Shown: positions 1-64,000 of the stretch, in pieces | Layout: the number at the start of each line of letters is the position of its first letter | How positions within the stretch are numbered: position 1 is the first letter of the stretch | NCBI GenBank assembly: GCA_002633005.1 | Contig: NMRA01000194.1 | Span: 313,074 to 377,073, forward strand | Direction: 5' to 3' | Source of the DNA: Phoronis australis | Lineage: Eukaryota; Animalia; Phoronida | DNA length: 64,000 nucleotides | Made by a program: the position numbers and the translations under genes | Notes under the pieces: generated by a model | The model's input: the letters and a program-made list of their open reading frames with translations, nothing else | Database searches by the model: none | Told to the model about the DNA's origin: nothing

Positions 1-1178
1 AATAGGCCTTTTGCGAGTTTATAACAATAACGCGAGATTATGTGAGACTTAACTGTGACGTCACGGGAAGTGGGGCAAAAGCTTGTCGTTTGGTCATTTG
101 CCCAATACGGTAGCAGAGTGTATTCTGTTATTGTCTTCGAGTTTTTAGCCGTTTAGTTCGAAAAATGCCCAAAAGCATTGCTGTTATGGCAAATGAACTT
201 CAGATTCGCATTACAATACGTTCTATCGCGTTCTGTACTAATTTCGTCCCGTGTATTTTAAACGGGCGGTAGGCGAAATCCGCTCACTGGTAAAGTTTTC
301 ACCTCGTCGAAAATACATTCTACACCTAAAATTAGCACCTAAAAGGCTCTTACTTTCTTCAGTGACTCTTTCTGCTTCTAAACATATCTTCGATGAAGCA
401 TATATACGGGAATTCAGGTGACTTAGGCGAAGAATTCCAACTCCACTTTGTGGTTACTGTTAACTTTGTCCGCGCGCGCGATTACCAAAATCCAATATTT
501 CAACTGAGTCAGGTGAGTATGAGGCAAAGGCTAGCGCGAGACTGAGCCAAGCGCGAGATCTGGCGCGTGACCTGGCGCGTGACACTTGCAAAATAGCATG
601 AGAAAATATCAAGTGAAATTTGTAAGATTTGTGTCCCTTGGACTTTTTGTTCGTCAACAGGCGTGATTTCACGTAACTTCCTCAAAATGGCGGCTCTTTA
701 GTGAGAGAAACTTGAGAGAACCGCGAGGTTTTCATGAATATGCTCAAGTTATTTGTAGACTAAATTGTGTCCAGAGTCAGGGTATGTGTTAATTATAACT
801 TCATGTGCACATATGCATGTTTCATTTGATTTCATTTGCTGTATTTTGAAGTGAATATCTTTTTATGGGGATACACTATCGCCCCTGTATGTCTGCGCCA
901 TTCAGGCCTAGAGCGGGTTAAGTTCCGATTTCAGTCCGTTCACAGCTTCGCACAACATAACAAGGTCACATCTTCTTCATCTATTCACAGTTATTCCACG
1001 ACCCATCTACCATATCTTAAGTTGTTTTAACGTTTAAGCGTAAAATTCACCATAAGAACTCCAGTAAGTTTTAGCGTGTGTAGCAAAGACTTGGGGCAAA
1101 ACAAGAGCAATATGGCGGGTTTTGCCCCCTTTCCAGTGAGGTCACAGTGACTAGCCAGAAACTGGCAAGTGAGCTATT
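1..1178. mobile_element. Putative MITE-like element with long imperfect inverted arms (unclassified)
   Basis: Start AATAGgccttTTGCgAGTTT...ACTGTGACgTCACgGGAAgtGGGGCAAAA matches the reverse complement of 1120-1178 (AATAGctcacTTGCcAGTTT...ACTGTGACcTCACtGGAAagGGGGCAAAA). Confidence 0.45.
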
Positions 1179-1306
1179 GGGGGTACTAACAACAACCATT
1201 GTTGAGGCAGTAATGCTAGCTATTACCTTTCTACTTCATTAGCTCAGATCTACATCAATACAAAGGACGTGCTGAATAGGCATTGAAAAAGTCCTCTGGG
1301 GCTTAG

Positions 1307-3505
1307 CCCTTATCCTGCTAAGCCTCTATTCAGACAAGGTTCCCTGTGCACTGAGGTAAGTATGTCACCACTGCTGTCTGCACTGGGCTGTTATGAAGGT
1401 CACTCAGATTAATGACCTAACATTTTTAGATTGGAAATTTGAAGGGGTAATATCATCTTTACATAAAAGTGGTCTGCACAAAAGTTGTTCAGAATTCAAT
1501 GGAAATTTTCACGATATGCATATCTTTACCATAGCCTTTGTGTAAATAATTCTATAAACTTTCAAACTGGACACACTTTGTTTTTATCTGTTTTCGCACA
1601 TGAGAACAGAGCTGACACTCAAAAACCGTAATAAGCATTTTTAAAAGGAAACCCATGAGAATTGCGTTTAGTAAAGCAGATTTATTGTCTGTAACATCAC
1701 ATCTACTAACAAGAATGTACAGTATACATGTATAACATACCTCAACTTTGCATGATTACAAATTCATGACTGGTGCAGTTGCTTGCTAAAGTCTGTTTTG
1801 AAGTTCACCTTGGTGTGCAAAAACTTGAAACACGGGTGGGGACACAAAGCTATTCTGTGCAAAAGTCACAAAAAATATCTAATTCTGAATGAGTTCCATC
1901 ATGTTTCAGAAGCCCTGTATTATACCTGAAGGGCGTGAGCCAAGCATCGTCGTAGGACACTCCAAGTTCAGCTTCAGGGACCGGTAACTCATCCAAAAGT
2001 TGCACTGAGATCCGAAACTATAGAATCTGCATTACTTGTGACTGTTGTGTTAGTTTTCCCGTCAATGTCATCGTCACTTTTGAGTGTCAATTCCAGCTTG
2101 TTTTCACTATCTGAGTCCATGAACACTTCCTCAAGAAACTAGTCAACAGTCACCTTACCATGTTTGGCACCAGCCAAGATAAAACTTGCGTAAACTTTCA
2201 AAAACTTTCAAATATCTCGGCCATATGTTGTAAATCAGAAAAGTGTACAGGAAACTATGAACTGTGGAATGCGCATGCTCACATATATAAACAGTATACG
2301 GGGCTTTCCCAATTTGTGAATGAAAAACACCAGTGTCCTGGGGTGAGTACACTCTCCTTGCGCAGCCTAGCCATAGCTTATTTTAGGCGATTGAGTACAC
2401 CCGACGCAGGGCTTCATCTAGGATTTCGAACATAGGGTGTCCAAAATGGGATTCCCAATATTCCAGGGCGTCCATGATTCCAACGCCGCATTACCCCCCC
2501 CTCCCCACCCCATTCACCAGTAACCCCCCCCCAACACACACAGTGAGGTTTTTTTACAATTAAAAAATGCGTTGAGCAAGGCTTTTACACCTAAGTTTAC
2601 AAAAACAGCTCCCTTGTATTGGGCTTTTTTAAGTACTAAAAAAATGTTGATCAAGACTTTTATGTTTAAATTTACGAAAACAGCCAAATAGCATACCAAA
2701 CGGGTATTACAGATATTACAGATATTGGTTGAACGATGAGTGCACTGTTTTTGGTCATCTCAAGTCAAATTCTGTTATAAAGTTTATTATATCAACTTCA
2801 CTAGCTTTATATTTTGTACAATGAGTCATCGAAGCTGCAGTTACCAACAAAAGAAAAATGCACAGATAATGTGTGGTTTATATTTTGACAACAGGTGTCA
2901 CTGCTGCTCCATTTTAGACGCACATAGAAAAGCATGAAACAGGCAAAAACTCAAACATTTTAAATGGGGATATTCTTGCAGCACATCATATTATTAAAAT
3001 AATGACATTTATTTTGCTTTTGATATTTTTAAAAAAAGATGAAGTACATGAAATTACAGCTCTGAAACACCAGTTTGGAGTTAAGCAAGGTCCATGTCCC
3101 TATATAAAGTACAGAATGGCAATGGCACGTGAGTCTATTGAAAGCAGACACTCTGGCAATCAACCAGGTGATAATGATTGACAGGTCTACCAAACAGTTT
3201 GAAAGTAGTTTGAATATTGCAACATTTTATATACTTTGTATATTTCTTTCTGAGTTGAAAGGGCCAACTTCCCGCTTTGATTAACTGGGAGTCTTAGTAA
3301 TCTTTCAATGTGGGTGTCCAAACTGGAGAAATTCTGATTGACAGGGCGTCCAAATGATAGATTGGGCGTCCTTACCAGGGCGTCTACATTAGTGCTAGGG
3401 CGTCCAAATGGACGCCCAGGACGTACGCTGCATGAAGGCCTGACCCGATGCATTTTAATAGGATAATAGGCTTGTCGGCTGACCTCGCCTAGCGCAGGAT
3501 AAGGG
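1307..3505 (-). mobile_element. piggyBac-like deleted element with TTAG target duplication
   Basis: 12-bp TIR CCCTTATCCTGC at both ends, with TTAG at 1303-1306 and 3506-3509. A minus-strand broken acidic leader at ~1915-2165 (VTVD*FLEEVFMDSDSE...DDAWLTPFRYNTG) resembles piggyBac transposase N-termini. Confidence 0.7.
2407..3442. mobile_element. Non-autonomous hAT element nested in the piggyBac-like element
   Basis: TIR CAGGGCTTCAT / ATGAAGGCCTG, 8-bp TSD ACCCGACG/ACCCGATG, and many subterminal GGGCGTCC motifs. Confidence 0.8.
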
Positions 3506-3568
3506 TTAGGGAATCGGAGCAGTCACCAGTGTAATCAAGAAATTCTCCACATGTTGGTCATGTGAGTG

Positions 3569-4047
3569 CATGCTAATTCAGTGTTTGCTGACAGAAAGCT
3601 GTTGTGAAACAATATTTCGATTGTATATCCTATGGTCAGATGTTAGGGGAATCTTTATTTGGATATTCTTATACATTATTCGAATCATTGTTACTGTGCA
3701 ACTTTTGCCCTGACGGTTTTGTTGTGGAAGGATAACCTGACTTCGCGGCCCCCGACGAGCTAGTAAGTAGATTTGCAGTTTTGCGTCTAATTCACCACAT
3801 TATTTCTTTGGCTCAGTAGTATAGTCTTTTTGTGACTGGAAGTTTATTTTCTATCTTTGGCTGGTTTATGTTCGTTATGTCTTCAGGTGGGCCGCAACGG
3901 GCCTGATAGGGTTCCGAGCCACTAGCCGGGATAACGAGGGTTTTTGTGTGTTTAGAACTGAAAAAACTGCAAGTGTAAAATTACAACACACAGCTATGTT
4001 CCCTTGTCCGTATTTCACGGACGAATAATTTGAATTTATCACTGAAC
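3569..4047 (+). repeat. Dispersed repeat, copy 1 (homologous to 48211-48670)
   Basis: Colinear similarity from CATGCTAATTCAGTGTTTGCT to GAATAATTTGAATTTA.CACTGAA. Confidence 0.8.
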
Positions 4048-4499
4048 AGGGCCCAAAACTCCCGCGACCGACCTTGATAAATTGACCTACCGAACTTTGT
4101 AGGCTACGGTACGTTCCAATCAGTGCTGTAGTGGGGCGTAGGCACAGCCAATCACCTTTTGGCATTTGAACGTAGCGCCTACGCACCATAAGTTATGTTC
4201 AGTGCTCAAGGTGATACGCTGGGCTGGGGCTCCTACTTACCTCTAATTTTACCACTACAGCACTGGTTCCAATACCTGTAAGTCCGTAACAGCGAAATAA
4301 AACAACACATTTGTTCAATAAGTTGATGTATTTAAAGGGTTTTATATCGAATTATGTTGATTTTTTGGTGTAAAACGGTGGATTCAACCGATATGCTGAC
4401 ACCAGAAAGCATGTTGTGAACTGCAGAACAGACTGCATTCAATTTTCTGACGTCATTGGTTAATTTCAACACCTCCATCTGCCATCTTGTGTCAAGTAA

Positions 4500-4878
4500 A
4501 AGAACCGTACTTGCTATTATTTAGTGGAACTACTCGTCTAAATTGATACAAAATAGGTTGTTTCGAAACTGTATTGTTACTCAAGAATTCAAGTTGCCCT
4601 ATCGACGATTGAGAGGCAGCGACGCATCAGTGATTCAGTCGGCAAGTTTTCGCCATGGGATTTTAGCGCATTTTTTAAAAAAAGATCATAATTTAACAAC
4701 AAAGTTTGATAGCAATGCCCTACAGTTTTGTAGAAAGTTTGTCATAGGTTACGGATAGGTCACAGGTCGTAAATTTGATTTCACCCATTGTCGGACACCG
4801 GGTTTCAACTGCCTTAGGCTACAACAAGCGCCCCCCTCTTCCGAAATGAATTTTTCTAAGTACCCTGGGCGAATACGG
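4500..4878 (-). mobile_element. Truncated relative of the 16566-17940 Tc1/mariner-type element
   Basis: Reverse complement of 4650-4840 matches 16620-16825 (e.g. GCATTGCTATCAAACTTTG). Ends in GGGCGAATACGG|TA. Confidence 0.65.
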
Positions 4879-5054
4879 TAGCCCTAATAGATGGTGACAT
4901 CAACGCACGAAATGATCATTTTTATTGACCCTGGCGGCAAGTTTGTGGTGACAGATGCAAACGGCCGGGCAACTGAATTTCGGGCTGGGGGAGTAGATTT
5001 TCTGGCTCACTTGCCCAGCTGGCGAGCATGGTTTTAAAACCTGGGTATATCCCT

Positions 5055-5506
5055 GTTGAACAAGACTTTCTTATTTGGTACTGATTTATGACATCTATGT
5101 TCGTCATATGAATGTTATTTGTTCATCTTCGCCACCATCATCATCTTATTCGTCATCTTCGTCATCATCTCCGTCATCATCTCCGTCGTCGTCTTTTTAG
5201 TTACTTTCGCCAAGCGTCTCTCAAGACTGTAGCATATTTCTTATTGATTTCTGACCTCTTTTCAGTTACCTTTGCCAAATGTCTCAAGACTAGCCTATTT
5301 CGTACTTATTTTTGAACTCTACGTTCGTCATATGAATGTTATCATTACTTGTATTGTTCATCATCGCTACCATCGTCGTCATATCCATCATTTTCGTCGT
5401 CATATCCATCATTTTCATCGTCATATCCATCATTTTCGTCATCGTCTCTATCGTCGTCTTTTCTGTTAATTTCGCCAAGTTTCGCTCCTCGGAGCGCTTT
5501 CATTTT
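5055..5506 (+). mobile_element. HINE family B, 3' modules with CAT/CGT-rich low complexity
   Basis: Homologous to 62605-63050. Modules start CAAGACT and end TTTCGCCAAG(T). Confidence 0.7.
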
Positions 5507-8166
5507 ATATCTTTATTCAAATTTGTTGAAAAGCTAATATCCTAGAGTACATTCTCAGCATAGCCTTACCTCTGATGATTTCGTGCAAATTGTCAATCGA
5601 TGTGTTTTGACTGTTGTAGTTTACAGACATTATAAGTATCTAATAAAATCAACAGGTAAATTGTTTCAATGATTCAAAAGACTGTTATTTGATAAAAACA
5701 AAGATTTTAAAATATAAGTCCTCATAGCTGCTGTGAAGAAGTTAGTCTGGCTTTCATCCAAATTATACGTCTTGATTGGACTATTGGTGCTATTTTGGTT
5801 CCAGGTTGTAGTGACATTTACAAAAAATGTTTCACTAAATTCTGCCACTGCCTAAGCAAAAATATTGCATGAAAACTCAATAAGAAGTCCTTGGAAAATC
5901 TCGAATGTCTCAAAAGCAGTAAGTTGTAGCGAAAAAACGATGGAATGTCGCAGATGTAGCACTTGACAAGATCTACCCACATATCCAAATTCAGAGAAAT
6001 CTGTTTAGGGACGCCAAAGATACCATTCCACAAAGCGAAAAACGTCCAACGCAGTGGCATCTTGTATCTAATTTGAACCAAAAACACAAATACCTTGAGA
6101 TTTATTTGTGATGTGTGTAAATTTCATGTTGACCAGATGTCCGAATAACAGGAAGAGTATAGAACCCATGATTTTGAATCCTGAGACACGTGAGTGGGCT
6201 GAAGCCTGAGAAATGTACCAGTGTTGGACCTTAGTCACGAGTAAATCTCTAATAACTCAGGAACAGTAAGCAGCCGGAGTAAGAAACTTAATGTTAACTT
6301 TTTGTAGCAGTTTGTGAGATCCATTCACATGTCAAATTTGAGATTAGTCAGATAAGTTACAAAAACACTCATTTGAAAAGATCCTTGCCCCCCCCGGCCA
6401 ATTTATAACAACGCAGTTATGGTTCAGCAGTTTCATGTTTGGTTGATAATTTGTTATCATGTCAGGGCTCGGTGCTGAGCATAATGCCACATGCGCCAAG
6501 TGATAACCGAGATTGTCAAACCTCGTTGACACCTGCCGAAAATGAAATACGAACGAGATGCCTGGAGGCAGAAGCTGACAAACTTGCCAAATACTTGCCG
6601 GGGTACCTGAGAGCGCCTGGGCAGGAGTATTTTTGGAAATTTTTTCCTTTTCTAATTCGCTCGAATGGAAAGTTAGTGTCGCATACTTGGTAACAATCGA
6701 TTTCTCCCTGTCTTGCCCAATATCCTTCTCACTGCGTCACCTGGGCAGGGCAGACAAACAGGATCAAGCCTGAACGATTTTTCCAAACTATTTTGACTTG
6801 CGTCTGTTTTCTTCCTGCACTATTTTGAGTGCGTGCTTAGTTGTGACTTGGAGATTTCTTGATGACGTTGCACTTTTAGCGTTCTTTCTCACTCACTTTA
6901 GATGCTTTGGACTACAAAAAGAATTGAACTTTTTCATTTTTAAGGGCAAAAATCGGTTAACTACATGAGAAGAAAAGAGAAATAATGTGCAATGCAACTG
7001 CTGTTTCATTGTTGATATCTCCCAACCTCTGTCATGTAACCTGCTTAAGCAACTCAATGGGGCATCTTGACTTGTGGACACTATTGCTTATCAGGGTGTA
7101 CCTCAATACACTCAAGAAGAAAGCTATGCAATGGTTGAATGAAAGAGCACCTCATGAAGTGATGCTGTCTTTGTTTGTTCTTCTACAGTCTTGTTTTGTC
7201 ACCATGATAAAAGAAACTCCAAAATACAGCTGGAAGAATATTTCTTCATATCTGTTACGTTTGTTATGTGGCGTATATTTTAATATTCTAGTGGTGACCA
7301 GCTGCTGGTGGTGATTTGAACCAACTCTGCACAGTACTTACCACTAAACATTGAGTGAGCCAATGACTGCTGTCTTACTACTGGGCAGTACTGTTAAGCC
7401 CTATGGAGGTAAATATTTTGTCTGCTTTCCATGTCTTAGTGTGATTAAGTGTTCATGAACTCGTCATAGAAGTGAATAATCTATCTTTCAATAGACCACC
7501 CTTTTATAATTTTAGCACGTTTTGTTACTCGCAAGTACTACCCTAGTCAGGTAAGAGATAAGATTCTACGCTTTTCTTCAGTGTAAGTTGAATCTTGAAA
7601 TCCATTCTTTCATTTTCCAAAATTGTTTTTGAGCCATTTTTGGCCTCCCTATTTTGTAAACAACCGCATTACCGTCTGATTTGTGGCCTTATTAACGAAT
7701 CATAAGACGGCACGTCATAACATTGTGAGCCAATCATAGTTTTGACGTTGCTTTGTGATGGCAAGTCGATCTGCCTATCCTTGTCGAACATGAAAAATTA
7801 GCCATTCATATTCTACCATATTCCTTGGGTATTTTTGTAACCTCTCCTGAGACTATGAAAGTATCTGAGGTGTAGCAATTGTGTCACATTTATGTAACCT
7901 CACCTGAGGCTATGAAGGTAGGTGAGGTGTAGCATCGTGTCACTGTATTGCGTGACCCTGACATGCCTGTCTGGTATGAGGCGTTTTTAATAATAGGTAT
8001 TAAAATCTTTGTACTAGAATCAATTTTACAAAATTTGGAACTTCAGTCATGCTTACCTTTTTTATCTATTCTGATTTTTATTGTAAAAATGTTCGCATTA
8101 GCCTAAAAGGATAAGGTAGGGGGCATTTTTTAATAATTCATATTCAAATCTTTTTGTTAAAACCGA

Positions 8167-10167
8167 TTTTTATGCACCCACATATTTATATGTGGACGCA
8201 TTATGCCGTCATCTCTGTTCGTTCGTCCGTCCGTCCGGGCGGCGTCCGTCCGGCGTCCGGCGTCCGCTGCTCTGTCTCCAAAACCCTTTGACATACGTTC
8301 ATGAAATTTGGCACATATGTTCCTTTCATGAATGGGACGGCATGTGCGAACTTTCGGACGGATCCGACTACCGGTGTGCCCCCTAGTGGCAATTTTATTT
8401 TTTTACGCTTACCTTTGTATCTTCAAAAGTCCTGAACGGATTTTCATGAAATTTGGTATGTAGGCACCTAGTAGTGAGATGACGCTATCCTGCCGTTTTC
8501 GGATGGATTCGACATAGTTTGCGCCACCTAGTGGCCATTTTTACTGTTTTCGAGTCTGTTTTTGTGCTTCCACCCCTCTATCAACCAAACCGCTCAAAGG
8601 ATGATTGTGAAAATTGGCATGTATGTGCTTACTATGTAGAGGACGGTTGACGATGATTTTCCGACGATTTCGACTACTGTGGCGCCTCCTAGTGGCAGTT
8701 TTGTTTTTTTTGCGCCTATGGCTGTATCTCCTAAACCGTTCGCAGGATCTTTACGAAATTGTGTAAGTATATTTATATGATGTTAACAACGGAAGATGAC
8801 GACTTTTGGACGGATCCGACTACCGGTGTGCCCCCTAGTGGCAATTTTAATTTTTTTACGCTTACCTTTGTATCTTCACAAGTCCTTATTGGATTTTCAT
8901 GAAATTTGGTATGTAGGCACCTATTAGTGAGATGACGCTATCCTCCCGTTTTCAGATGGATTCGACATAGTTTGCGCCACCTAGTGGCCATTTTTAGTGT
9001 TTTCGAGTCTGTTTTTGTGCGTCCACCCCTCTATCAACCAAACCGCTCAAAGGATGATTGTGAAAATTGGCATGTATATGCTTACTATGTAGAGGATGGT
9101 TGACGATGATTTTCCGACGATTTCGACTACTGTGGCGCCTCCTAGTGGCAGTTTTGTTTTTTTGCGCCTATGGCTGTATCTCCTAAACCGTTCGCAGGAT
9201 CTTTACAAATTGTGTAAGTATATTTATATGATGTTAACAACGGAAGATGACGACTTTTGGTCGGATCCGACTACCGGTGTGCCCCCTAGTGGCAATTTTA
9301 GTTTTTTACGCTTACCTTTGTATCTTCAAAAGTATTGAACGGATTTTCATGAAATTTGGTATGTAGGCACCTATTAGTGAGATGACGCTATCCTACTGTT
9401 TTCAGATGGATTCGACGTAGTTTGCGCCACCTAGTGGCCATTTTTACTGTTTTCGAGTCTGTATTTTTGCGTCCACCCCTCTATCAACCAAACCGCTCAA
9501 AGGATGATTGTGAAAATTGGCGTGTATGTGCTTACTATAAGGAAGACAGCTGACAATGATTTTCAGACGATTTGGACTACTGTGGCGCCTCCTAGTGGCA
9601 GTTTTGTTTTTTTGCGCCCATGGCTGTATCTCCCAAACCGTTTGCAGGATCTTTACTAAATTTAGCAAGTGTATTTATGTGATGTTGACAACGGACGATG
9701 ACGACTTTAGGATGATTCTGATTACCGGTATGCCTCTAGTGGCAATTTTAGTATTTGCCTCTAGTGGCAATTTTAGTATTTTACATTGACCTCTGTATTT
9801 TCATAGGTCTTCAGGTGTATACTTTGTGTTACTTCGTGACTGTGAAGGAAAAGTTCCAAGTAGAAATTTGTTTCTGGCATTCTAATGCTGTGCTAATCTC
9901 GTATGTTGGTAAATTTGTTTTTAATTCTATGTTTCTGTGGTGCTTTAAGCAACTGGTGTATAGGATGTGCTTGTATTATGAAGATTACTCACATTTTGCC
10001 CCTAGCCTATTGAGGAGACAATGACCATGCCTTTCCATTTTGCAAAGTACAACATACTACATATATGCCCTCTACTGGCCACTTTATGGTACCAATAAAC
10101 AACCCTAGAAGGATACCGTATGCGGTGCAATTGTGGGCGCATTTCAACGCTCTGCGTTGCTCTTGTT
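8167..10167 (+). mobile_element. Helentron-associated non-autonomous element (HINE/DINE-1-like, family A) with internal tandem array
   Basis: 5' subTIR TGCACCCACA with adjacent inverted copy TGTGGACGCA, (CGTC)n microsatellite, ~452-bp tandem units (GGATCCGACTACCGG at 8360, 8812, 9263), 3' subTIR TGTGGGCGCA, hairpin CAACGC-tct-GCGTTG, T-rich ends. Confidence 0.85.
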
Positions 10168-11469
10168 AAAATTTGAACTTCAATCATGCTTAGTTGTTTT
10201 TGTGTCTGTTCTGATTTTTAATATTATAAAACGTTTTCATTAGCTTAAAAAGACACCAAGGCCTGTTTTGACATTTTAACAGGTATTGGAAATGTCTTAT
10301 ATATCCAATCCTCTGAAACAAAATAATGCTTTGTAGCCCACTGACAACCCTCGTAAGTTTGGAGGACATTTTGAAAACTTTTCAAAGTCTGCTATACTGA
10401 CAAGTGTTCGTCAGGGCAACTGTGGGGAAAGACCACCCACCAAGAACCTTAATATTCAACCTCTGTCATGTTGGGTATGAATTTTTAGCCGAGTACTGCT
10501 TTTATTGTTCAAGGTTACCGCCAATGATGCCTTATAGCAGGTGACTAGAACAAGGATTGGCTTAAACTATCAAAACGAGGTTTAGAATCTTTTGTAACCA
10601 AAAGTTAAAAATTTGTAGTCACAGCGATGCCATGGCGGTAATTACAAACGCTTTGTGAGCTAAATGGGTAATCAACAAGGGGCTGCCACCATTCCTTTGA
10701 ACATTGCCGTACAGCTTGAAATTCAAGAAAAGTAGTCTTGTCACATTACACCGACAGGGTAACATGGTTTTGTTAATAGCTGACGGGATTGAATTTCCAA
10801 AAGAGGATCGATTTGTGGGTTGACTGAATCACCGAAACAGGATTGATTTGATCAAGTTGCACCAAATCATCTATTCAGGATTGAATTCATAAAATAGAAA
10901 TGGATTTATAAAATAGGATTGAATTTTTAAAACAGGATTAAAATTTTGCAAAGTAGGATTGATTATTATTTTGAACACGATTGAATGTATTATATAGCAT
11001 TGAATATACAGAATATTTTTATTTTCAATTAATTTTTACACTTTCCGCAGCTCGTAGGAAATTGGTTTCATTTGGATTTGAATTTGAAACTGTTCAGGAG
11101 ATATTTCTAATGTTAGTTGTGCTGAGCCCCAAAATGTGGAGTGTTACTCAAGCTGTAATGTGACATTCTTTACATGCTTTTGTTTTCATTGGTGAAACTT
11201 CTATTGAAAAGGTAACCATGTAATAAATTTCACACTGAAAATGAAATTGAGAAAGTTTTTCTCATTGTTGCTGTGGTGTCTTTCAGGATAATTGTGGGAA
11301 AGCCTCCTGACCGCACAAGCAGTGAACGGTAAGAATATTTTCAGTAAACTCACACACCCTCTAGACATGTGGTCGAAAACCTTGGTGAAATTTAGTCAGT
11401 TTAGCACTCACACTTTATTGCCCCTCTCTATTTGGGATGTTTACGGCATTGTGGGTAAATACAGAAGAA

Positions 11470-11536
11470 TTCCGCCAAGTAACAAACTTGATGGAAGACC
11501 AACATACTTGGCGAAATTTATTTCGCCAAGTAATAA
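11470..11536 (-). mobile_element. HINE family B 5' head fragment
   Basis: Perfect hairpin TACTTGGCGAAAT-tt-ATTTCGCCAAGTA (11505-11532), the same head as at ~61767. Confidence 0.55.
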
Positions 11537-11819
11537 AATAAAATAAAAGCAGCTTATGCCTTTCTTGCTTTTGCCGTGGAAGCACTCGAGCGTGGATTGC
11601 GTTCGAGGAAACCGTCAGTCACTGGGCTGGCCCGGCCGCAGACAACGTGTGATCAGGGTGTGACGACCTCGTCGATCACTGCGTCCGCCCATCTGTTGGC
11701 AGTTCGACCACTACCTGCACCTTCTTGCCAAAGCAGCAGTCTATTCGAAAATAATCATGCTTGGAAATGCCTGACCACGTTGTACGACGAAAACAAAATT
11801 TCGTCAAATCACTACCGTA

Positions 11820-12280
11820 ATTAATGCGCGGTTGAAATAGTTTCAAAATATGACATGTGATATAATATGCAATACTTATCAACAAGAATCTTTTCAAAGG
11901 TCTTTTAAACACGTTTTGCTAATTTTTTAAACTTGTTGAACAGAATAAACTAAAAAATGCATCAACAAACAACACATTCAAAAGTGTAAGGTACGATTTT
12001 GCAGCATTTTTCTTCTTGAATTGGAATAGAGTATAAAAAGTGACCTCCAACTAAAAGTAAGGAAGTTGTGTTTATTACAACTGAAAGCAACTAGGCTGAA
12101 GTAATAAAATTTTATTACCAGTCAGTTGACACTGTACATAGATTATGGGACTAGTTACGTATGCAGGTTTTATGCCGATAAATCTACTGGAATCTTTTGG
12201 GCGCTACAGGTCACTTGGTTTGGTAAAATGCTACGTTTTCAGCAGCACTTTAGCTTTACTTTACCAGGCTCTGTTGTAGT
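11820..12280 (+). repeat. Dispersed repeat, copy 1 (homologous to 43060-43590)
   Basis: Shared blocks ACAAGAATCTTTTCAAAGGTCTTTTAAACAC and CAACTAGGCTGAAGTA in the same order. Confidence 0.8.
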
Positions 12281-12336
12281 ATGCTAAAATTCAAGCAGCC
12301 TGTTACACAACCCAGTCCATTATCCAACTCTAATAA

Positions 12337-12787
12337 GGCCATACTGAATTCCACACCTAAAGAACTCTACTGACTTTGTCCAGAAGCTATGAAAGCACAA
12401 TGTTTTTGGTTGGGTTTATTTGGGATTGACAGGCACATTTTAACAGGTTATTTTGAGGTGTATTTTTGTGGAAAATTTCTCGATTTCAACCGTTTGAAAG
12501 TACCGGAATTGAAAAGGTATCTCCAGGAATCTGGATTCTGTTCGGTTCACAATTAACCAATGAATCTGTGTTATCCACTCTCTCTGCATTTTCTTGTCTT
12601 TATTGATGTCAGGAAGGTGAAGAACTTAACGTCACACAGATATTTGTCCAAATTTGTCCTATTGGAGTTGTAGCTCATTAACATAGCATTAACCTTTCTT
12701 TGGTGTTGGAGGGATGAATGGAGTAATGCAGCAGAGAAAAACTTGTAAAGAATACAACAACGAAGAAAGTGTGGAACTCCAGTGGCA
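12337..12787. mobile_element. Possible internally deleted ISL2EU-like DNA transposon relic
   Basis: Imperfect TIR GGCCAtaCTGAATTCCACAC / GTGTGGAACTCCAGTGGC. + strand SAP-like LDFNRLKVPELKRYLQESG at ~12479. Minus-strand broken THAP-like SYNSNR...DVKFFTF/PDINKDKKMQREWI. Confidence 0.4.
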
Positions 12788-13029
12788 TGAAATCGAGGCT
12801 ACAAAAGTGCTTGGACGAATATTGCGGCTTTGTGGGTAAATACAGCAACTTTCAGGTGCTATTGTGTAATCCAGGGCAGCCCTATCGTAGCAGAGTGGTA
12901 TTGGGTCTGTTTGTGGAGTTCTGCAGAACTGGGTCTAGGAGTCGCATCCTACTAGTTCCTCTCCCATTGAACCTAGGTTGACGAGTCTCCAAGGAGAGTC
13001 TTAGACATCAATTATCTTACCAGTCTTAA

Positions 13030-13559
13030 GGCCCTTTCATGCTGACTTAAGTCCAATGCGAAATTAGTGTCTGTGTAAATTGCGAAGTTAGTCGAATGTT
13101 CATTCCGGCTTCGGTAGTTAATGGATATCGAAGTAAATGCTGGGTGACACTGTCATCACCGAAGTAATCACGGTTGTTGTGGCCCTTCGATGAGACTGAA
13201 GTTAACCGTAACTGGCCTAGGACTGAAGGTCACCATTCCAGGGCTTGGAATGACCATTGACAAAAAAGAGGAAAATTGTCCAGATGATGGGTCGTTCCAC
13301 AAATAAATAGGCTTGTGTGAGAGAAGTGTTGTGTTTTTTGTGTTGTAAAATTAACTGAAATAAATGTTTTTGAATGAAAAAAAGTCAAAATAATGATAAA
13401 AAAGAGATGAAAAAGAGAAAACTGGAAATCAAATAAGATGAAATCGAAACCAAAAAAGAGTAAATCCTTTTAAAAGAGAAAAATTCCAAGCCCTGTCATT
13501 CATACTGACTGCAACTTTCCAAAAATTTGACACCTGGGAATGTTAGTATGAAAGGGTTC
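13030..13559. mobile_element. PIF/Harbinger-like MITE (host of the 13239-13495 insertion)
   Basis: TAA flanks, imperfect TIR GGCCCTTTCATGCTGAC / GTTAGTATGAAAGGGTTC. Confidence 0.5.
13239..13495 (+). mobile_element. MITE with TIR CAGGGCTTGGAAT and ~6-bp TSD
   Basis: 13-bp perfect TIR, flanks CCATTC/TCATTC. Same family as 63363-63882. Confidence 0.8.
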
Positions 13560-13904
13560 TAATTTATATCGGGAAGTCTTTCATGTTGATCTCTTTGTGC
13601 TGATGTCAGTAACATGTGGTCCTGGCTTTTTTGTATCACGTGTGGTCCCGGGAGCAGTATTGACCTCATTAGTTAATTATTGATTTATAAGGATAGAGAT
13701 ATTGTCACTTGTGTTCAGTATTGAGCCATTTGTTATTAGTTGACTAGTCAAGACATAGATATTGACTGCACTGTGTTCATGTCTCTCATTCTGTGAATAA
13801 CAGACTAAATTGGATTATTCAAAGTGGTTCCCTAGCACTGAAACAAAAGTCGAACTGTTCAGTGTTCACCAGGTATTTTTACGGTTAGTGCGTTAAGATT
13901 TTGA

Positions 13905-16482
13905 ATATCTGTTAACTCCCCAAAATTGGCGAAATTAAGAGATGCCTTCCTGATGAGAAGACCGAGGGTGAGGTTGATTTTCGGAGGTTTTCATTTACTC
14001 TCCCTCCCCCCAGTGGCAATTTTATTTTTTGTGTATATGTCTGTATCTCCTTAACACTTTGCAAGAGCTTTCTGAAATTTTGCAGATGTGTTCCTTTGGA
14101 GATGGCAATAGATGACGGCCAATTTCAGGCTAATCTAGTTATCGAACTACGGCTGTGCTCCCTAGTGGCAATTTTATTTTTTACGTTTGCATTGTCTGTA
14201 ACTTAGAGTTCCTTTATGCTTTTTCTTGAAGTTGGGTAAACAAATTTCTATTATGAGGATGACAACATCTTACGTTTTTGTTTTGGATTCAACGTATTCT
14301 GCACCAACAAGTGGCCATTTTAATTATTTTTTGACATTTACTTCTGCATCTGCCAAACCGCGCAGCGGATCATTATGAAAATTGCCAGATGTGTTCTTAC
14401 TGACAAGGGCATGACTGATCCAGCTGCTTGATGCCACCTAGGGACATTTTTTCGCATCTACAGCTGTATCTCCTAAACACCTTGCAAGATGTTTTGGAAT
14501 TCTTATTAACTTAATGACAGCATCTGAACTTAAGTGATACATCGTACTTCTTTGTTAAGTGCTGTGTGCAGTCTTTCGTCTGGTGTGGCAACAGGCTTAA
14601 AAGAGTTTCTGAAGCAAGCAGAACTACTTTAGATATCATGTATTATATTTTTTTATAACAAAAATGAATTAATGTAGTAAGGGTTGCTGATGTCATGTAC
14701 TTTCCCTTTGCAAATATGCATTTTATGGGCATTGAGACCCGTTCCACAATGGAGTCAGTCGTGTAAGATACTGGCTATGTTGTTCAAGCATCCAGCTTGA
14801 CCATTTGCTGTCCCATCGAACTAGTAAGGGTAAACGGGTGTTAATCATAAAACACTTTCTCGAGATTGTGACAACACTACCCCTACAGAATTCACAGCAC
14901 TTTGAAATCAACAACACTACGGAATGGTAAAATGGCGGAGTGAACTCTCCTATACTCGTACACTCCTTGCCACAACACTACGGAAACGGATGTCGCTGAT
15001 GTTAACGTGTCTATTATTTATGCCGGTAATGTCCTCGTGTTTCACATTTCACTTGACTAATATTTTGTTAAGCGTGTATTTACTGGCATATATTTCTTTT
15101 TGTCATATACTGCTCATTTTCTACATATTTGTCGCCTGAAGGGTCTGAGGACTTTCTTTTTTGCACGTCATATTGAGCGAAACTACCAAAGATTGACCCC
15201 GCATCGACTTACGGTTAAGCGGCTTATTGTGGGCATAGAACCATGAATCCTATCCGTGTGCAACATGTACGATCACAGGACCAGCTAGGAGGTTGGACGA
15301 AGGTGGAGAGACTATGGCTCTTTGTTAGGAACAGGCGCCATCTATTTCCATTTTGGATTTTCATTAAATTTAATAAATAGGTTTCTATTAAAGAGACAGT
15401 GACAGGTTTGCAGTTTTTATTATTTTGAAATTTTGCAAATGGGTTTCTATTTAGAAAACAACCACGTCTTCTCTTTTTCAGATGGATTTGGCGTATTCTG
15501 CGTCACCCGGTGCCTTTTTAAAAATTTTTTAGTACGTATTTAACGTCACTTTCTCCATCTACCATACCGCTTGAAGAATAATTATCAAAACTGGGCGATG
15601 TGTTCTTGATGAGAAGACTGAAGTTGATGTTGATTTTAGGTTGTTTAACTACTCTGGCAACCCCTAGTGGCAATTATTTTTGCGTTGTTCAACTACTCTG
15701 GCAACCCCTAGTGGCAATTATTTTTGCGTCCACAGCTGTATCTCCCTTACCCGTTGCAAGATCTTTGTGAAATTTAGCAGATTTGTTCCTGTGGAGATGG
15801 CAACAGATAAGGACAAGTTTCAACCAGTCCAACTACAGCTGTGCCCCCTCCTGGCAATTTTTTACGTTTGCCTGATTGAAACTTCAGAGTTCCTTTACGC
15901 CTGGCATGAAATTTGACAAACAAATTTCTAATATGAAGACGACAACACCTTTCCATTTTATGATGCGTTTGAAGTATTCTGCCTCAACTACTGGCCTTTT
16001 AAATTATTTACGGGTCTGTTTTTTGTTGTCTGTTTCTGTATCTGCCTTGCACCAAACCACTCGGAAGATCACTATGAAAATTGGCAGATATGTTCCTACT
16101 GACAAGATCATAACTGACGTGGATTTTCAGACAGGTTCAAGTACTGTGGTGCCTCCTAATGACATTTTTCGTATCTACGGCTGAATCTCTAAGCCCCTTG
16201 CAAGATATTTTTGAAACTTTGCAGTTCTATTCCTATTAACCTGACGGATTCGACTACGGCTGTGGTTCCTAATGGCAATTTTTGTTACATTTATCTTTGT
16301 ATTTTCGGAGTTTTTAGATGGATTTTCATGAAATTTGGCAAATAGCTTTGAAAGACGGTGGCACCTTCCCATTTTTGGATGTGTTCAATGTTTTCTGTGC
16401 CTCTTATTGGCCATCCCCGTAGAAGTATATTGTTTGCTGTACAGTTGTGAGTGCATTTCGTCAGCTCCGTGTTTCTCCCTTT
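13905..16482 (+). mobile_element. Old diverged HINE family A array, interrupted at ~14520-15410
   Basis: Degenerate ~150-bp monomers with C(T)AGTGGC cores, 3' end remnant TTGTGAGTGCATTTC at ~16445, and a 44-bp tandem duplication at 15641-15728. Confidence 0.7.
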
Positions 16483-16565
16483 TGTGTTGTTCTCCAAAAT
16501 GCTAATTGGAATTGTCTTTGAAATACTCCACATTTACATAAGGGTGCTTGCAAAAGTGGGAATTA

Positions 16566-17940
16566 CCGTATTTGCCGTAATAACCGCCCAGGGCGCTTAG
16601 AAAAGTTCAGTTTAGGGGGGGGGCGCTTATTATAACCCAAGGCGGTTGAAACCCGTTCTCCGAAACGGGTGAAATCGGAAGCTAAGATTCATCAAATTTA
16701 CTCTCTGTGACGTATCTGTAATCTATGAAAGACTTTCAACAAAACTGTGGTGCATTGCTATCAAACTTTGCTGCTAAATTACGATCATTTTACAGGAAAT
16801 TGTGCTGAAATCCCAGGGCGAAATCGCCGTCTTCAATATGGCGACTTCTATGCTTGAATAAAAATACAGTTTCGACTCGAGCAAATTACCTGAAATCTTC
16901 ATTAAGTTTTCTATGTAGCGTCCCTACGATGACGTGGAGTCTTGATTAACTGCAGGTTTAAGTACAAATCCGTGCAACATCGTGCCATCTACATGTATGA
17001 TCGGTAACACGGTCAGAAAAATGTCTGGAGGAACACACTTGTCGTCACGTGACGTTTGTGAGTAAGTGTGCGCGTGCGTGTCACCAGAGTTCATTTGCCA
17101 AAGCAGAGACCGCCTTTTGGCCAGAGCCACGCAATCTAACGAGCTAGATGTGCATTGTGTCTAAAGAAATTTGCACAAGCTGGAGGCCTGAACCAGAGCG
17201 TGTTTCATTCAGCACTTGCCAGTCTCGTATGCTAAAAACGTTTGACATTTGTCTTTGTAAGGCCCATATTAGTCTCCGTGTAGCTGGATGCGTACGTAAC
17301 TATCTGACAGTTATGTTTCGGTGTATGGGTGTGTTAAGCATTCACTGTCAGTTGTCATTTTATCGGATATTCGGCTTAAAAACACCAATTATGGTTAATC
17401 AAACAATCCATCTCAAAAATAACGCAAACATGTTTTACAGTATTAGAAACTGTCGGAAATTAGTGCCAATATTCATTTCTTATCGATGCTATGCTACCCG
17501 TTTCATGAATGGATAGTTCCCGACTAATGTCTTTGATGACAGGTTCATGTATGTAGCACGCGCTTCCTGGCCACGTGCGTTTAACACCGAGTTATTTTTA
17601 TTCATGAGACAGTCGATGTGTTTGTACTGAAAGGTCAAACCATAGTGGGACATGGTTCTCGCGAGAATAGCAACGCTGTTGCGTTCTTTTTGAAGCACTG
17701 CGTTACTTTGAAGTGTATAGTCACGGCTAAATACAAACGTAGCAGTGCCGCTGGTGGTCTAGAAGACCCGTGCAAACATTTTTTGATAAATTGAAGACGT
17801 TACTGTAGCCGAGTTTTAGGACTGTAGGTACGTCATTGTTTGCATGTACATGTTCATGGACTGGGTGCTTATTTCAGATAAGTCTGAAAACGCGTGGGGG
17901 GCACATATAGGGGCATGGGCGGTTATTACGGCGAATACGG
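16566..17940. mobile_element. Non-autonomous Tc1/mariner-superfamily (Tc2/pogo-like) element
   Basis: TA TSD, TIR CCGTATT(T/C)GCCGTAATAACCGCCCA (24/25 match), subterminal GGGCGCTTA motifs, no transposase ORF seen. Confidence 0.9.
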
Positions 17941-18989
17941 TATGCGATTTCTGCACTAATCAAAAACCTAGCGATACTTTGAAAACTGTAGCAAAAACAA
18001 CAATGGATTTAAACCGGCTTGACATGTTTAGGCGTTTATCAAAAAAAAAAAAACAGTGGCCACCTTGCTAGGCCCAAGAACAAGTAATGAAACACAGCTA
18101 GTCAGTTACAGAGAGTAAAAATAGACTAGACTTATAATGACAGTGTTTGCCAGTTGCCTATTGAGACTGAGCTTGTGTGCAGTCGCAGGAAGTATATAAG
18201 CTCCCTTGTTGTTTCTACTTGGTCTGTGCAAGGTCATTGAAATAGCATTGCTCATAACAATAGTTAGAGCTCTGCAGATGAATATTAACACGTGAACTGC
18301 CAGAATTTGGATGTTCCTTGGTCCGGGTTTTCAAATGGCGAACAGTTTCGCCTTTACAACTGGAGTTTAACATAATGCAGTTACATGATATCATGGAAAA
18401 CTGTGGCAGCTTTTTTAAGATTTCATCTTGAACATTTATATCGAACGATTTGTTGTCATGTTATTGATACCGCTGGTTTGTTCCGCGTTCCAATTAATAG
18501 CAAATTGATTTAACAGATTGGTATTAAGTGAACAATCAAATTCTTAAGACTTTCTACTCTCTAGTATTACTGAGTTAACACCTAAAGTTTTGTAGATGCT
18601 GGACTGAATAGGCTGACCAGTGGGTAAGGTACTAATGTACTGTACCCAGTGCTGTTACCTCATTTTGCCAGGTCATTCACATCTGCTGCACATGCTCAAT
18701 CTCATAATTGTTCGTATATAAACAGTGTTTCCCCACATCACCTGTTACACCTGGTGTCACTGACTGTCAGTACTGGATGTTATGACTGGCCTTTCCTGAA
18801 GAGCTTGTCTGCGGTTTTCTTAACCTCTTTCTTTTCTTAGGTAAGATTGCATGCTTTGATACAAGAGGCCTTTGCTTTTTGTAATACTGTCATTTGCGGT
18901 ATGTTAACTTCCCACTGTCATTCTGCTCTTGATGTGGTTGAAAAGTGAAATTTTATTATGTCAAAATTGTCAACATAATGAACCATTAA

Positions 18990-19533
18990 GGTTATGCATG
19001 ACGCAAGAAAAATTTGGTTGACTTTGGAATGTCATATCTCAAAACTGGCATGCTCATATTCATGTAGAGATTTCAGATACTATGCTAAAACCTCACTAAT
19101 TTTCGACAAAATATGGCTGACAAAGTGAAATTTTATTCATAATCTTTCCATGAAACATGCTTATACCAACTTAAATAGTCTTCCATGTTTAAGTTATGTT
19201 GCCATCAGACAAAAGTTTTCAAAAGTTGTGGACCCTCTCAACAAGGTGAGAAAACCACTGAAAAATTGAAAAGGTCATTTTTAGCAATTATTCTTGTCTG
19301 ACCTTGCGGTGAGATTTTTTTGTATGCTTTCATATACTGTTTTCCAAAATACTAGAAATTGTTTTTGAAATGGTCCACTTTACAAGAGGTCTTCTGTGAT
19401 GTTTACAAAAAGTCAAAAGTTGATTTAGAAACCCGTAACAGCGTTTATGGGATTTAGTCTTAAATTTTTTATCAAATAGAATTTGGTCATGTTGTCGATG
19501 CATTTGTTTGCATTGAGTAAGACATGTGTAACC
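18990..19533. mobile_element. TTAA-flanked MITE (Kolobok-like termini)
   Basis: TTAA|GGTTATGCATG ... CATGTGTAACC|TTAA. Confidence 0.45.
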
Positions 19534-19945
19534 TTAAGAAAATTGTACATCTTTTGTAAGATGTTTGAATTTTAATAATTTGTTGCAAAGTAATTGGCTT
19601 GTGAAAAAATCAGTCAAAAAGGTAATGTTTACAAATATTTATGGGCAAACTGATAAACTTGAACACATAAATTATTGATTTTTTCTGGAGACTAATTTCC
19701 ATTAAAGCTGATTACTGTAATTTAACTGGTTTTAAAACGATTGTTTATGTAAACTGATGTTTCATCCTAGGCATTGCAGTATTTATATAGTAATCTCAAT
19801 TTTGAGAATTAAGAAAATTTCAAATAAACACAGAAAAATTGCTGATTGTATATATGTTGTCCAAATCCCGTGTGAAAAAGGCGAAACGCCACTCGTGGGA
19901 TGTATGGCTTAACAGTTGGCTGTAAACAGTAATTGCACAGATATC

Positions 19946-20023
19946 GGGACCTCAGTAGCTCAGTGGTGAGGCCACTAGACCGGCAATCTAGAGACCTGTG
20001 GTTTGATTCCCAGTTGGTGTTCC
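19946..20023 (+). other. tRNA-derived module (SINE-like or pseudo-tRNA)
   Basis: A box TAGCTCAGTGG, B-box-like GGTTTGATTCC, anticodon-like arm CTAGA-CCGGCAA-TCTAG, irregular acceptor stem GGGACCTCAG/TTGGTGTTCC. Confidence 0.7.
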
Positions 20024-20049
20024 TGATTTTTCTGTGTTTATTTGATATA

Positions 20050-22466
20050 CCGTAATCGTTCGGGTTAACGCCCTGGGCGGTTAAATTGGCGAATCCAAAA
20101 AATCGGGGGAGGGCGGTTAACTGAGCAGTGGGCGGTTAAATCGAAAATCCACCTAAAGTAGGGGATGGGCGGTTAACCGAACATGGGCGCTTATTATGAC
20201 AGACAACCGCCCTGGGCGGTTAATCTTACCTGGCAATCTAAATCCCGACACGGCAATCATACTCGGAACGCGTAGCCCTTTTCAAAGAGCTTTATCGTCA
20301 CGTCGCCAAATGACTGTGAAAACGTCATAACAGCGGATGATCCCAACAAAGGTTCTCTTGCCCTCAGATTAGTCATTCACTATTAAATTTACAAAATTGC
20401 TGAGTAATAGCCCCGTGCCGTCCTGCGGTGCGCAGACGACCAGTCACCACGCAGCCTCCACTAGAATTAAAACTGTTTCAAGATGTGACCCTGCTTAAGT
20501 GCGCGCGTGCAAGCTTCACGTGTTGCAGAGGTCAGACATCAAATTTATGGTTACAGTCTCGTACTATATGTAGCTGTCAAGTTCTGAGTCAGAGAGCAGT
20601 TTTAAAATTGGTTGTAATAAAAGTTTGAAAAACTTAACTGTGTTTTTTTGTGTTTGGGATGTTATAGTCGACACTCCGTGACTCAATGACATTTTCAGCG
20701 TATGGTTCTGCGGCTAGCTGTCTTATCTCGACAGCCCGGCATTGCTCTCTTGCCGTTGCGCCAAACATGCTATGCAAAGAAGTAAGACAAGGATCGGGGG
20801 TGGTCGAGCCAGTAGTCGATCAAGAAGAAAATTTCAAGCAACTGCATAAATATGTTACAAAATGTCAGAAAACAGCAATGTTTCAATTCATTATTCTAAA
20901 CGATCACCTTACCAAACTTCGTGGTGGAAAAACATTTATTTTTCATGCAAGATGTCCAGATTATCCTATTTATATCACTTGTAATATCGCACTGCGGCAC
21001 TGTTCGGTCCCGCTGTTATCGCGCAATGTCTCAGTCGGCTGACAATCGTGACTTGGAAATGCCGTCAAGTAATATAACGGCCTCTTTCAATGTGCATCTC
21101 GTTTTTTATGGCCAAGGTGGCGGTATTCAGCACGCACGTAGGGCCTACGTGTGAGTCACCTGTCAATCACATGTTGGTGTCAAGGTAACATGCACTCCAA
21201 AGTGTGGGAACTTGCGCACGTGCACCACTACAAATCAGTCACACATAGCGACAGTCCGACGAAGTAACAAAAACGGGCGTGACTATGTACTTTTAAGCTG
21301 TTGTTACGAAAGACCCAGTTCTTTACGATAGTTCTCCGTTGCCAATGTTCCCCAAAACTGCGATGTCAAGTCTATTCCCATAATTCCCGGCTCGATGCTC
21401 CCTAAGCCCATCCCTGTAACTAGCTGCGTGAATCTCCTACCCACTATCGTCAAGCAGTCTACGTCGTAGGTATTTCAGACTCGAATGGTAAGAATTTTTG
21501 TTCAGGCTGAAAATGGCCAATGTATAAGCAAAATTATTCTGGATGGCTAAAAAGGGGATGTGAAACGATAATTCACACAGTCACGCTTACGTGGGGGCTG
21601 ACGCAAGAAATAGTAAAGAACAGCCAGCGACATTAGTTAAATCTGCTAACCAGTTTGACTGAGATGCAATAAGCGAAAAACAAAATTTGACTAGCCGCTT
21701 TTTATTACTTCAAGATCATACACAAACATACATTATTGCCAACGTTTGAATTCAGAAATCGACAGGCAGCTACGAAATCGGTAACCCAGTAAGGCACTTG
21801 TACTGTCCCTTCGGTCGCCCCACATCCTCTATAACCCGGCAGTTATATTCATCGAAATATTGAGAATTTGACATCTTTCCGTGAGTTGTGAGATTTGTTC
21901 AAAATACTAGAGCTTCCCACCTTAATAGAATTTGGAGGGTTGGCAAAACCATTGTCACATTTTTCTGGCCTGATTTTTTCGAATATATGTTTTATCTAGT
22001 GCACTGCAAACGGAAACTCAGCGTGGCAGACAAAGTCTCTGAAAGCGGAGGTTTTGACGCCGGCGTCGTTCTTAAATTTAGCAAACAAGGGAAGAAAATA
22101 AAGTGACAAAACGGTTCAAGTATTATATTTTGAAGTGAGTTCATAACCCAAGACAATAACTCGTTACCTGTATTGTAATTCAGATTGCTAAACCACTGTC
22201 TCGGAGTCATGGCGTCATTGCATTTGTTGTGATCATCGATCTTTTTCTAAGTCGGGGAATCGCGCGTTTCCTTAGCACTAGGCGCTGAATCTTCATTCTT
22301 TAAAAGTCGGGGATGGGCGCTTAACCGAGAGGTGGGCGCTTAACTGGAAATCTTCAAAAATTGCAGGGGGGCGCTTAACCGAGCAATGGGCGGTTAAATC
22401 GAAAATCCACTTAAAGTCGGGGATGGGCGGTTAACTGAGCATGGGCGTTAACCCGAACGATTACGG
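20050..22466. mobile_element. Non-autonomous Tc1/mariner-superfamily (Tc2/pogo-like) element, 2.4 kb
   Basis: TA TSD, perfect 24-bp TIR CCGTAATCGTTCGGGTTAACGCCC, many subterminal GGGCG(G/C)TTAA repeats, and an ~85-bp block repeated directly at ~20105 and ~22366. Confidence 0.95.
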
Positions 22467-22970
22467 TATTTCACCACTGGCCAACCTCAGCATCTATATA
22501 TTTAAGAAAATTTCAGTAAGTGATCGGTAAGCACAATAGTTACAAAAGATGGTGAGTATTTTCTTGTCCAAAAAAATTGATGCTTCATAGCAGAGACTCG
22601 TCTAGGATTTGAAAAGTGGGGTCCAAATTCATGAAAATTACAATGCACGTAGCGCCAAAGGTGGGGGGGGGGGGGAGAATTGGAGGGAAAATGGTAATGT
22701 ACATAAATTAAAAAGGTCATTTCCTTGCATTTTAGCACACTGTATGTTTTTTTCTTGTTCAAAGGGTGACAAAAAAGGAAAGTAAACAAATGTTAAAAAG
22801 TTTGTTGCATTCAGATTGTGTTCCTTGTCACCAGACTGCAAAAATCAAGATCTATAAATTTTTTGTATAAGATAATCTGTGTATGTTAGACAGTGTAGAA
22901 AATAAATCTGAAACTAAATAAGGCGATCCAGATCCTCCCAAGGATACTATTGTTTCACGAAATGCAGAAT

Positions 22971-23055
22971 ATAAATAGGTAAATAAAACAACAAGAATGG
23001 ATCAACTGAAATTTTCGGATGTAATCCATTCTAGTTGTTTTATTTACCTATTTAT
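22971..23055. repeat. 85-bp near-perfect palindrome (mini-MITE or hairpin)
   Basis: ATAAATAGGTAAATAAAACAAC(A/T)AGAATGGAT arms, 31/32 complementary, 21-nt loop. Confidence 0.85.
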
Positions 23056-24632
23056 GTTAGACAGATAATTCAACGCATGACCTCAGAAATCAATGTATCT
23101 TGAATCTCTCAAAAGAGAAGTGTATTACTTTAATGCAGTTAAGGAAGATAAATTAAATTTATGAGAAAACAATGGAGTTGCATTTGAAAGGATACAAAAA
23201 AATATATCCTTGAATTCACGTGACTACGTTCCGTTACACCACATCGTACTGCAATTCATAAGTTTACAGTCAACACTTATCCTCAACAAATTCACAACTC
23301 AGGCGCACCGGCACTCGACACAGGCGAAAATCTCCTCTCGAAAATAGGAGTGACAGCATATTTGCACTCACATTTTTGTACTCGAACTTGGCCTAGTATA
23401 AGATGACGACCCAAAAAAACCTCAGAACTCCGTATTTGAATTTGGCGCTCGTATTTTTACGTTTTCCAATTGTTTTTCGAGCCCATTACTCACAAATTTG
23501 GAGTCGCCTGGAGTTTGGCTATGGTTGTTGTCAGTGGTTGCTACCGTCTTCGGCAGGGGATTATTAATGGATGCTTTGTTGAAATTGACACTTACCAGGT
23601 CCAAAGGCAGTCACAGTCTTTCATACTACGCTACAACAAATTTATTCTTAAAAAGAACCATTCTCTTCTCACAGTTGTAAGAGCCAAATCTCAGCCTGGT
23701 TCACAGCCCAAGTAACAGGTGCTGTGCAGTGACTTCGTGACCTCCTTTTTCCATATGGCAAGCAGTGCCACACACATCACCTCTTGAATTAGAAATAAGT
23801 TTTATATTAATTAAGATATACAAATGATGTCAAATTGTCACATTAAGAAATTTGAGCATGTACGGGACACATCAGTTCCACCTTGTGATTATTTCAGTGA
23901 CGACGGCATCACCCAACGTTCACTTTGATGCCATTAACTACTGAGGCTGGTGTGAAGCTCTGTTCATATGGCAATTGAGTTAGTATGCAAAGGCCTTTAG
24001 ACATTGTACTAAAGAACTCTCAACCAATGACAACAGCACTTTTCTAAGTGTCTACCAACAACTATGGCATTGAGTTTGATAATGCACATATAATGTTTAT
24101 CTGATGACTATAAGCCCCTAACCCAGTTGGTTAAACAGTCAGCCCATGGCCTGAAGATGTCCACTGATCTTCATGTGACCTTGCATTGTTCATCCTCAAT
24201 GTGGGAAGCATTGTTTATTCATATTCAATCCATTCCCAGTATTTACTTGAGAATACTAGCCATGTGGTGTTTAATTCAAGAGAACTTGCCCTAACTCTGA
24301 TGTGGCTTGCAAACAGTATTGATTGGAATAGGTAAAGGCTCTTGTGACCAATCTGTGTCAGAGTCATTTGTAGCTGTATTATGGCTGTACTGACAAAGAA
24401 GTAGCGGCAATTACCAGGAAGATTTGCAAACAAACGTCAACAATCGAATTGTTAAACTTGCAGCAAAAATCAAAGATTTTAACACAGGCAGATGAAGTAT
24501 AGGTGGAGTCTGCAAACTGCAAATGTTGATTTGCCGTACTTAGTTTTGCCTCAAAATGGTTTCTAGATTTGTAATAAGTTATTTTAGGCCCCAATGTTGT
24601 CCAGCCATAAAAAGTTCTGAATTTCCTCTTTA

Positions 24633-27600
24633 CGGTAAAGTCGCGTGATTTTCGGACACTGAAAATTAATTCCAATAGAAAAAATTCATTCTTGGACGAA
24701 TCTCGCGAAATATCATTTTGTGGTGTCCGAATTTGGCGGACCTCCAAATTTGGGTTTCCGCTAGTGTCCGAATTTCGTGGGTGTACATTATTTCGATGAG
24801 CGGTCGTAGTATCAACAATGCTGGCTCGGTCATTTGATAGCAGTATAATTGCAGGTAAATGAGACTCAAATGGTCTGAGCGATTAATTTTTGAAAATCTG
24901 GCTTTCCCAATAAGAAATGTGCGTCGTCGACGCACAAAGACCGTTCCCAACAAGTGTTGGTTCTTCTTTTCAAAGATGTGCTTTCTCAATATGAAATATT
25001 CGGCTTGCATTGCCGATGCTCAAAAACCGTTCTCGGCAAGAGACGGAATCTTTTCAAAACTGCGCTATCTCACTTGAAATATCGGCCGGGCTGCGTTGTG
25101 AAGAGTCTTCCTGGTGACAAATATGGGCTTTTCAATGAGTGGGTCTGGTTTGCGTTGTTGACGCACATGAAACGTTACAGACAACCGATTCTCTTTTGTA
25201 AAAATGCGTTTTCTCAATAAAAAATGTCGAGTTTGCGCTGTCAACGCATGGTTTCCCAATAAAAAGCTGGACTTGCGTATTCGGCGCACAAAGAGGGTTC
25301 CCGACCATCAAAACATGCGCTTTCTCAATTTTAACGAATTTTGCATTAAACGTAACAGTAATGGATGTGGGAACGAGTTCAGTGAAGAAAGTGACGAACA
25401 ATGACAAGAACATAGCATATATTTATGTTTGTTAAACGTATCCATGCATTGTCTGCTGGTTACAAACCGAAACGCAAGTTAACTCTGACACGTTTATTTC
25501 CATATTATCTGAAAGCTCAGTTTCAACATAAAAACTTTGATTGAACAATTACCCAAAACAGATTAAAAAGACAATCATGATAATAAAACGAGTAGTTTCT
25601 CATCTACTCGTGATCCCCATTTGTCGTCCTGGTAGTCGTCTGAATTGTTGAAGAAGCGCTGTCGTTCTACATGTTTAGGCCTACTGCAAACGATGGGAAT
25701 GCGTCGACTAGTACAGTGCTGCGCGGCTGAAGACACGATTAACTAACATATTGTATATATAAGGGCGTTGACTAGAAAGCAAATGCAATTTCAAATGCTA
25801 CCAACATCAAATTCACCCAACCGTTTTTTTACAATTAAAACCTTTCTCATCCACAGCCTTTGAAACGCCCGATATTAACTCAGTGATACACTGGCGCGTC
25901 TTCATGCAACTGAGGTGACCTAACACATCTGGGTTCGCTTACGTTTTCAACCACAGTGAAAACTCTGACTTGTGAAATCTGTTTGTGGATGAAATGAAAC
26001 TGATAATCGTTAGCATTTTCTGATAATCTGCGAGGAAGATAACAGGGCCGTTTCTTCTGGTCGTCACCAGTTTAGCGCCGTCCACGGTCATCACCAATTT
26101 CGCGCAGCTCAGTCTCCCTCAGTCACTACTAATTTACGCCGCCACCCCTCCCCCCCTCGGCCTCCTGCTGCACACCAATGTCGATTTTGTGCCACTAATT
26201 CTAAGGGAGTCTGCTTGGTGCAACCCCCTGCCAAGACCGTTGTTGCGCACGTTGATACAATAGGCTACTGGGCAGATCACGACTGTTAGAAGAATCGACT
26301 AGTGACGACCTGAAAAGAAAAACGAAAGCACTCAATTTGGGACAGGTGAACTCATGAAGGACGTAAACCAGGCAATTCAAGAACCGGTCTACTATTTATA
26401 TACTTAATTTTCTTTCTTAATATACATTTAACCAATTACAATTCATCTATGTCGACCGTTTTCATTTCATTGCGTCATATATTTGCTACAGTTACGGAAA
26501 ATAGTTCTTCCCACAGGTCTCTGCTGATGGACACTACACACTTCTGCTAACATTTAAAGTATGAACAGTCGCGAGTTTACTGAAGTCTCATTATAAGTAC
26601 AGAAATGTTGTTGAAGAATAACAGTGACTATCTGAAGACAGGAATACATAACAAAATAAAATATGGAAGCACCAAACAAAAATCAAAACAACACTTACCT
26701 GTTGCAATAACGCCTTAAATGCGAACGTACTGACCGACTTGCATGAACGGAATGTTAGTTGAACATGTTAGTAGAACAAAACTGTCTCAATGAAATTTTC
26801 ATGGTTTACAGGTTTAAGAAGATCCACCGTAAATTTCCGTATATAAATCCAGAAGAAAATATGGCCAATTTGCGTATCTTAAATTTTTTCCTAAAATATA
26901 CCTAGGATGCATATCTGAGAATAAAAATGCATGCTTGAAATCTAAAAATAATGCTATTCCCACTAGGATATAATTAGGGTGAGCTACAGTATTTATACTG
27001 TGTTCGTGTATTCGGCATTGCTGAGTATAGGCCCTGGTGTATTTTTACATAAGACGTTTGGTTTCCCCAACTTATATACGGAAATCGCTGGTAATACTTC
27101 CCAAAATTATTTACCCTTGCTGCAAGTAAGGCATCACCTCGGGTAAAAATAGAACAATAATAATTAGCAATGTAACAGTCAACACAATTAAACACACTTA
27201 CAGCTGAAATGCCTCTAAAACTATATTAAGTAATACAAAAAACATGGTCTGTAGTTTAAGATCACGTTTCTTTTTTGTCTCAAAACTATCAACTGAAGGC
27301 GGTAACATGGACAAGAAGGCAAGGTCCTGTGGAAAGTAGATATCGAACTCCGGGTCGGAAACACTTATCAGGTTCCAAGCCCGTTGCATCGGACTCCAGG
27401 TCCTGTATTCTTGTTAGCCTACCCCTAGGACCACAAGAAGCAACGACTACCAAATCTGATTCAACTGACTTGTCATTTTTCGAAATGATTGGTGGAGGAT
27501 TTTCTTAGCCGCCGCAGACAGAGAGTGCCACAGGGTCCCGGTGTCCTTGTCGGGATTCATCTTAATCTCGGGACACCATGGAGTTCAGGGTGTTGTACCT

Positions 27601-28957
27601 CAGACGGTACAGGGTGTGAATTAACAAGACCACAAGTACACAGACCAGTGGATGAGCAAGCAAAATTGGGTCGCCGCAAGTTAAATCTTTTTTAGGTTTA
27701 CATCTGGGGTAAAGCTCGTAACGCTAGAACTTCGCTAAAAAGCAAGAATTCATGAAATTACCTGATGTATTGTGTTTTTGAATTGAAAGCGTGATTTTGG
27801 CTAGATTTTTGTATTTCCCAAGACAGCTACTGAACTCTACCCTAGTCTGCGACCAGGGGCGCAAGGGTGAGAATCTCACGAACACGCTAGACTGAAGACG
27901 TCGAGACGTTTGGTGAGGCATTGCAAACGAAGCACACGATCACACTATCTTCTTTAGCGAGATTCTTGCATCTGCGATGCTTATCAGAGAGCAACAGACA
28001 ATTTGTAAGGGTAATGAAACGTGGTTACGTGGATGTACATTAGTTTTTGATATGTGTTATAGCACACCGGCGCTTACACAACATAGGACAGGGATGCAAT
28101 GTCTCTGTAACAATTGCGTGTGCGCCGCGCCCCTTTCTGAGTGCTGGGCCTTGCACTATGTTTGATTTTTAACCAGCTTTACTTTGGCTCCGTCTCATTC
28201 GGCTGCTGCTGTTCACTATCTACACTACTTTGAACGCGCGATATCCTACGGACAGACTTAGCTGTGGCCTATTGTGAATGGGGGCCTAAACAAAAAATAT
28301 TTCTCATCACGTCAAGAATAAAATCGGGACACGTCGCCGGAGATTTTAGCCACTAACAAGGGCATTTGCAAAGGCCAGGACGTTTTAAAAATAAAAACGT
28401 TTCGTAAACACGCAAGTTGATGTCAGGCGTGCAAGTTCAATGTCACAGTCCGAAGTCGAACAACACGGTCTAATTAAACCAGAGCACATGTTACGCTACA
28501 ACGAAAAACTGCAGCCTTCGGTGTATTTCCCATTTGTATTTTCATCAGAAATTTTCGTCATGCGGGACTCGGTGACTCTTTCCATAGCTAAAGCGCCAAA
28601 CACAAGCTAAACGCAAGACAATCCAGTAACGGTCATGACATCGTCAAGACAAGGTAAAAATTACAAAGCCCGTTACACCAATTCTCAGATTCAAGCCTTA
28701 TAGAGTAGTAATCATCCGTTGAACGCTTTAGTGACACGGGAGTTGCGTCAATCCCAAATTAGCGTTTCTAAAATTTTCCTTGTCCGAAAGTCGCGGGGCA
28801 AAAATCCGACGTTTATGACATTGTCCGAAGTTCGAAGATCATTAAAAAACAGTTTTTGGACCTTGTACGAATTTCGTGGACTATGAAAAACTCATTTCGG
28901 AAATATTTATTCTTGGTCGAAAATGGCGGGCCGTCCGAAAATCACGCGACTTTACCG
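24633..28957 (+). mobile_element. 4.3-kb non-autonomous TA-flanked Tc1/mariner-type element, copy 1 (strand arbitrary)
   Basis: TA TSD at 24631-2 and 28958-9, 25-bp TIR CGGTAAAGTCGCGTGATTTTCGGAC, subterminal GTCCGAA repeats. Full-length reverse complement of 35263-39581. Confidence 0.95.
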
Positions 28958-30267
28958 TATACTCTAGTGGCCAGAAATGGTTACTTAGAAAACTTTGGTT
29001 ATATAAGGTTTTTTGTTGTATCATGTTTAGGTTGAAGTATTTTAGCTGGGTTGTAATATTGACCACTTTGAACATTTTTATTTGTTCAAATTAAAGACAC
29101 CATTTCCAAAATTCTTATTTACTTGTAAATTCCTTAACAAGCACTGCAAGTAGATTCACCCAGTAAATTTAATGAAGCTACATTGAGAATTTGTAAGTTG
29201 AGATATCCATTATTTATAATTCTGCTTATGCTTGTGGCAGCTGTGGTATTAGGTACTACTGGTAAATTATATTGATATTTGAACCCACCTTTTCTGCGGT
29301 CTTATTAATTCAACGAAATCTGGTGTGTAGCTTGTTGCCTGATAAATTTCCATAATTTATGCAAATAAATCGTCCATTATGTTTCTGCTCACACCTTTAA
29401 AATAATAGCTTTCTTGGTTCTGATTTGCACCCGATTCATTTCAAAACCTACGCCTCACTGTTTAAAAAAGCACTCCCAAGCATAATTGTTGTGATTTTTT
29501 TCAAAAGCGTATCTAAGCTATTTTTTATTGCATTGGCGTGGCAACTCCGTGGCATTCCCGTCTCTCATGACCTTAGAGTAACTTGGTTTTGACTCGGGTA
29601 TTGCGTACACCTGTTAGGGAATATTTAAGGCTACAAAATACCCAATGTGTTGCGAATGACATGCGGCTTATGTGCGACGAGTTTACTGCATTATTACTGA
29701 TTGACGTTTTGTGTTGACTGTACTGACTTTTTCACAACAATGACTTCCCTTGTTTCATTTTCAAGGTTCTCTTACACTGCCGTGAATGCCCACAGTTCTT
29801 CAAAATATTGTCTGTTATTGGTACTTGTAACACAGAACTTGAATGTGGAAAGCATCATTTTGTTGCTATCTGTCATTTTTGACGAAACGAGAAAACAAAA
29901 TTTCACATATCCGCCATAATGCGTCCTAAAGTTGTAAGATTTTAACGTTGTATTTTTGAGTACCAGCCGTGGCAAGGATGTAGCTTGCTGTGGACGAGAT
30001 TTTCCTGTCAAGTGGCATTTGTTCTACACAAACTGGAGTTGGCATCTGACCCGATGAACCTGATGACTCATGTTAAATTTGCTTTTTCTTACCCAACCCT
30101 GACTTTTCTGAGAGGAGTGGGCATGGTATGTTATGCTTATTTAGCAGTGTGCAAGTGATATCAACACCACTACACCTCGATAAATAATTTGTGTAATAAT
30201 TTAAAGAAGCATTTCTTTTTGAGCCACTATGTTATTACTGCCCTAAAAGATCTGTTTATTGCAGGGA

Positions 30268-30411
30268 ATGGCTCGACCTCGACTATTGCCATGTATTAGG
30301 TCACAACGGAGAGCCTATTTGCTCCTGTTCGCTGGGTTCTTCATATCAGTCTGCATCATGAACCTGACTATAAGTGCACTCCATTACCAACGCTCAAGTA
30401 AAGCCGTCAAG
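30268..30411 (+). CDS. MGAT5: MGAT5-like (GnT-V) coding exon 1: cytoplasmic tail and type II signal-anchor
   Basis: Acceptor tctgtttattgcag|GGA at 30264/5, ATG 30268, donor AAG|gtaagg at 30411/2 (phase 0). Encodes MARPRLLPCIRSQRRAYLLLFAGFFISVCIMNLTISALHYQRSSKAVK (basic tail plus hydrophobic TM), and joins in frame to exon 2. Confidence 0.8.
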
Positions 30412-31194
30412 GTAAGGAACTCAGCATCATATGTGGCACTCACATGCTGTCCAGTCACAAGGTAGACCTGTTGTCTGATCTGTTGACTTAAAAAATTCTC
30501 ATGTGAACCCTCGTCAGTCATCTGATCTACTTTCTTATAGTCTGTCCCCAAATTTTCCGACAGATCTGCCGTCTTACTTTGAGAAAGCTACACTTGAACG
30601 ATAGAACTTGTGGTTAGGCTGTTTGCCTGATGTAATCTAACCATATCATTTGCATTATGTACATAATGTAACACCATACGACAAATGCTTAAAAAGGCTA
30701 CAAACCCACATTCTATATAATTATATGATTTTGGCAGATAGTATAGTTATTTGGAATCAATAACTCTCCATAGTGTCCGCTCATACCTTCACATTGATCT
30801 CTGGTGTGGAGGGCTTTGTCCAGGATTTCCAGGTTGTTGTGTCCAAATTGTAGTTCCCAATTTTTCAGAGCATCCATGACTATTGGCGCCTGACACCGTT
30901 TTTCGCGACCCCTAGTCAACTTTGCATTACTACAGATAAGTGGGGTTCATGTGCGGAAATAAAGTACTCAAGTTTTAGATCATACTAATAAACTTTATTC
31001 ACAGTAAGGCACAGACTTTGACAATATTTACAGTATTTGCAGAGACAGAACTTGCATCAAACGGAACAAATATTTTCATGAGTCTAGATACTCTAAACCA
31101 GACACACTGATTTTAAAATTATCCAAAAGCCCACTTTTAGAGAAAAAAAAAATCATAAGGTATTCACATATAAACAGCAGAGTAGTTTGCTATT

Positions 31195-31460
31195 TGTACC
31201 TGAATAGTTTCTAATTTGAATAGCAGAGTTGTTTGCCAACAGCCTTAGTTTGCTGTACACCTGCACAGTCACTGTAGATATAAGGGAATGATGTCTGTTT
31301 TGAAATATGTGATATGTCTCACAGAATTCAATTGATTGTTCTTTTGTCCATTCCGAGCATCTGGAAGTTATTTCAAAATCTTCCACAAAAACGGTAGCTC
31401 ACTGCCAAACCAGTTACGAAAACATGCCGTTGAAAGCCCAAACATAGACTCCTTCCTTGA
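31195..31460 (+). mobile_element. Degenerate CR1/L2-group LINE ORF2 3' remnant
   Basis: Frameshifted NSLSLLYTC..VDI...SQNS...RASGSYFK..KTV...L.KHAVESPNIDSF resembles the LINE C-terminal consensus LLYKI...TRNSH...YKYSFFPRTI.EWN.LP..VV..PS.DSFK. Confidence 0.4.
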
Positions 31461-32177
31461 ATTGGGGGATGTTATAATAAAACAATTGTCTTCCACAATC
31501 GATCAAGAAAAAAACTGGTTTTCAAACCCCAACAATGTGATAATTACAGATATATTACTAATATATGATGATGAAAACTGACGTATTGATCTCCTTTTTG
31601 TGAAAAATAACTGTATATGAATGAGTTCTCTGAGCATTTCCATTGTGTATAAAGTTCACTTAATGTCTGTGGTTACAACTGAGTGGCAACAGATGTCTCA
31701 TTTGGAAATTAATCCCGCATTACTTGCACCCTCATATTAATTCAGGAAGTGTGTGATATCATTTAAAGCTAATACCTTACTAGCTGGAACTCAGTGCTAC
31801 ACACATGTACTAGCTAGTGTTGGGGAATCGACTTTCACTGTGTTTACGCTAGACATGAGAAATTGCTATTATGATGGAATAATTAACTTGCATACTATAA
31901 AAGGGAACAGCATTGTGATAATTTCAGGTGAATAACCTCGCCAGGAAGCATGTGCTTCCAGTCAAATTTTCTGCAAAATTCCAGAATTGTACTCGGAAAA
32001 GGCACATTTTCTCTGAAATCAGAAAGATTGCAGAATTTAATTTTCTACTCAACACAAATCTGACTTCACATGAACATGTTTCCTTGTACTAGAATTTAGC
32101 ATTGTTGCAGGAAAGATAAAGCATTATCAGCATGGTCAGATTTCATTTCACATAAATATTAATGAACAGATCTCAAA

Positions 32178-33483
32178 ATGCGCCGACATATTTATGTGAT
32201 ATGTGGGTGCACATTGCCGTCATCTCTGTCCCAGTGTCTGCGGCTGTATCTCCTAAATCCCTTGTAGGAACTTATTGAAATTTGGCAGGTGTTTTTCTAT
32301 AGGGTTGACGACAGAGGGCGACAAGTTTCGGACCGACCCAAATACCACTGTGCCTCCTAGTGGCAATTCTAGTTTTTTACGTTTACATCTGTATCTTTAA
32401 AGGTCCTCAACCGATTTTCATGAAATTTGGCACATAGGCATCTATTAATGAGATGACGTTATCCTCACGTTTACAGATGGATTCGAGGCATTTTGCGCCA
32501 TCTAGTGGCCACTTTTACTATTTTTGAGTCCGTTTTTGGCATCCATCCCTCTATCAACCAAACCACTCTAAGGATGATTGCGAAAATTGGCATGTATGTT
32601 CTTACTATGAAGAGGATGGATGACGATGCTTTTCCGACGACTTCCACTACTGTGGCATCTCCTAGTGGCAGTTTTGTTTGTTTTTGTGCCCATGGCTGTA
32701 TCTCCTAAACGCTCCACAGGATCTTCATTAAATGTTGCAAGTGTGTTTATATGAAGTTAACAACGAACGATGACGACGACTTTTGGACAGATTGGACTAC
32801 AGGTGTGCCCCCTAGTGGCAATTTTATTTTTTACGTTTACCACTGTATCTTCAAAGGATTTCTATAAAATTTGGCACATAGGCATCTAATAATGAGATGA
32901 CGCTATCATCTTGTTTTCGGATGAATTCGAGGTATTTTGCGCTACCTAGTGGCCATTTTTTACTGTTTCGAGTCTTATTTTGGCATCCGTCCCTCCATCA
33001 ACCGAACCACATTAAAGATGATTGTGAAAATAGGCACGTATGTTGTCACAATTATGAGGACAGTTGAGGACGATTTTCCGACTTCGACTACTGTGGCGCC
33101 TCCTAGTGGCAGTTTTGTTTGTTTTTGCGCCCGTGGCTTTATCTCCTCAGTCCTCTGCAGAAAGTTTATTAAAGTTAACAAGTGTATTTAGCGGTATATG
33201 ACGTTGACAACAGAAGACGACAACTTTCAGACGGATTCGATGAACCTTTGTCCCCAAGTGGCAATTTCATTTTTTCCGTTTTGCTAAAATTTCTTGATGG
33301 ATTTTAATGAAATGTGGTAAGTAGGTTTCTGTTAAAAAACGGTGACATTTTCCAGTTGTGTGATGGATTCGAAATATTTTGCACTATCTAGTGGCCATTT
33401 TTATGATACAAATAAACACCCTAGAAGCACACCGTTTGCAGTTCATTCGTTGGTGCATTTCAACGCTCCGCATTGCTCTTGTT
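32178..33483 (+). mobile_element. HINE family A copy
   Basis: Head TGCGCCGACA...TGTGGGTGCA, CTAGTGGC monomers, tail GGTGCATTTCAACGCTCCGCATTGCTCTTGTT. Confidence 0.85.
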
Positions 33484-34380
33484 TATTTTGTGTAGCTTTT
33501 AAGATGAAAACTGATATTTTCATAAAAATCATTAATTAAAGCCTCAATTTTTGACTGTATCTTATTCAAAAACAAGCCCATTTAGTCTGGAGAACAATGT
33601 GGATAGCATAGTTTCAGTCTGCTATAAAGCTGTTTTTGAGTTTCCATGTTGGCAAAATTTGGAAATGTTGTCACTCATAAATATAACTTTTAATGTGGAG
33701 GTAAAAGTTAATAATGAAATTAATTACAGCATGAACAGCTAAACCATTAATGGGCTGGTAAATTTGTATTTATAATTTACGGCTTAAAAATCAAAGTGAT
33801 CTGACATTAGATTGCCAATCACAAAAAAGACAGGAGGTTGTTAGTTTTAAAATATTTTATTTAAAACATAAACGTTTTTACAAACAACAAACTTCTTGAG
33901 CAAAATTGAGGTTTATAAATAAATGAGTCAGAGTATCACTTTCCAAATCACTGTGAAGACAGGTTTTACACGAAATAATAAAAATGTAATAATAGAGTAA
34001 ACGCGGCGTGCATTAGCAGGTAGTTCAGGAGATAGACTTACTGGAATTATAGCCGTCAGACTTAAATAAGTAATGTGCGTACAACTGGACTCAAGCCAGG
34101 ACACTCTGAAAGAAGCGTCTTCTCACCAGAGGTACCGTATACACCCAAGACAGCCTTCAAAACTGCCCAGAGTCATATGACTAGTACTCCAGCTCACCAT
34201 AATGAAAACAACACACACACAGGGATGAACACAGTGGTAGCACCGCATGATGCCACAAGAGAGAATACTACATTCACAACAATACTGATTACAACCCCTT
34301 GTTAATATGGACATCAACAAAAGCAGAAAAGTAAATATTTACCAGCTGTATAAGGTGCCAGACCTGTCCAAAATGACCTG

Positions 34381-34781
34381 GGCCCGGTCTCTATTCTTTG
34401 TACTCGAAACAAACTCGAAACTATTTTTGGCAATTTCTCTGCTCCTTTTGTGCGAACTTAAGATAATTGGTTATCAGACTGTGCTCGAATACATTATAGT
34501 TTATGCATAGGAGTTTCTAGTTCAAGTTTGCCCTTGAAGACCCTTATATTCGTGCTACAAACTCGAGAAAAAACTTGAAATTTCGAGTTCAAACTCGAAC
34601 TTATTGCTTTAATATTGGGTTTACAAACTGTGAACTAAGGGCAATAAATTATCTACGTAAGTTATTGTGTACTCGAGCATAGAATAATAGACACTTATCT
34701 TGAGTTCACCCAAAAGTAGATTAGAAAATGCCAAACCTAATTTTGAGTTCCATTTCGAGTAAAAAGATTGGAGACCAGGCC
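34381..34781. mobile_element. PIF/Harbinger-like MITE
   Basis: CTG 3-bp TSD, ~30-bp TIR GGCC(C/T)GGTCTC(T/C)A(T/A)TCTTT(G/T)TACTCGAAA, repeated ACTCGA motifs. Confidence 0.75.
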
Positions 34782-35262
34782 CTGGTACCAATATCCTAAA
34801 TGTGCAGTATCACAGCATAAAAATGAGATTTTTATTTCTGCTGCTATGCAGTTACTAACTACTGTGTATTACACTATGTATTGCAGGAAGAACTTAACAT
34901 GGAAACTTGCATATCTATTATATATCTATAAAATAAAAAATAAAACATCTAAAAAATACTACAGAGCACAACTAAACATAAAAGCATCCACAATCTCTCT
35001 GTCATATAAAACATACGTCTTACAAAATATACAACACGGAGTACACAAATCAGGTTAGCAACTTGGTCTACAAAATACGATTGCCAGTAAGAAGATCTAG
35101 GTCAGCACTATCAAATTTGTTTAACGAATATTCTATAGCTAACCAAAGGACAAAACTCATTTGTATCTACGGCATCAGGAAATGATGGACTCGCATCTAC
35201 AGTACCTCAGTAAATGCACTCAAGCCCAGGCGTGCGTTCAGTAGATGCTAGGACCTATGCTA

Positions 35263-38200
35263 CGGTAAAGTCGCGTGATTTTCGGACGGCCCGCCATTTT
35301 CGACCAAGAATAAATATTTCCGAAATAAGTTTTTCATAGTCCACGAAATTCGTACAAGGTCAAAAAATGTTTTTCAACTATCCCCAAATTTCGGACAATG
35401 CCATAAACGTCGGATTTTTGTCCCGCGACTTTCGGACAAGGAAAATTTTTAGAAACGGTAATTTGGGATCGACACAACTCCCGTGTCACTAAAGCGTTCA
35501 ACGGATGATTACTACTGTATACGGCTTGAGTCCGAGAATCGGTATAACGGGTTTGTAATTTTTACCTTGTCTTGACGATGTCACGACCGTTACTCGATTG
35601 TCTTGCGTTTAGCTTGTGTTTGGCGCTTTAGCTATGAAAAGAATCGCCGAGTTCCGCATGACGGAAATTTCTGATGAAAATACAAATAGGAAATACACCG
35701 AAGGCTGCAACTTTTCGTTGTAGCGTAACATGTGCTCTGGCCGTGCTGTTCGACTTCCGACTGTGACATTGAACTTGCACGCCTGACATCAACTTGCGTG
35801 TTTACGAAACGTTTTTATTTTTAAAACGTCCTGGCCTTTGCAAATGCCCTTGTTAGTGTCTAAAATCTCCCGACGACGTGTCCGGATTTTATTCTTGTCG
35901 TGATGAGAAATATTTTTTGTTTAGGCCCCCATACACAATAGGCCACAGCTAAGTCTGTCCGTAGGATATCGCGCGTTCAAAGTAGTGTAGATAGTGAACA
36001 GCAGAAGCCGAATGAGACGGAGCCAAAGTAAAGCTGGTTAAAAATCAAACATAGTGCAAGGCCCAGCACTCAGAAAGGGGCGCGGCGCACACGCAATTGT
36101 TACAGAGACATTGCATCCCTGTCCTATGTTGTGTAAGCGCCGGTGTGCTATAACACATATCAAAAACTAATGTACATCTACGTAACCACGTTTCATTACC
36201 CTTACAAATTGTCTGTTGCTCTCTGATAAGCATCGCAGATGCAAGAATCTCGCTAAAGAAGATAGTGTGATCGTGTGCTTCGTTTGCAATGCCTCACCAA
36301 ACGTCTCGACGTCTCTTCAGTCTAGCGTGTTCGTGAGATTCTCACCCTTGCGCCCCTGGTCGCAGACTAGGGTAGAGTTCAGTAGCTGTCTTGGGAAATA
36401 CAAAAATCTAGCCAAAATCACGCTTTCAATTCAAAAACACAATACATCAGGTAATTTCATGAATTCTTGCTTTTTAGCGAAGTTCTAGCGTTACGAGCTT
36501 TACCCCAGATGTAAACCTAAAAAAGATTTAACTTGCGGCGACCCAATTTTGCTTGCTCATCCACTGGTCTGTGTACTTGTGGTCTTGTTAATTCACACCC
36601 TGTACCGTCTGAGGTACAACACCCTGAACTCCATGGTGTCCCGAGATTAAGATGAATCCCGACAAGGACACCGGGACCCTGTGGCACTCTCTGTCTGCGG
36701 CGGCTAAGAAAATCCTCCACCAATCATTTCGAAAAATGACAAGTCAGTTGAATCAGATTTGGTAGTCGTTGCTTCTTGTGGTCCTAGGGGTAGGCTAACA
36801 AGAATACAGGACCTGGAGTCCGATGCAACGGGCTTGGAACCTGATAAGTGTTTCCGACCCGGAGTTCGATATCTACTTTCCACAGGACCTTGCCTTCTTG
36901 TCCATGTTACCGCCTTCAGTTGATAGTTTTGAGACAAAAAAGAAACGTGATCTTAAACTACAGACCATGTTTTTTGTATTACTTAATATAGTTTTAGAGG
37001 CATTTCAGCTGTAAGTGTGTTTAATTGTGTTGACTGTTACATTGCTAATTATTATTGTTCTATTTTTACCCGAGGTGATGCCTTACTTGCAGCAAGGGTA
37101 AATAATTTTGGGAAGTATTACCAGCGATTTCCGTATATAAGTTGGGGAAACCAAACGTCTTATGTAAAAATACACCAGGGCCTATACTCAGCAATGCCGA
37201 ATACACGAACACAGTATAAATACTGTAGCTCACCCTAATTATATCCTAGTGGGAATAGCATTATTTTTAGATTTCAAGCATGCATTTTTATTCTCAGATA
37301 TGCATCCCAGGTATATTTTAGGGAAAAATTTAAGATACGCAAATTGGCCATATATTCTCCTGGACTTATATACGGAAATCTACGGTGGATCTTCTTAAAC
37401 CTGTCAACCATGAAAATTTCATTGAGACAGTTTTGTTCTACTAACATGTTCAACTAACATTCCGTTCATGCAAGTCGGTCAGTACGTTCGCATTTAAGGC
37501 GTTATTGCAACAGGTAAGTGTTGTTTTGATTTTTGTTTGGTGTTTCCATATTTTATTTTGTTATGTATTCCTGTCTTCAGATAGTCACTGTTATTCTTCA
37601 ACAACATTTCTGTACTTATAATGAGACTTCAGTAAACTCGCGACTGTTCATACTTTAAATGTTAGCAGAAGTGTGTAATGTCCATCAGCAGAGACCTGTG
37701 GGAAGAACTATTTTCCGTAACTGTAGCAAATATATGACGAAATGAAATGAAAACGGTCGACATAGATGAATTGTAATTGGTTAAATATACATTAAGAAAG
37801 AAAATTAAGTATATAAATAGTAGAATGGTACTTGAATTGCCTGGTTTACGTCCTTCATGAGTTCACCTGTCCCAAATTGAGTGCTTTCGTTTTTCTTTTC
37901 AGGTCGTCACTAGTCGATTCTTCTAACAGTCGTGATCTGCCCAGTATCCTATTGTATCAACGTGCGCAACAACGGTCTTGGCAGGGGGTTGCACCTAGTA
38001 GACTCCCTTAGAATTAGTGGCGCAAAATCGACATTGGTGTGCAACAGGAGGCCGAGGGGGGGGGGGCGGCGTAAATTAGTAGTGACTGACGGAGACTGAG
38101 CTGCGCGAAATTGGTGACGACCGTGGACGGCGCTAAACTGGTGACGACCAGAAGAAACGGCCCTGTTATCTTCCACGCAGATTACCAGAAAATGTTAACG

Positions 38201-39581
38201 ATTATCAGTTTCATTTCATCCACAAAAAGATTTCACAAGTCAGAGTTTTCACTGTGGTTAAAAACGTAAGCGAACCCAGATGTGTTAGGTCACCTCAGTT
38301 GCATGAAGACGCGCCAGTGTATCACTGAGTTAACATCGGGCGTTTCAAAGGCTGTGGATGAGAAAGGTTTTAATTGTAAAAAAAAACGGTTGGGTGAATT
38401 TGATGTTGGTAGCATTTGAAATTGCATTTGCTTTCTAGACAACGCCCTTATATATACAATATGTTAGTTAATCGTGTCTTCAGCCGCGCAGCACTGTACT
38501 AGTCGACGCATTCCCATCGTTTGCAGTAGGCTTAAACAATCATGTAGAACGACAGCGCTTCTTCAACAATTCAGACGACTACCAGGACGACAAATGGGGA
38601 TCACGAGTAGATGAGAAACTACTCGTTTTATTATCATGATTGTCTTTGTTATCTATTTTGGGTAATTGTTCAATCGAAGTTTTCATGTTGAAACTGAGCT
38701 TTCAGTTAATATGGAAATAAATGTGTCAGAGTTAACTTGCGTTTCGGTTTGCAACCAGCAGACAATGCATGGATACGTTTAACAAACATAAACATATGCT
38801 ATGTTCTTGTCATTGTTCGTCACTTTCTTCACTGAACTCGTTCCCACATCCATTACTGTTACGTTTAATGCAAAATTCGTTAAAATTGAGAAAGCGCATG
38901 TTTTGATGGTCGGGAACCCTCTTTGTGCGCCGAATACGCAAGTCCAGCTTTTTATTGGGAAACCATGCGTTGACAGCGCAAACTCGACATTTTTTATTGA
39001 GAAAACGCATTTTTACAAAAGAGAATCGGTTGTCTGTAACGTTTCATGTGCGTCAACAACGCAAACCAGACCCACTCATTGAAAAGCCCATATTTGTCAC
39101 CAGGAAGACTCTTCACAACGCAGCCCGGCCGATATTTCAAGTGAGATAGCGCAGTTTTGAAAAGATTCCGTCTCTTGCCGAGAACGGTTTTTGAGCATCG
39201 GCAATGCAAGCCGAATATTTCATATTGAGAAAGCACATCTTTGAAAAGAAGAACCAACACTTGTTGGGAACGGTCTTTGTGCGTCGACGACGCACATTTC
39301 TTATTGGGAAAGCCAGATTTTCAAAAATTAATCGCTCAGACCATTTGAGTCTCATTTACCTGCAATTATACTGCTATCAAATGACCGAGCCAGCATTGTT
39401 GATACTACGACCGCTCATCGAAATAATGTACACCCACGAAATTCGGACACTAGCGGAAACCCAAATTTGGAGGTCCGCCAAATTCGGACACCACAAAATG
39501 ATATTTCGCGAGATTCGTCCAAGAATGATTTTTTTCTCTTGGAATTAATTTTCAGTGTCCGAAAATCACGCGACTTTACCG
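35263..39581 (-). mobile_element. 4.3-kb non-autonomous TA-flanked Tc1/mariner-type element, copy 2 (inverted relative to copy 1)
   Basis: TA TSD at 35261-2 and 39582-3, same TIR. ORF-track translations are mirrored, and many are identical to copy 1. Confidence 0.95.
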
Positions 39582-40358
39582 TAGGACCTAGCCAAAAGCT
39601 AGTCAAGGTCACGTGCTCTTATTTAAAATACACGGCAATATCTCGCGTAATCTCGCAAAGTCTTGCTTTTAAGCTAGGTCCTAGCGTTACTGAACGGGAG
39701 GCAGGGCTCCTGCTTCATGAAAGTTTAAGTCTAGACACTTTCCATTGTTGGCATGATGTCATCAGCACTATTCAACAAGTTATGTAATTATTGAAGAGTC
39801 AAGAGGGTAGGCTAGCCTATTACAATGATCTATAGGTCAACAAGTACTTCAACCAATATTGGTTCCTAGGTTTGAGCTAATGTGATCCCAGCATGTTTTC
39901 ATGATGAAATTTTAGGTTTGTTAGGTAGGCCTACTTTTGAGTGAAATATAGTTTAATGAAATGAAAAGTTCCAAGATTATGGAATCGTAAATTAATAATC
40001 TTGTGTTAAAATAATTCATACACTACTGGTAACGTGAGATAATTTATACGCCTAAACATGCAGAGTTACCCCACTGATGTTACAGAGACTGCTTTCCAAA
40101 ACTTGGTGGTGGTACTGTTTACTTTGATATATTAATGTTTTCCCCTTGTTTCCAACTTGTTTGATTCTATAGCCTAATAAGTTGGGAAGATGACCCCTGT
40201 AGCCAATATCTTACATGAGTAATATAACTCCATTCTGGCATTTATGGTTGGAGGGCCAGCTCTCTTTTGTTCGATAATTGCTCTAATCTCCAATAAGATG
40301 GTATCTAGCCTGACTGGGCTGTGCTGCTAAAAATAAAAGTTAAATAACATATTTGAAC

Positions 40359-41480
40359 ACTAGAAAGATTATTGTCACAGCCTTACAATAACAGACTCTG
40401 CTGCATGCCTATTACTAGAATTATTATGGGAAGTTACTGACAGCAACCCGTTTACCAATATGAAAAGGAATTCTTTAAAATTGAAGGAGAAATTACATAT
40501 TAATTTTTTGATGACCTTTCCACTAATTGACCTCTTCCGGTGCATTATGAGCCCCGATGAGGGAGTAATTGTTAACTCGATTAAAAGTGTGGTTAATGCT
40601 AATAATCACAGATGTTTTACTTTAAGCACTTCAGAATACAAGATGAATGAATTGGACAAACTTTCAGAAGAAAAATGAACCTAATGACCCCATGGGTGCA
40701 CCAAGTGACCTGAAAATTTAGAATTCAAACTCTATCGCTCTTAGTAAACAGATACGTAATTCTGAAGTCTCTAGCTCAAAATTTTAGTTTGCACTCAATG
40801 ACCTTTGACCTATTTTTTCTGATTGGTTAGACCTATTGCGAAGTAAAGTAGGGTATTCAATTGACATGTTGACTTACACCAGTGTGCTGGAATTCCTTGA
40901 AAATGTGTTTAAAGCTGAGAATCACAGTTGTCTAACGGCTAACACATCAGAATACTTGCTGATTGAAAAGGTCAAATTTTCAGAAGAAAATGCACCTAAT
41001 GACCCCATGTTTGCACTAAATGACCTGAAACTTTGGATTCCGATTTGATTTACCTGTGGCAATCAGACCTGTCAATTTGAAGGGTCTAGCTCAAAATTTT
41101 AGTTTGCACCTAATGACCTTTGACCATTTCACCTGATTGGATGACCCGATTACTTAGAAAAGTAATTTTTTAAATTGTCATGTTGACTGATACCTGTGCA
41201 TCTAATTTGAAAAAGATAGCTTTAAAACTGAAGGAGGAGTAGCATTTTGAAAATTATATGACCTTTGCACCAAACGACCTCTTCCGGTGCAATATGGAAT
41301 ATGATTATATAACCAATCAAAATTTATATACTGTCAAAAGTCATATGCTGAATTTAAAGACCGTACCTGCACCCAATTTGGAGTTATTAAGCCTCAAAGT
41401 TGGTCGGAAGAAGAATAAGAATAAAATTGAAGAAAACCCAGGAACAACAATACTCTGCGCTTACACGCGCAGAGTATTAA
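40359..41480 (-). mobile_element. HINE family C (Helentron/Helitron-type non-autonomous element)
   Basis: Minus-strand head hairpin AATACTCTGCGC-gtgtaa-GCGCAGAGTATT with TTATTC/TTC repeats. Internal ~316-bp duplication (CCTAATGACCCCATG at 40680 and 40996). 3' GCAGAGT subTIR, TTATTGT..ACAATAA hairpin and CTAGT end. Confidence 0.75.
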
Positions 41481-43059
41481 ACCAATAGCATTTTTGAAAT
41501 CCTTGTCAAATGGTGATCATGTTTAGTTTTTGAATGGCCAAAATTGACCAACTGCAACCGAAGTTACAACAATCTTATTTTTTCCAAAGGTATCATTTCG
41601 CTCTGGGTTTGAATGTGTTCTTAGGTGGTCTGTAATAAGCATGATAGATAATTGGCGTGCCTGTTGTCATACCAGACAAAAGACTGTACTTGGAAGTTAA
41701 CAAAGATGCTAGATGTTATCACACCCTCACAATTTTTGTTGATGTACTAGAAATAAAGCTGATATTTACTTCATGTTTAGAAAATGTGACATACCTGTTT
41801 GTTTGTAGCGTTATTTTAATCATTTTTGCGAACTTGTGGAGCACGACAGACGACCAAAACAAATATGGCTGTCACGTGGGTGGAGCTTAGCATTGATCTA
41901 TTGTCTGCTGTACTGGTGTGCCAACCACACATCATTAAAACCATGTGTTGATTGTTTATGCAACTCATCTGAACTCTCCACTCAGAGTGGTAAAAGACTC
42001 TCTAACTATATTGCACAGACCTATTTGTTAGTATTCCAATATTATCATCAACCAATATATGTGTTATATCAAATCGCCGCGTTACTGTCTACATAATAGT
42101 ATTAGCGACGAGGGTAAAGAACTACTTTCATCGTAATGGTTCAACATTTTCATGTGCCCGTACCGCCAACATTTTGACCGAATGGTCTTTGGGATGAGAA
42201 AATAGCACTTTCAGCACAAATAGCGTCGCTTGGGTGAGATTCTCAAGTTACCAAAGTTTCTTATATTGCTTTCCACTAAAATTGTATAATATCACGAGTT
42301 TTATTTCAGGGATACGTTTGAATCTATGCACGAGAACAATTTTGTTATGTTGAACACTAGGTTATTTCTCTAATCCGTTTGGTTACGGCCGGCGGCAAGT
42401 TAAAAAATCCCCTGATGTGGCAGCCTAGTTTCTCCATGGTGCGTTCCTAGCATAGAAGCACGGTTTATCTCCAAGAACTCTACTCTGACGGCATGTAGTT
42501 GTCTCGCGCGCAGCGTGTCTTCATAGCACGTGCATGCACTCTCATCGAATCGTGCAACACCACCCACGTCGATGCTAAGCGTCCTCTCGCAAGCCACCTC
42601 GCCTTTCCGACTTCTCTTGCACACGCACAATTTCTGCACTGACTCCTCAAGCTGAGTGCTTAATTTTGTTGCAGATAGATGGACAAACAGGCTCAGGTTC
42701 GGAACGGGAGCTAGTTCACCATTTCACCACCAACTTTCACATGGTCAAAAATAGAATTATTTTATTTTTGGCCTTGTTACAACATCAATATCAGCTCCGG
42801 TTACGCAATGTTTGTTGACAGGGTTAGATTAGAGCTAGTGTCCTGGTATAAGCTCCGCCCCACTTGTCAGTCACTGAGCTGGTGAGCACTCAAGCCATAT
42901 GACTTACTGAAGCATGGTCGAATATAATTAAAAAAACAACTTTGGATTTTCAGAATGGTTTTATTTTTCTTCAGTATACTGTGCATGAAGAATTGAAGAT
43001 TAGGATGATATAAAAATGTAAAAAACAGTCAAAATTAATTTTTTTGCGTATCCATCTAC

Positions 43060-43590
43060 CTTAGTGCGTGATTGGATTAGTTTGAAAAGTTATTCGAACA
43101 CAACGAAATGTGATACATAATGTAATACATAATGTAATACATAATGTGATACTAATTGACAAGAATCTTTTCAAAGGTCTTTTAAACACATTTTGCTAAT
43201 TTCGAACAGAATGAACTAAACGAGTCGAAAAGCGTAGATAAATATTCATATGCACGTAGGGCCTGAGCCAAAGTACTTTGAAAAACGCCTCAACAAACAA
43301 CAAATTCAAAAGTGTAATGCATGGTTTTGCAGTATTTTTCGTCAGGAATTTGAACACAATATCAAAAGTGACCTCCGAGTAAAAGGTAAGAAGTTGTGTT
43401 TTTACAACTGAAAACAACTAGGCTGAAGTAGTAATTTTTATGACCAGTGTACACAGATCATACTATGGGACTCCTTATGTATGTAAATCTTATGCTGATA
43501 AACCCACTGAAATCTTTTGTGTGATACAGGACACTTCGCTTTGTATAACGCAGTGCTTTCGAGCTTTACCTCACCAAGCTCTGCTGCAAT
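43060..43590 (+). repeat. Dispersed repeat, copy 2 (homologous to 11820-12280)
   Basis: Same blocks as copy 1, plus a local (ATACATAATGTA/G)x3 expansion at ~43108-43151. Confidence 0.8.
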
Positions 43591-44427
43591 ATGGGTTTTA
43601 CTCGCCGTTGTGTGCTAGACTTTCGCTGAAATCGAGGCCAGTGACTCAACCAGTTAAATATGCTTTAAGTAATTCGCAATTTATTAAGTGGGCTTTAGCT
43701 CTGTCAGCAGAGCCGAAGCAGACTGTGACTGCTGGGGTTGCAGGTTCATATCCTCTCCGAGACTTATCTCGGATAATTTTCTTGTCGATAATGTCATTTT
43801 AATGTCAATGTCATAGTTGTGGACGTCATTGTCTACAAATGGTTTCGGTATCACGTTGGTAGACTAGCACGAGGGTTCTCATCTGTAAAGGTGGTGATAG
43901 TCTATTGCCTTCACGGTGAATTTTATTTCATCAGTAGATTTAACCAAGTGTCACATCTCGGAGGGATTTCATTTATTTGTCCGCAAGCTACATTTTTTGT
44001 CCGACCACTGTAAATATATGCAGAATTGGTCTCATTAATCTCTTGAGGCCTATCGTTTTTGGTTGGAATCGAACGGAAGATGGCACTCTGGCGTTCATTT
44101 TATGGGTAGATCTTGCTTCGACTTACCATTTTTGGATATGTTCCAAATTTTCTGGTCAGATGACTGTTCTTTTCTACACTTATTCCTTGCTGCGTTGTTC
44201 TTGGCCTATTATGTTCATGCTGTAGCTTGCATTTTTCAGTTGATCTGCATGGAATTTGTACTTTGTTTTTATCTCGTGAATAGCGTTAGGACCTAGGGAG
44301 GAAATTGGATGCAAGATGGTGCTGTGACGGCTATTTTTTAAATAATCCTGTTCTATGTTTTTTTCACTTTGAATTTACGAATTGTTCATTATGTTGCCAT
44401 TAATTTTATACTGTTATCTGGTTTCAG

Positions 44428-44527
44428 GATGACATCCTGTCTCTGAGTCGGCTCTACATAAAGAAATTAGCTGAAGAAAATGGTGATGTTGTGGATGGCC
44501 CGTATGCTGGTCGCTACACAGGCTTCG
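44428..44527 (+). CDS. MGAT5: MGAT5-like coding exon 2
   Basis: gtttcag| DDILSLSRLYIKKLAEENGDVVDGPYAGRYTGF |gtaagg (phase 1). Matches the recalled MGAT5 stem motif ILDLSKRYIKALAEENRNVVDGPYAG. Confidence 0.95.
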
Positions 44528-44617
44528 GTAAGGAGAAGTTTAGTCAAAATTATTTCAGAAGGGAGTCTTTAATTCTATGCTTCGTATTTTGCACATTAAT
44601 AATTACTAGAATTGTTA

Positions 44618-47600
44618 TTTTTATGTGCCCACATATTTTGGATGCATATCGCTGTCATGTCTGCTATAACTCCCAATCCACTCTCTGGATCTTAACAAGA
44701 TTTAGCAAATGTGTTGTTTTGAAGTTGACGACTGGTGACGACGAGTTTCCGACCATTCAGATAACCACTGTTTCCTCTAGTGGCCTTTTAGTTTGGATGC
44801 GATATGTTCACGCATTATGCTGTCATCTCTGTCCATCCGTCCATATGTCCGGCATTTGCTGCTCTATCTCCAAAATCCCTTGATGTATGTTCATGAAGCT
44901 TCGTAGATATATTCATTTCATGGATGGGACCCCACGAGCGAATTTTCGGACAGATTTAACTACCGGTGTCTCCAAGTGGAAATTTTAGTTTTTTACGTTT
45001 GCCTCTGTATCTCCGTTGTTCTTTATCGGATTTTCATGAAATTTGGCAAATAGGTGTCTGTTACGGAGGTGACGCCACCCTCAGGTTTTCAAATGGATTT
45101 GACATATTTTACACCACTTAGTGGCCATTTGTACTGTTTTTGAGTCTGTTTTTGCAGTCTATCCCTTTATAGGCCAAACCACTGTAAGGGTGATTATGAA
45201 AATTGACTGATATGTTCCTACTGGGAAGATGACGGCTGACGATGATTTTCGGATGGCGATGACGATTTCTGGACGGCTCTCACTACAGTGGCTTCTCCTA
45301 GTGTTAGTTTTGTGGTTTTGCCATTGCTGTATCTCCTAAACCCTTAGCAGGCTCTTCGTTAAATTTGCCAAGGTATTTATATAAAGGTGACAACAGGTGA
45401 CCACGACATTTTGGACAAATCCAGCAACTGCTGTGCCCCCTAATGACAATTTTATTTTTTCCGTTTTCCTCTGTATCTTTGGAGTTCCTGGACAGATTTT
45501 TAGGAAATTTGGTAAATAGCTTTCTATTGATGAGGTGATGACATCAGATGGATTTGACATAGTGCATGCCACCTGGTGGCTGTTTTTATTATTTTTGAGT
45601 CTGTTTTTGGCATCCGCATCTTAGTCCGCCAAACCACTCTTAGGATGGTTGTGAAAATTGACATGCATCTTTTTTCTTGGAAGAGGGCATGTAACGGTGA
45701 TTTTTAGATGGCGCGGACTATTGTGACACCTCCTAGTGGTAGTTTTGTTTTCGTTAAGTCCATAGCTGTATCTCCTAAACCCTCTGCAGGATTTTTAAGT
45801 TTGGAAAGTGTATTTGTATGGACGACGAAGTTCGGATGGATCCGACTGCTGCTGTACCCCCTTGTGACAATTTTATTTTTCTTTGTTTTCCTCTGTATCC
45901 TTACAGTTCCGTGGTGGATTTTTATGAACTTTGGCAAATAGGTTTCTATTAATGAGGCGATGACACCTTTTCGTTTTTAAATAGCCTTGACGTAGTGTAC
46001 ACCTTCTAGTGGTCCCTTTTTATTATGCGCCCACATATTTATATCTGGACGCATTATGCCGTCATCTCCGTCCATCCGTCCGTACGGGCGGCGTCCGTCT
46101 GGCGTCCTCTACTCTATCTCCAAAACCCTTTGGCGTATGTTCATGAAATTTGGCACATATGTTCCATTCATGAATGGGACGGCGTGTGCGAACTTTCGGA
46201 CGGATCCGACTAGGGGTGTGCCCCCTAGTGGCAATTTTAGTTTTTTGCGCTTACCTTTGTATCTTCAAAAGTCCTGAACGGATTTTCATGAAATTTGGTA
46301 TGTAAGCACCTATTAGTGAGATGACGCGATCCTCCCGTTTTCAGATGGATTCGACATAGTTTGCGCCACCTAGTGGCCATTTTTAGTGTTTTCGAGTCTG
46401 TTTTTGTGCGTCCACCCCTCTATCAACCAAACCGCTCGAAGGATGATTGTGAAAATTGGCATGTATATGCTTACTATGTAGAGGACGGTTGGCGATGATT
46501 TTCAGACGATTTGCTCTACTGTGGCGCCTCCTAGTGGCAGTTTTGTTTTTTTTGCGCCTATGGCTTTATCTCCTAAACCGTTCGCAGGATCTTTACGAAA
46601 TTTAATAAGTATATTTATATTATGTTAACAACAGAGGATGACGACTTTTGGACGGATCCGCCTACCAGTGTGCCCCCTAGTGGCAATTTTATTTTTTTAC
46701 GTTTACCTCTATATCTTCATGAAATTTGGTATGTAGGCACCTATTAGTGCGATGACGCTATCCTTCCGTTGTCGGATGGATTCGACCTAGTTTGCGACAC
46801 GCAGTGGCCATTTTTACTGTTTTTGAGTCTGTTTTTTGGCGTCCACCCCTCTATCAGCCAAATCGCTATAAGTATGATTGTTCAAATTGGCGTGTATGTT
46901 CTTACTATGAAGAGGACGGTTGACGCTGAATTTCCCATGACTTTGATTACTGTGGCGCCTCCAAATGGCAGTTTTTTCTTTGCGCCCATGGCTGTATCTC
47001 CCAAACCGTTAGCAAGTGTATTTATGTGATGTTGACAACGGACGATGACGACTTTAGGATGATTCTGACTACCGGTATGCCTCTAGTGGCAATTTAAGTA
47101 TTTCACATTGACCTCTGTATTTTCATAGGTCTTCAGGTGTTTACTTTGTGTTACTTTGTGACTATGAAGGAAAAGTTCGAAGTAGAAATTTGTTTCTGGC
47201 ATTCTAATGCTGTGCTAATCTCGTATGTTGGTAAATTTGTTTTTAATTCTATGTTTCTGTGGTGCTTTAAGCAACTGATGCGTAGGATGTGCTTGTATTA
47301 TGAAGATCACTCACATTTTGCCCCTAGCCTATTGAGGAGACAATGACCATGCCTTTCCGTTTTGCAAAGTACAACATACTACATATATGCCCTCTACTGG
47401 CCACTTTATGGTACCAATAAACAACCCTAGAAGGATACCGTATGCGGTGCAATTGTGGGCGCATTTCAACGCTCTGCGTTGCTCGTTGTTGTGTTTTAGT
47501 CTGTTTTTGGCATCCATCTCTCTATTGGTCAAAGCAGTCTAAGAATCATTATGAAAATTGGTAGATGTATTCCTAGCGGGAAAATCATTTTTGGACAGTT

Positions 47601-47947
47601 TGACTGCTGTGGCACCCCCTAGTGGCAATTTGCTTGTTTCTCCGCAAGTGTTCCCCCTGCTGGACTTTGTGAAATTTGGCAAATTTATTTCTATGAACGT
47701 CACAACAAATAAAAACGTTTGGACGAATATGACTACCACTGTGCTACTAGTGCCAGGGTTATTTTTTACGGGCTTGGCAAGTGTGTTCCTATTGAGGAGA
47801 GCATTACTGACTTGCTCTGCGCCCCCTAGAGGCTAATTTAAGTTTACTAACATTGTGAGAATGTTTAAAATAGTAATCATCCCTTGTTTCTGCGCTATAT
47901 GCAATGCACATGGTGGGCTCATATCAGCGCTCTGCATTGCTCTTGTT
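44618..47947 (+). mobile_element. Nested HINE family A cluster (older host copies)
   Basis: Heads at ~44621 and ~44800, diverged monomers, outer tail GGTGGGCTCATATCAGCGCTCTGCATTGCTCTTGTT ending at 47947. Confidence 0.8.
46021..47487 (+). mobile_element. Young HINE family A copy inserted into an older family A monomer
   Basis: Complete head and tail, highly similar to 8167-10167 but with one fewer 452-bp unit (GGATCC at 46202 and 46654). The host monomer resumes at 47488. Confidence 0.85.
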
Positions 47948-48210
47948 ATGTTAGCCTCTGTGTTTTTAGACATTAGCATTTCAATTTAAACCAACACCTG
48001 CGCTTTAAGGTTATTTCTAACCTTATGACTGGTAAGTGACCTCCATTCTAACTCATATATCAAAAAAGCATGCTGTGTCACCAAGTAAAGTATGTTATTT
48101 TGTAAAAGAAAAAAGTTCTGGGATTAGAAAAATGTTGTATTTTTATCGGTTAGATGCCGGCTTTAGATGCAGTAAATGTAATTGACCAGGCACCAGGACC
48201 GTATGAGCCC

Positions 48211-48670
48211 ATGCTAATTCAGTGTTTGCTAGCACTAAGAGAGCTGTTATGAAACAATAACTCGATTTTGTATGCTATGGTCAGATTTTTGGTTTACATA
48301 TATATTATTTGAATCATTATTGCTGTGCAACTTTTGCCCTGACGGTTCTGTGGCTTCGCGACCCCCGACGAGTGAGTAGATTTGCAGTTTCGCGGCTAAT
48401 TCACCAAAATAATCACGTGCACATTATTTCTTTGGCTGATTAGTATAGTCTTTTCGTGACTGGAAGTTTAGTTTCCAACTTTGGCTGGTTTATGTTCTTG
48501 ATGTCTTCAGTACGGCCGCGACGGGCCTGATCAGGTTCCAAACCATTGGTTGGGTTAACAAGCATTTTGTGTGTGTAGCACTGAAAAAATCACAAGTCTT
48601 TAAATTACAACACACAGCTATGTTCTCCTGTCTGCATTTCACGGAAGAATAATTTGAATTTACCACTGAA
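48211..48670 (+). repeat. Dispersed repeat, copy 2 (homologous to 3569-4047)
   Basis: Same colinear blocks, e.g. CTGTGCAACTTTTGCCCTGACGGTT and AAATTACAACACACAGCTATGTT. Confidence 0.8.
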
Positions 48671-51495
48671 GAGATTCCAAAGAATGGAAGTCTGTGGATC
48701 AATCCTACATTATTGTCTTCGTTTTTCATGGCATCGTTCTATGCTATGAACTCCTCGTTCACTCAATATTATGACAACCCTGCCTGACTGGAGATTCAAT
48801 TTGAGTGATACCTCTGAAACTTTTTTGTGAACAAGGATTAAGATAATGTCGATTTCTGTAAGAGCCCTTGAGCGAGTGTTTTTTCGGAAGAACCGTTGAT
48901 GGAAATAAATTTGTTCTTTCAGAATCAAGTTACTTTTTGAATGTTAGGCATAACTGCACACCATATGCAAGGTGTGGGAATAATATTTTATTCATGGTGA
49001 AAGCGTTTTGTCACTCCATCAACACATAAAATGCGATTGGCATGAACGATGGTGGTTTTAAATCAACATTTTATCACCACAAACACAAACGCTACCGTTC
49101 AGTTGAAAAGACATTCACATAAAGCCCTTGAAAATAAAAAATAATGCCATTTAGTCCAAAATTGGTAAGATTTTGCTGTGTCTGGTTTACAGCGTCGGAA
49201 ATTCATGTTCATGTCCCCAAAGGAGCAGATTGTTGTGTGAATCCTATCGTGCTGGTTAAGGTTCTGTAGGCACTTATCCACATGTCACTGCATTCAGCCA
49301 ACTGTCTACAAAGCTATAGATTTTTAACCTGGCAAAAGTATTTATTTTCTGAAAGTTGAAAGTCCGTATAATATAGTTTTCGACTTGTTACCAGTCTTCC
49401 ATCAATTGGGGCATGTGACCAGTGCTCGCGTTCTAATCTCTGTACTCGAAATCAAACACGAAATTTTTTTTGACATTTTCCGTTTTACCTTTTGCAAACT
49501 CAAGACGAGTGTATTATTCTGTCTTCGAGTCATTAGAGCGTTCCCGTTGACCCCAGCTTGTTCAATCGGACAGCATATTGTTTTTAAGTTTGCTATTTTC
49601 CCAGGCAAGTGAATTGCTTGACCTTGAACACACTTTTAGCCCAGTCGAATAGACCGCGTTGTTATTCAGTTGTTCTTGAATGAATCTCACTTCCCACATA
49701 GCAGCAAACTGGCATGGCATTGTATCATTCGGCTACAGACTGTAACAGCTGCAGATGTTGATGATTTTTCACCTATGGCTTTTGTTAGGATTTTCCTGTA
49801 AGTACTGATGAACTTTCTTGTAGATAACGTATTTTAAGACCCAACTTGTTGAAGTCGATGAAACTAGGTCTTAAAATGATACGTTCAAGTGTGCACATTC
49901 GTAATTTAGAGTGTTAGCATCATGTGATCTTGCAACATTCTTGTCATGGACTTTGATGATATTTTTCGCTATACTGTACGTCAATCAATCAATTTATTTC
50001 TGTAATAAAGTCCATAGGCCCACTGTACAAAAGAAAGAACAACTTGTAACATACGGAGAGAACAGCATGCTATCACAGGGATGAAAAGCATAAAATACAT
50101 ATTACTTACTATTAGATAAACTAATTTAGCATTTTCACGTGTTGACATTGATCTATTGAACTTAAACATTCCTGTAGTACAGTGCAACGTAATTATCTCA
50201 GTTCAGAATATTCATCGTAGCTTAGAAGGAAATGGGTACTGGTCTTCCACAACATTCCGGCAGAAGGAACCTTTCTGTATGTCCTATCTTTATTAACAAT
50301 GTACATTATATTTCTGACCACAACCAGTCATCACCTGTTCATTTTTTCTCTTAATGGTGGTACCCAACCTGCACACAGTAATATAGAAAGAACATGACAA
50401 CATTAGTCCACAAAGCTCTTCAGAACTTTAATTTAATTCCCTTATATATATTACGTAACACCCCTCCACTATATATGTTAGGTAGCACTATATGTTGGTT
50501 AGAGCAGTAGCCTGGCTATGGCCAGTTTTCATTTCCCAGAACTGTTTAGAATGTGGGTTGTTCATGTTTTTCTGGCACGTAAGGTAAATGTATTATGTTT
50601 TGATATGTTTGACTGACTCGNGGGGGAACCTGCTGGACATTTTTCATTGTTTTAAAAATTGCTTTGTAAACTTTCACATCTTTCACATTAGGGAGACCAC
50701 ATTAAGACTTGGTCCACTTTCACATTAGGGAGACCACGTCACATACATTCTTTTAATTCCGTCTTATTTTTTCCTACGTTTGAAGACTTTCTTCAAGATA
50801 ACTCATGAGCAGTTAATAAGGTCACACTGTATTGTAATCAAATAGCTAAACCTGTGTCCACAAAGGAGGGAAACCCCCTTTTATGCAACAATTAACCTAT
50901 CGCAAGCCCTGCCTGTGAAAAGTGGACAAACAAACAATAAGTTTTACCTGACGTGTTGTTTGTTGGGTAAAATGCCAGCTTGGAAACGAAGGTGTGTCAA
51001 GAATGCTGTATTCTGATTGGTCATTTATGCTGACAGTCAAAATCCTGGCTAGTGGTCAATTTTCAGCTTTGGGTTTTAAATATGGTACTTGGAAGAACTT
51101 TTGAAAAGCTTCTGTAACTATAACTTTTGTTTATGTTTCAAGTTAATAACTATATCTTTCTTGGTCTATTGGATGACTTGGTCAGTTACAATCAATGCAA
51201 ATAGTGAACGTGTCAGTGATCTATAAACAGACCATCTCCAGCATTGCTAAATACACTGTCACTGACGCTGAGGGACATATATATATGGTTTAACATGACT
51301 GAAAGTTGTACTAAAATTGCATTTCTGGCATTTCTGAACAGCTTTGTTGTGAACTTTTGTTGGTGGCTGAAATAAGGACTCTAGGGCCTTTCCCATACAA
51401 TTAACTTCGCTACCTCCCAAGCTTCGTTGTTAACTGTGGTTAACTGCGAAGTTAAGCGTTACTGTTCCTGTGACCACTGTTTTTTCTTTTACTAG

Positions 51496-51699
51496 ATCTG
51501 AAGCAGACCCTGGCTGTACTGCTGGACAGTATCCTGTCGAGAGTGGACAGGCTGGAAAATAGGGTGGACAATCTGACCAGTAACTACACCAACCTACGTC
51601 AGGTGTTGAGGAGATCGCCTCGGGCCCAGTCCTCACCTGACATGGAGAGTTTGCACTCCCAGAAAAAGATATACGACGGCAGTGAAATTGACGCTCAAA
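51496..51699 (+). CDS. MGAT5: MGAT5-like coding exon 3
   Basis: ttttactag| (D)LKQTLAVLLDSILSRVDRLENRVDNLTSNY...EIDAQ |gtaggt (phase 1-1). Matches MGAT5 DLKKTLAVLLDNILQRIGKLESKVDNL. Confidence 0.95.
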
Positions 51700-52802
51700 G
51701 TAGGTTGGGTTTGAATGTTGGACATGTTGCTTTATTTGGCTTTGTGTCCTGCGTTTGTTGAATGTATTGTCACAGCTTACCAAATGCTGTCTGATAACAG
51801 CTGTGCCATTTCAAGCATGCCAACAATGAAATAAAACGTTTCCTCTGTTTAGATGTTTGTTTTACGATATTTTGCTCTTTTCTTTTTTTGTCAAAATTTC
51901 TCTGTTTTTCTGTCTCCTGAACTCTCTCTCTCATCTTTTTTTCATTCTGCTGACACACATTAATTGCACTTTTTTGTCCAGTTGAGATGAATTTGCGCAC
52001 GAAACACATCCGTGCTCAAAATCGTGTGCCTGTTGCTACGGTGTGGTGACCTTTTTACAGATTTTTCAAAAATTACAATTCCAAAAGTTATCTTGAAATT
52101 TTACTTATTGTGCTTAGATTTCTAAGTGTCTGCGGTCATTTGTCGCCACAGTTAGAGGGTCCATAAACCATGCTCTGTTGTTAATGTGACATTATCGATG
52201 TTACGTCTGAAAAACGCATTTTTATTGTTGTTAAATGGGATACACCTTGAAGTCATTAGTTTTGACCAGAGCTATATAACAACAAAATCCGTTGTGTGTT
52301 TTGATTTTATTGCCAATGCTCGCAGTTGTCTTCCAGATATTCGCTGAAATCGAGGCTAGTGTCTTTACTGTTCAGATACACTTAATATTGCCATTTAAAA
52401 TGGATTGAGCCCAGTGACAGGGTGTGATGGTGTGACTGTAGAGCTGATGGGTTCAGTTCTGCTCTGCAGCTCATTTCAGAAAAAAATCAACGACTTTCTT
52501 CACAGGCGTATTTGCCCTTTCTAAGCGTGCGTGTTATGATCGAATCCTTGGTTTCAATTGTAATTGGTTGCAATAAAACTCCAGAAAAAAAACTTAACAA
52601 CCATGATTCTACTTCAGTGGCTAAAACTAACCCATGGTGACGAGCATTCTAATGAGTCTGGTCTGAAATGATAAACAACTAGGTTCTTCTTAAACCTGTA
52701 CGTCCTGTCTAATTTTTGTTAGGGACTACATTAGGCTAATTTTATAATTGGTCTAAATCTATTGTTGTTTTTGGCAAAAGGCGCTGGTCGTTAACCCTTT
52801 AA

Positions 52803-53932
52803 AGAGTTCCCACCATGAATTTTTTTAGTTTTTGAGGTTTCAGTTAATATGAAACGAATATCATGAAATCAAACTAAATAAGCACTTTTTATGCCAAATA
52901 GTCGCGAATTTTTTAATTTTGAAGAAAAATTAGCTATTTCTAAGTTTCCTGCCAAATGATGCAATGGATCGAAGACGGTTGGCCACTTGACAATCAACTG
53001 CAATGTCGGAACACAGCAGGTCAGAAGACAACGAGGATTTTGAGCGACAACTGGACAATTATTATGCAGACAGAGAGGAGAGTGGATACGGGCATCACAC
53101 TCAAGTACTTGAAGAATCAGACAATGAATTCGGTTTTCCATTTAGAGAACTTTCGTCGGCTTTGAGGCCGTATGCATTCGACCCACTTGTATGAGAAATG
53201 CTGCAGACATATGTGAGCAACAACCAACTGCGGGTGGTCAATATTCACAAAATAGACACTGACACTTAATTATCACTGACAAAGGCCACAGTAAACCTGG
53301 GTTACTCATATACACTGTTGCCATGAGGAATGAGCACAGTCTAAACACAATGCATAAGCCTACTTGTGGTAGCACTTGATCGAGGGCCTGGCATCACTTG
53401 CCCTAGAATGGAAGCAATTTGTTCATTATTTATACCATTCTCAATGCACTTACAGGGTGACGAGTCCTTCATTGTAACGCCGTTTTTGTGTGTGGTCGAA
53501 ACAATTCTTTGAAATGTGCCGAACAAAGTGTGCAGTGGCTTCCGACTGAATCACATATTCCACACTGACATTTCACACTCTCGTGCGGCGCACAAACTGA
53601 TGCCATTTCTATGAAAATTTCACGTATTTAGGAAATTTGAACGTAGCGACGTTCTCAATCAAGTTGTTGTTACCACAGCCTCCACAAACGCACCTTTTCA
53701 TGTCTGAAAAAGGCGGCTCTCTATGGACTTTCCTCACAACTCCTCAGTATGGCAATGGTAAAATCAACGGCGGAACGGTCTTCCACCCATTGTGTACAAA
53801 CCCGATTACAGAAAAATTATATTTTTCAATTTTTGGTTTGTTTCTTAGTAACAGGTGTACTAAAGGCTATTAAATCTCTGAAGATGTATTTATAAAATTC
53901 CTTTTGAGACACAGGGTCAAGGTGGGAACTCT
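52803..53932. mobile_element. Kolobok-like deleted DNA transposon
   Basis: TTAA TSD, perfect 12-bp TIR AGAGTTCCCACC, and two convergent gene stubs (THAP domain on -, acidic PYAFDP peptide on +). Confidence 0.8.
53454..53701 (-). pseudogene. Disrupted THAP-domain exon of a transposase
   Basis: MKRCVCGGCGNNNLIENVATFKFPKYVKFS*KWHQFVRRTR.../SHCTLCSAHFK/NCF shows the THAP C2CH pattern with FP and W. Followed by a GTAAGT donor. Confidence 0.8.
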
Positions 53933-54922
53933 TTAAATTGAAAGCCTCTCCTAGGTTTTCTTGTATGTCGCAGCTGAAATTTTATGGCAGGTGCATGCAT
54001 TTACCACATGGCAGTTTTTAGTTATTAATAATTGTGATAATTTGAGTACACTGTCTTTAAGATTAACTGCATGAGATTGTCAGGCAAACGTGGAAACATG
54101 AAATGTCACAGAATTTCTTTACGTACAGCTTATTGGCCAACCCCAATAAATTCTGAGTTTCAACATAATTTTGAATACGCAATAAACATGTTCAGATGTG
54201 GCTCCCATAGTAAATTGTCTGACAGCTTCTTCGAATGTCCTCGCAACCGTAAGAAGCGTATTACCCCAATGCCAACGAGCTGATTTTTTGATTTATTGCA
54301 ATAAATTCATTATTTACATAGTATCTGATTTCGTCTGCTAGTGTTGTCTGAAACTAAATATACAAACAGTTATTATACTTCAGTCTGCAAGTTCATTTTT
54401 CATCAGTGTTAGATTAATATTCATTTAGATTGACGAAAATCAAAGTACCGAATGTATTAGCTTAAAACGTTGCTTGTATATAATGTGATAATCTGTTTTC
54501 TTGTTTGGTCGTTTGTTCGTTTATCTTCCCTTATTACGTTAATTGTCCAATAATTTAGCAGCATCAACAGCTGTGTCTTCGTGAATTTAATGAGATTTTG
54601 CCAATGGGTTGTCAGTTTGACTTGGTTAATTTCACACACCCGTCAACCACGCACTCTGTCAAAAAATATAATAATTGGTTTTGTGCGAAATAAGCAATCA
54701 ATTACCATAATTTGTTTTTGTCTTTGTGTGTTCTATTCTAGGTTTTGCATCACATAATTTTACCTGAATGTAATGATTCAATTCAATTTCCTGGTAAACT
54801 GGTTTGATTTTATTTGTTGTTGTTTTGCAAACAAGCAACGTCATTTAACGTAACTTTGCCGTCTTGCAGATGATCACTAAGGTGTTTATGGTGTGAGTTC
54901 CAACATCTCTGTCTATTTGCAG

Positions 54923-55005
54923 AACTCATCACAGGTGATCTGCCTGACTGTAGTATTCCTCCGTATAGTGAGGTAAAGTTTCCGTCCTGTGCAGGCAAGA
55001 TTGAG
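54923..55005 (+). CDS. MGAT5: MGAT5-like coding exon 4
   Basis: tatttgcag| (K)LITGDLPDCSIPPYSEVKFPSCAGKIE |gtaggt (phase 1-0). Compare MGAT5 CVLPPMDGYPHCEGKIK. Confidence 0.9.
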
Positions 55006-55090
55006 GTAGGTACTGGCGGCCTCTGGTTTTGGCGACTTGCTGCAAAATTTAGTGTACTTGTGGGTGCACATACACTGTGGGAGAAGTACA

Positions 55091-55239
55091 GTTGTGTCTT
55101 GGGACAGATGGAGGGCAAAGTTGTGTCTTGGGACAGATGGAGGGCAAAGTTGTGTCTTGGGACAGATGGAGGGCAAAGTTGTGTCTTGGGACAGATGGAG
55201 GGCAAAGTTGTGTCTTGGGACACATGGAGGGCAAAGTTG
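55091..55239. repeat. 29-bp minisatellite x5
   Basis: GTTGTGTCTTGGGACAGATGGAGGGCAAA repeated, with one substitution in the last unit. Confidence 0.95.
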
Positions 55240-56172
55240 GCCAGAACCGGTTGAGGTCAAGAAAGAGTTCTATTTTAAATTTGCTGCACCTGAGTTAGGT
55301 GGGTAAGGTGGCTCAAATTCAAATTCAACCGAGTTTTTCGTACTTTATTCATTGACACAAATTGCGATCTTTGATCCAGGTTCAAAAAATTGCCGGAGTT
55401 GCATGTCTTTACGTTCTCTAACAATTGTGAACGTATTTAGTCTGGGTCATCCGAATTATCTGGTCGGCGATTATTGCTGGAGAATTGAAGGACATGTGGG
55501 CTGGGGATAGCTTATACCTCGATCAAAGATCATTATTCATGTCAATGTATAACCTTCAGAAAACTTGTTTTAATTTGAACGTAAGTTGTCTTATTGGCGC
55601 AAACTGGGGTCCAGCAAACTGTTTAGTTCTTTCGGTGACATATTTTTCAATAAAAGAGGAAAATTCCTGTCTATTTGGGCACATGCATGAAATTTTCCTT
55701 AAGATATATCCATAAAAATTGGCCGCTTTTACAATTATATTTCACACACACACGAACACATCAAGTTGTGAAAAGAGATAAATCTCACCCAAATTTCTTA
55801 ATTTGATATGGTAATTTGACATTTCGCTGTTTCGATACAATGCTCATGACGCGCTTTAACCACCAACTCATTGCCTGTTGTACGTTTCATACTTGGTGTC
55901 ATAACAGTCAATGGTGTCTAGTAAGTAGTGTGGTATGGTGTTGAGGACAACACTACATGATGCGGGCTACCTGAGCGTGCGAGGTACGTTATTAGTGCAA
56001 GGGCATCTGCAGACTTTTTTGTTTTACAAATTAGCTAATGAATGCAACTTCATCTTGTTTATGTTAAAATAGTATTACTGTTAAGTTTTTGCAATACATT
56101 AGCAGTGTTAGGAGCATGTGAGTACATCTGAAACATTACCTTAATGCTTAATCTCCCTACTGTCTGTTTCAG

Positions 56173-56262
56173 TACATGCAACGTATGTGGCAAACAGACC
56201 CTTGCTATGCCCATTACGGTGTCGATGGAAGTAATTGCTCCATAGTCTTCTACTTAAGTGAG
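56173..56262 (+). CDS. MGAT5: MGAT5-like coding exon 5
   Basis: ctgtttcag| YMQRMWQTDPCYAHYGVDGSNCSIVFYLSE |gtagga. Compare MGAT5 WMKDMWRSDPCYADYGVDGSTCSFFIYLSE. Confidence 0.97.
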
Positions 56263-56473
56263 GTAGGAGTTTAGTAGGGGCTGGAGGTTGTATCATTTCT
56301 CGGGAGGATGGTTGTAATGGAAGATAGGTTGGTTACTATGTCTTGTTTTGATGTCAGTTGGTTTCATTTGATCGTGAGTAGCGCTTGGGGCATTTTTGTA
56401 GTTCTTGTTTTGGCTTAAAACAAAGGTGAAGAAAATTTCATGTTTCACGATCCAGTGCTAATGGATTTTCATT

Positions 56474-56812
56474 TCTGTGCGCCCACATACGCATATATGA
56501 GTGCACATTGCCGTCATCTGTGTCCGGGCACCCGACGTCCACTCCTTTGCAGGATCGTAACGAGATTTGGCAGATGTGTTCCTATAAAGCTGACCACAAA
56601 CGACGAGATTGTTACCGTTCCTACCACGACTGTGCAACTAGTGGCAATTCCATTTTGTTCATGTGTGCCTCTGTATCTTTAGAGTTCCTGTATGAATCAT
56701 CATGAAGTTTGACAGATAAGTTTCTATTAGGAAATGAAGAGCCCTTCCCATTTTCAGAAGGCCATTTACGGTGCAGTCATGGGCGCATTTTAACACATGG
56801 CATTGCTCTTGA
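56474..56812 (+). mobile_element. Short HINE family A copy
   Basis: Head TGCGCCCACA...GAGTGCACATTGCCGTCATCT, one CTAGTGGC monomer, tail TGGGCGCATTTTAACACATGGCATTGCTCTTG. Confidence 0.75.
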
Positions 56813-57424
56813 ATTTTCATTTCATATGCCCACAGAAACGTCTTTAGTGTTATGCACCCACGATTTTCGATGTGAAAAACACCGTCTTTTGAATTAGACC
56901 ACTTATCATGTGCTTACCCCAGATAATAAAATTTCTGACCGTTGAAGAATTGACAAGTTATAGCTGAAAGCTGATCTCAATACATTGGAACTAGCGTGCT
57001 CGTCATTTTATACATTAAATGCAGTATGGCTGAAAACAGTCTCGTTGCATGAAGAGTCGTTGTTATTAATATTTGGTACATTAGGACTTCAAACATATGT
57101 TGACTATTCGCCTTTTTCACAAATCTGGCATAATCGTTCTTTTCTTGAGACATTATTTCTATATTTAACTTAAATTATTATGTATTCTGTTGCTGAAGGA
57201 GTGCGTAGATTTTTACTAAATTTGGTAAAAGTTTTTGCATTTTGAGCAATACAATATTGAATATTTAAAAAAATGTCAGTTTTAACAAAATGGAAGATTT
57301 TTACGGCCCTTCTATGTGTTCGTCAAAGTGTCGCCATATGGGATCATACTTCTATGAAGTTATACATTAAAATATTTCATTTGCTGAGATGTTTTCAGTT
57401 TGTCAAATTTCAACAAGAATGTAT

Positions 57425-57705
57425 ACAATTGGATCTCATTTCTTGAGAGTTCTCCCAATGGAGTAGAAGTCTCATAAATCTGAACAAGGTCCTACGTGGA
57501 ATCTTTGAAATGTACTGGAATTCTTGGTTGCTATGGTATTTCTCCACTTACGAATTTTTCTGATGTAGATGAGCTTATTTTTTATGATTAATTTTTCAGG
57601 AAGCTTTCTGTTTTTGTTGATGAAACAAAACAAAAGGTGTTTATATACTTCTATTGTGTAATCAGGGATTTGTAAGCTCAATGGGCAGGGTGTATTTTCA
57701 AGTTG
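57425..57705 (-). mobile_element. Possible LINE reverse-transcriptase N-terminal relic
   Basis: Broken PCPLS...RIPVHFKDST*DLVQIYE..PLGELSR loosely resembles RT domain 1 (V.P..KK......NYRPIS.L..LSK). Confidence 0.3.
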
Positions 57706-58064
57706 TGAATTAATTTTTAAATGTCACTTTAATAAACGAGTATACTACTACTACTGCTGCTGCTACTACTATTTAGCACACTCACCTCATTGTGCACATC
57801 AAAAATTATTTTGAAAAATAATACACTGACCCTCCCTTATTTCACATGGGGCTACTTGATGAGAGTTTCTTGCCTCCCCTAATTCACACACACTCAGTTT
57901 TGCACTTCGGAAAATGCCTGTAACCCACTTTCTGGTCATTTTCAAAAAACAAACCATTTCCCTATTAAATCAAATGTAAAGTAACTCGCATAATGACGTG
58001 ATTTATTTTCATATTCCCTCACCGTTATTATAGAAATAAGTAATTTAAGGATATGATTTAAGAA

Positions 58065-58670
58065 GTCTTTATGTTTAATCCATTGGGTTCGATTGTGTTA
58101 AGTTGCTTATCTATCCAAAGTTGTTCTCTTTTGCGTCTGTGAGGGTACTAGGATATTGGAGTTTCTCTATTATTTGTACAGAAAGATCTTGTAGATTATG
58201 TTTTTCGAATTGAAATGATTAGGTATAGTATCAGAATGTTTTTATGTATTATGTTAAATCTGTGATTGCGAAACCGAGTTTGTAGATCATAAATATTGAG
58301 TGGAACATTTTCTACATGTTATTAGGTAAATGATATTGTCGGTTGTGCAGTCAGAATAATGTTTCATTTCGAAGTGTTCATTGGTTTGAGAAGACTGGAA
58401 GGAAGAATTGTCTTGATAAAGTTACGCATTTTGCATCTAGATTGTTACATTGTGTGTTGCTAATAGGTTTGTCAAAAAACATTAAAAACTTCTTAAATCA
58501 TATCCGCTACAATTTATCATGTTTATTTGGCCAAATATCAGATGTCTTTTGTCACATCATATTCAATTTTACTTTATTTCTATTTCTGTTGACAAAGGAT
58601 GTTATTATATCAGAAATTTTCAGTAATCCATTTTTGTTGTTTTATTTACGTATATTTAACAGGATAAAGT
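58065..58670 (-). mobile_element. Penelope-like (Neptune-type) retroelement relic with GIY-YIG endonuclease
   Basis: Frameshifted CNNLRCK...DCTTDNIIYLITCRKCSTQY.../DLQTRFRNHRFNI.../PNHFN..HNLQDLSVQIIEKL.../RRKREQLWIDK/LNTIEPNGLNIKD. Confidence 0.85.
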
Positions 58671-59064
58671 AAGATAATTACTTCTAGTTGAATCATGTGA
58701 GGAAACCGTCAGTCGCTCACACACGGGCTGTTGCCAATGCTTGGTTAATTAGTTAATTTTGAACATGCAGCAACTGTGAAGTCCATAGATTTATTTGGCA
58801 CACCCTCATTATCAGAATTACATTGAATTTGTTTTGCACAAAATAATTGGAGAATTATAGTAGTCTTCAAACAGCTGTGCAGGATGGTATTTTCAGCAGC
58901 CTTTGCTAAAGGCTAGATATTTCAAATTGTCTGTGTGACGCCCTTAAGCACCTGAAACTGGGGCGATTCCTTCTGGCTGTTATGTCATTAGCCATTTGTA
59001 TTTAAATCGTTTTGTTACTAATAGCATATTTAAAGTTTATTAGTTTTGAATTTTTTCATTCCAG

Positions 59065-59133
59065 GTTGAAAATTGGTGCCCCAGGCTGAGCTGGCGACAA
59101 AAAGCAATCAATAAAAATCAAAACAATGAGAAG
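59065..59133 (+). CDS. MGAT5: MGAT5-like coding exon 6
   Basis: ttcattccag| VENWCPRLSWRQKAINKNQNNEK |gtagga. Compare MGAT5 VENWCPHLPWRAK. Confidence 0.95.
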
Positions 59134-60019
59134 GTAGGAGTGACTGCTATCATAACTGAGTATTATGGACATTTGATTGTGTATTACAATGATTTTTTTA
59201 ATCAGTATCCTGTTGGAATTTTGTACGGTATGCAGTTCTCAGTTGCTTAAGGCTGTGTCGGATCATAGTAACATGACCGCGTATTCAGCATAATATATAC
59301 AAAAGATTTTTAGTACACGTTTTCTGAAAGTAGAAAACTTGTAGAATTTGATGGCTAACTTTGTATTAATCTTTTGTTAACTGGTCGATGTCTCGCTAGT
59401 GGAAATTAGCAAAACAGCATAACAACGCTGTCAATAATATGATCAAATTTTATTTGATATAAATGTTCAAGGTGAGCTTCTTGAAAATGCCGTTACAGTT
59501 TTTCTAAAGATCTTTCCGTTTTTGTTTTATGCAACTTGAAAGTTTTTTCATGAAAATGGTAAAAGTCATATTTTGATTGCCTTTCATGCAAAAGGATAAT
59601 ATTGGAAAAACAACTTTTTGTTGAATAGTACGTGAAGCATAGTTCCTGAAAGCTTCATATCAATCGAATTTCTGAGATGTGTTGCTTTGAAGTTAGCCAT
59701 ATTTTCTGAGATCTTACCTAACCTCACGTGTATGTAATGATATTTTTTATGAAAATCAACGGAAAGAAACCGTGTAACATTTCAATTTTCAGTACAGTAA
59801 AAGCCAAATAAAAGCAGACAAAATGATCCATTATTTGACTATGAGCAACATACAGGTTGTGGTACATTGTGTGCGCATGTCAGTGCTGACCCATTATTCC
59901 GAGCTGAGCAAAATACAGGTTGTGGGCCGCGCTTTGTGTTGCTCTTGTTTCTTTTCAAAAATATCAATTTTAATTGCCTGAAGCTGTCCATTCAAACACT
60001 TCTCTATATCTGTTGCCAG

Positions 60020-60184
60020 GCAACATTCCCCACAGACAAGAAGCCCCTGCTTGACATGTTGACTGATGACACTGACCGGTTTGGCTTTGTCAAACACCGC
60101 ATTGAAGAGGGGTTTGACCGATGGGTTGCTGCGTTTAAGAAGTTGGAACTAACCCAAAAAATGGATAGTCGTCTGAAGAAAAAA
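60020..60184 (+). CDS. MGAT5: MGAT5-like coding exon 7
   Basis: tgttgccag| ATFPTDKKPLLDMLTDDTDRFGFVKHRIEEGFDRWVAAFKKLELTQKMDSRLKKK |gtgaga. Alignable to MGAT5 AEIRTDF...FRWMRLRIRRMADAWIQAIKSLAEKQNLEKRKRKK. Confidence 0.9.
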
Positions 60185-60464
60185 GTGAGAAGCAAATACT
60201 GTGTACTTCGGATTTATGAATTTCGATTATTTGATCTAGGCCCATGACCCCCAAATGTTCCCTGCTGATAGATGACAAATCTCACGTCACGCTTTGAGTA
60301 ATATGTCAGTCTTATTGGTCAATTTTCAAATCGAGTCTCAACTAACAATGGTTGGCCATCGGCTCCGATGTATGGTGGATCCAAGCCAAAATATTTGTCT
60401 GTATCGGATTACGTTTTGGAACCTCTGATTTAACTGTTGATTACCTCCAGTGAGCTCCTATTGC

Positions 60465-60669
60465 GTGACAATAGAAGGCTACACTATATGGTGAAAATAG
60501 GAGGCTACACTATATGGTGACAATAGGTTACTCTATATGTTGACAATAGAAGGCTACACAATATGATGACAGTAGGAGGCTACACTATATGGTGACAATG
60601 GGAGGGTACACTATATGGTGACACTTGAAGGCTACACTATATGGTGACAATAATATGCTACTCTATATG
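60465..60669. repeat. ~26-bp minisatellite x~8
   Basis: GTGACAATAG(A/G)AGGCTACACTATATG variants. Confidence 0.9.
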
Positions 60670-61232
60670 AACTGTCTACTGAAACGGGGCAGTGCCAGCT
60701 CAAGCCTGCCTCCTCCCACCAAATAAATTTGATTGTTGAAGTGTGAAATTGGGCTTTCCCATTAGCATCAGTACTTTGGTGACATCTGTTCATAGTTATT
60801 ACCTGGTGGTCAGTGATGTGAGATTAGTTTTAGGTATGGAGTCAAGTGCATTATTCAAACGGATCTGTTCTAGTAACAGAATGGTGAATATTTGAACAGA
60901 ATATTTGGCAAATACTTAACAGTACCCGGTTAAATTAACCTGTTGACTGTGAAGTTGTTAGATGCAATTTTTACTTTGATCCAAGAGGTGATGTAAGCTT
61001 TCCCACCAACTGATTCTCCCCTTAACACCGAAGTATTGATGTAAGTGGGAAAGGATCAAAGGTTATTTCTGCACTTAAACGTTAACTAATTGCAGTGGTT
61101 ATGTGACAACAAATCTTGCCTATGCATTGTCCGGTGCATCTCTGGGTAAAAGCTACCATGCCAGCATGGCTCAAGTACCCTTTTGCTTAATACGTGTTAA
61201 TGGCTGAATTCTTGACTTTTGTTTTGTTGTAG

Positions 61233-61293
61233 GTTATTCTACACATGTCGTTACTGATGAAAGGCTCAATTATACGAAATTATCAGACCAAAG
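61233..61293 (+). CDS. MGAT5: MGAT5-like coding exon 8 (gene continues beyond the window)
   Basis: gttttgttgtag| VILHMSLLMKGSIIRNYQTK(G) |gtatac. Positionally equivalent to MGAT5 VLVHLGLLTKESG..., just before the GGPLGELVQW motif, which is not in the window. Confidence 0.75.
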
Positions 61294-61765
61294 GTATACA
61301 TTAAGTGTTGCCACCTACTCTTCAGTGTACATTACAAATTCTCCCGTTTGGGGCAATGAAAAATTAATCATGTTGCTCGAAGTCTGAGCTTGAGCCAAAT
61401 TTTAGAAATAAGCAATATTGGCTATCCCAAACTCAAATATTACGATCACTGACAAACGATCATTCACCTCTATGTAACACATGTAAGACATGAAAACAGC
61501 AACTATTTTCTGTGATTTTATTACGTGATAAATTTTGTTTCAGACTCATGATATTTGAGAAATATGATGAACGCCGAAATCGCCCATGTCCCAATCTTCA
61601 GAATCATGAAAATTCAATTTCGTCTTGAATTTCGGTTTTTCGAGTTTTAGACCTGGTCCCAAACTGGGAAATTTGTCGTACTTTCATAGTAAAAGGTGCA
61701 GCAATTAGTTTTGATGTTGAACTCACTTATAGACTAAGTATAAATCAACATTACCTAAGATATAA

Positions 61766-63067
61766 TTACTTGGTGAAATTTATTTCACCAAATATGTCAT
61801 CAACTTTGTTTTTTTTTTGTTTGCACTCTACAGGTCGCAATTTTTGTCCTATCCACACGAAATTTACACACAACGTGTAGCTCCGGAAGTGCTGGAAGCC
61901 TATTGTTTTTGGTCATGATCGGATCCAAGATGGCGGACATGGCGGCCATTTTGTTTCCAATTTCTGATTCAGCTGCTCATAGAACCCACAATTTTTGACA
62001 TATTGGGCTCAAACTCGGCACAAATATGATTTTCTAGAAATCATTTACTTCCGGTCAAAAATGGCGGAAATATCGGCAATAGCGCATGCGCACCTCGATT
62101 TCGGGGAAAAACGTTTTGTCCTGTAGAGGGCGCTTTAAAGGACCAATTGCTTTGAAATTTTTCAGGTATTAGTTTTTTGTCTCCGGCTATTATCCAATCC
62201 TAAAAAACCGGAAGTTGATTTCAAGATGGCGGATCTGGCACACGTTGACCCATTTTCAGTCATGCCAGAGTGCCATTTTAAACAGGAAGAGAAAATGACG
62301 TGCATTTTTGCATGTGGATTCTCTAAGGTATACTCTTTCAAATGACCTGTAACAATTATTTTTCTCAAACTTACCGTTTTTGAGATATTTTACTTTGAAT
62401 TTCAAAAAAATGCAAAATTTCATTTTTGTCTAAAAATTTACGGAATTTCGCGATACAATCCATTTAGATAGAGTTTTGAACGGGCTTTCAGAAGATGTTT
62501 TTCTTTTTTCGCTAGCACGTTTACTTTTCGAGTTATTTGAGATTTTCTGATAACGCTGTTCCTTTGTTGAGCGCTCTTGCTGCATTGGTGTTGGTTAAGC
62601 TTCTATTGAACAAGACTGTAGCGTACTTCTTATTGATTTATGACATCTAAGTTCGTCATATGAATGTTATGATGTTGTTCATCATTGCCACAACCATCAT
62701 CATATTCATCATCTTCGTCATCATCTCCGACATTGTCTTTTCATATCGCCAAGTGTCGCTCAAGACTGTAGCCTCATTCTTACTGATTTCTGACCTCTAC
62801 ATTTGTCATATGAATGTTATCATCACTTGTATTGTTCATCATCGCCACCATCGTCGTCATATCCATCTTCCTCGTCATCATCTGTTAATTTCACCAAGTA
62901 TCGCTCAAGACTAGCCCATTTCTTACTGATTTCTGACCTCTACGTTCGTCATATGAATGATATCATAATGCTCATCATCGCCACGACCACTGCCATATTC
63001 ATCATCTTCGTCGTCATTTTTTTCGGTTAATTTCGCCAAGTGTCGCTCATTTTGAATGTTATTTACT
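61766..63067 (+). mobile_element. HINE family B, full-length
   Basis: Head hairpin TTGGTGAAAT-tt-ATTTCACCAA, internal repeats with AAGATGGCGG motifs, and three ~150-bp 3' modules (CAAGACT at 62611, 62761, 62906), each ending T(T)TCGCCAAGTGTCGCT-like. Confidence 0.75.
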
Positions 63068-63362
63068 AAATATTCTCCTGGTCTGAATATTAACTATGCA
63101 GCTAACATTAGAGAAAACACGTCATTTTCATAACATATTCTTGTGTTCCATTTCCCTGAGCAAGTATGGTGGGTGTCCAGCTGAACTCGAGACTGATCGT
63201 TTCCTATCGGTATCGTATTTGCTCCCTGAAATGGATCACAGAAACAAGATGGTCGCATGACCGAGGTCATCTAACTAGATGCTTTGTTGTTAGGGTCAGG
63301 GACCAAAAGTTGTTGTATGACATCTGAGCAGCACAAATCATAAGACTAAATCTTTCTTAAAC

Positions 63363-63882
63363 CAGGGCTTGGAATTTTCCGCGGAAACACGGATTTCCAC
63401 TTTTTTCAAATGTTCTGTCCGCGCATTTTATTATATTTCCGCGTAAAAAAAATCAGATTTGATATAAAACTTCCGCGGCAAATTCCTTTCTTACCGCGGC
63501 GTTGCCGACGACGTTCACCTCGAAAAGTGGAAGTTGCTCTTTATGTTTCGGAGGAACGTAAATTGTCAACATTGCCGGGGCATCTGGGACAGCGTGGTGG
63601 GATTTTCAATGGCGTCTCGTGTGATTGTAAACCGCGGTGACAAATACTGCGGCTCTGCAGCCAAAAATGTGTGGGGGTGGGAGTGGAGGAGTGGATGGAC
63701 GAGATAAAAAGACGTAGACGCATGCTACTGATGGTGGTAATGTTTTTTTTTTCTTTTTTTTTATTCCTAGCGATTTTTGTCGGCGAAAGGGGTTCACATC
63801 GACTATTTCAAGGCTGGGTAGCGCGCATGTTTTGGGCCGTAAAAGTTTCCGCGTCTTTTGTCATTGGTCATTCCAAGCCCTG
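63363..63882 (-). mobile_element. MITE with TIR CAGGGCTTGGAAT and perfect 6-bp TSD
   Basis: TTAAAC on both sides, subterminal TTCCGCG repeats. Its right end matches the left end of 13239-13495. Confidence 0.9.
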
Positions 63883-64000
63883 TTAAACTTTATTTTTGTG
63901 GAGAAATTTGTCAAAACAAAATTTCACTTGTCGGCCATATTTTGTGCTCAATATCTGAAGCATTACCACTCTCTTATCGTGTGCTGTTACACAGATCTTC

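What the first reader, a model, noticed from the sequence alone, without database searches (positions are those of the whole stretch)
24631..39583. Two 4.3-kb transposon copies form a giant inverted repeat enclosing the MGAT5-like start-codon exon
Seen: near-identical 4325-bp and 4319-bp elements, each with its own TA TSD, in opposite orientation around a 6.3-kb spacer (28958-35262). The spacer holds the exon with the ATG and signal-anchor (30265-30411). That exon begins with a splice acceptor, so copy 1 probably lies in the upstream intron. Established: long inverted repeats flanking an exon promote back-splicing and skipping (Alu pairs, mouse Sry), form ADAR substrates, and mediate recurrent inversions (F8 intron 22). 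Inference: the pre-mRNA could form a ~4.3-kb duplex looping out the ATG exon. Arm-to-arm crossover would flip that exon and switch the glycosyltransferase off. The outer TIRs could also mobilise the 15-kb unit as a composite transposon.
Basis: partly seen in the sequence, partly recalled or inferred. Interest (0 to 1): 0.78.

Follow-up and report, generated by a model that had tools for sequence, protein, structure and literature searches.

The report
Inverted transposon pair around MGAT5 exon
Two nearly identical 4.3-kb copies of an abundant jumping-DNA family face each other across the start-codon exon of a sugar-branching enzyme gene (MGAT5); they are likely recent chance insertions that could pair in the RNA and make the exon skip, but the RNA reads we could lay show only normal splicing of that exon, and skipping and DNA flipping remain untested.

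Summary
Arms 24633-28957 (4325 bp) and 35263-39581 (4319 bp) are inverted, 97.5% identical, TA-flanked, with 25-bp terminal repeats and no transposase. RNA reads splice a non-coding exon ending at 11328 to 30265, and 30411 to 44428, so both arms lie in one transcript around the MGAT5 ATG exon. The element belongs to a family of roughly 70-400 copies. Three arm differences are common family variants, so two independent insertions are likelier than a local copy, and a close inverted pair is expected by chance (0.015-1.6 per genome under assumed sizes). No back-splice joint was listed in three RNA data sets, and the 147-nt exon is below the 300 nt reported for efficient circularisation. No A-to-G excess was seen, but arm reads come mostly from other loci. 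Skipping, inversion, copy 2's junctions and the RNA donors' genotypes were not testable. One oddity remains: 735 and 1126 bp without a substitution beside 2-6% divergence, which fits family mosaicism or arm-to-arm conversion. The layout is known (TBXT, laccase2), and this scan noted it before in other genomes.

The parts
11287..11328 (+). Non-coding 5' exon of the MGAT5 gene (no ATG); its donor joins 30265
   Evidence: Joint 11328 to 30265 in X4, X5, X6; loose ends in X4, X5, X7; 5' edge from AG context and 43-45 letters of read on that side
24631..24632 (.). TA target site, outer side of copy 1
24633..28957 (+). Copy 1: 4325-bp non-coding element with 25-bp terminal inverted repeats, in the 18.9-kb 5'UTR intron
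   Evidence: inner junction also in X1 and X3 contigs (only 21 letters inside the arm)
24686..25420 (.). 735 bp with no difference between the arms
26905..28030 (.). 1126 bp with no substitution between the arms (one 2-bp indel)
28451..28957 (.). Most diverged part of the arms, next to the spacer: 32 substitutions in 507 bp (6.3%)
28958..35262 (.). 6305-bp spacer including the two inner TAs
30265..30411 (+). 147-nt MGAT5 exon with the ATG (30268) and a predicted signal anchor
   Evidence: next exon enters PF15027 at position 46
35263..39581 (-). Copy 2: 4319 bp, inverted, in the 14.0-kb intron after the ATG exon
   Evidence: its junctions were not checked against reads
39582..39583 (.). TA target site, outer side of copy 2
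44428..44527 (+). Second coding exon (MGT5A_N); its five ATGs are all out of frame
   Evidence: joined to 30411 in X4 and X5

Best explanation
Two members of an abundant, non-coding, TA-targeting transposon family sit head to head in the two long introns around the MGAT5 start-codon exon, likely as separate, recent and unselected insertions, and the exon is spliced in normally in the RNA examined. Shown: both arms lie in one transcript, the family is high-copy, the arms encode no transposase. Inferred: an autonomous Tc1/mariner-type element elsewhere moved two different family variants into these introns; the opposite orientation is chance. In carriers the arms can pair in the pre-mRNA only if the upstream intron is still unspliced when arm 2 is made 4.9 kb past the exon. 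Any effect would likely be partial skipping (a message without the ATG and membrane anchor, so a null) rather than a circle, because the exon is only 147 nt. That would be a mild side effect of insertion, not a built switch.
For: Arm depth in X1 is 1700-2900 in inner bins against 6.7 for a single-locus contig; one variant contig alone gives about 74 copies. Expected close inverted pairs: 0.015-1.6 per genome for 70-400 copies and an assumed 0.5-1 Gb; 13 of the 23 bins outside the arm in 11200-31150 are other high-copy repeats. Three of the six arm positions shown in the variant table (25948, 26847, 28624) are arm-1/arm-2 differences whose copy-2 letter is common among other copies; a fourth (26853) differs between the arms but the family shows a third letter. 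Normal splicing: 16 and 14 reads into the exon; 24 in and 6 out in X5, 9 in in X7, both joints in X4 contigs; no back-splice row. Only exons of 300 nt or more circularised efficiently between laccase2 repeats (PMC4617980, passages). No transposase: 0 of 56 arm frames, 0 of 97 other frames.
Against: The RNA donors carry other spacer haplotypes (X4 and X5 differ from the window at 29084, 29690, 32019) and may lack one or both copies, so normal splicing there may not test carriers. A 220-297-nt perfect inverted pair suffices to skip a mouse Tbxt exon (PMC10901737, passages), and this pair is far longer. Only 40 of 1719 variant rows were shown, so the family-variant argument rests on few sites. 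Copy number and genome size are rough; the tool warns that summed depth is no copy number. The two substitution-free tracts also fit conversion between the arms. Copy 1 seems present on both chromosomes of S1 (unbroken contig 28937-31364 in X3 that carries the other letter at 30093), so it may not be a rare allele.
Confidence: 0.68

Rival explanations
1. TBXT-type loop-out: in carriers the arms pair efficiently and a large share of transcripts skip the ATG exon, lowering MGAT5 activity. Compatible with a chance origin.
For: Both arms are co-transcribed; it is the only long inverted match between the two introns; precedent in TBXT, C. elegans zip-2 and enrichment of inverted Alu pairs within 5 kb of skippable exons.
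Against: The exon is included in all four RNA data sets examined; the loop is 6.3 kb, and the TBXT paper treats the 4188-bp pair as the weaker one against 1448 bp; the exon has GT-AAG donor and canonical acceptor like the gene's other exons.
Confidence: 0.22
2. The arms recombine with each other: the identical tracts are conversion tracts, and crossovers flip the spacer, giving recurrent null alleles or somatic mosaics.
For: 735 and 1126 bp with no substitution beside 1.7-6.3% elsewhere (0 of 20000 permutations). Precedent: Galileo pairs, F8 int22h.
Against: The spacer is in its working orientation. No near-fixed difference between copy 1 and the family was shown inside those tracts, as shared private variants would give (top 40 rows only). 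TA is palindromic, so exchanged target sites cannot be read.
Confidence: 0.12
3. Assembly artefact: one copy duplicated, or two insertions from different haplotypes placed on one contig.
For: No whole genome and no long reads were available; copy 2's junctions were not checked.
Against: 90 differences, distinct flanks with a TA at each of four ends; copy 1's inner junction is in X1 and X3 contigs and seems to be on both S1 chromosomes.
Confidence: 0.05
4. A 15-kb composite (sandwich) transposon that has moved or can move the exon.
For: The outer ends are matching terminal repeats with TA outside; engineered Sleeping Beauty sandwiches carry over 10 kb.
Against: The engineered form needs disabled inner ends; here they are intact. 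The spacer is in place between its own exons and single-locus in depth. No transposase is in the window.
Confidence: 0.02

Closest known systems
Hominoid TBXT exon 6 flanked by inverted AluSx1 and AluY (PMC10901737, passages read)
   Same: Two independently inserted repeats in opposite orientation in the introns around one coding exon
   Different: Arms here are 4.3 kb at 97.5% rather than 297 nt with 228 matches; loop 6.3 kb rather than 1.4 kb; the exon holds the ATG so skipping would be a null; skipping is not shown here
Drosophila laccase2 and PlexA circular RNAs flanked by inverted DNAREP1_DM (PMC4617980, passages read)
   Same: Inverted transposon copies in long introns around an early exon
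   Different: There the repeats are very close to the exon and exons needed 300 nt or more; here 1.3 and 4.9 kb away, 147 nt, and no circle seen
Non-autonomous IS630-Tc1-mariner elements (PMC7325037, passages read; the Tc2/pogo-like end motif is recalled, not confirmed by a call)
   Same: TA target, terminal repeats of about 25 bp, many near-identical copies
   Different: 4.3 kb without transposase, so no family within the superfamily can be assigned
Galileo-mediated inversions in Drosophila buzzatii (PMC2775673) and F8 int22h (PMC3211038), passages read
   Same: Long, similar, oppositely oriented copies that can cross over
   Different: No inverted allele, chimeric arm or exchanged target site is shown here
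Sleeping Beauty sandwich vector (PMC4229213, passages read)
   Same: Two whole elements head to head around a cargo
   Different: Engineered, inner ends mutated, transposase supplied; none applies here

Membership tests
Non-autonomous Tc1/mariner-type element | TA target site at both ends | tested here: met
   All four ends; other sites diverge right after the TA. Duplication itself not seen, as no empty site was found
Non-autonomous Tc1/mariner-type element | Short terminal inverted repeats | tested here: met
   25 bp, perfect, both copies
Non-autonomous Tc1/mariner-type element | Dispersed multi-copy family | tested here: met
   Depth ratio at least 74; 13 flank contigs in X3
Non-autonomous Tc1/mariner-type element | Autonomous partner with DDE/D transposase and the same ends | not testable with these tools
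   No genome; end motif absent from metagenome contigs
Autonomous DNA transposon | Transposase gene | tested here: not met
   0 of 56 frames of 40 aa or more in copy 1 reach a Pfam cut-off, none a transposase family
MGAT5 (GnT-V) gene | MGT5A_N followed by Glyco_transf_18 | tested here: met
   PF15027 at 44428 and 51498 above cut-off; PF15024 at 56173 (E 2.4e-5) and 60020 (E 0.017), both under the whole-protein cut-off as single exons
Repeat-driven loop-out or circRNA locus | Both arms in one pre-mRNA around the exon | tested here: met
Repeat-driven loop-out or circRNA locus | Back-splice junction | tested here: inconclusive
   None listed in X4, X5, X7; with 30 junction reads a 20% share would be listed with 96% odds, 10% with 59%; library type and genotypes unknown
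Repeat-driven loop-out or circRNA locus | Skipped junction 11328 to 44428 | not tested
ADAR substrate | A-to-G clusters in locus-specific arm reads | tested here: inconclusive
   A>G plus T>C places are 45% and 44% of transitions in X5 and X6 against 53% in X1, over the whole 20-kb stretch; arm reads come mostly from other loci
Repeat-mediated recurrent inversion | Inverted allele or chimeric arms | not testable with these tools
   Only short reads and contigs available
Composite (sandwich) transposon | Cargo moved or inner ends disabled | tested here: not met
   Inner terminal repeats intact; spacer in place and single-locus

The most novel reading that the evidence does not exclude
The two substitution-free tracts are scars of arm-to-arm recombination: the 6.3-kb spacer flips repeatedly, so a pair of DNA transposons makes a reversible on/off switch for the ATG exon of MGAT5 and so for N-glycan branching in an animal, with loop-out skipping tuning output in the forward orientation.
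Probability: 0.07. Interest if true: 0.75.

Novelty: new member of a known kind. Interest (0 to 1): 0.27.

Why it matters
The layout is familiar, so the locus matters mainly as an extreme natural test case: 4.3-kb arms at 97.5% around a start-codon exon. If carriers splice normally, it shows that fast splicing can override even a very long potential duplex across a 6-kb loop. If they skip the exon or flip the spacer, it is a transposon-made null or switch of the enzyme that adds the beta-1,6 branch to N-glycans (function from general knowledge). Neither is shown.

Tried and rejected
No whole genome was held, so copies could not be counted directly. No RNA holder was listed by the index; RNA runs came by species label. 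An empty-site joint for copy 1 was not among the 15 of 450 joints shown nor the 24 of 85 loose ends shown: no verdict on polymorphism. A retrocopy as the source of spliced joints in X4 was dropped: X4 has both joints, exon depth 43 against intron 3-8, and 176 M letters against 406-503 M, so it behaves as intron-rich RNA. Local hopping of copy 1 as the origin of copy 2 is disfavoured, since arm differences include common family variants. A test that copy 2's two flanks are colinear with an old repeat (to show no net inversion) was inconclusive: score gain 4, reached by 260 of 2000 shuffles. End-motif scans of metagenome contigs found nothing. A homologue search with exon 51498 and a PDB search with exon 60020 found nothing useful, so the lineage is not fixed here. 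Rfam: 0 in 24000-40000. The exon region folds no better than shuffles (z 0.09). The natural Paris sandwich of Drosophila virilis is recalled; searches did not find it. Sry was seen only as reference titles. No search was made for papers on this locus, so no claim is made that it is unpublished. Supplements were not read.

Full report
Observation. Self-BLAST gives 24631-28959 against 39583-35261 at 97.53%. The arms are 4325 and 4319 bp, differ by 81 substitutions and 9 indels, end in perfect 25-bp inverted repeats, and each has TA on both sides with unrelated sequence beyond. The spacer is 6305 bp; the 147-nt exon 30265-30411 lies 1307 nt from arm 1 and 4851 nt from arm 2.

Host gene. The exon encodes 48 residues from an ATG at 30268 with a hydrophobic stretch. 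It has no Pfam match, but exon 44428 enters MGT5A_N at profile position 46, exon 51496 continues it, and exons 56173 and 60020 match the start of Glyco_transf_18 (4 of 7 exons matched an MGAT5 family). RNA reads fix the structure: a GT..AG joint from 11328 to 30265 on the sense strand in 16 (X5) and 14 (X6) reads, and loose ends from 30411 into 44428 in X5 (6 reads) and X4. The upstream exon has no ATG, and all five ATGs of exon 44428 are out of frame, so skipping would remove the start and the membrane anchor. Both arms are therefore in one pre-mRNA, in introns of 18.9 and 14.0 kb. X4 was listed as 'DNA?' but holds both spliced joints with exon depth 43 against intron 3-8, so I treat it as intron-rich RNA.

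The element. No frame of 40 aa or more in copy 1 matches a transposase (0 of 56), nor do 97 longer frames elsewhere in the window. It is a high-copy family: summed depth in X1 is 1700-2900 in inner bins against 6.7 for a single-locus contig, and one variant contig gives a floor of about 74 copies (depth is a rough guide only). Other insertion sites match through the terminal TA and then diverge (13 contigs in X3, agreement 0.42; 40 reads in X5). TA target plus short terminal repeats fits a non-autonomous IS630-Tc1-mariner element (PMC7325037, passages); without a transposase this is likeness, not membership of a named family.

Chance. For 70-400 copies and an assumed genome of 0.5-1 Gb, 0.015-1.6 inverted pairs within 6.3-10 kb are expected from this one family. 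The genome has many such families: 13 of the 23 bins outside the arm in 11200-31150 have depth over 300. Of six arm positions shown in the variant table, three are arm differences whose copy-2 letter is common in other copies (25948, 26847, 28624), one differs between the arms with a third letter in the family, and two are not arm differences. This favours two insertions from different family variants over a local copy. Only 40 of 1719 rows were shown.

An oddity. Differences are clumped: 0 substitutions in 735 bp and in 1126 bp, 2.7% and 1.7% in the segments between and after, 6.3% in the 507 bp next to the spacer; the longest identical run, 991 bp, was reached by 0 of 20000 permutations. Either the insertions are very young (under 0.16% private change, tracts chosen after the fact) and the family is mosaic, or the arms have converted each other. 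The first is favoured only weakly: no near-fixed difference from the family was shown in those tracts.

Consequences tested. Back-splicing: on 28905-32180 the whole joints table has one row, a DNA joint, so no 30411-to-30265 joint reached 3 reads in X5 or X7 or a contig in X4. With 30 junction reads this excludes a share of about 20% or more, not 10%; library type is unspecified and about a fifth of each run was read. Exons under 300 nt circularised poorly between laccase2 repeats (PMC4617980, passages). Editing: A>G plus T>C places are 45% and 44% of transitions in X5 and X6 against 53% in X1, but arm RNA depth (about 36 and 27 on the two strands) dwarfs unique intron depth (0-1.2), so these reads come from other loci. 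Skipping was not tested. Inversion cannot be tested with short reads. A composite transposon has no support: inner ends are intact, unlike the engineered sandwich (PMC4229213, passages), and the spacer is single-locus and in place.

The main gap. The RNA donors differ from the window in the spacer (X4 and X5 at 29084, 29690, 32019), and no empty or filled site was shown for them, so their normal splicing may not test the pair. In S1, contigs of X1 and X3 run from the last 21 letters of arm 1 unbroken into the spacer, and differ from each other at 30093; I infer that both S1 chromosomes carry copy 1. Copy 2's junctions were not checked. Precedent warns against dismissing skipping: 220-297-nt inverted pairs skip a mouse Tbxt exon (PMC10901737, passages), matches in flanking introns promote both skipping and circles in C. 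elegans (PMC8330042, passages), and inverted Alu pairs within 5 kb are enriched around skippable exons (10.1101/2025.03.07.642063, abstract and one section).

Comparison and verdict. It works, if at all, like TBXT or laccase2 at the RNA level and like Galileo or F8 int22h at the DNA level (PMC2775673 and PMC3211038, passages; PMC13704881, abstract). Earlier notes of this scan describe the same layout in three other genomes without a shown effect; none covers this element or place. What is unusual here is arm length, identity and the enclosed ATG. Best reading: recent chance insertions with at most a side effect on splicing (0.68). Interest 0.27; new member of a known kind.

Noticed in passing
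window 35240-35262 and 39582-39595: Copy 2's target site lies in a 12-bp tandem duplication that spans the insertion point; possibly a footprint of an earlier excision or repair.
   Followed up: partly
window 8262-9756, 13966-14499, 15688-16345, 32242-33403, 44802-47490, 56493-56729: Six arrays or pieces of a roughly 450-bp repeat unit, all on the same strand, 64-93% alike; the family is heavily transcribed in one direction (74 against 2 in X5 at 13864-14529).
   Followed up: no
window 26829-27093: Degenerate inverted repeat nested in the arm, like a small element; a family variant lacks 26897-27038 (142 bp).
   Followed up: partly
window 27718-27809 and 39594-39690: An old repeat nested in the arm also lies just outside copy 2 (72% over 97 bp), so copy 2 probably inserted into a relative of its own cargo.
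   Followed up: partly
window 16564-17942 and 20043-22473: Two other high-copy TA-flanked elements with terminal inverted repeats in the same intron, depth 5000-16000 in X1, no Pfam match.
   Followed up: no
window 430-511 and 640-781: Possible promoter and further 5' exons of the gene (donor-like sites at 511 and 781, a YY1-like motif near 686, motif recalled); outside the laid stretches.
   Followed up: no
window 24901-25305: Degenerate internal array of about 75-80-bp units, 70% alike, near the outer end of the element.
   Followed up: no
run X4: Listed as 'DNA?' but behaves as intron-rich RNA.
   Followed up: yes
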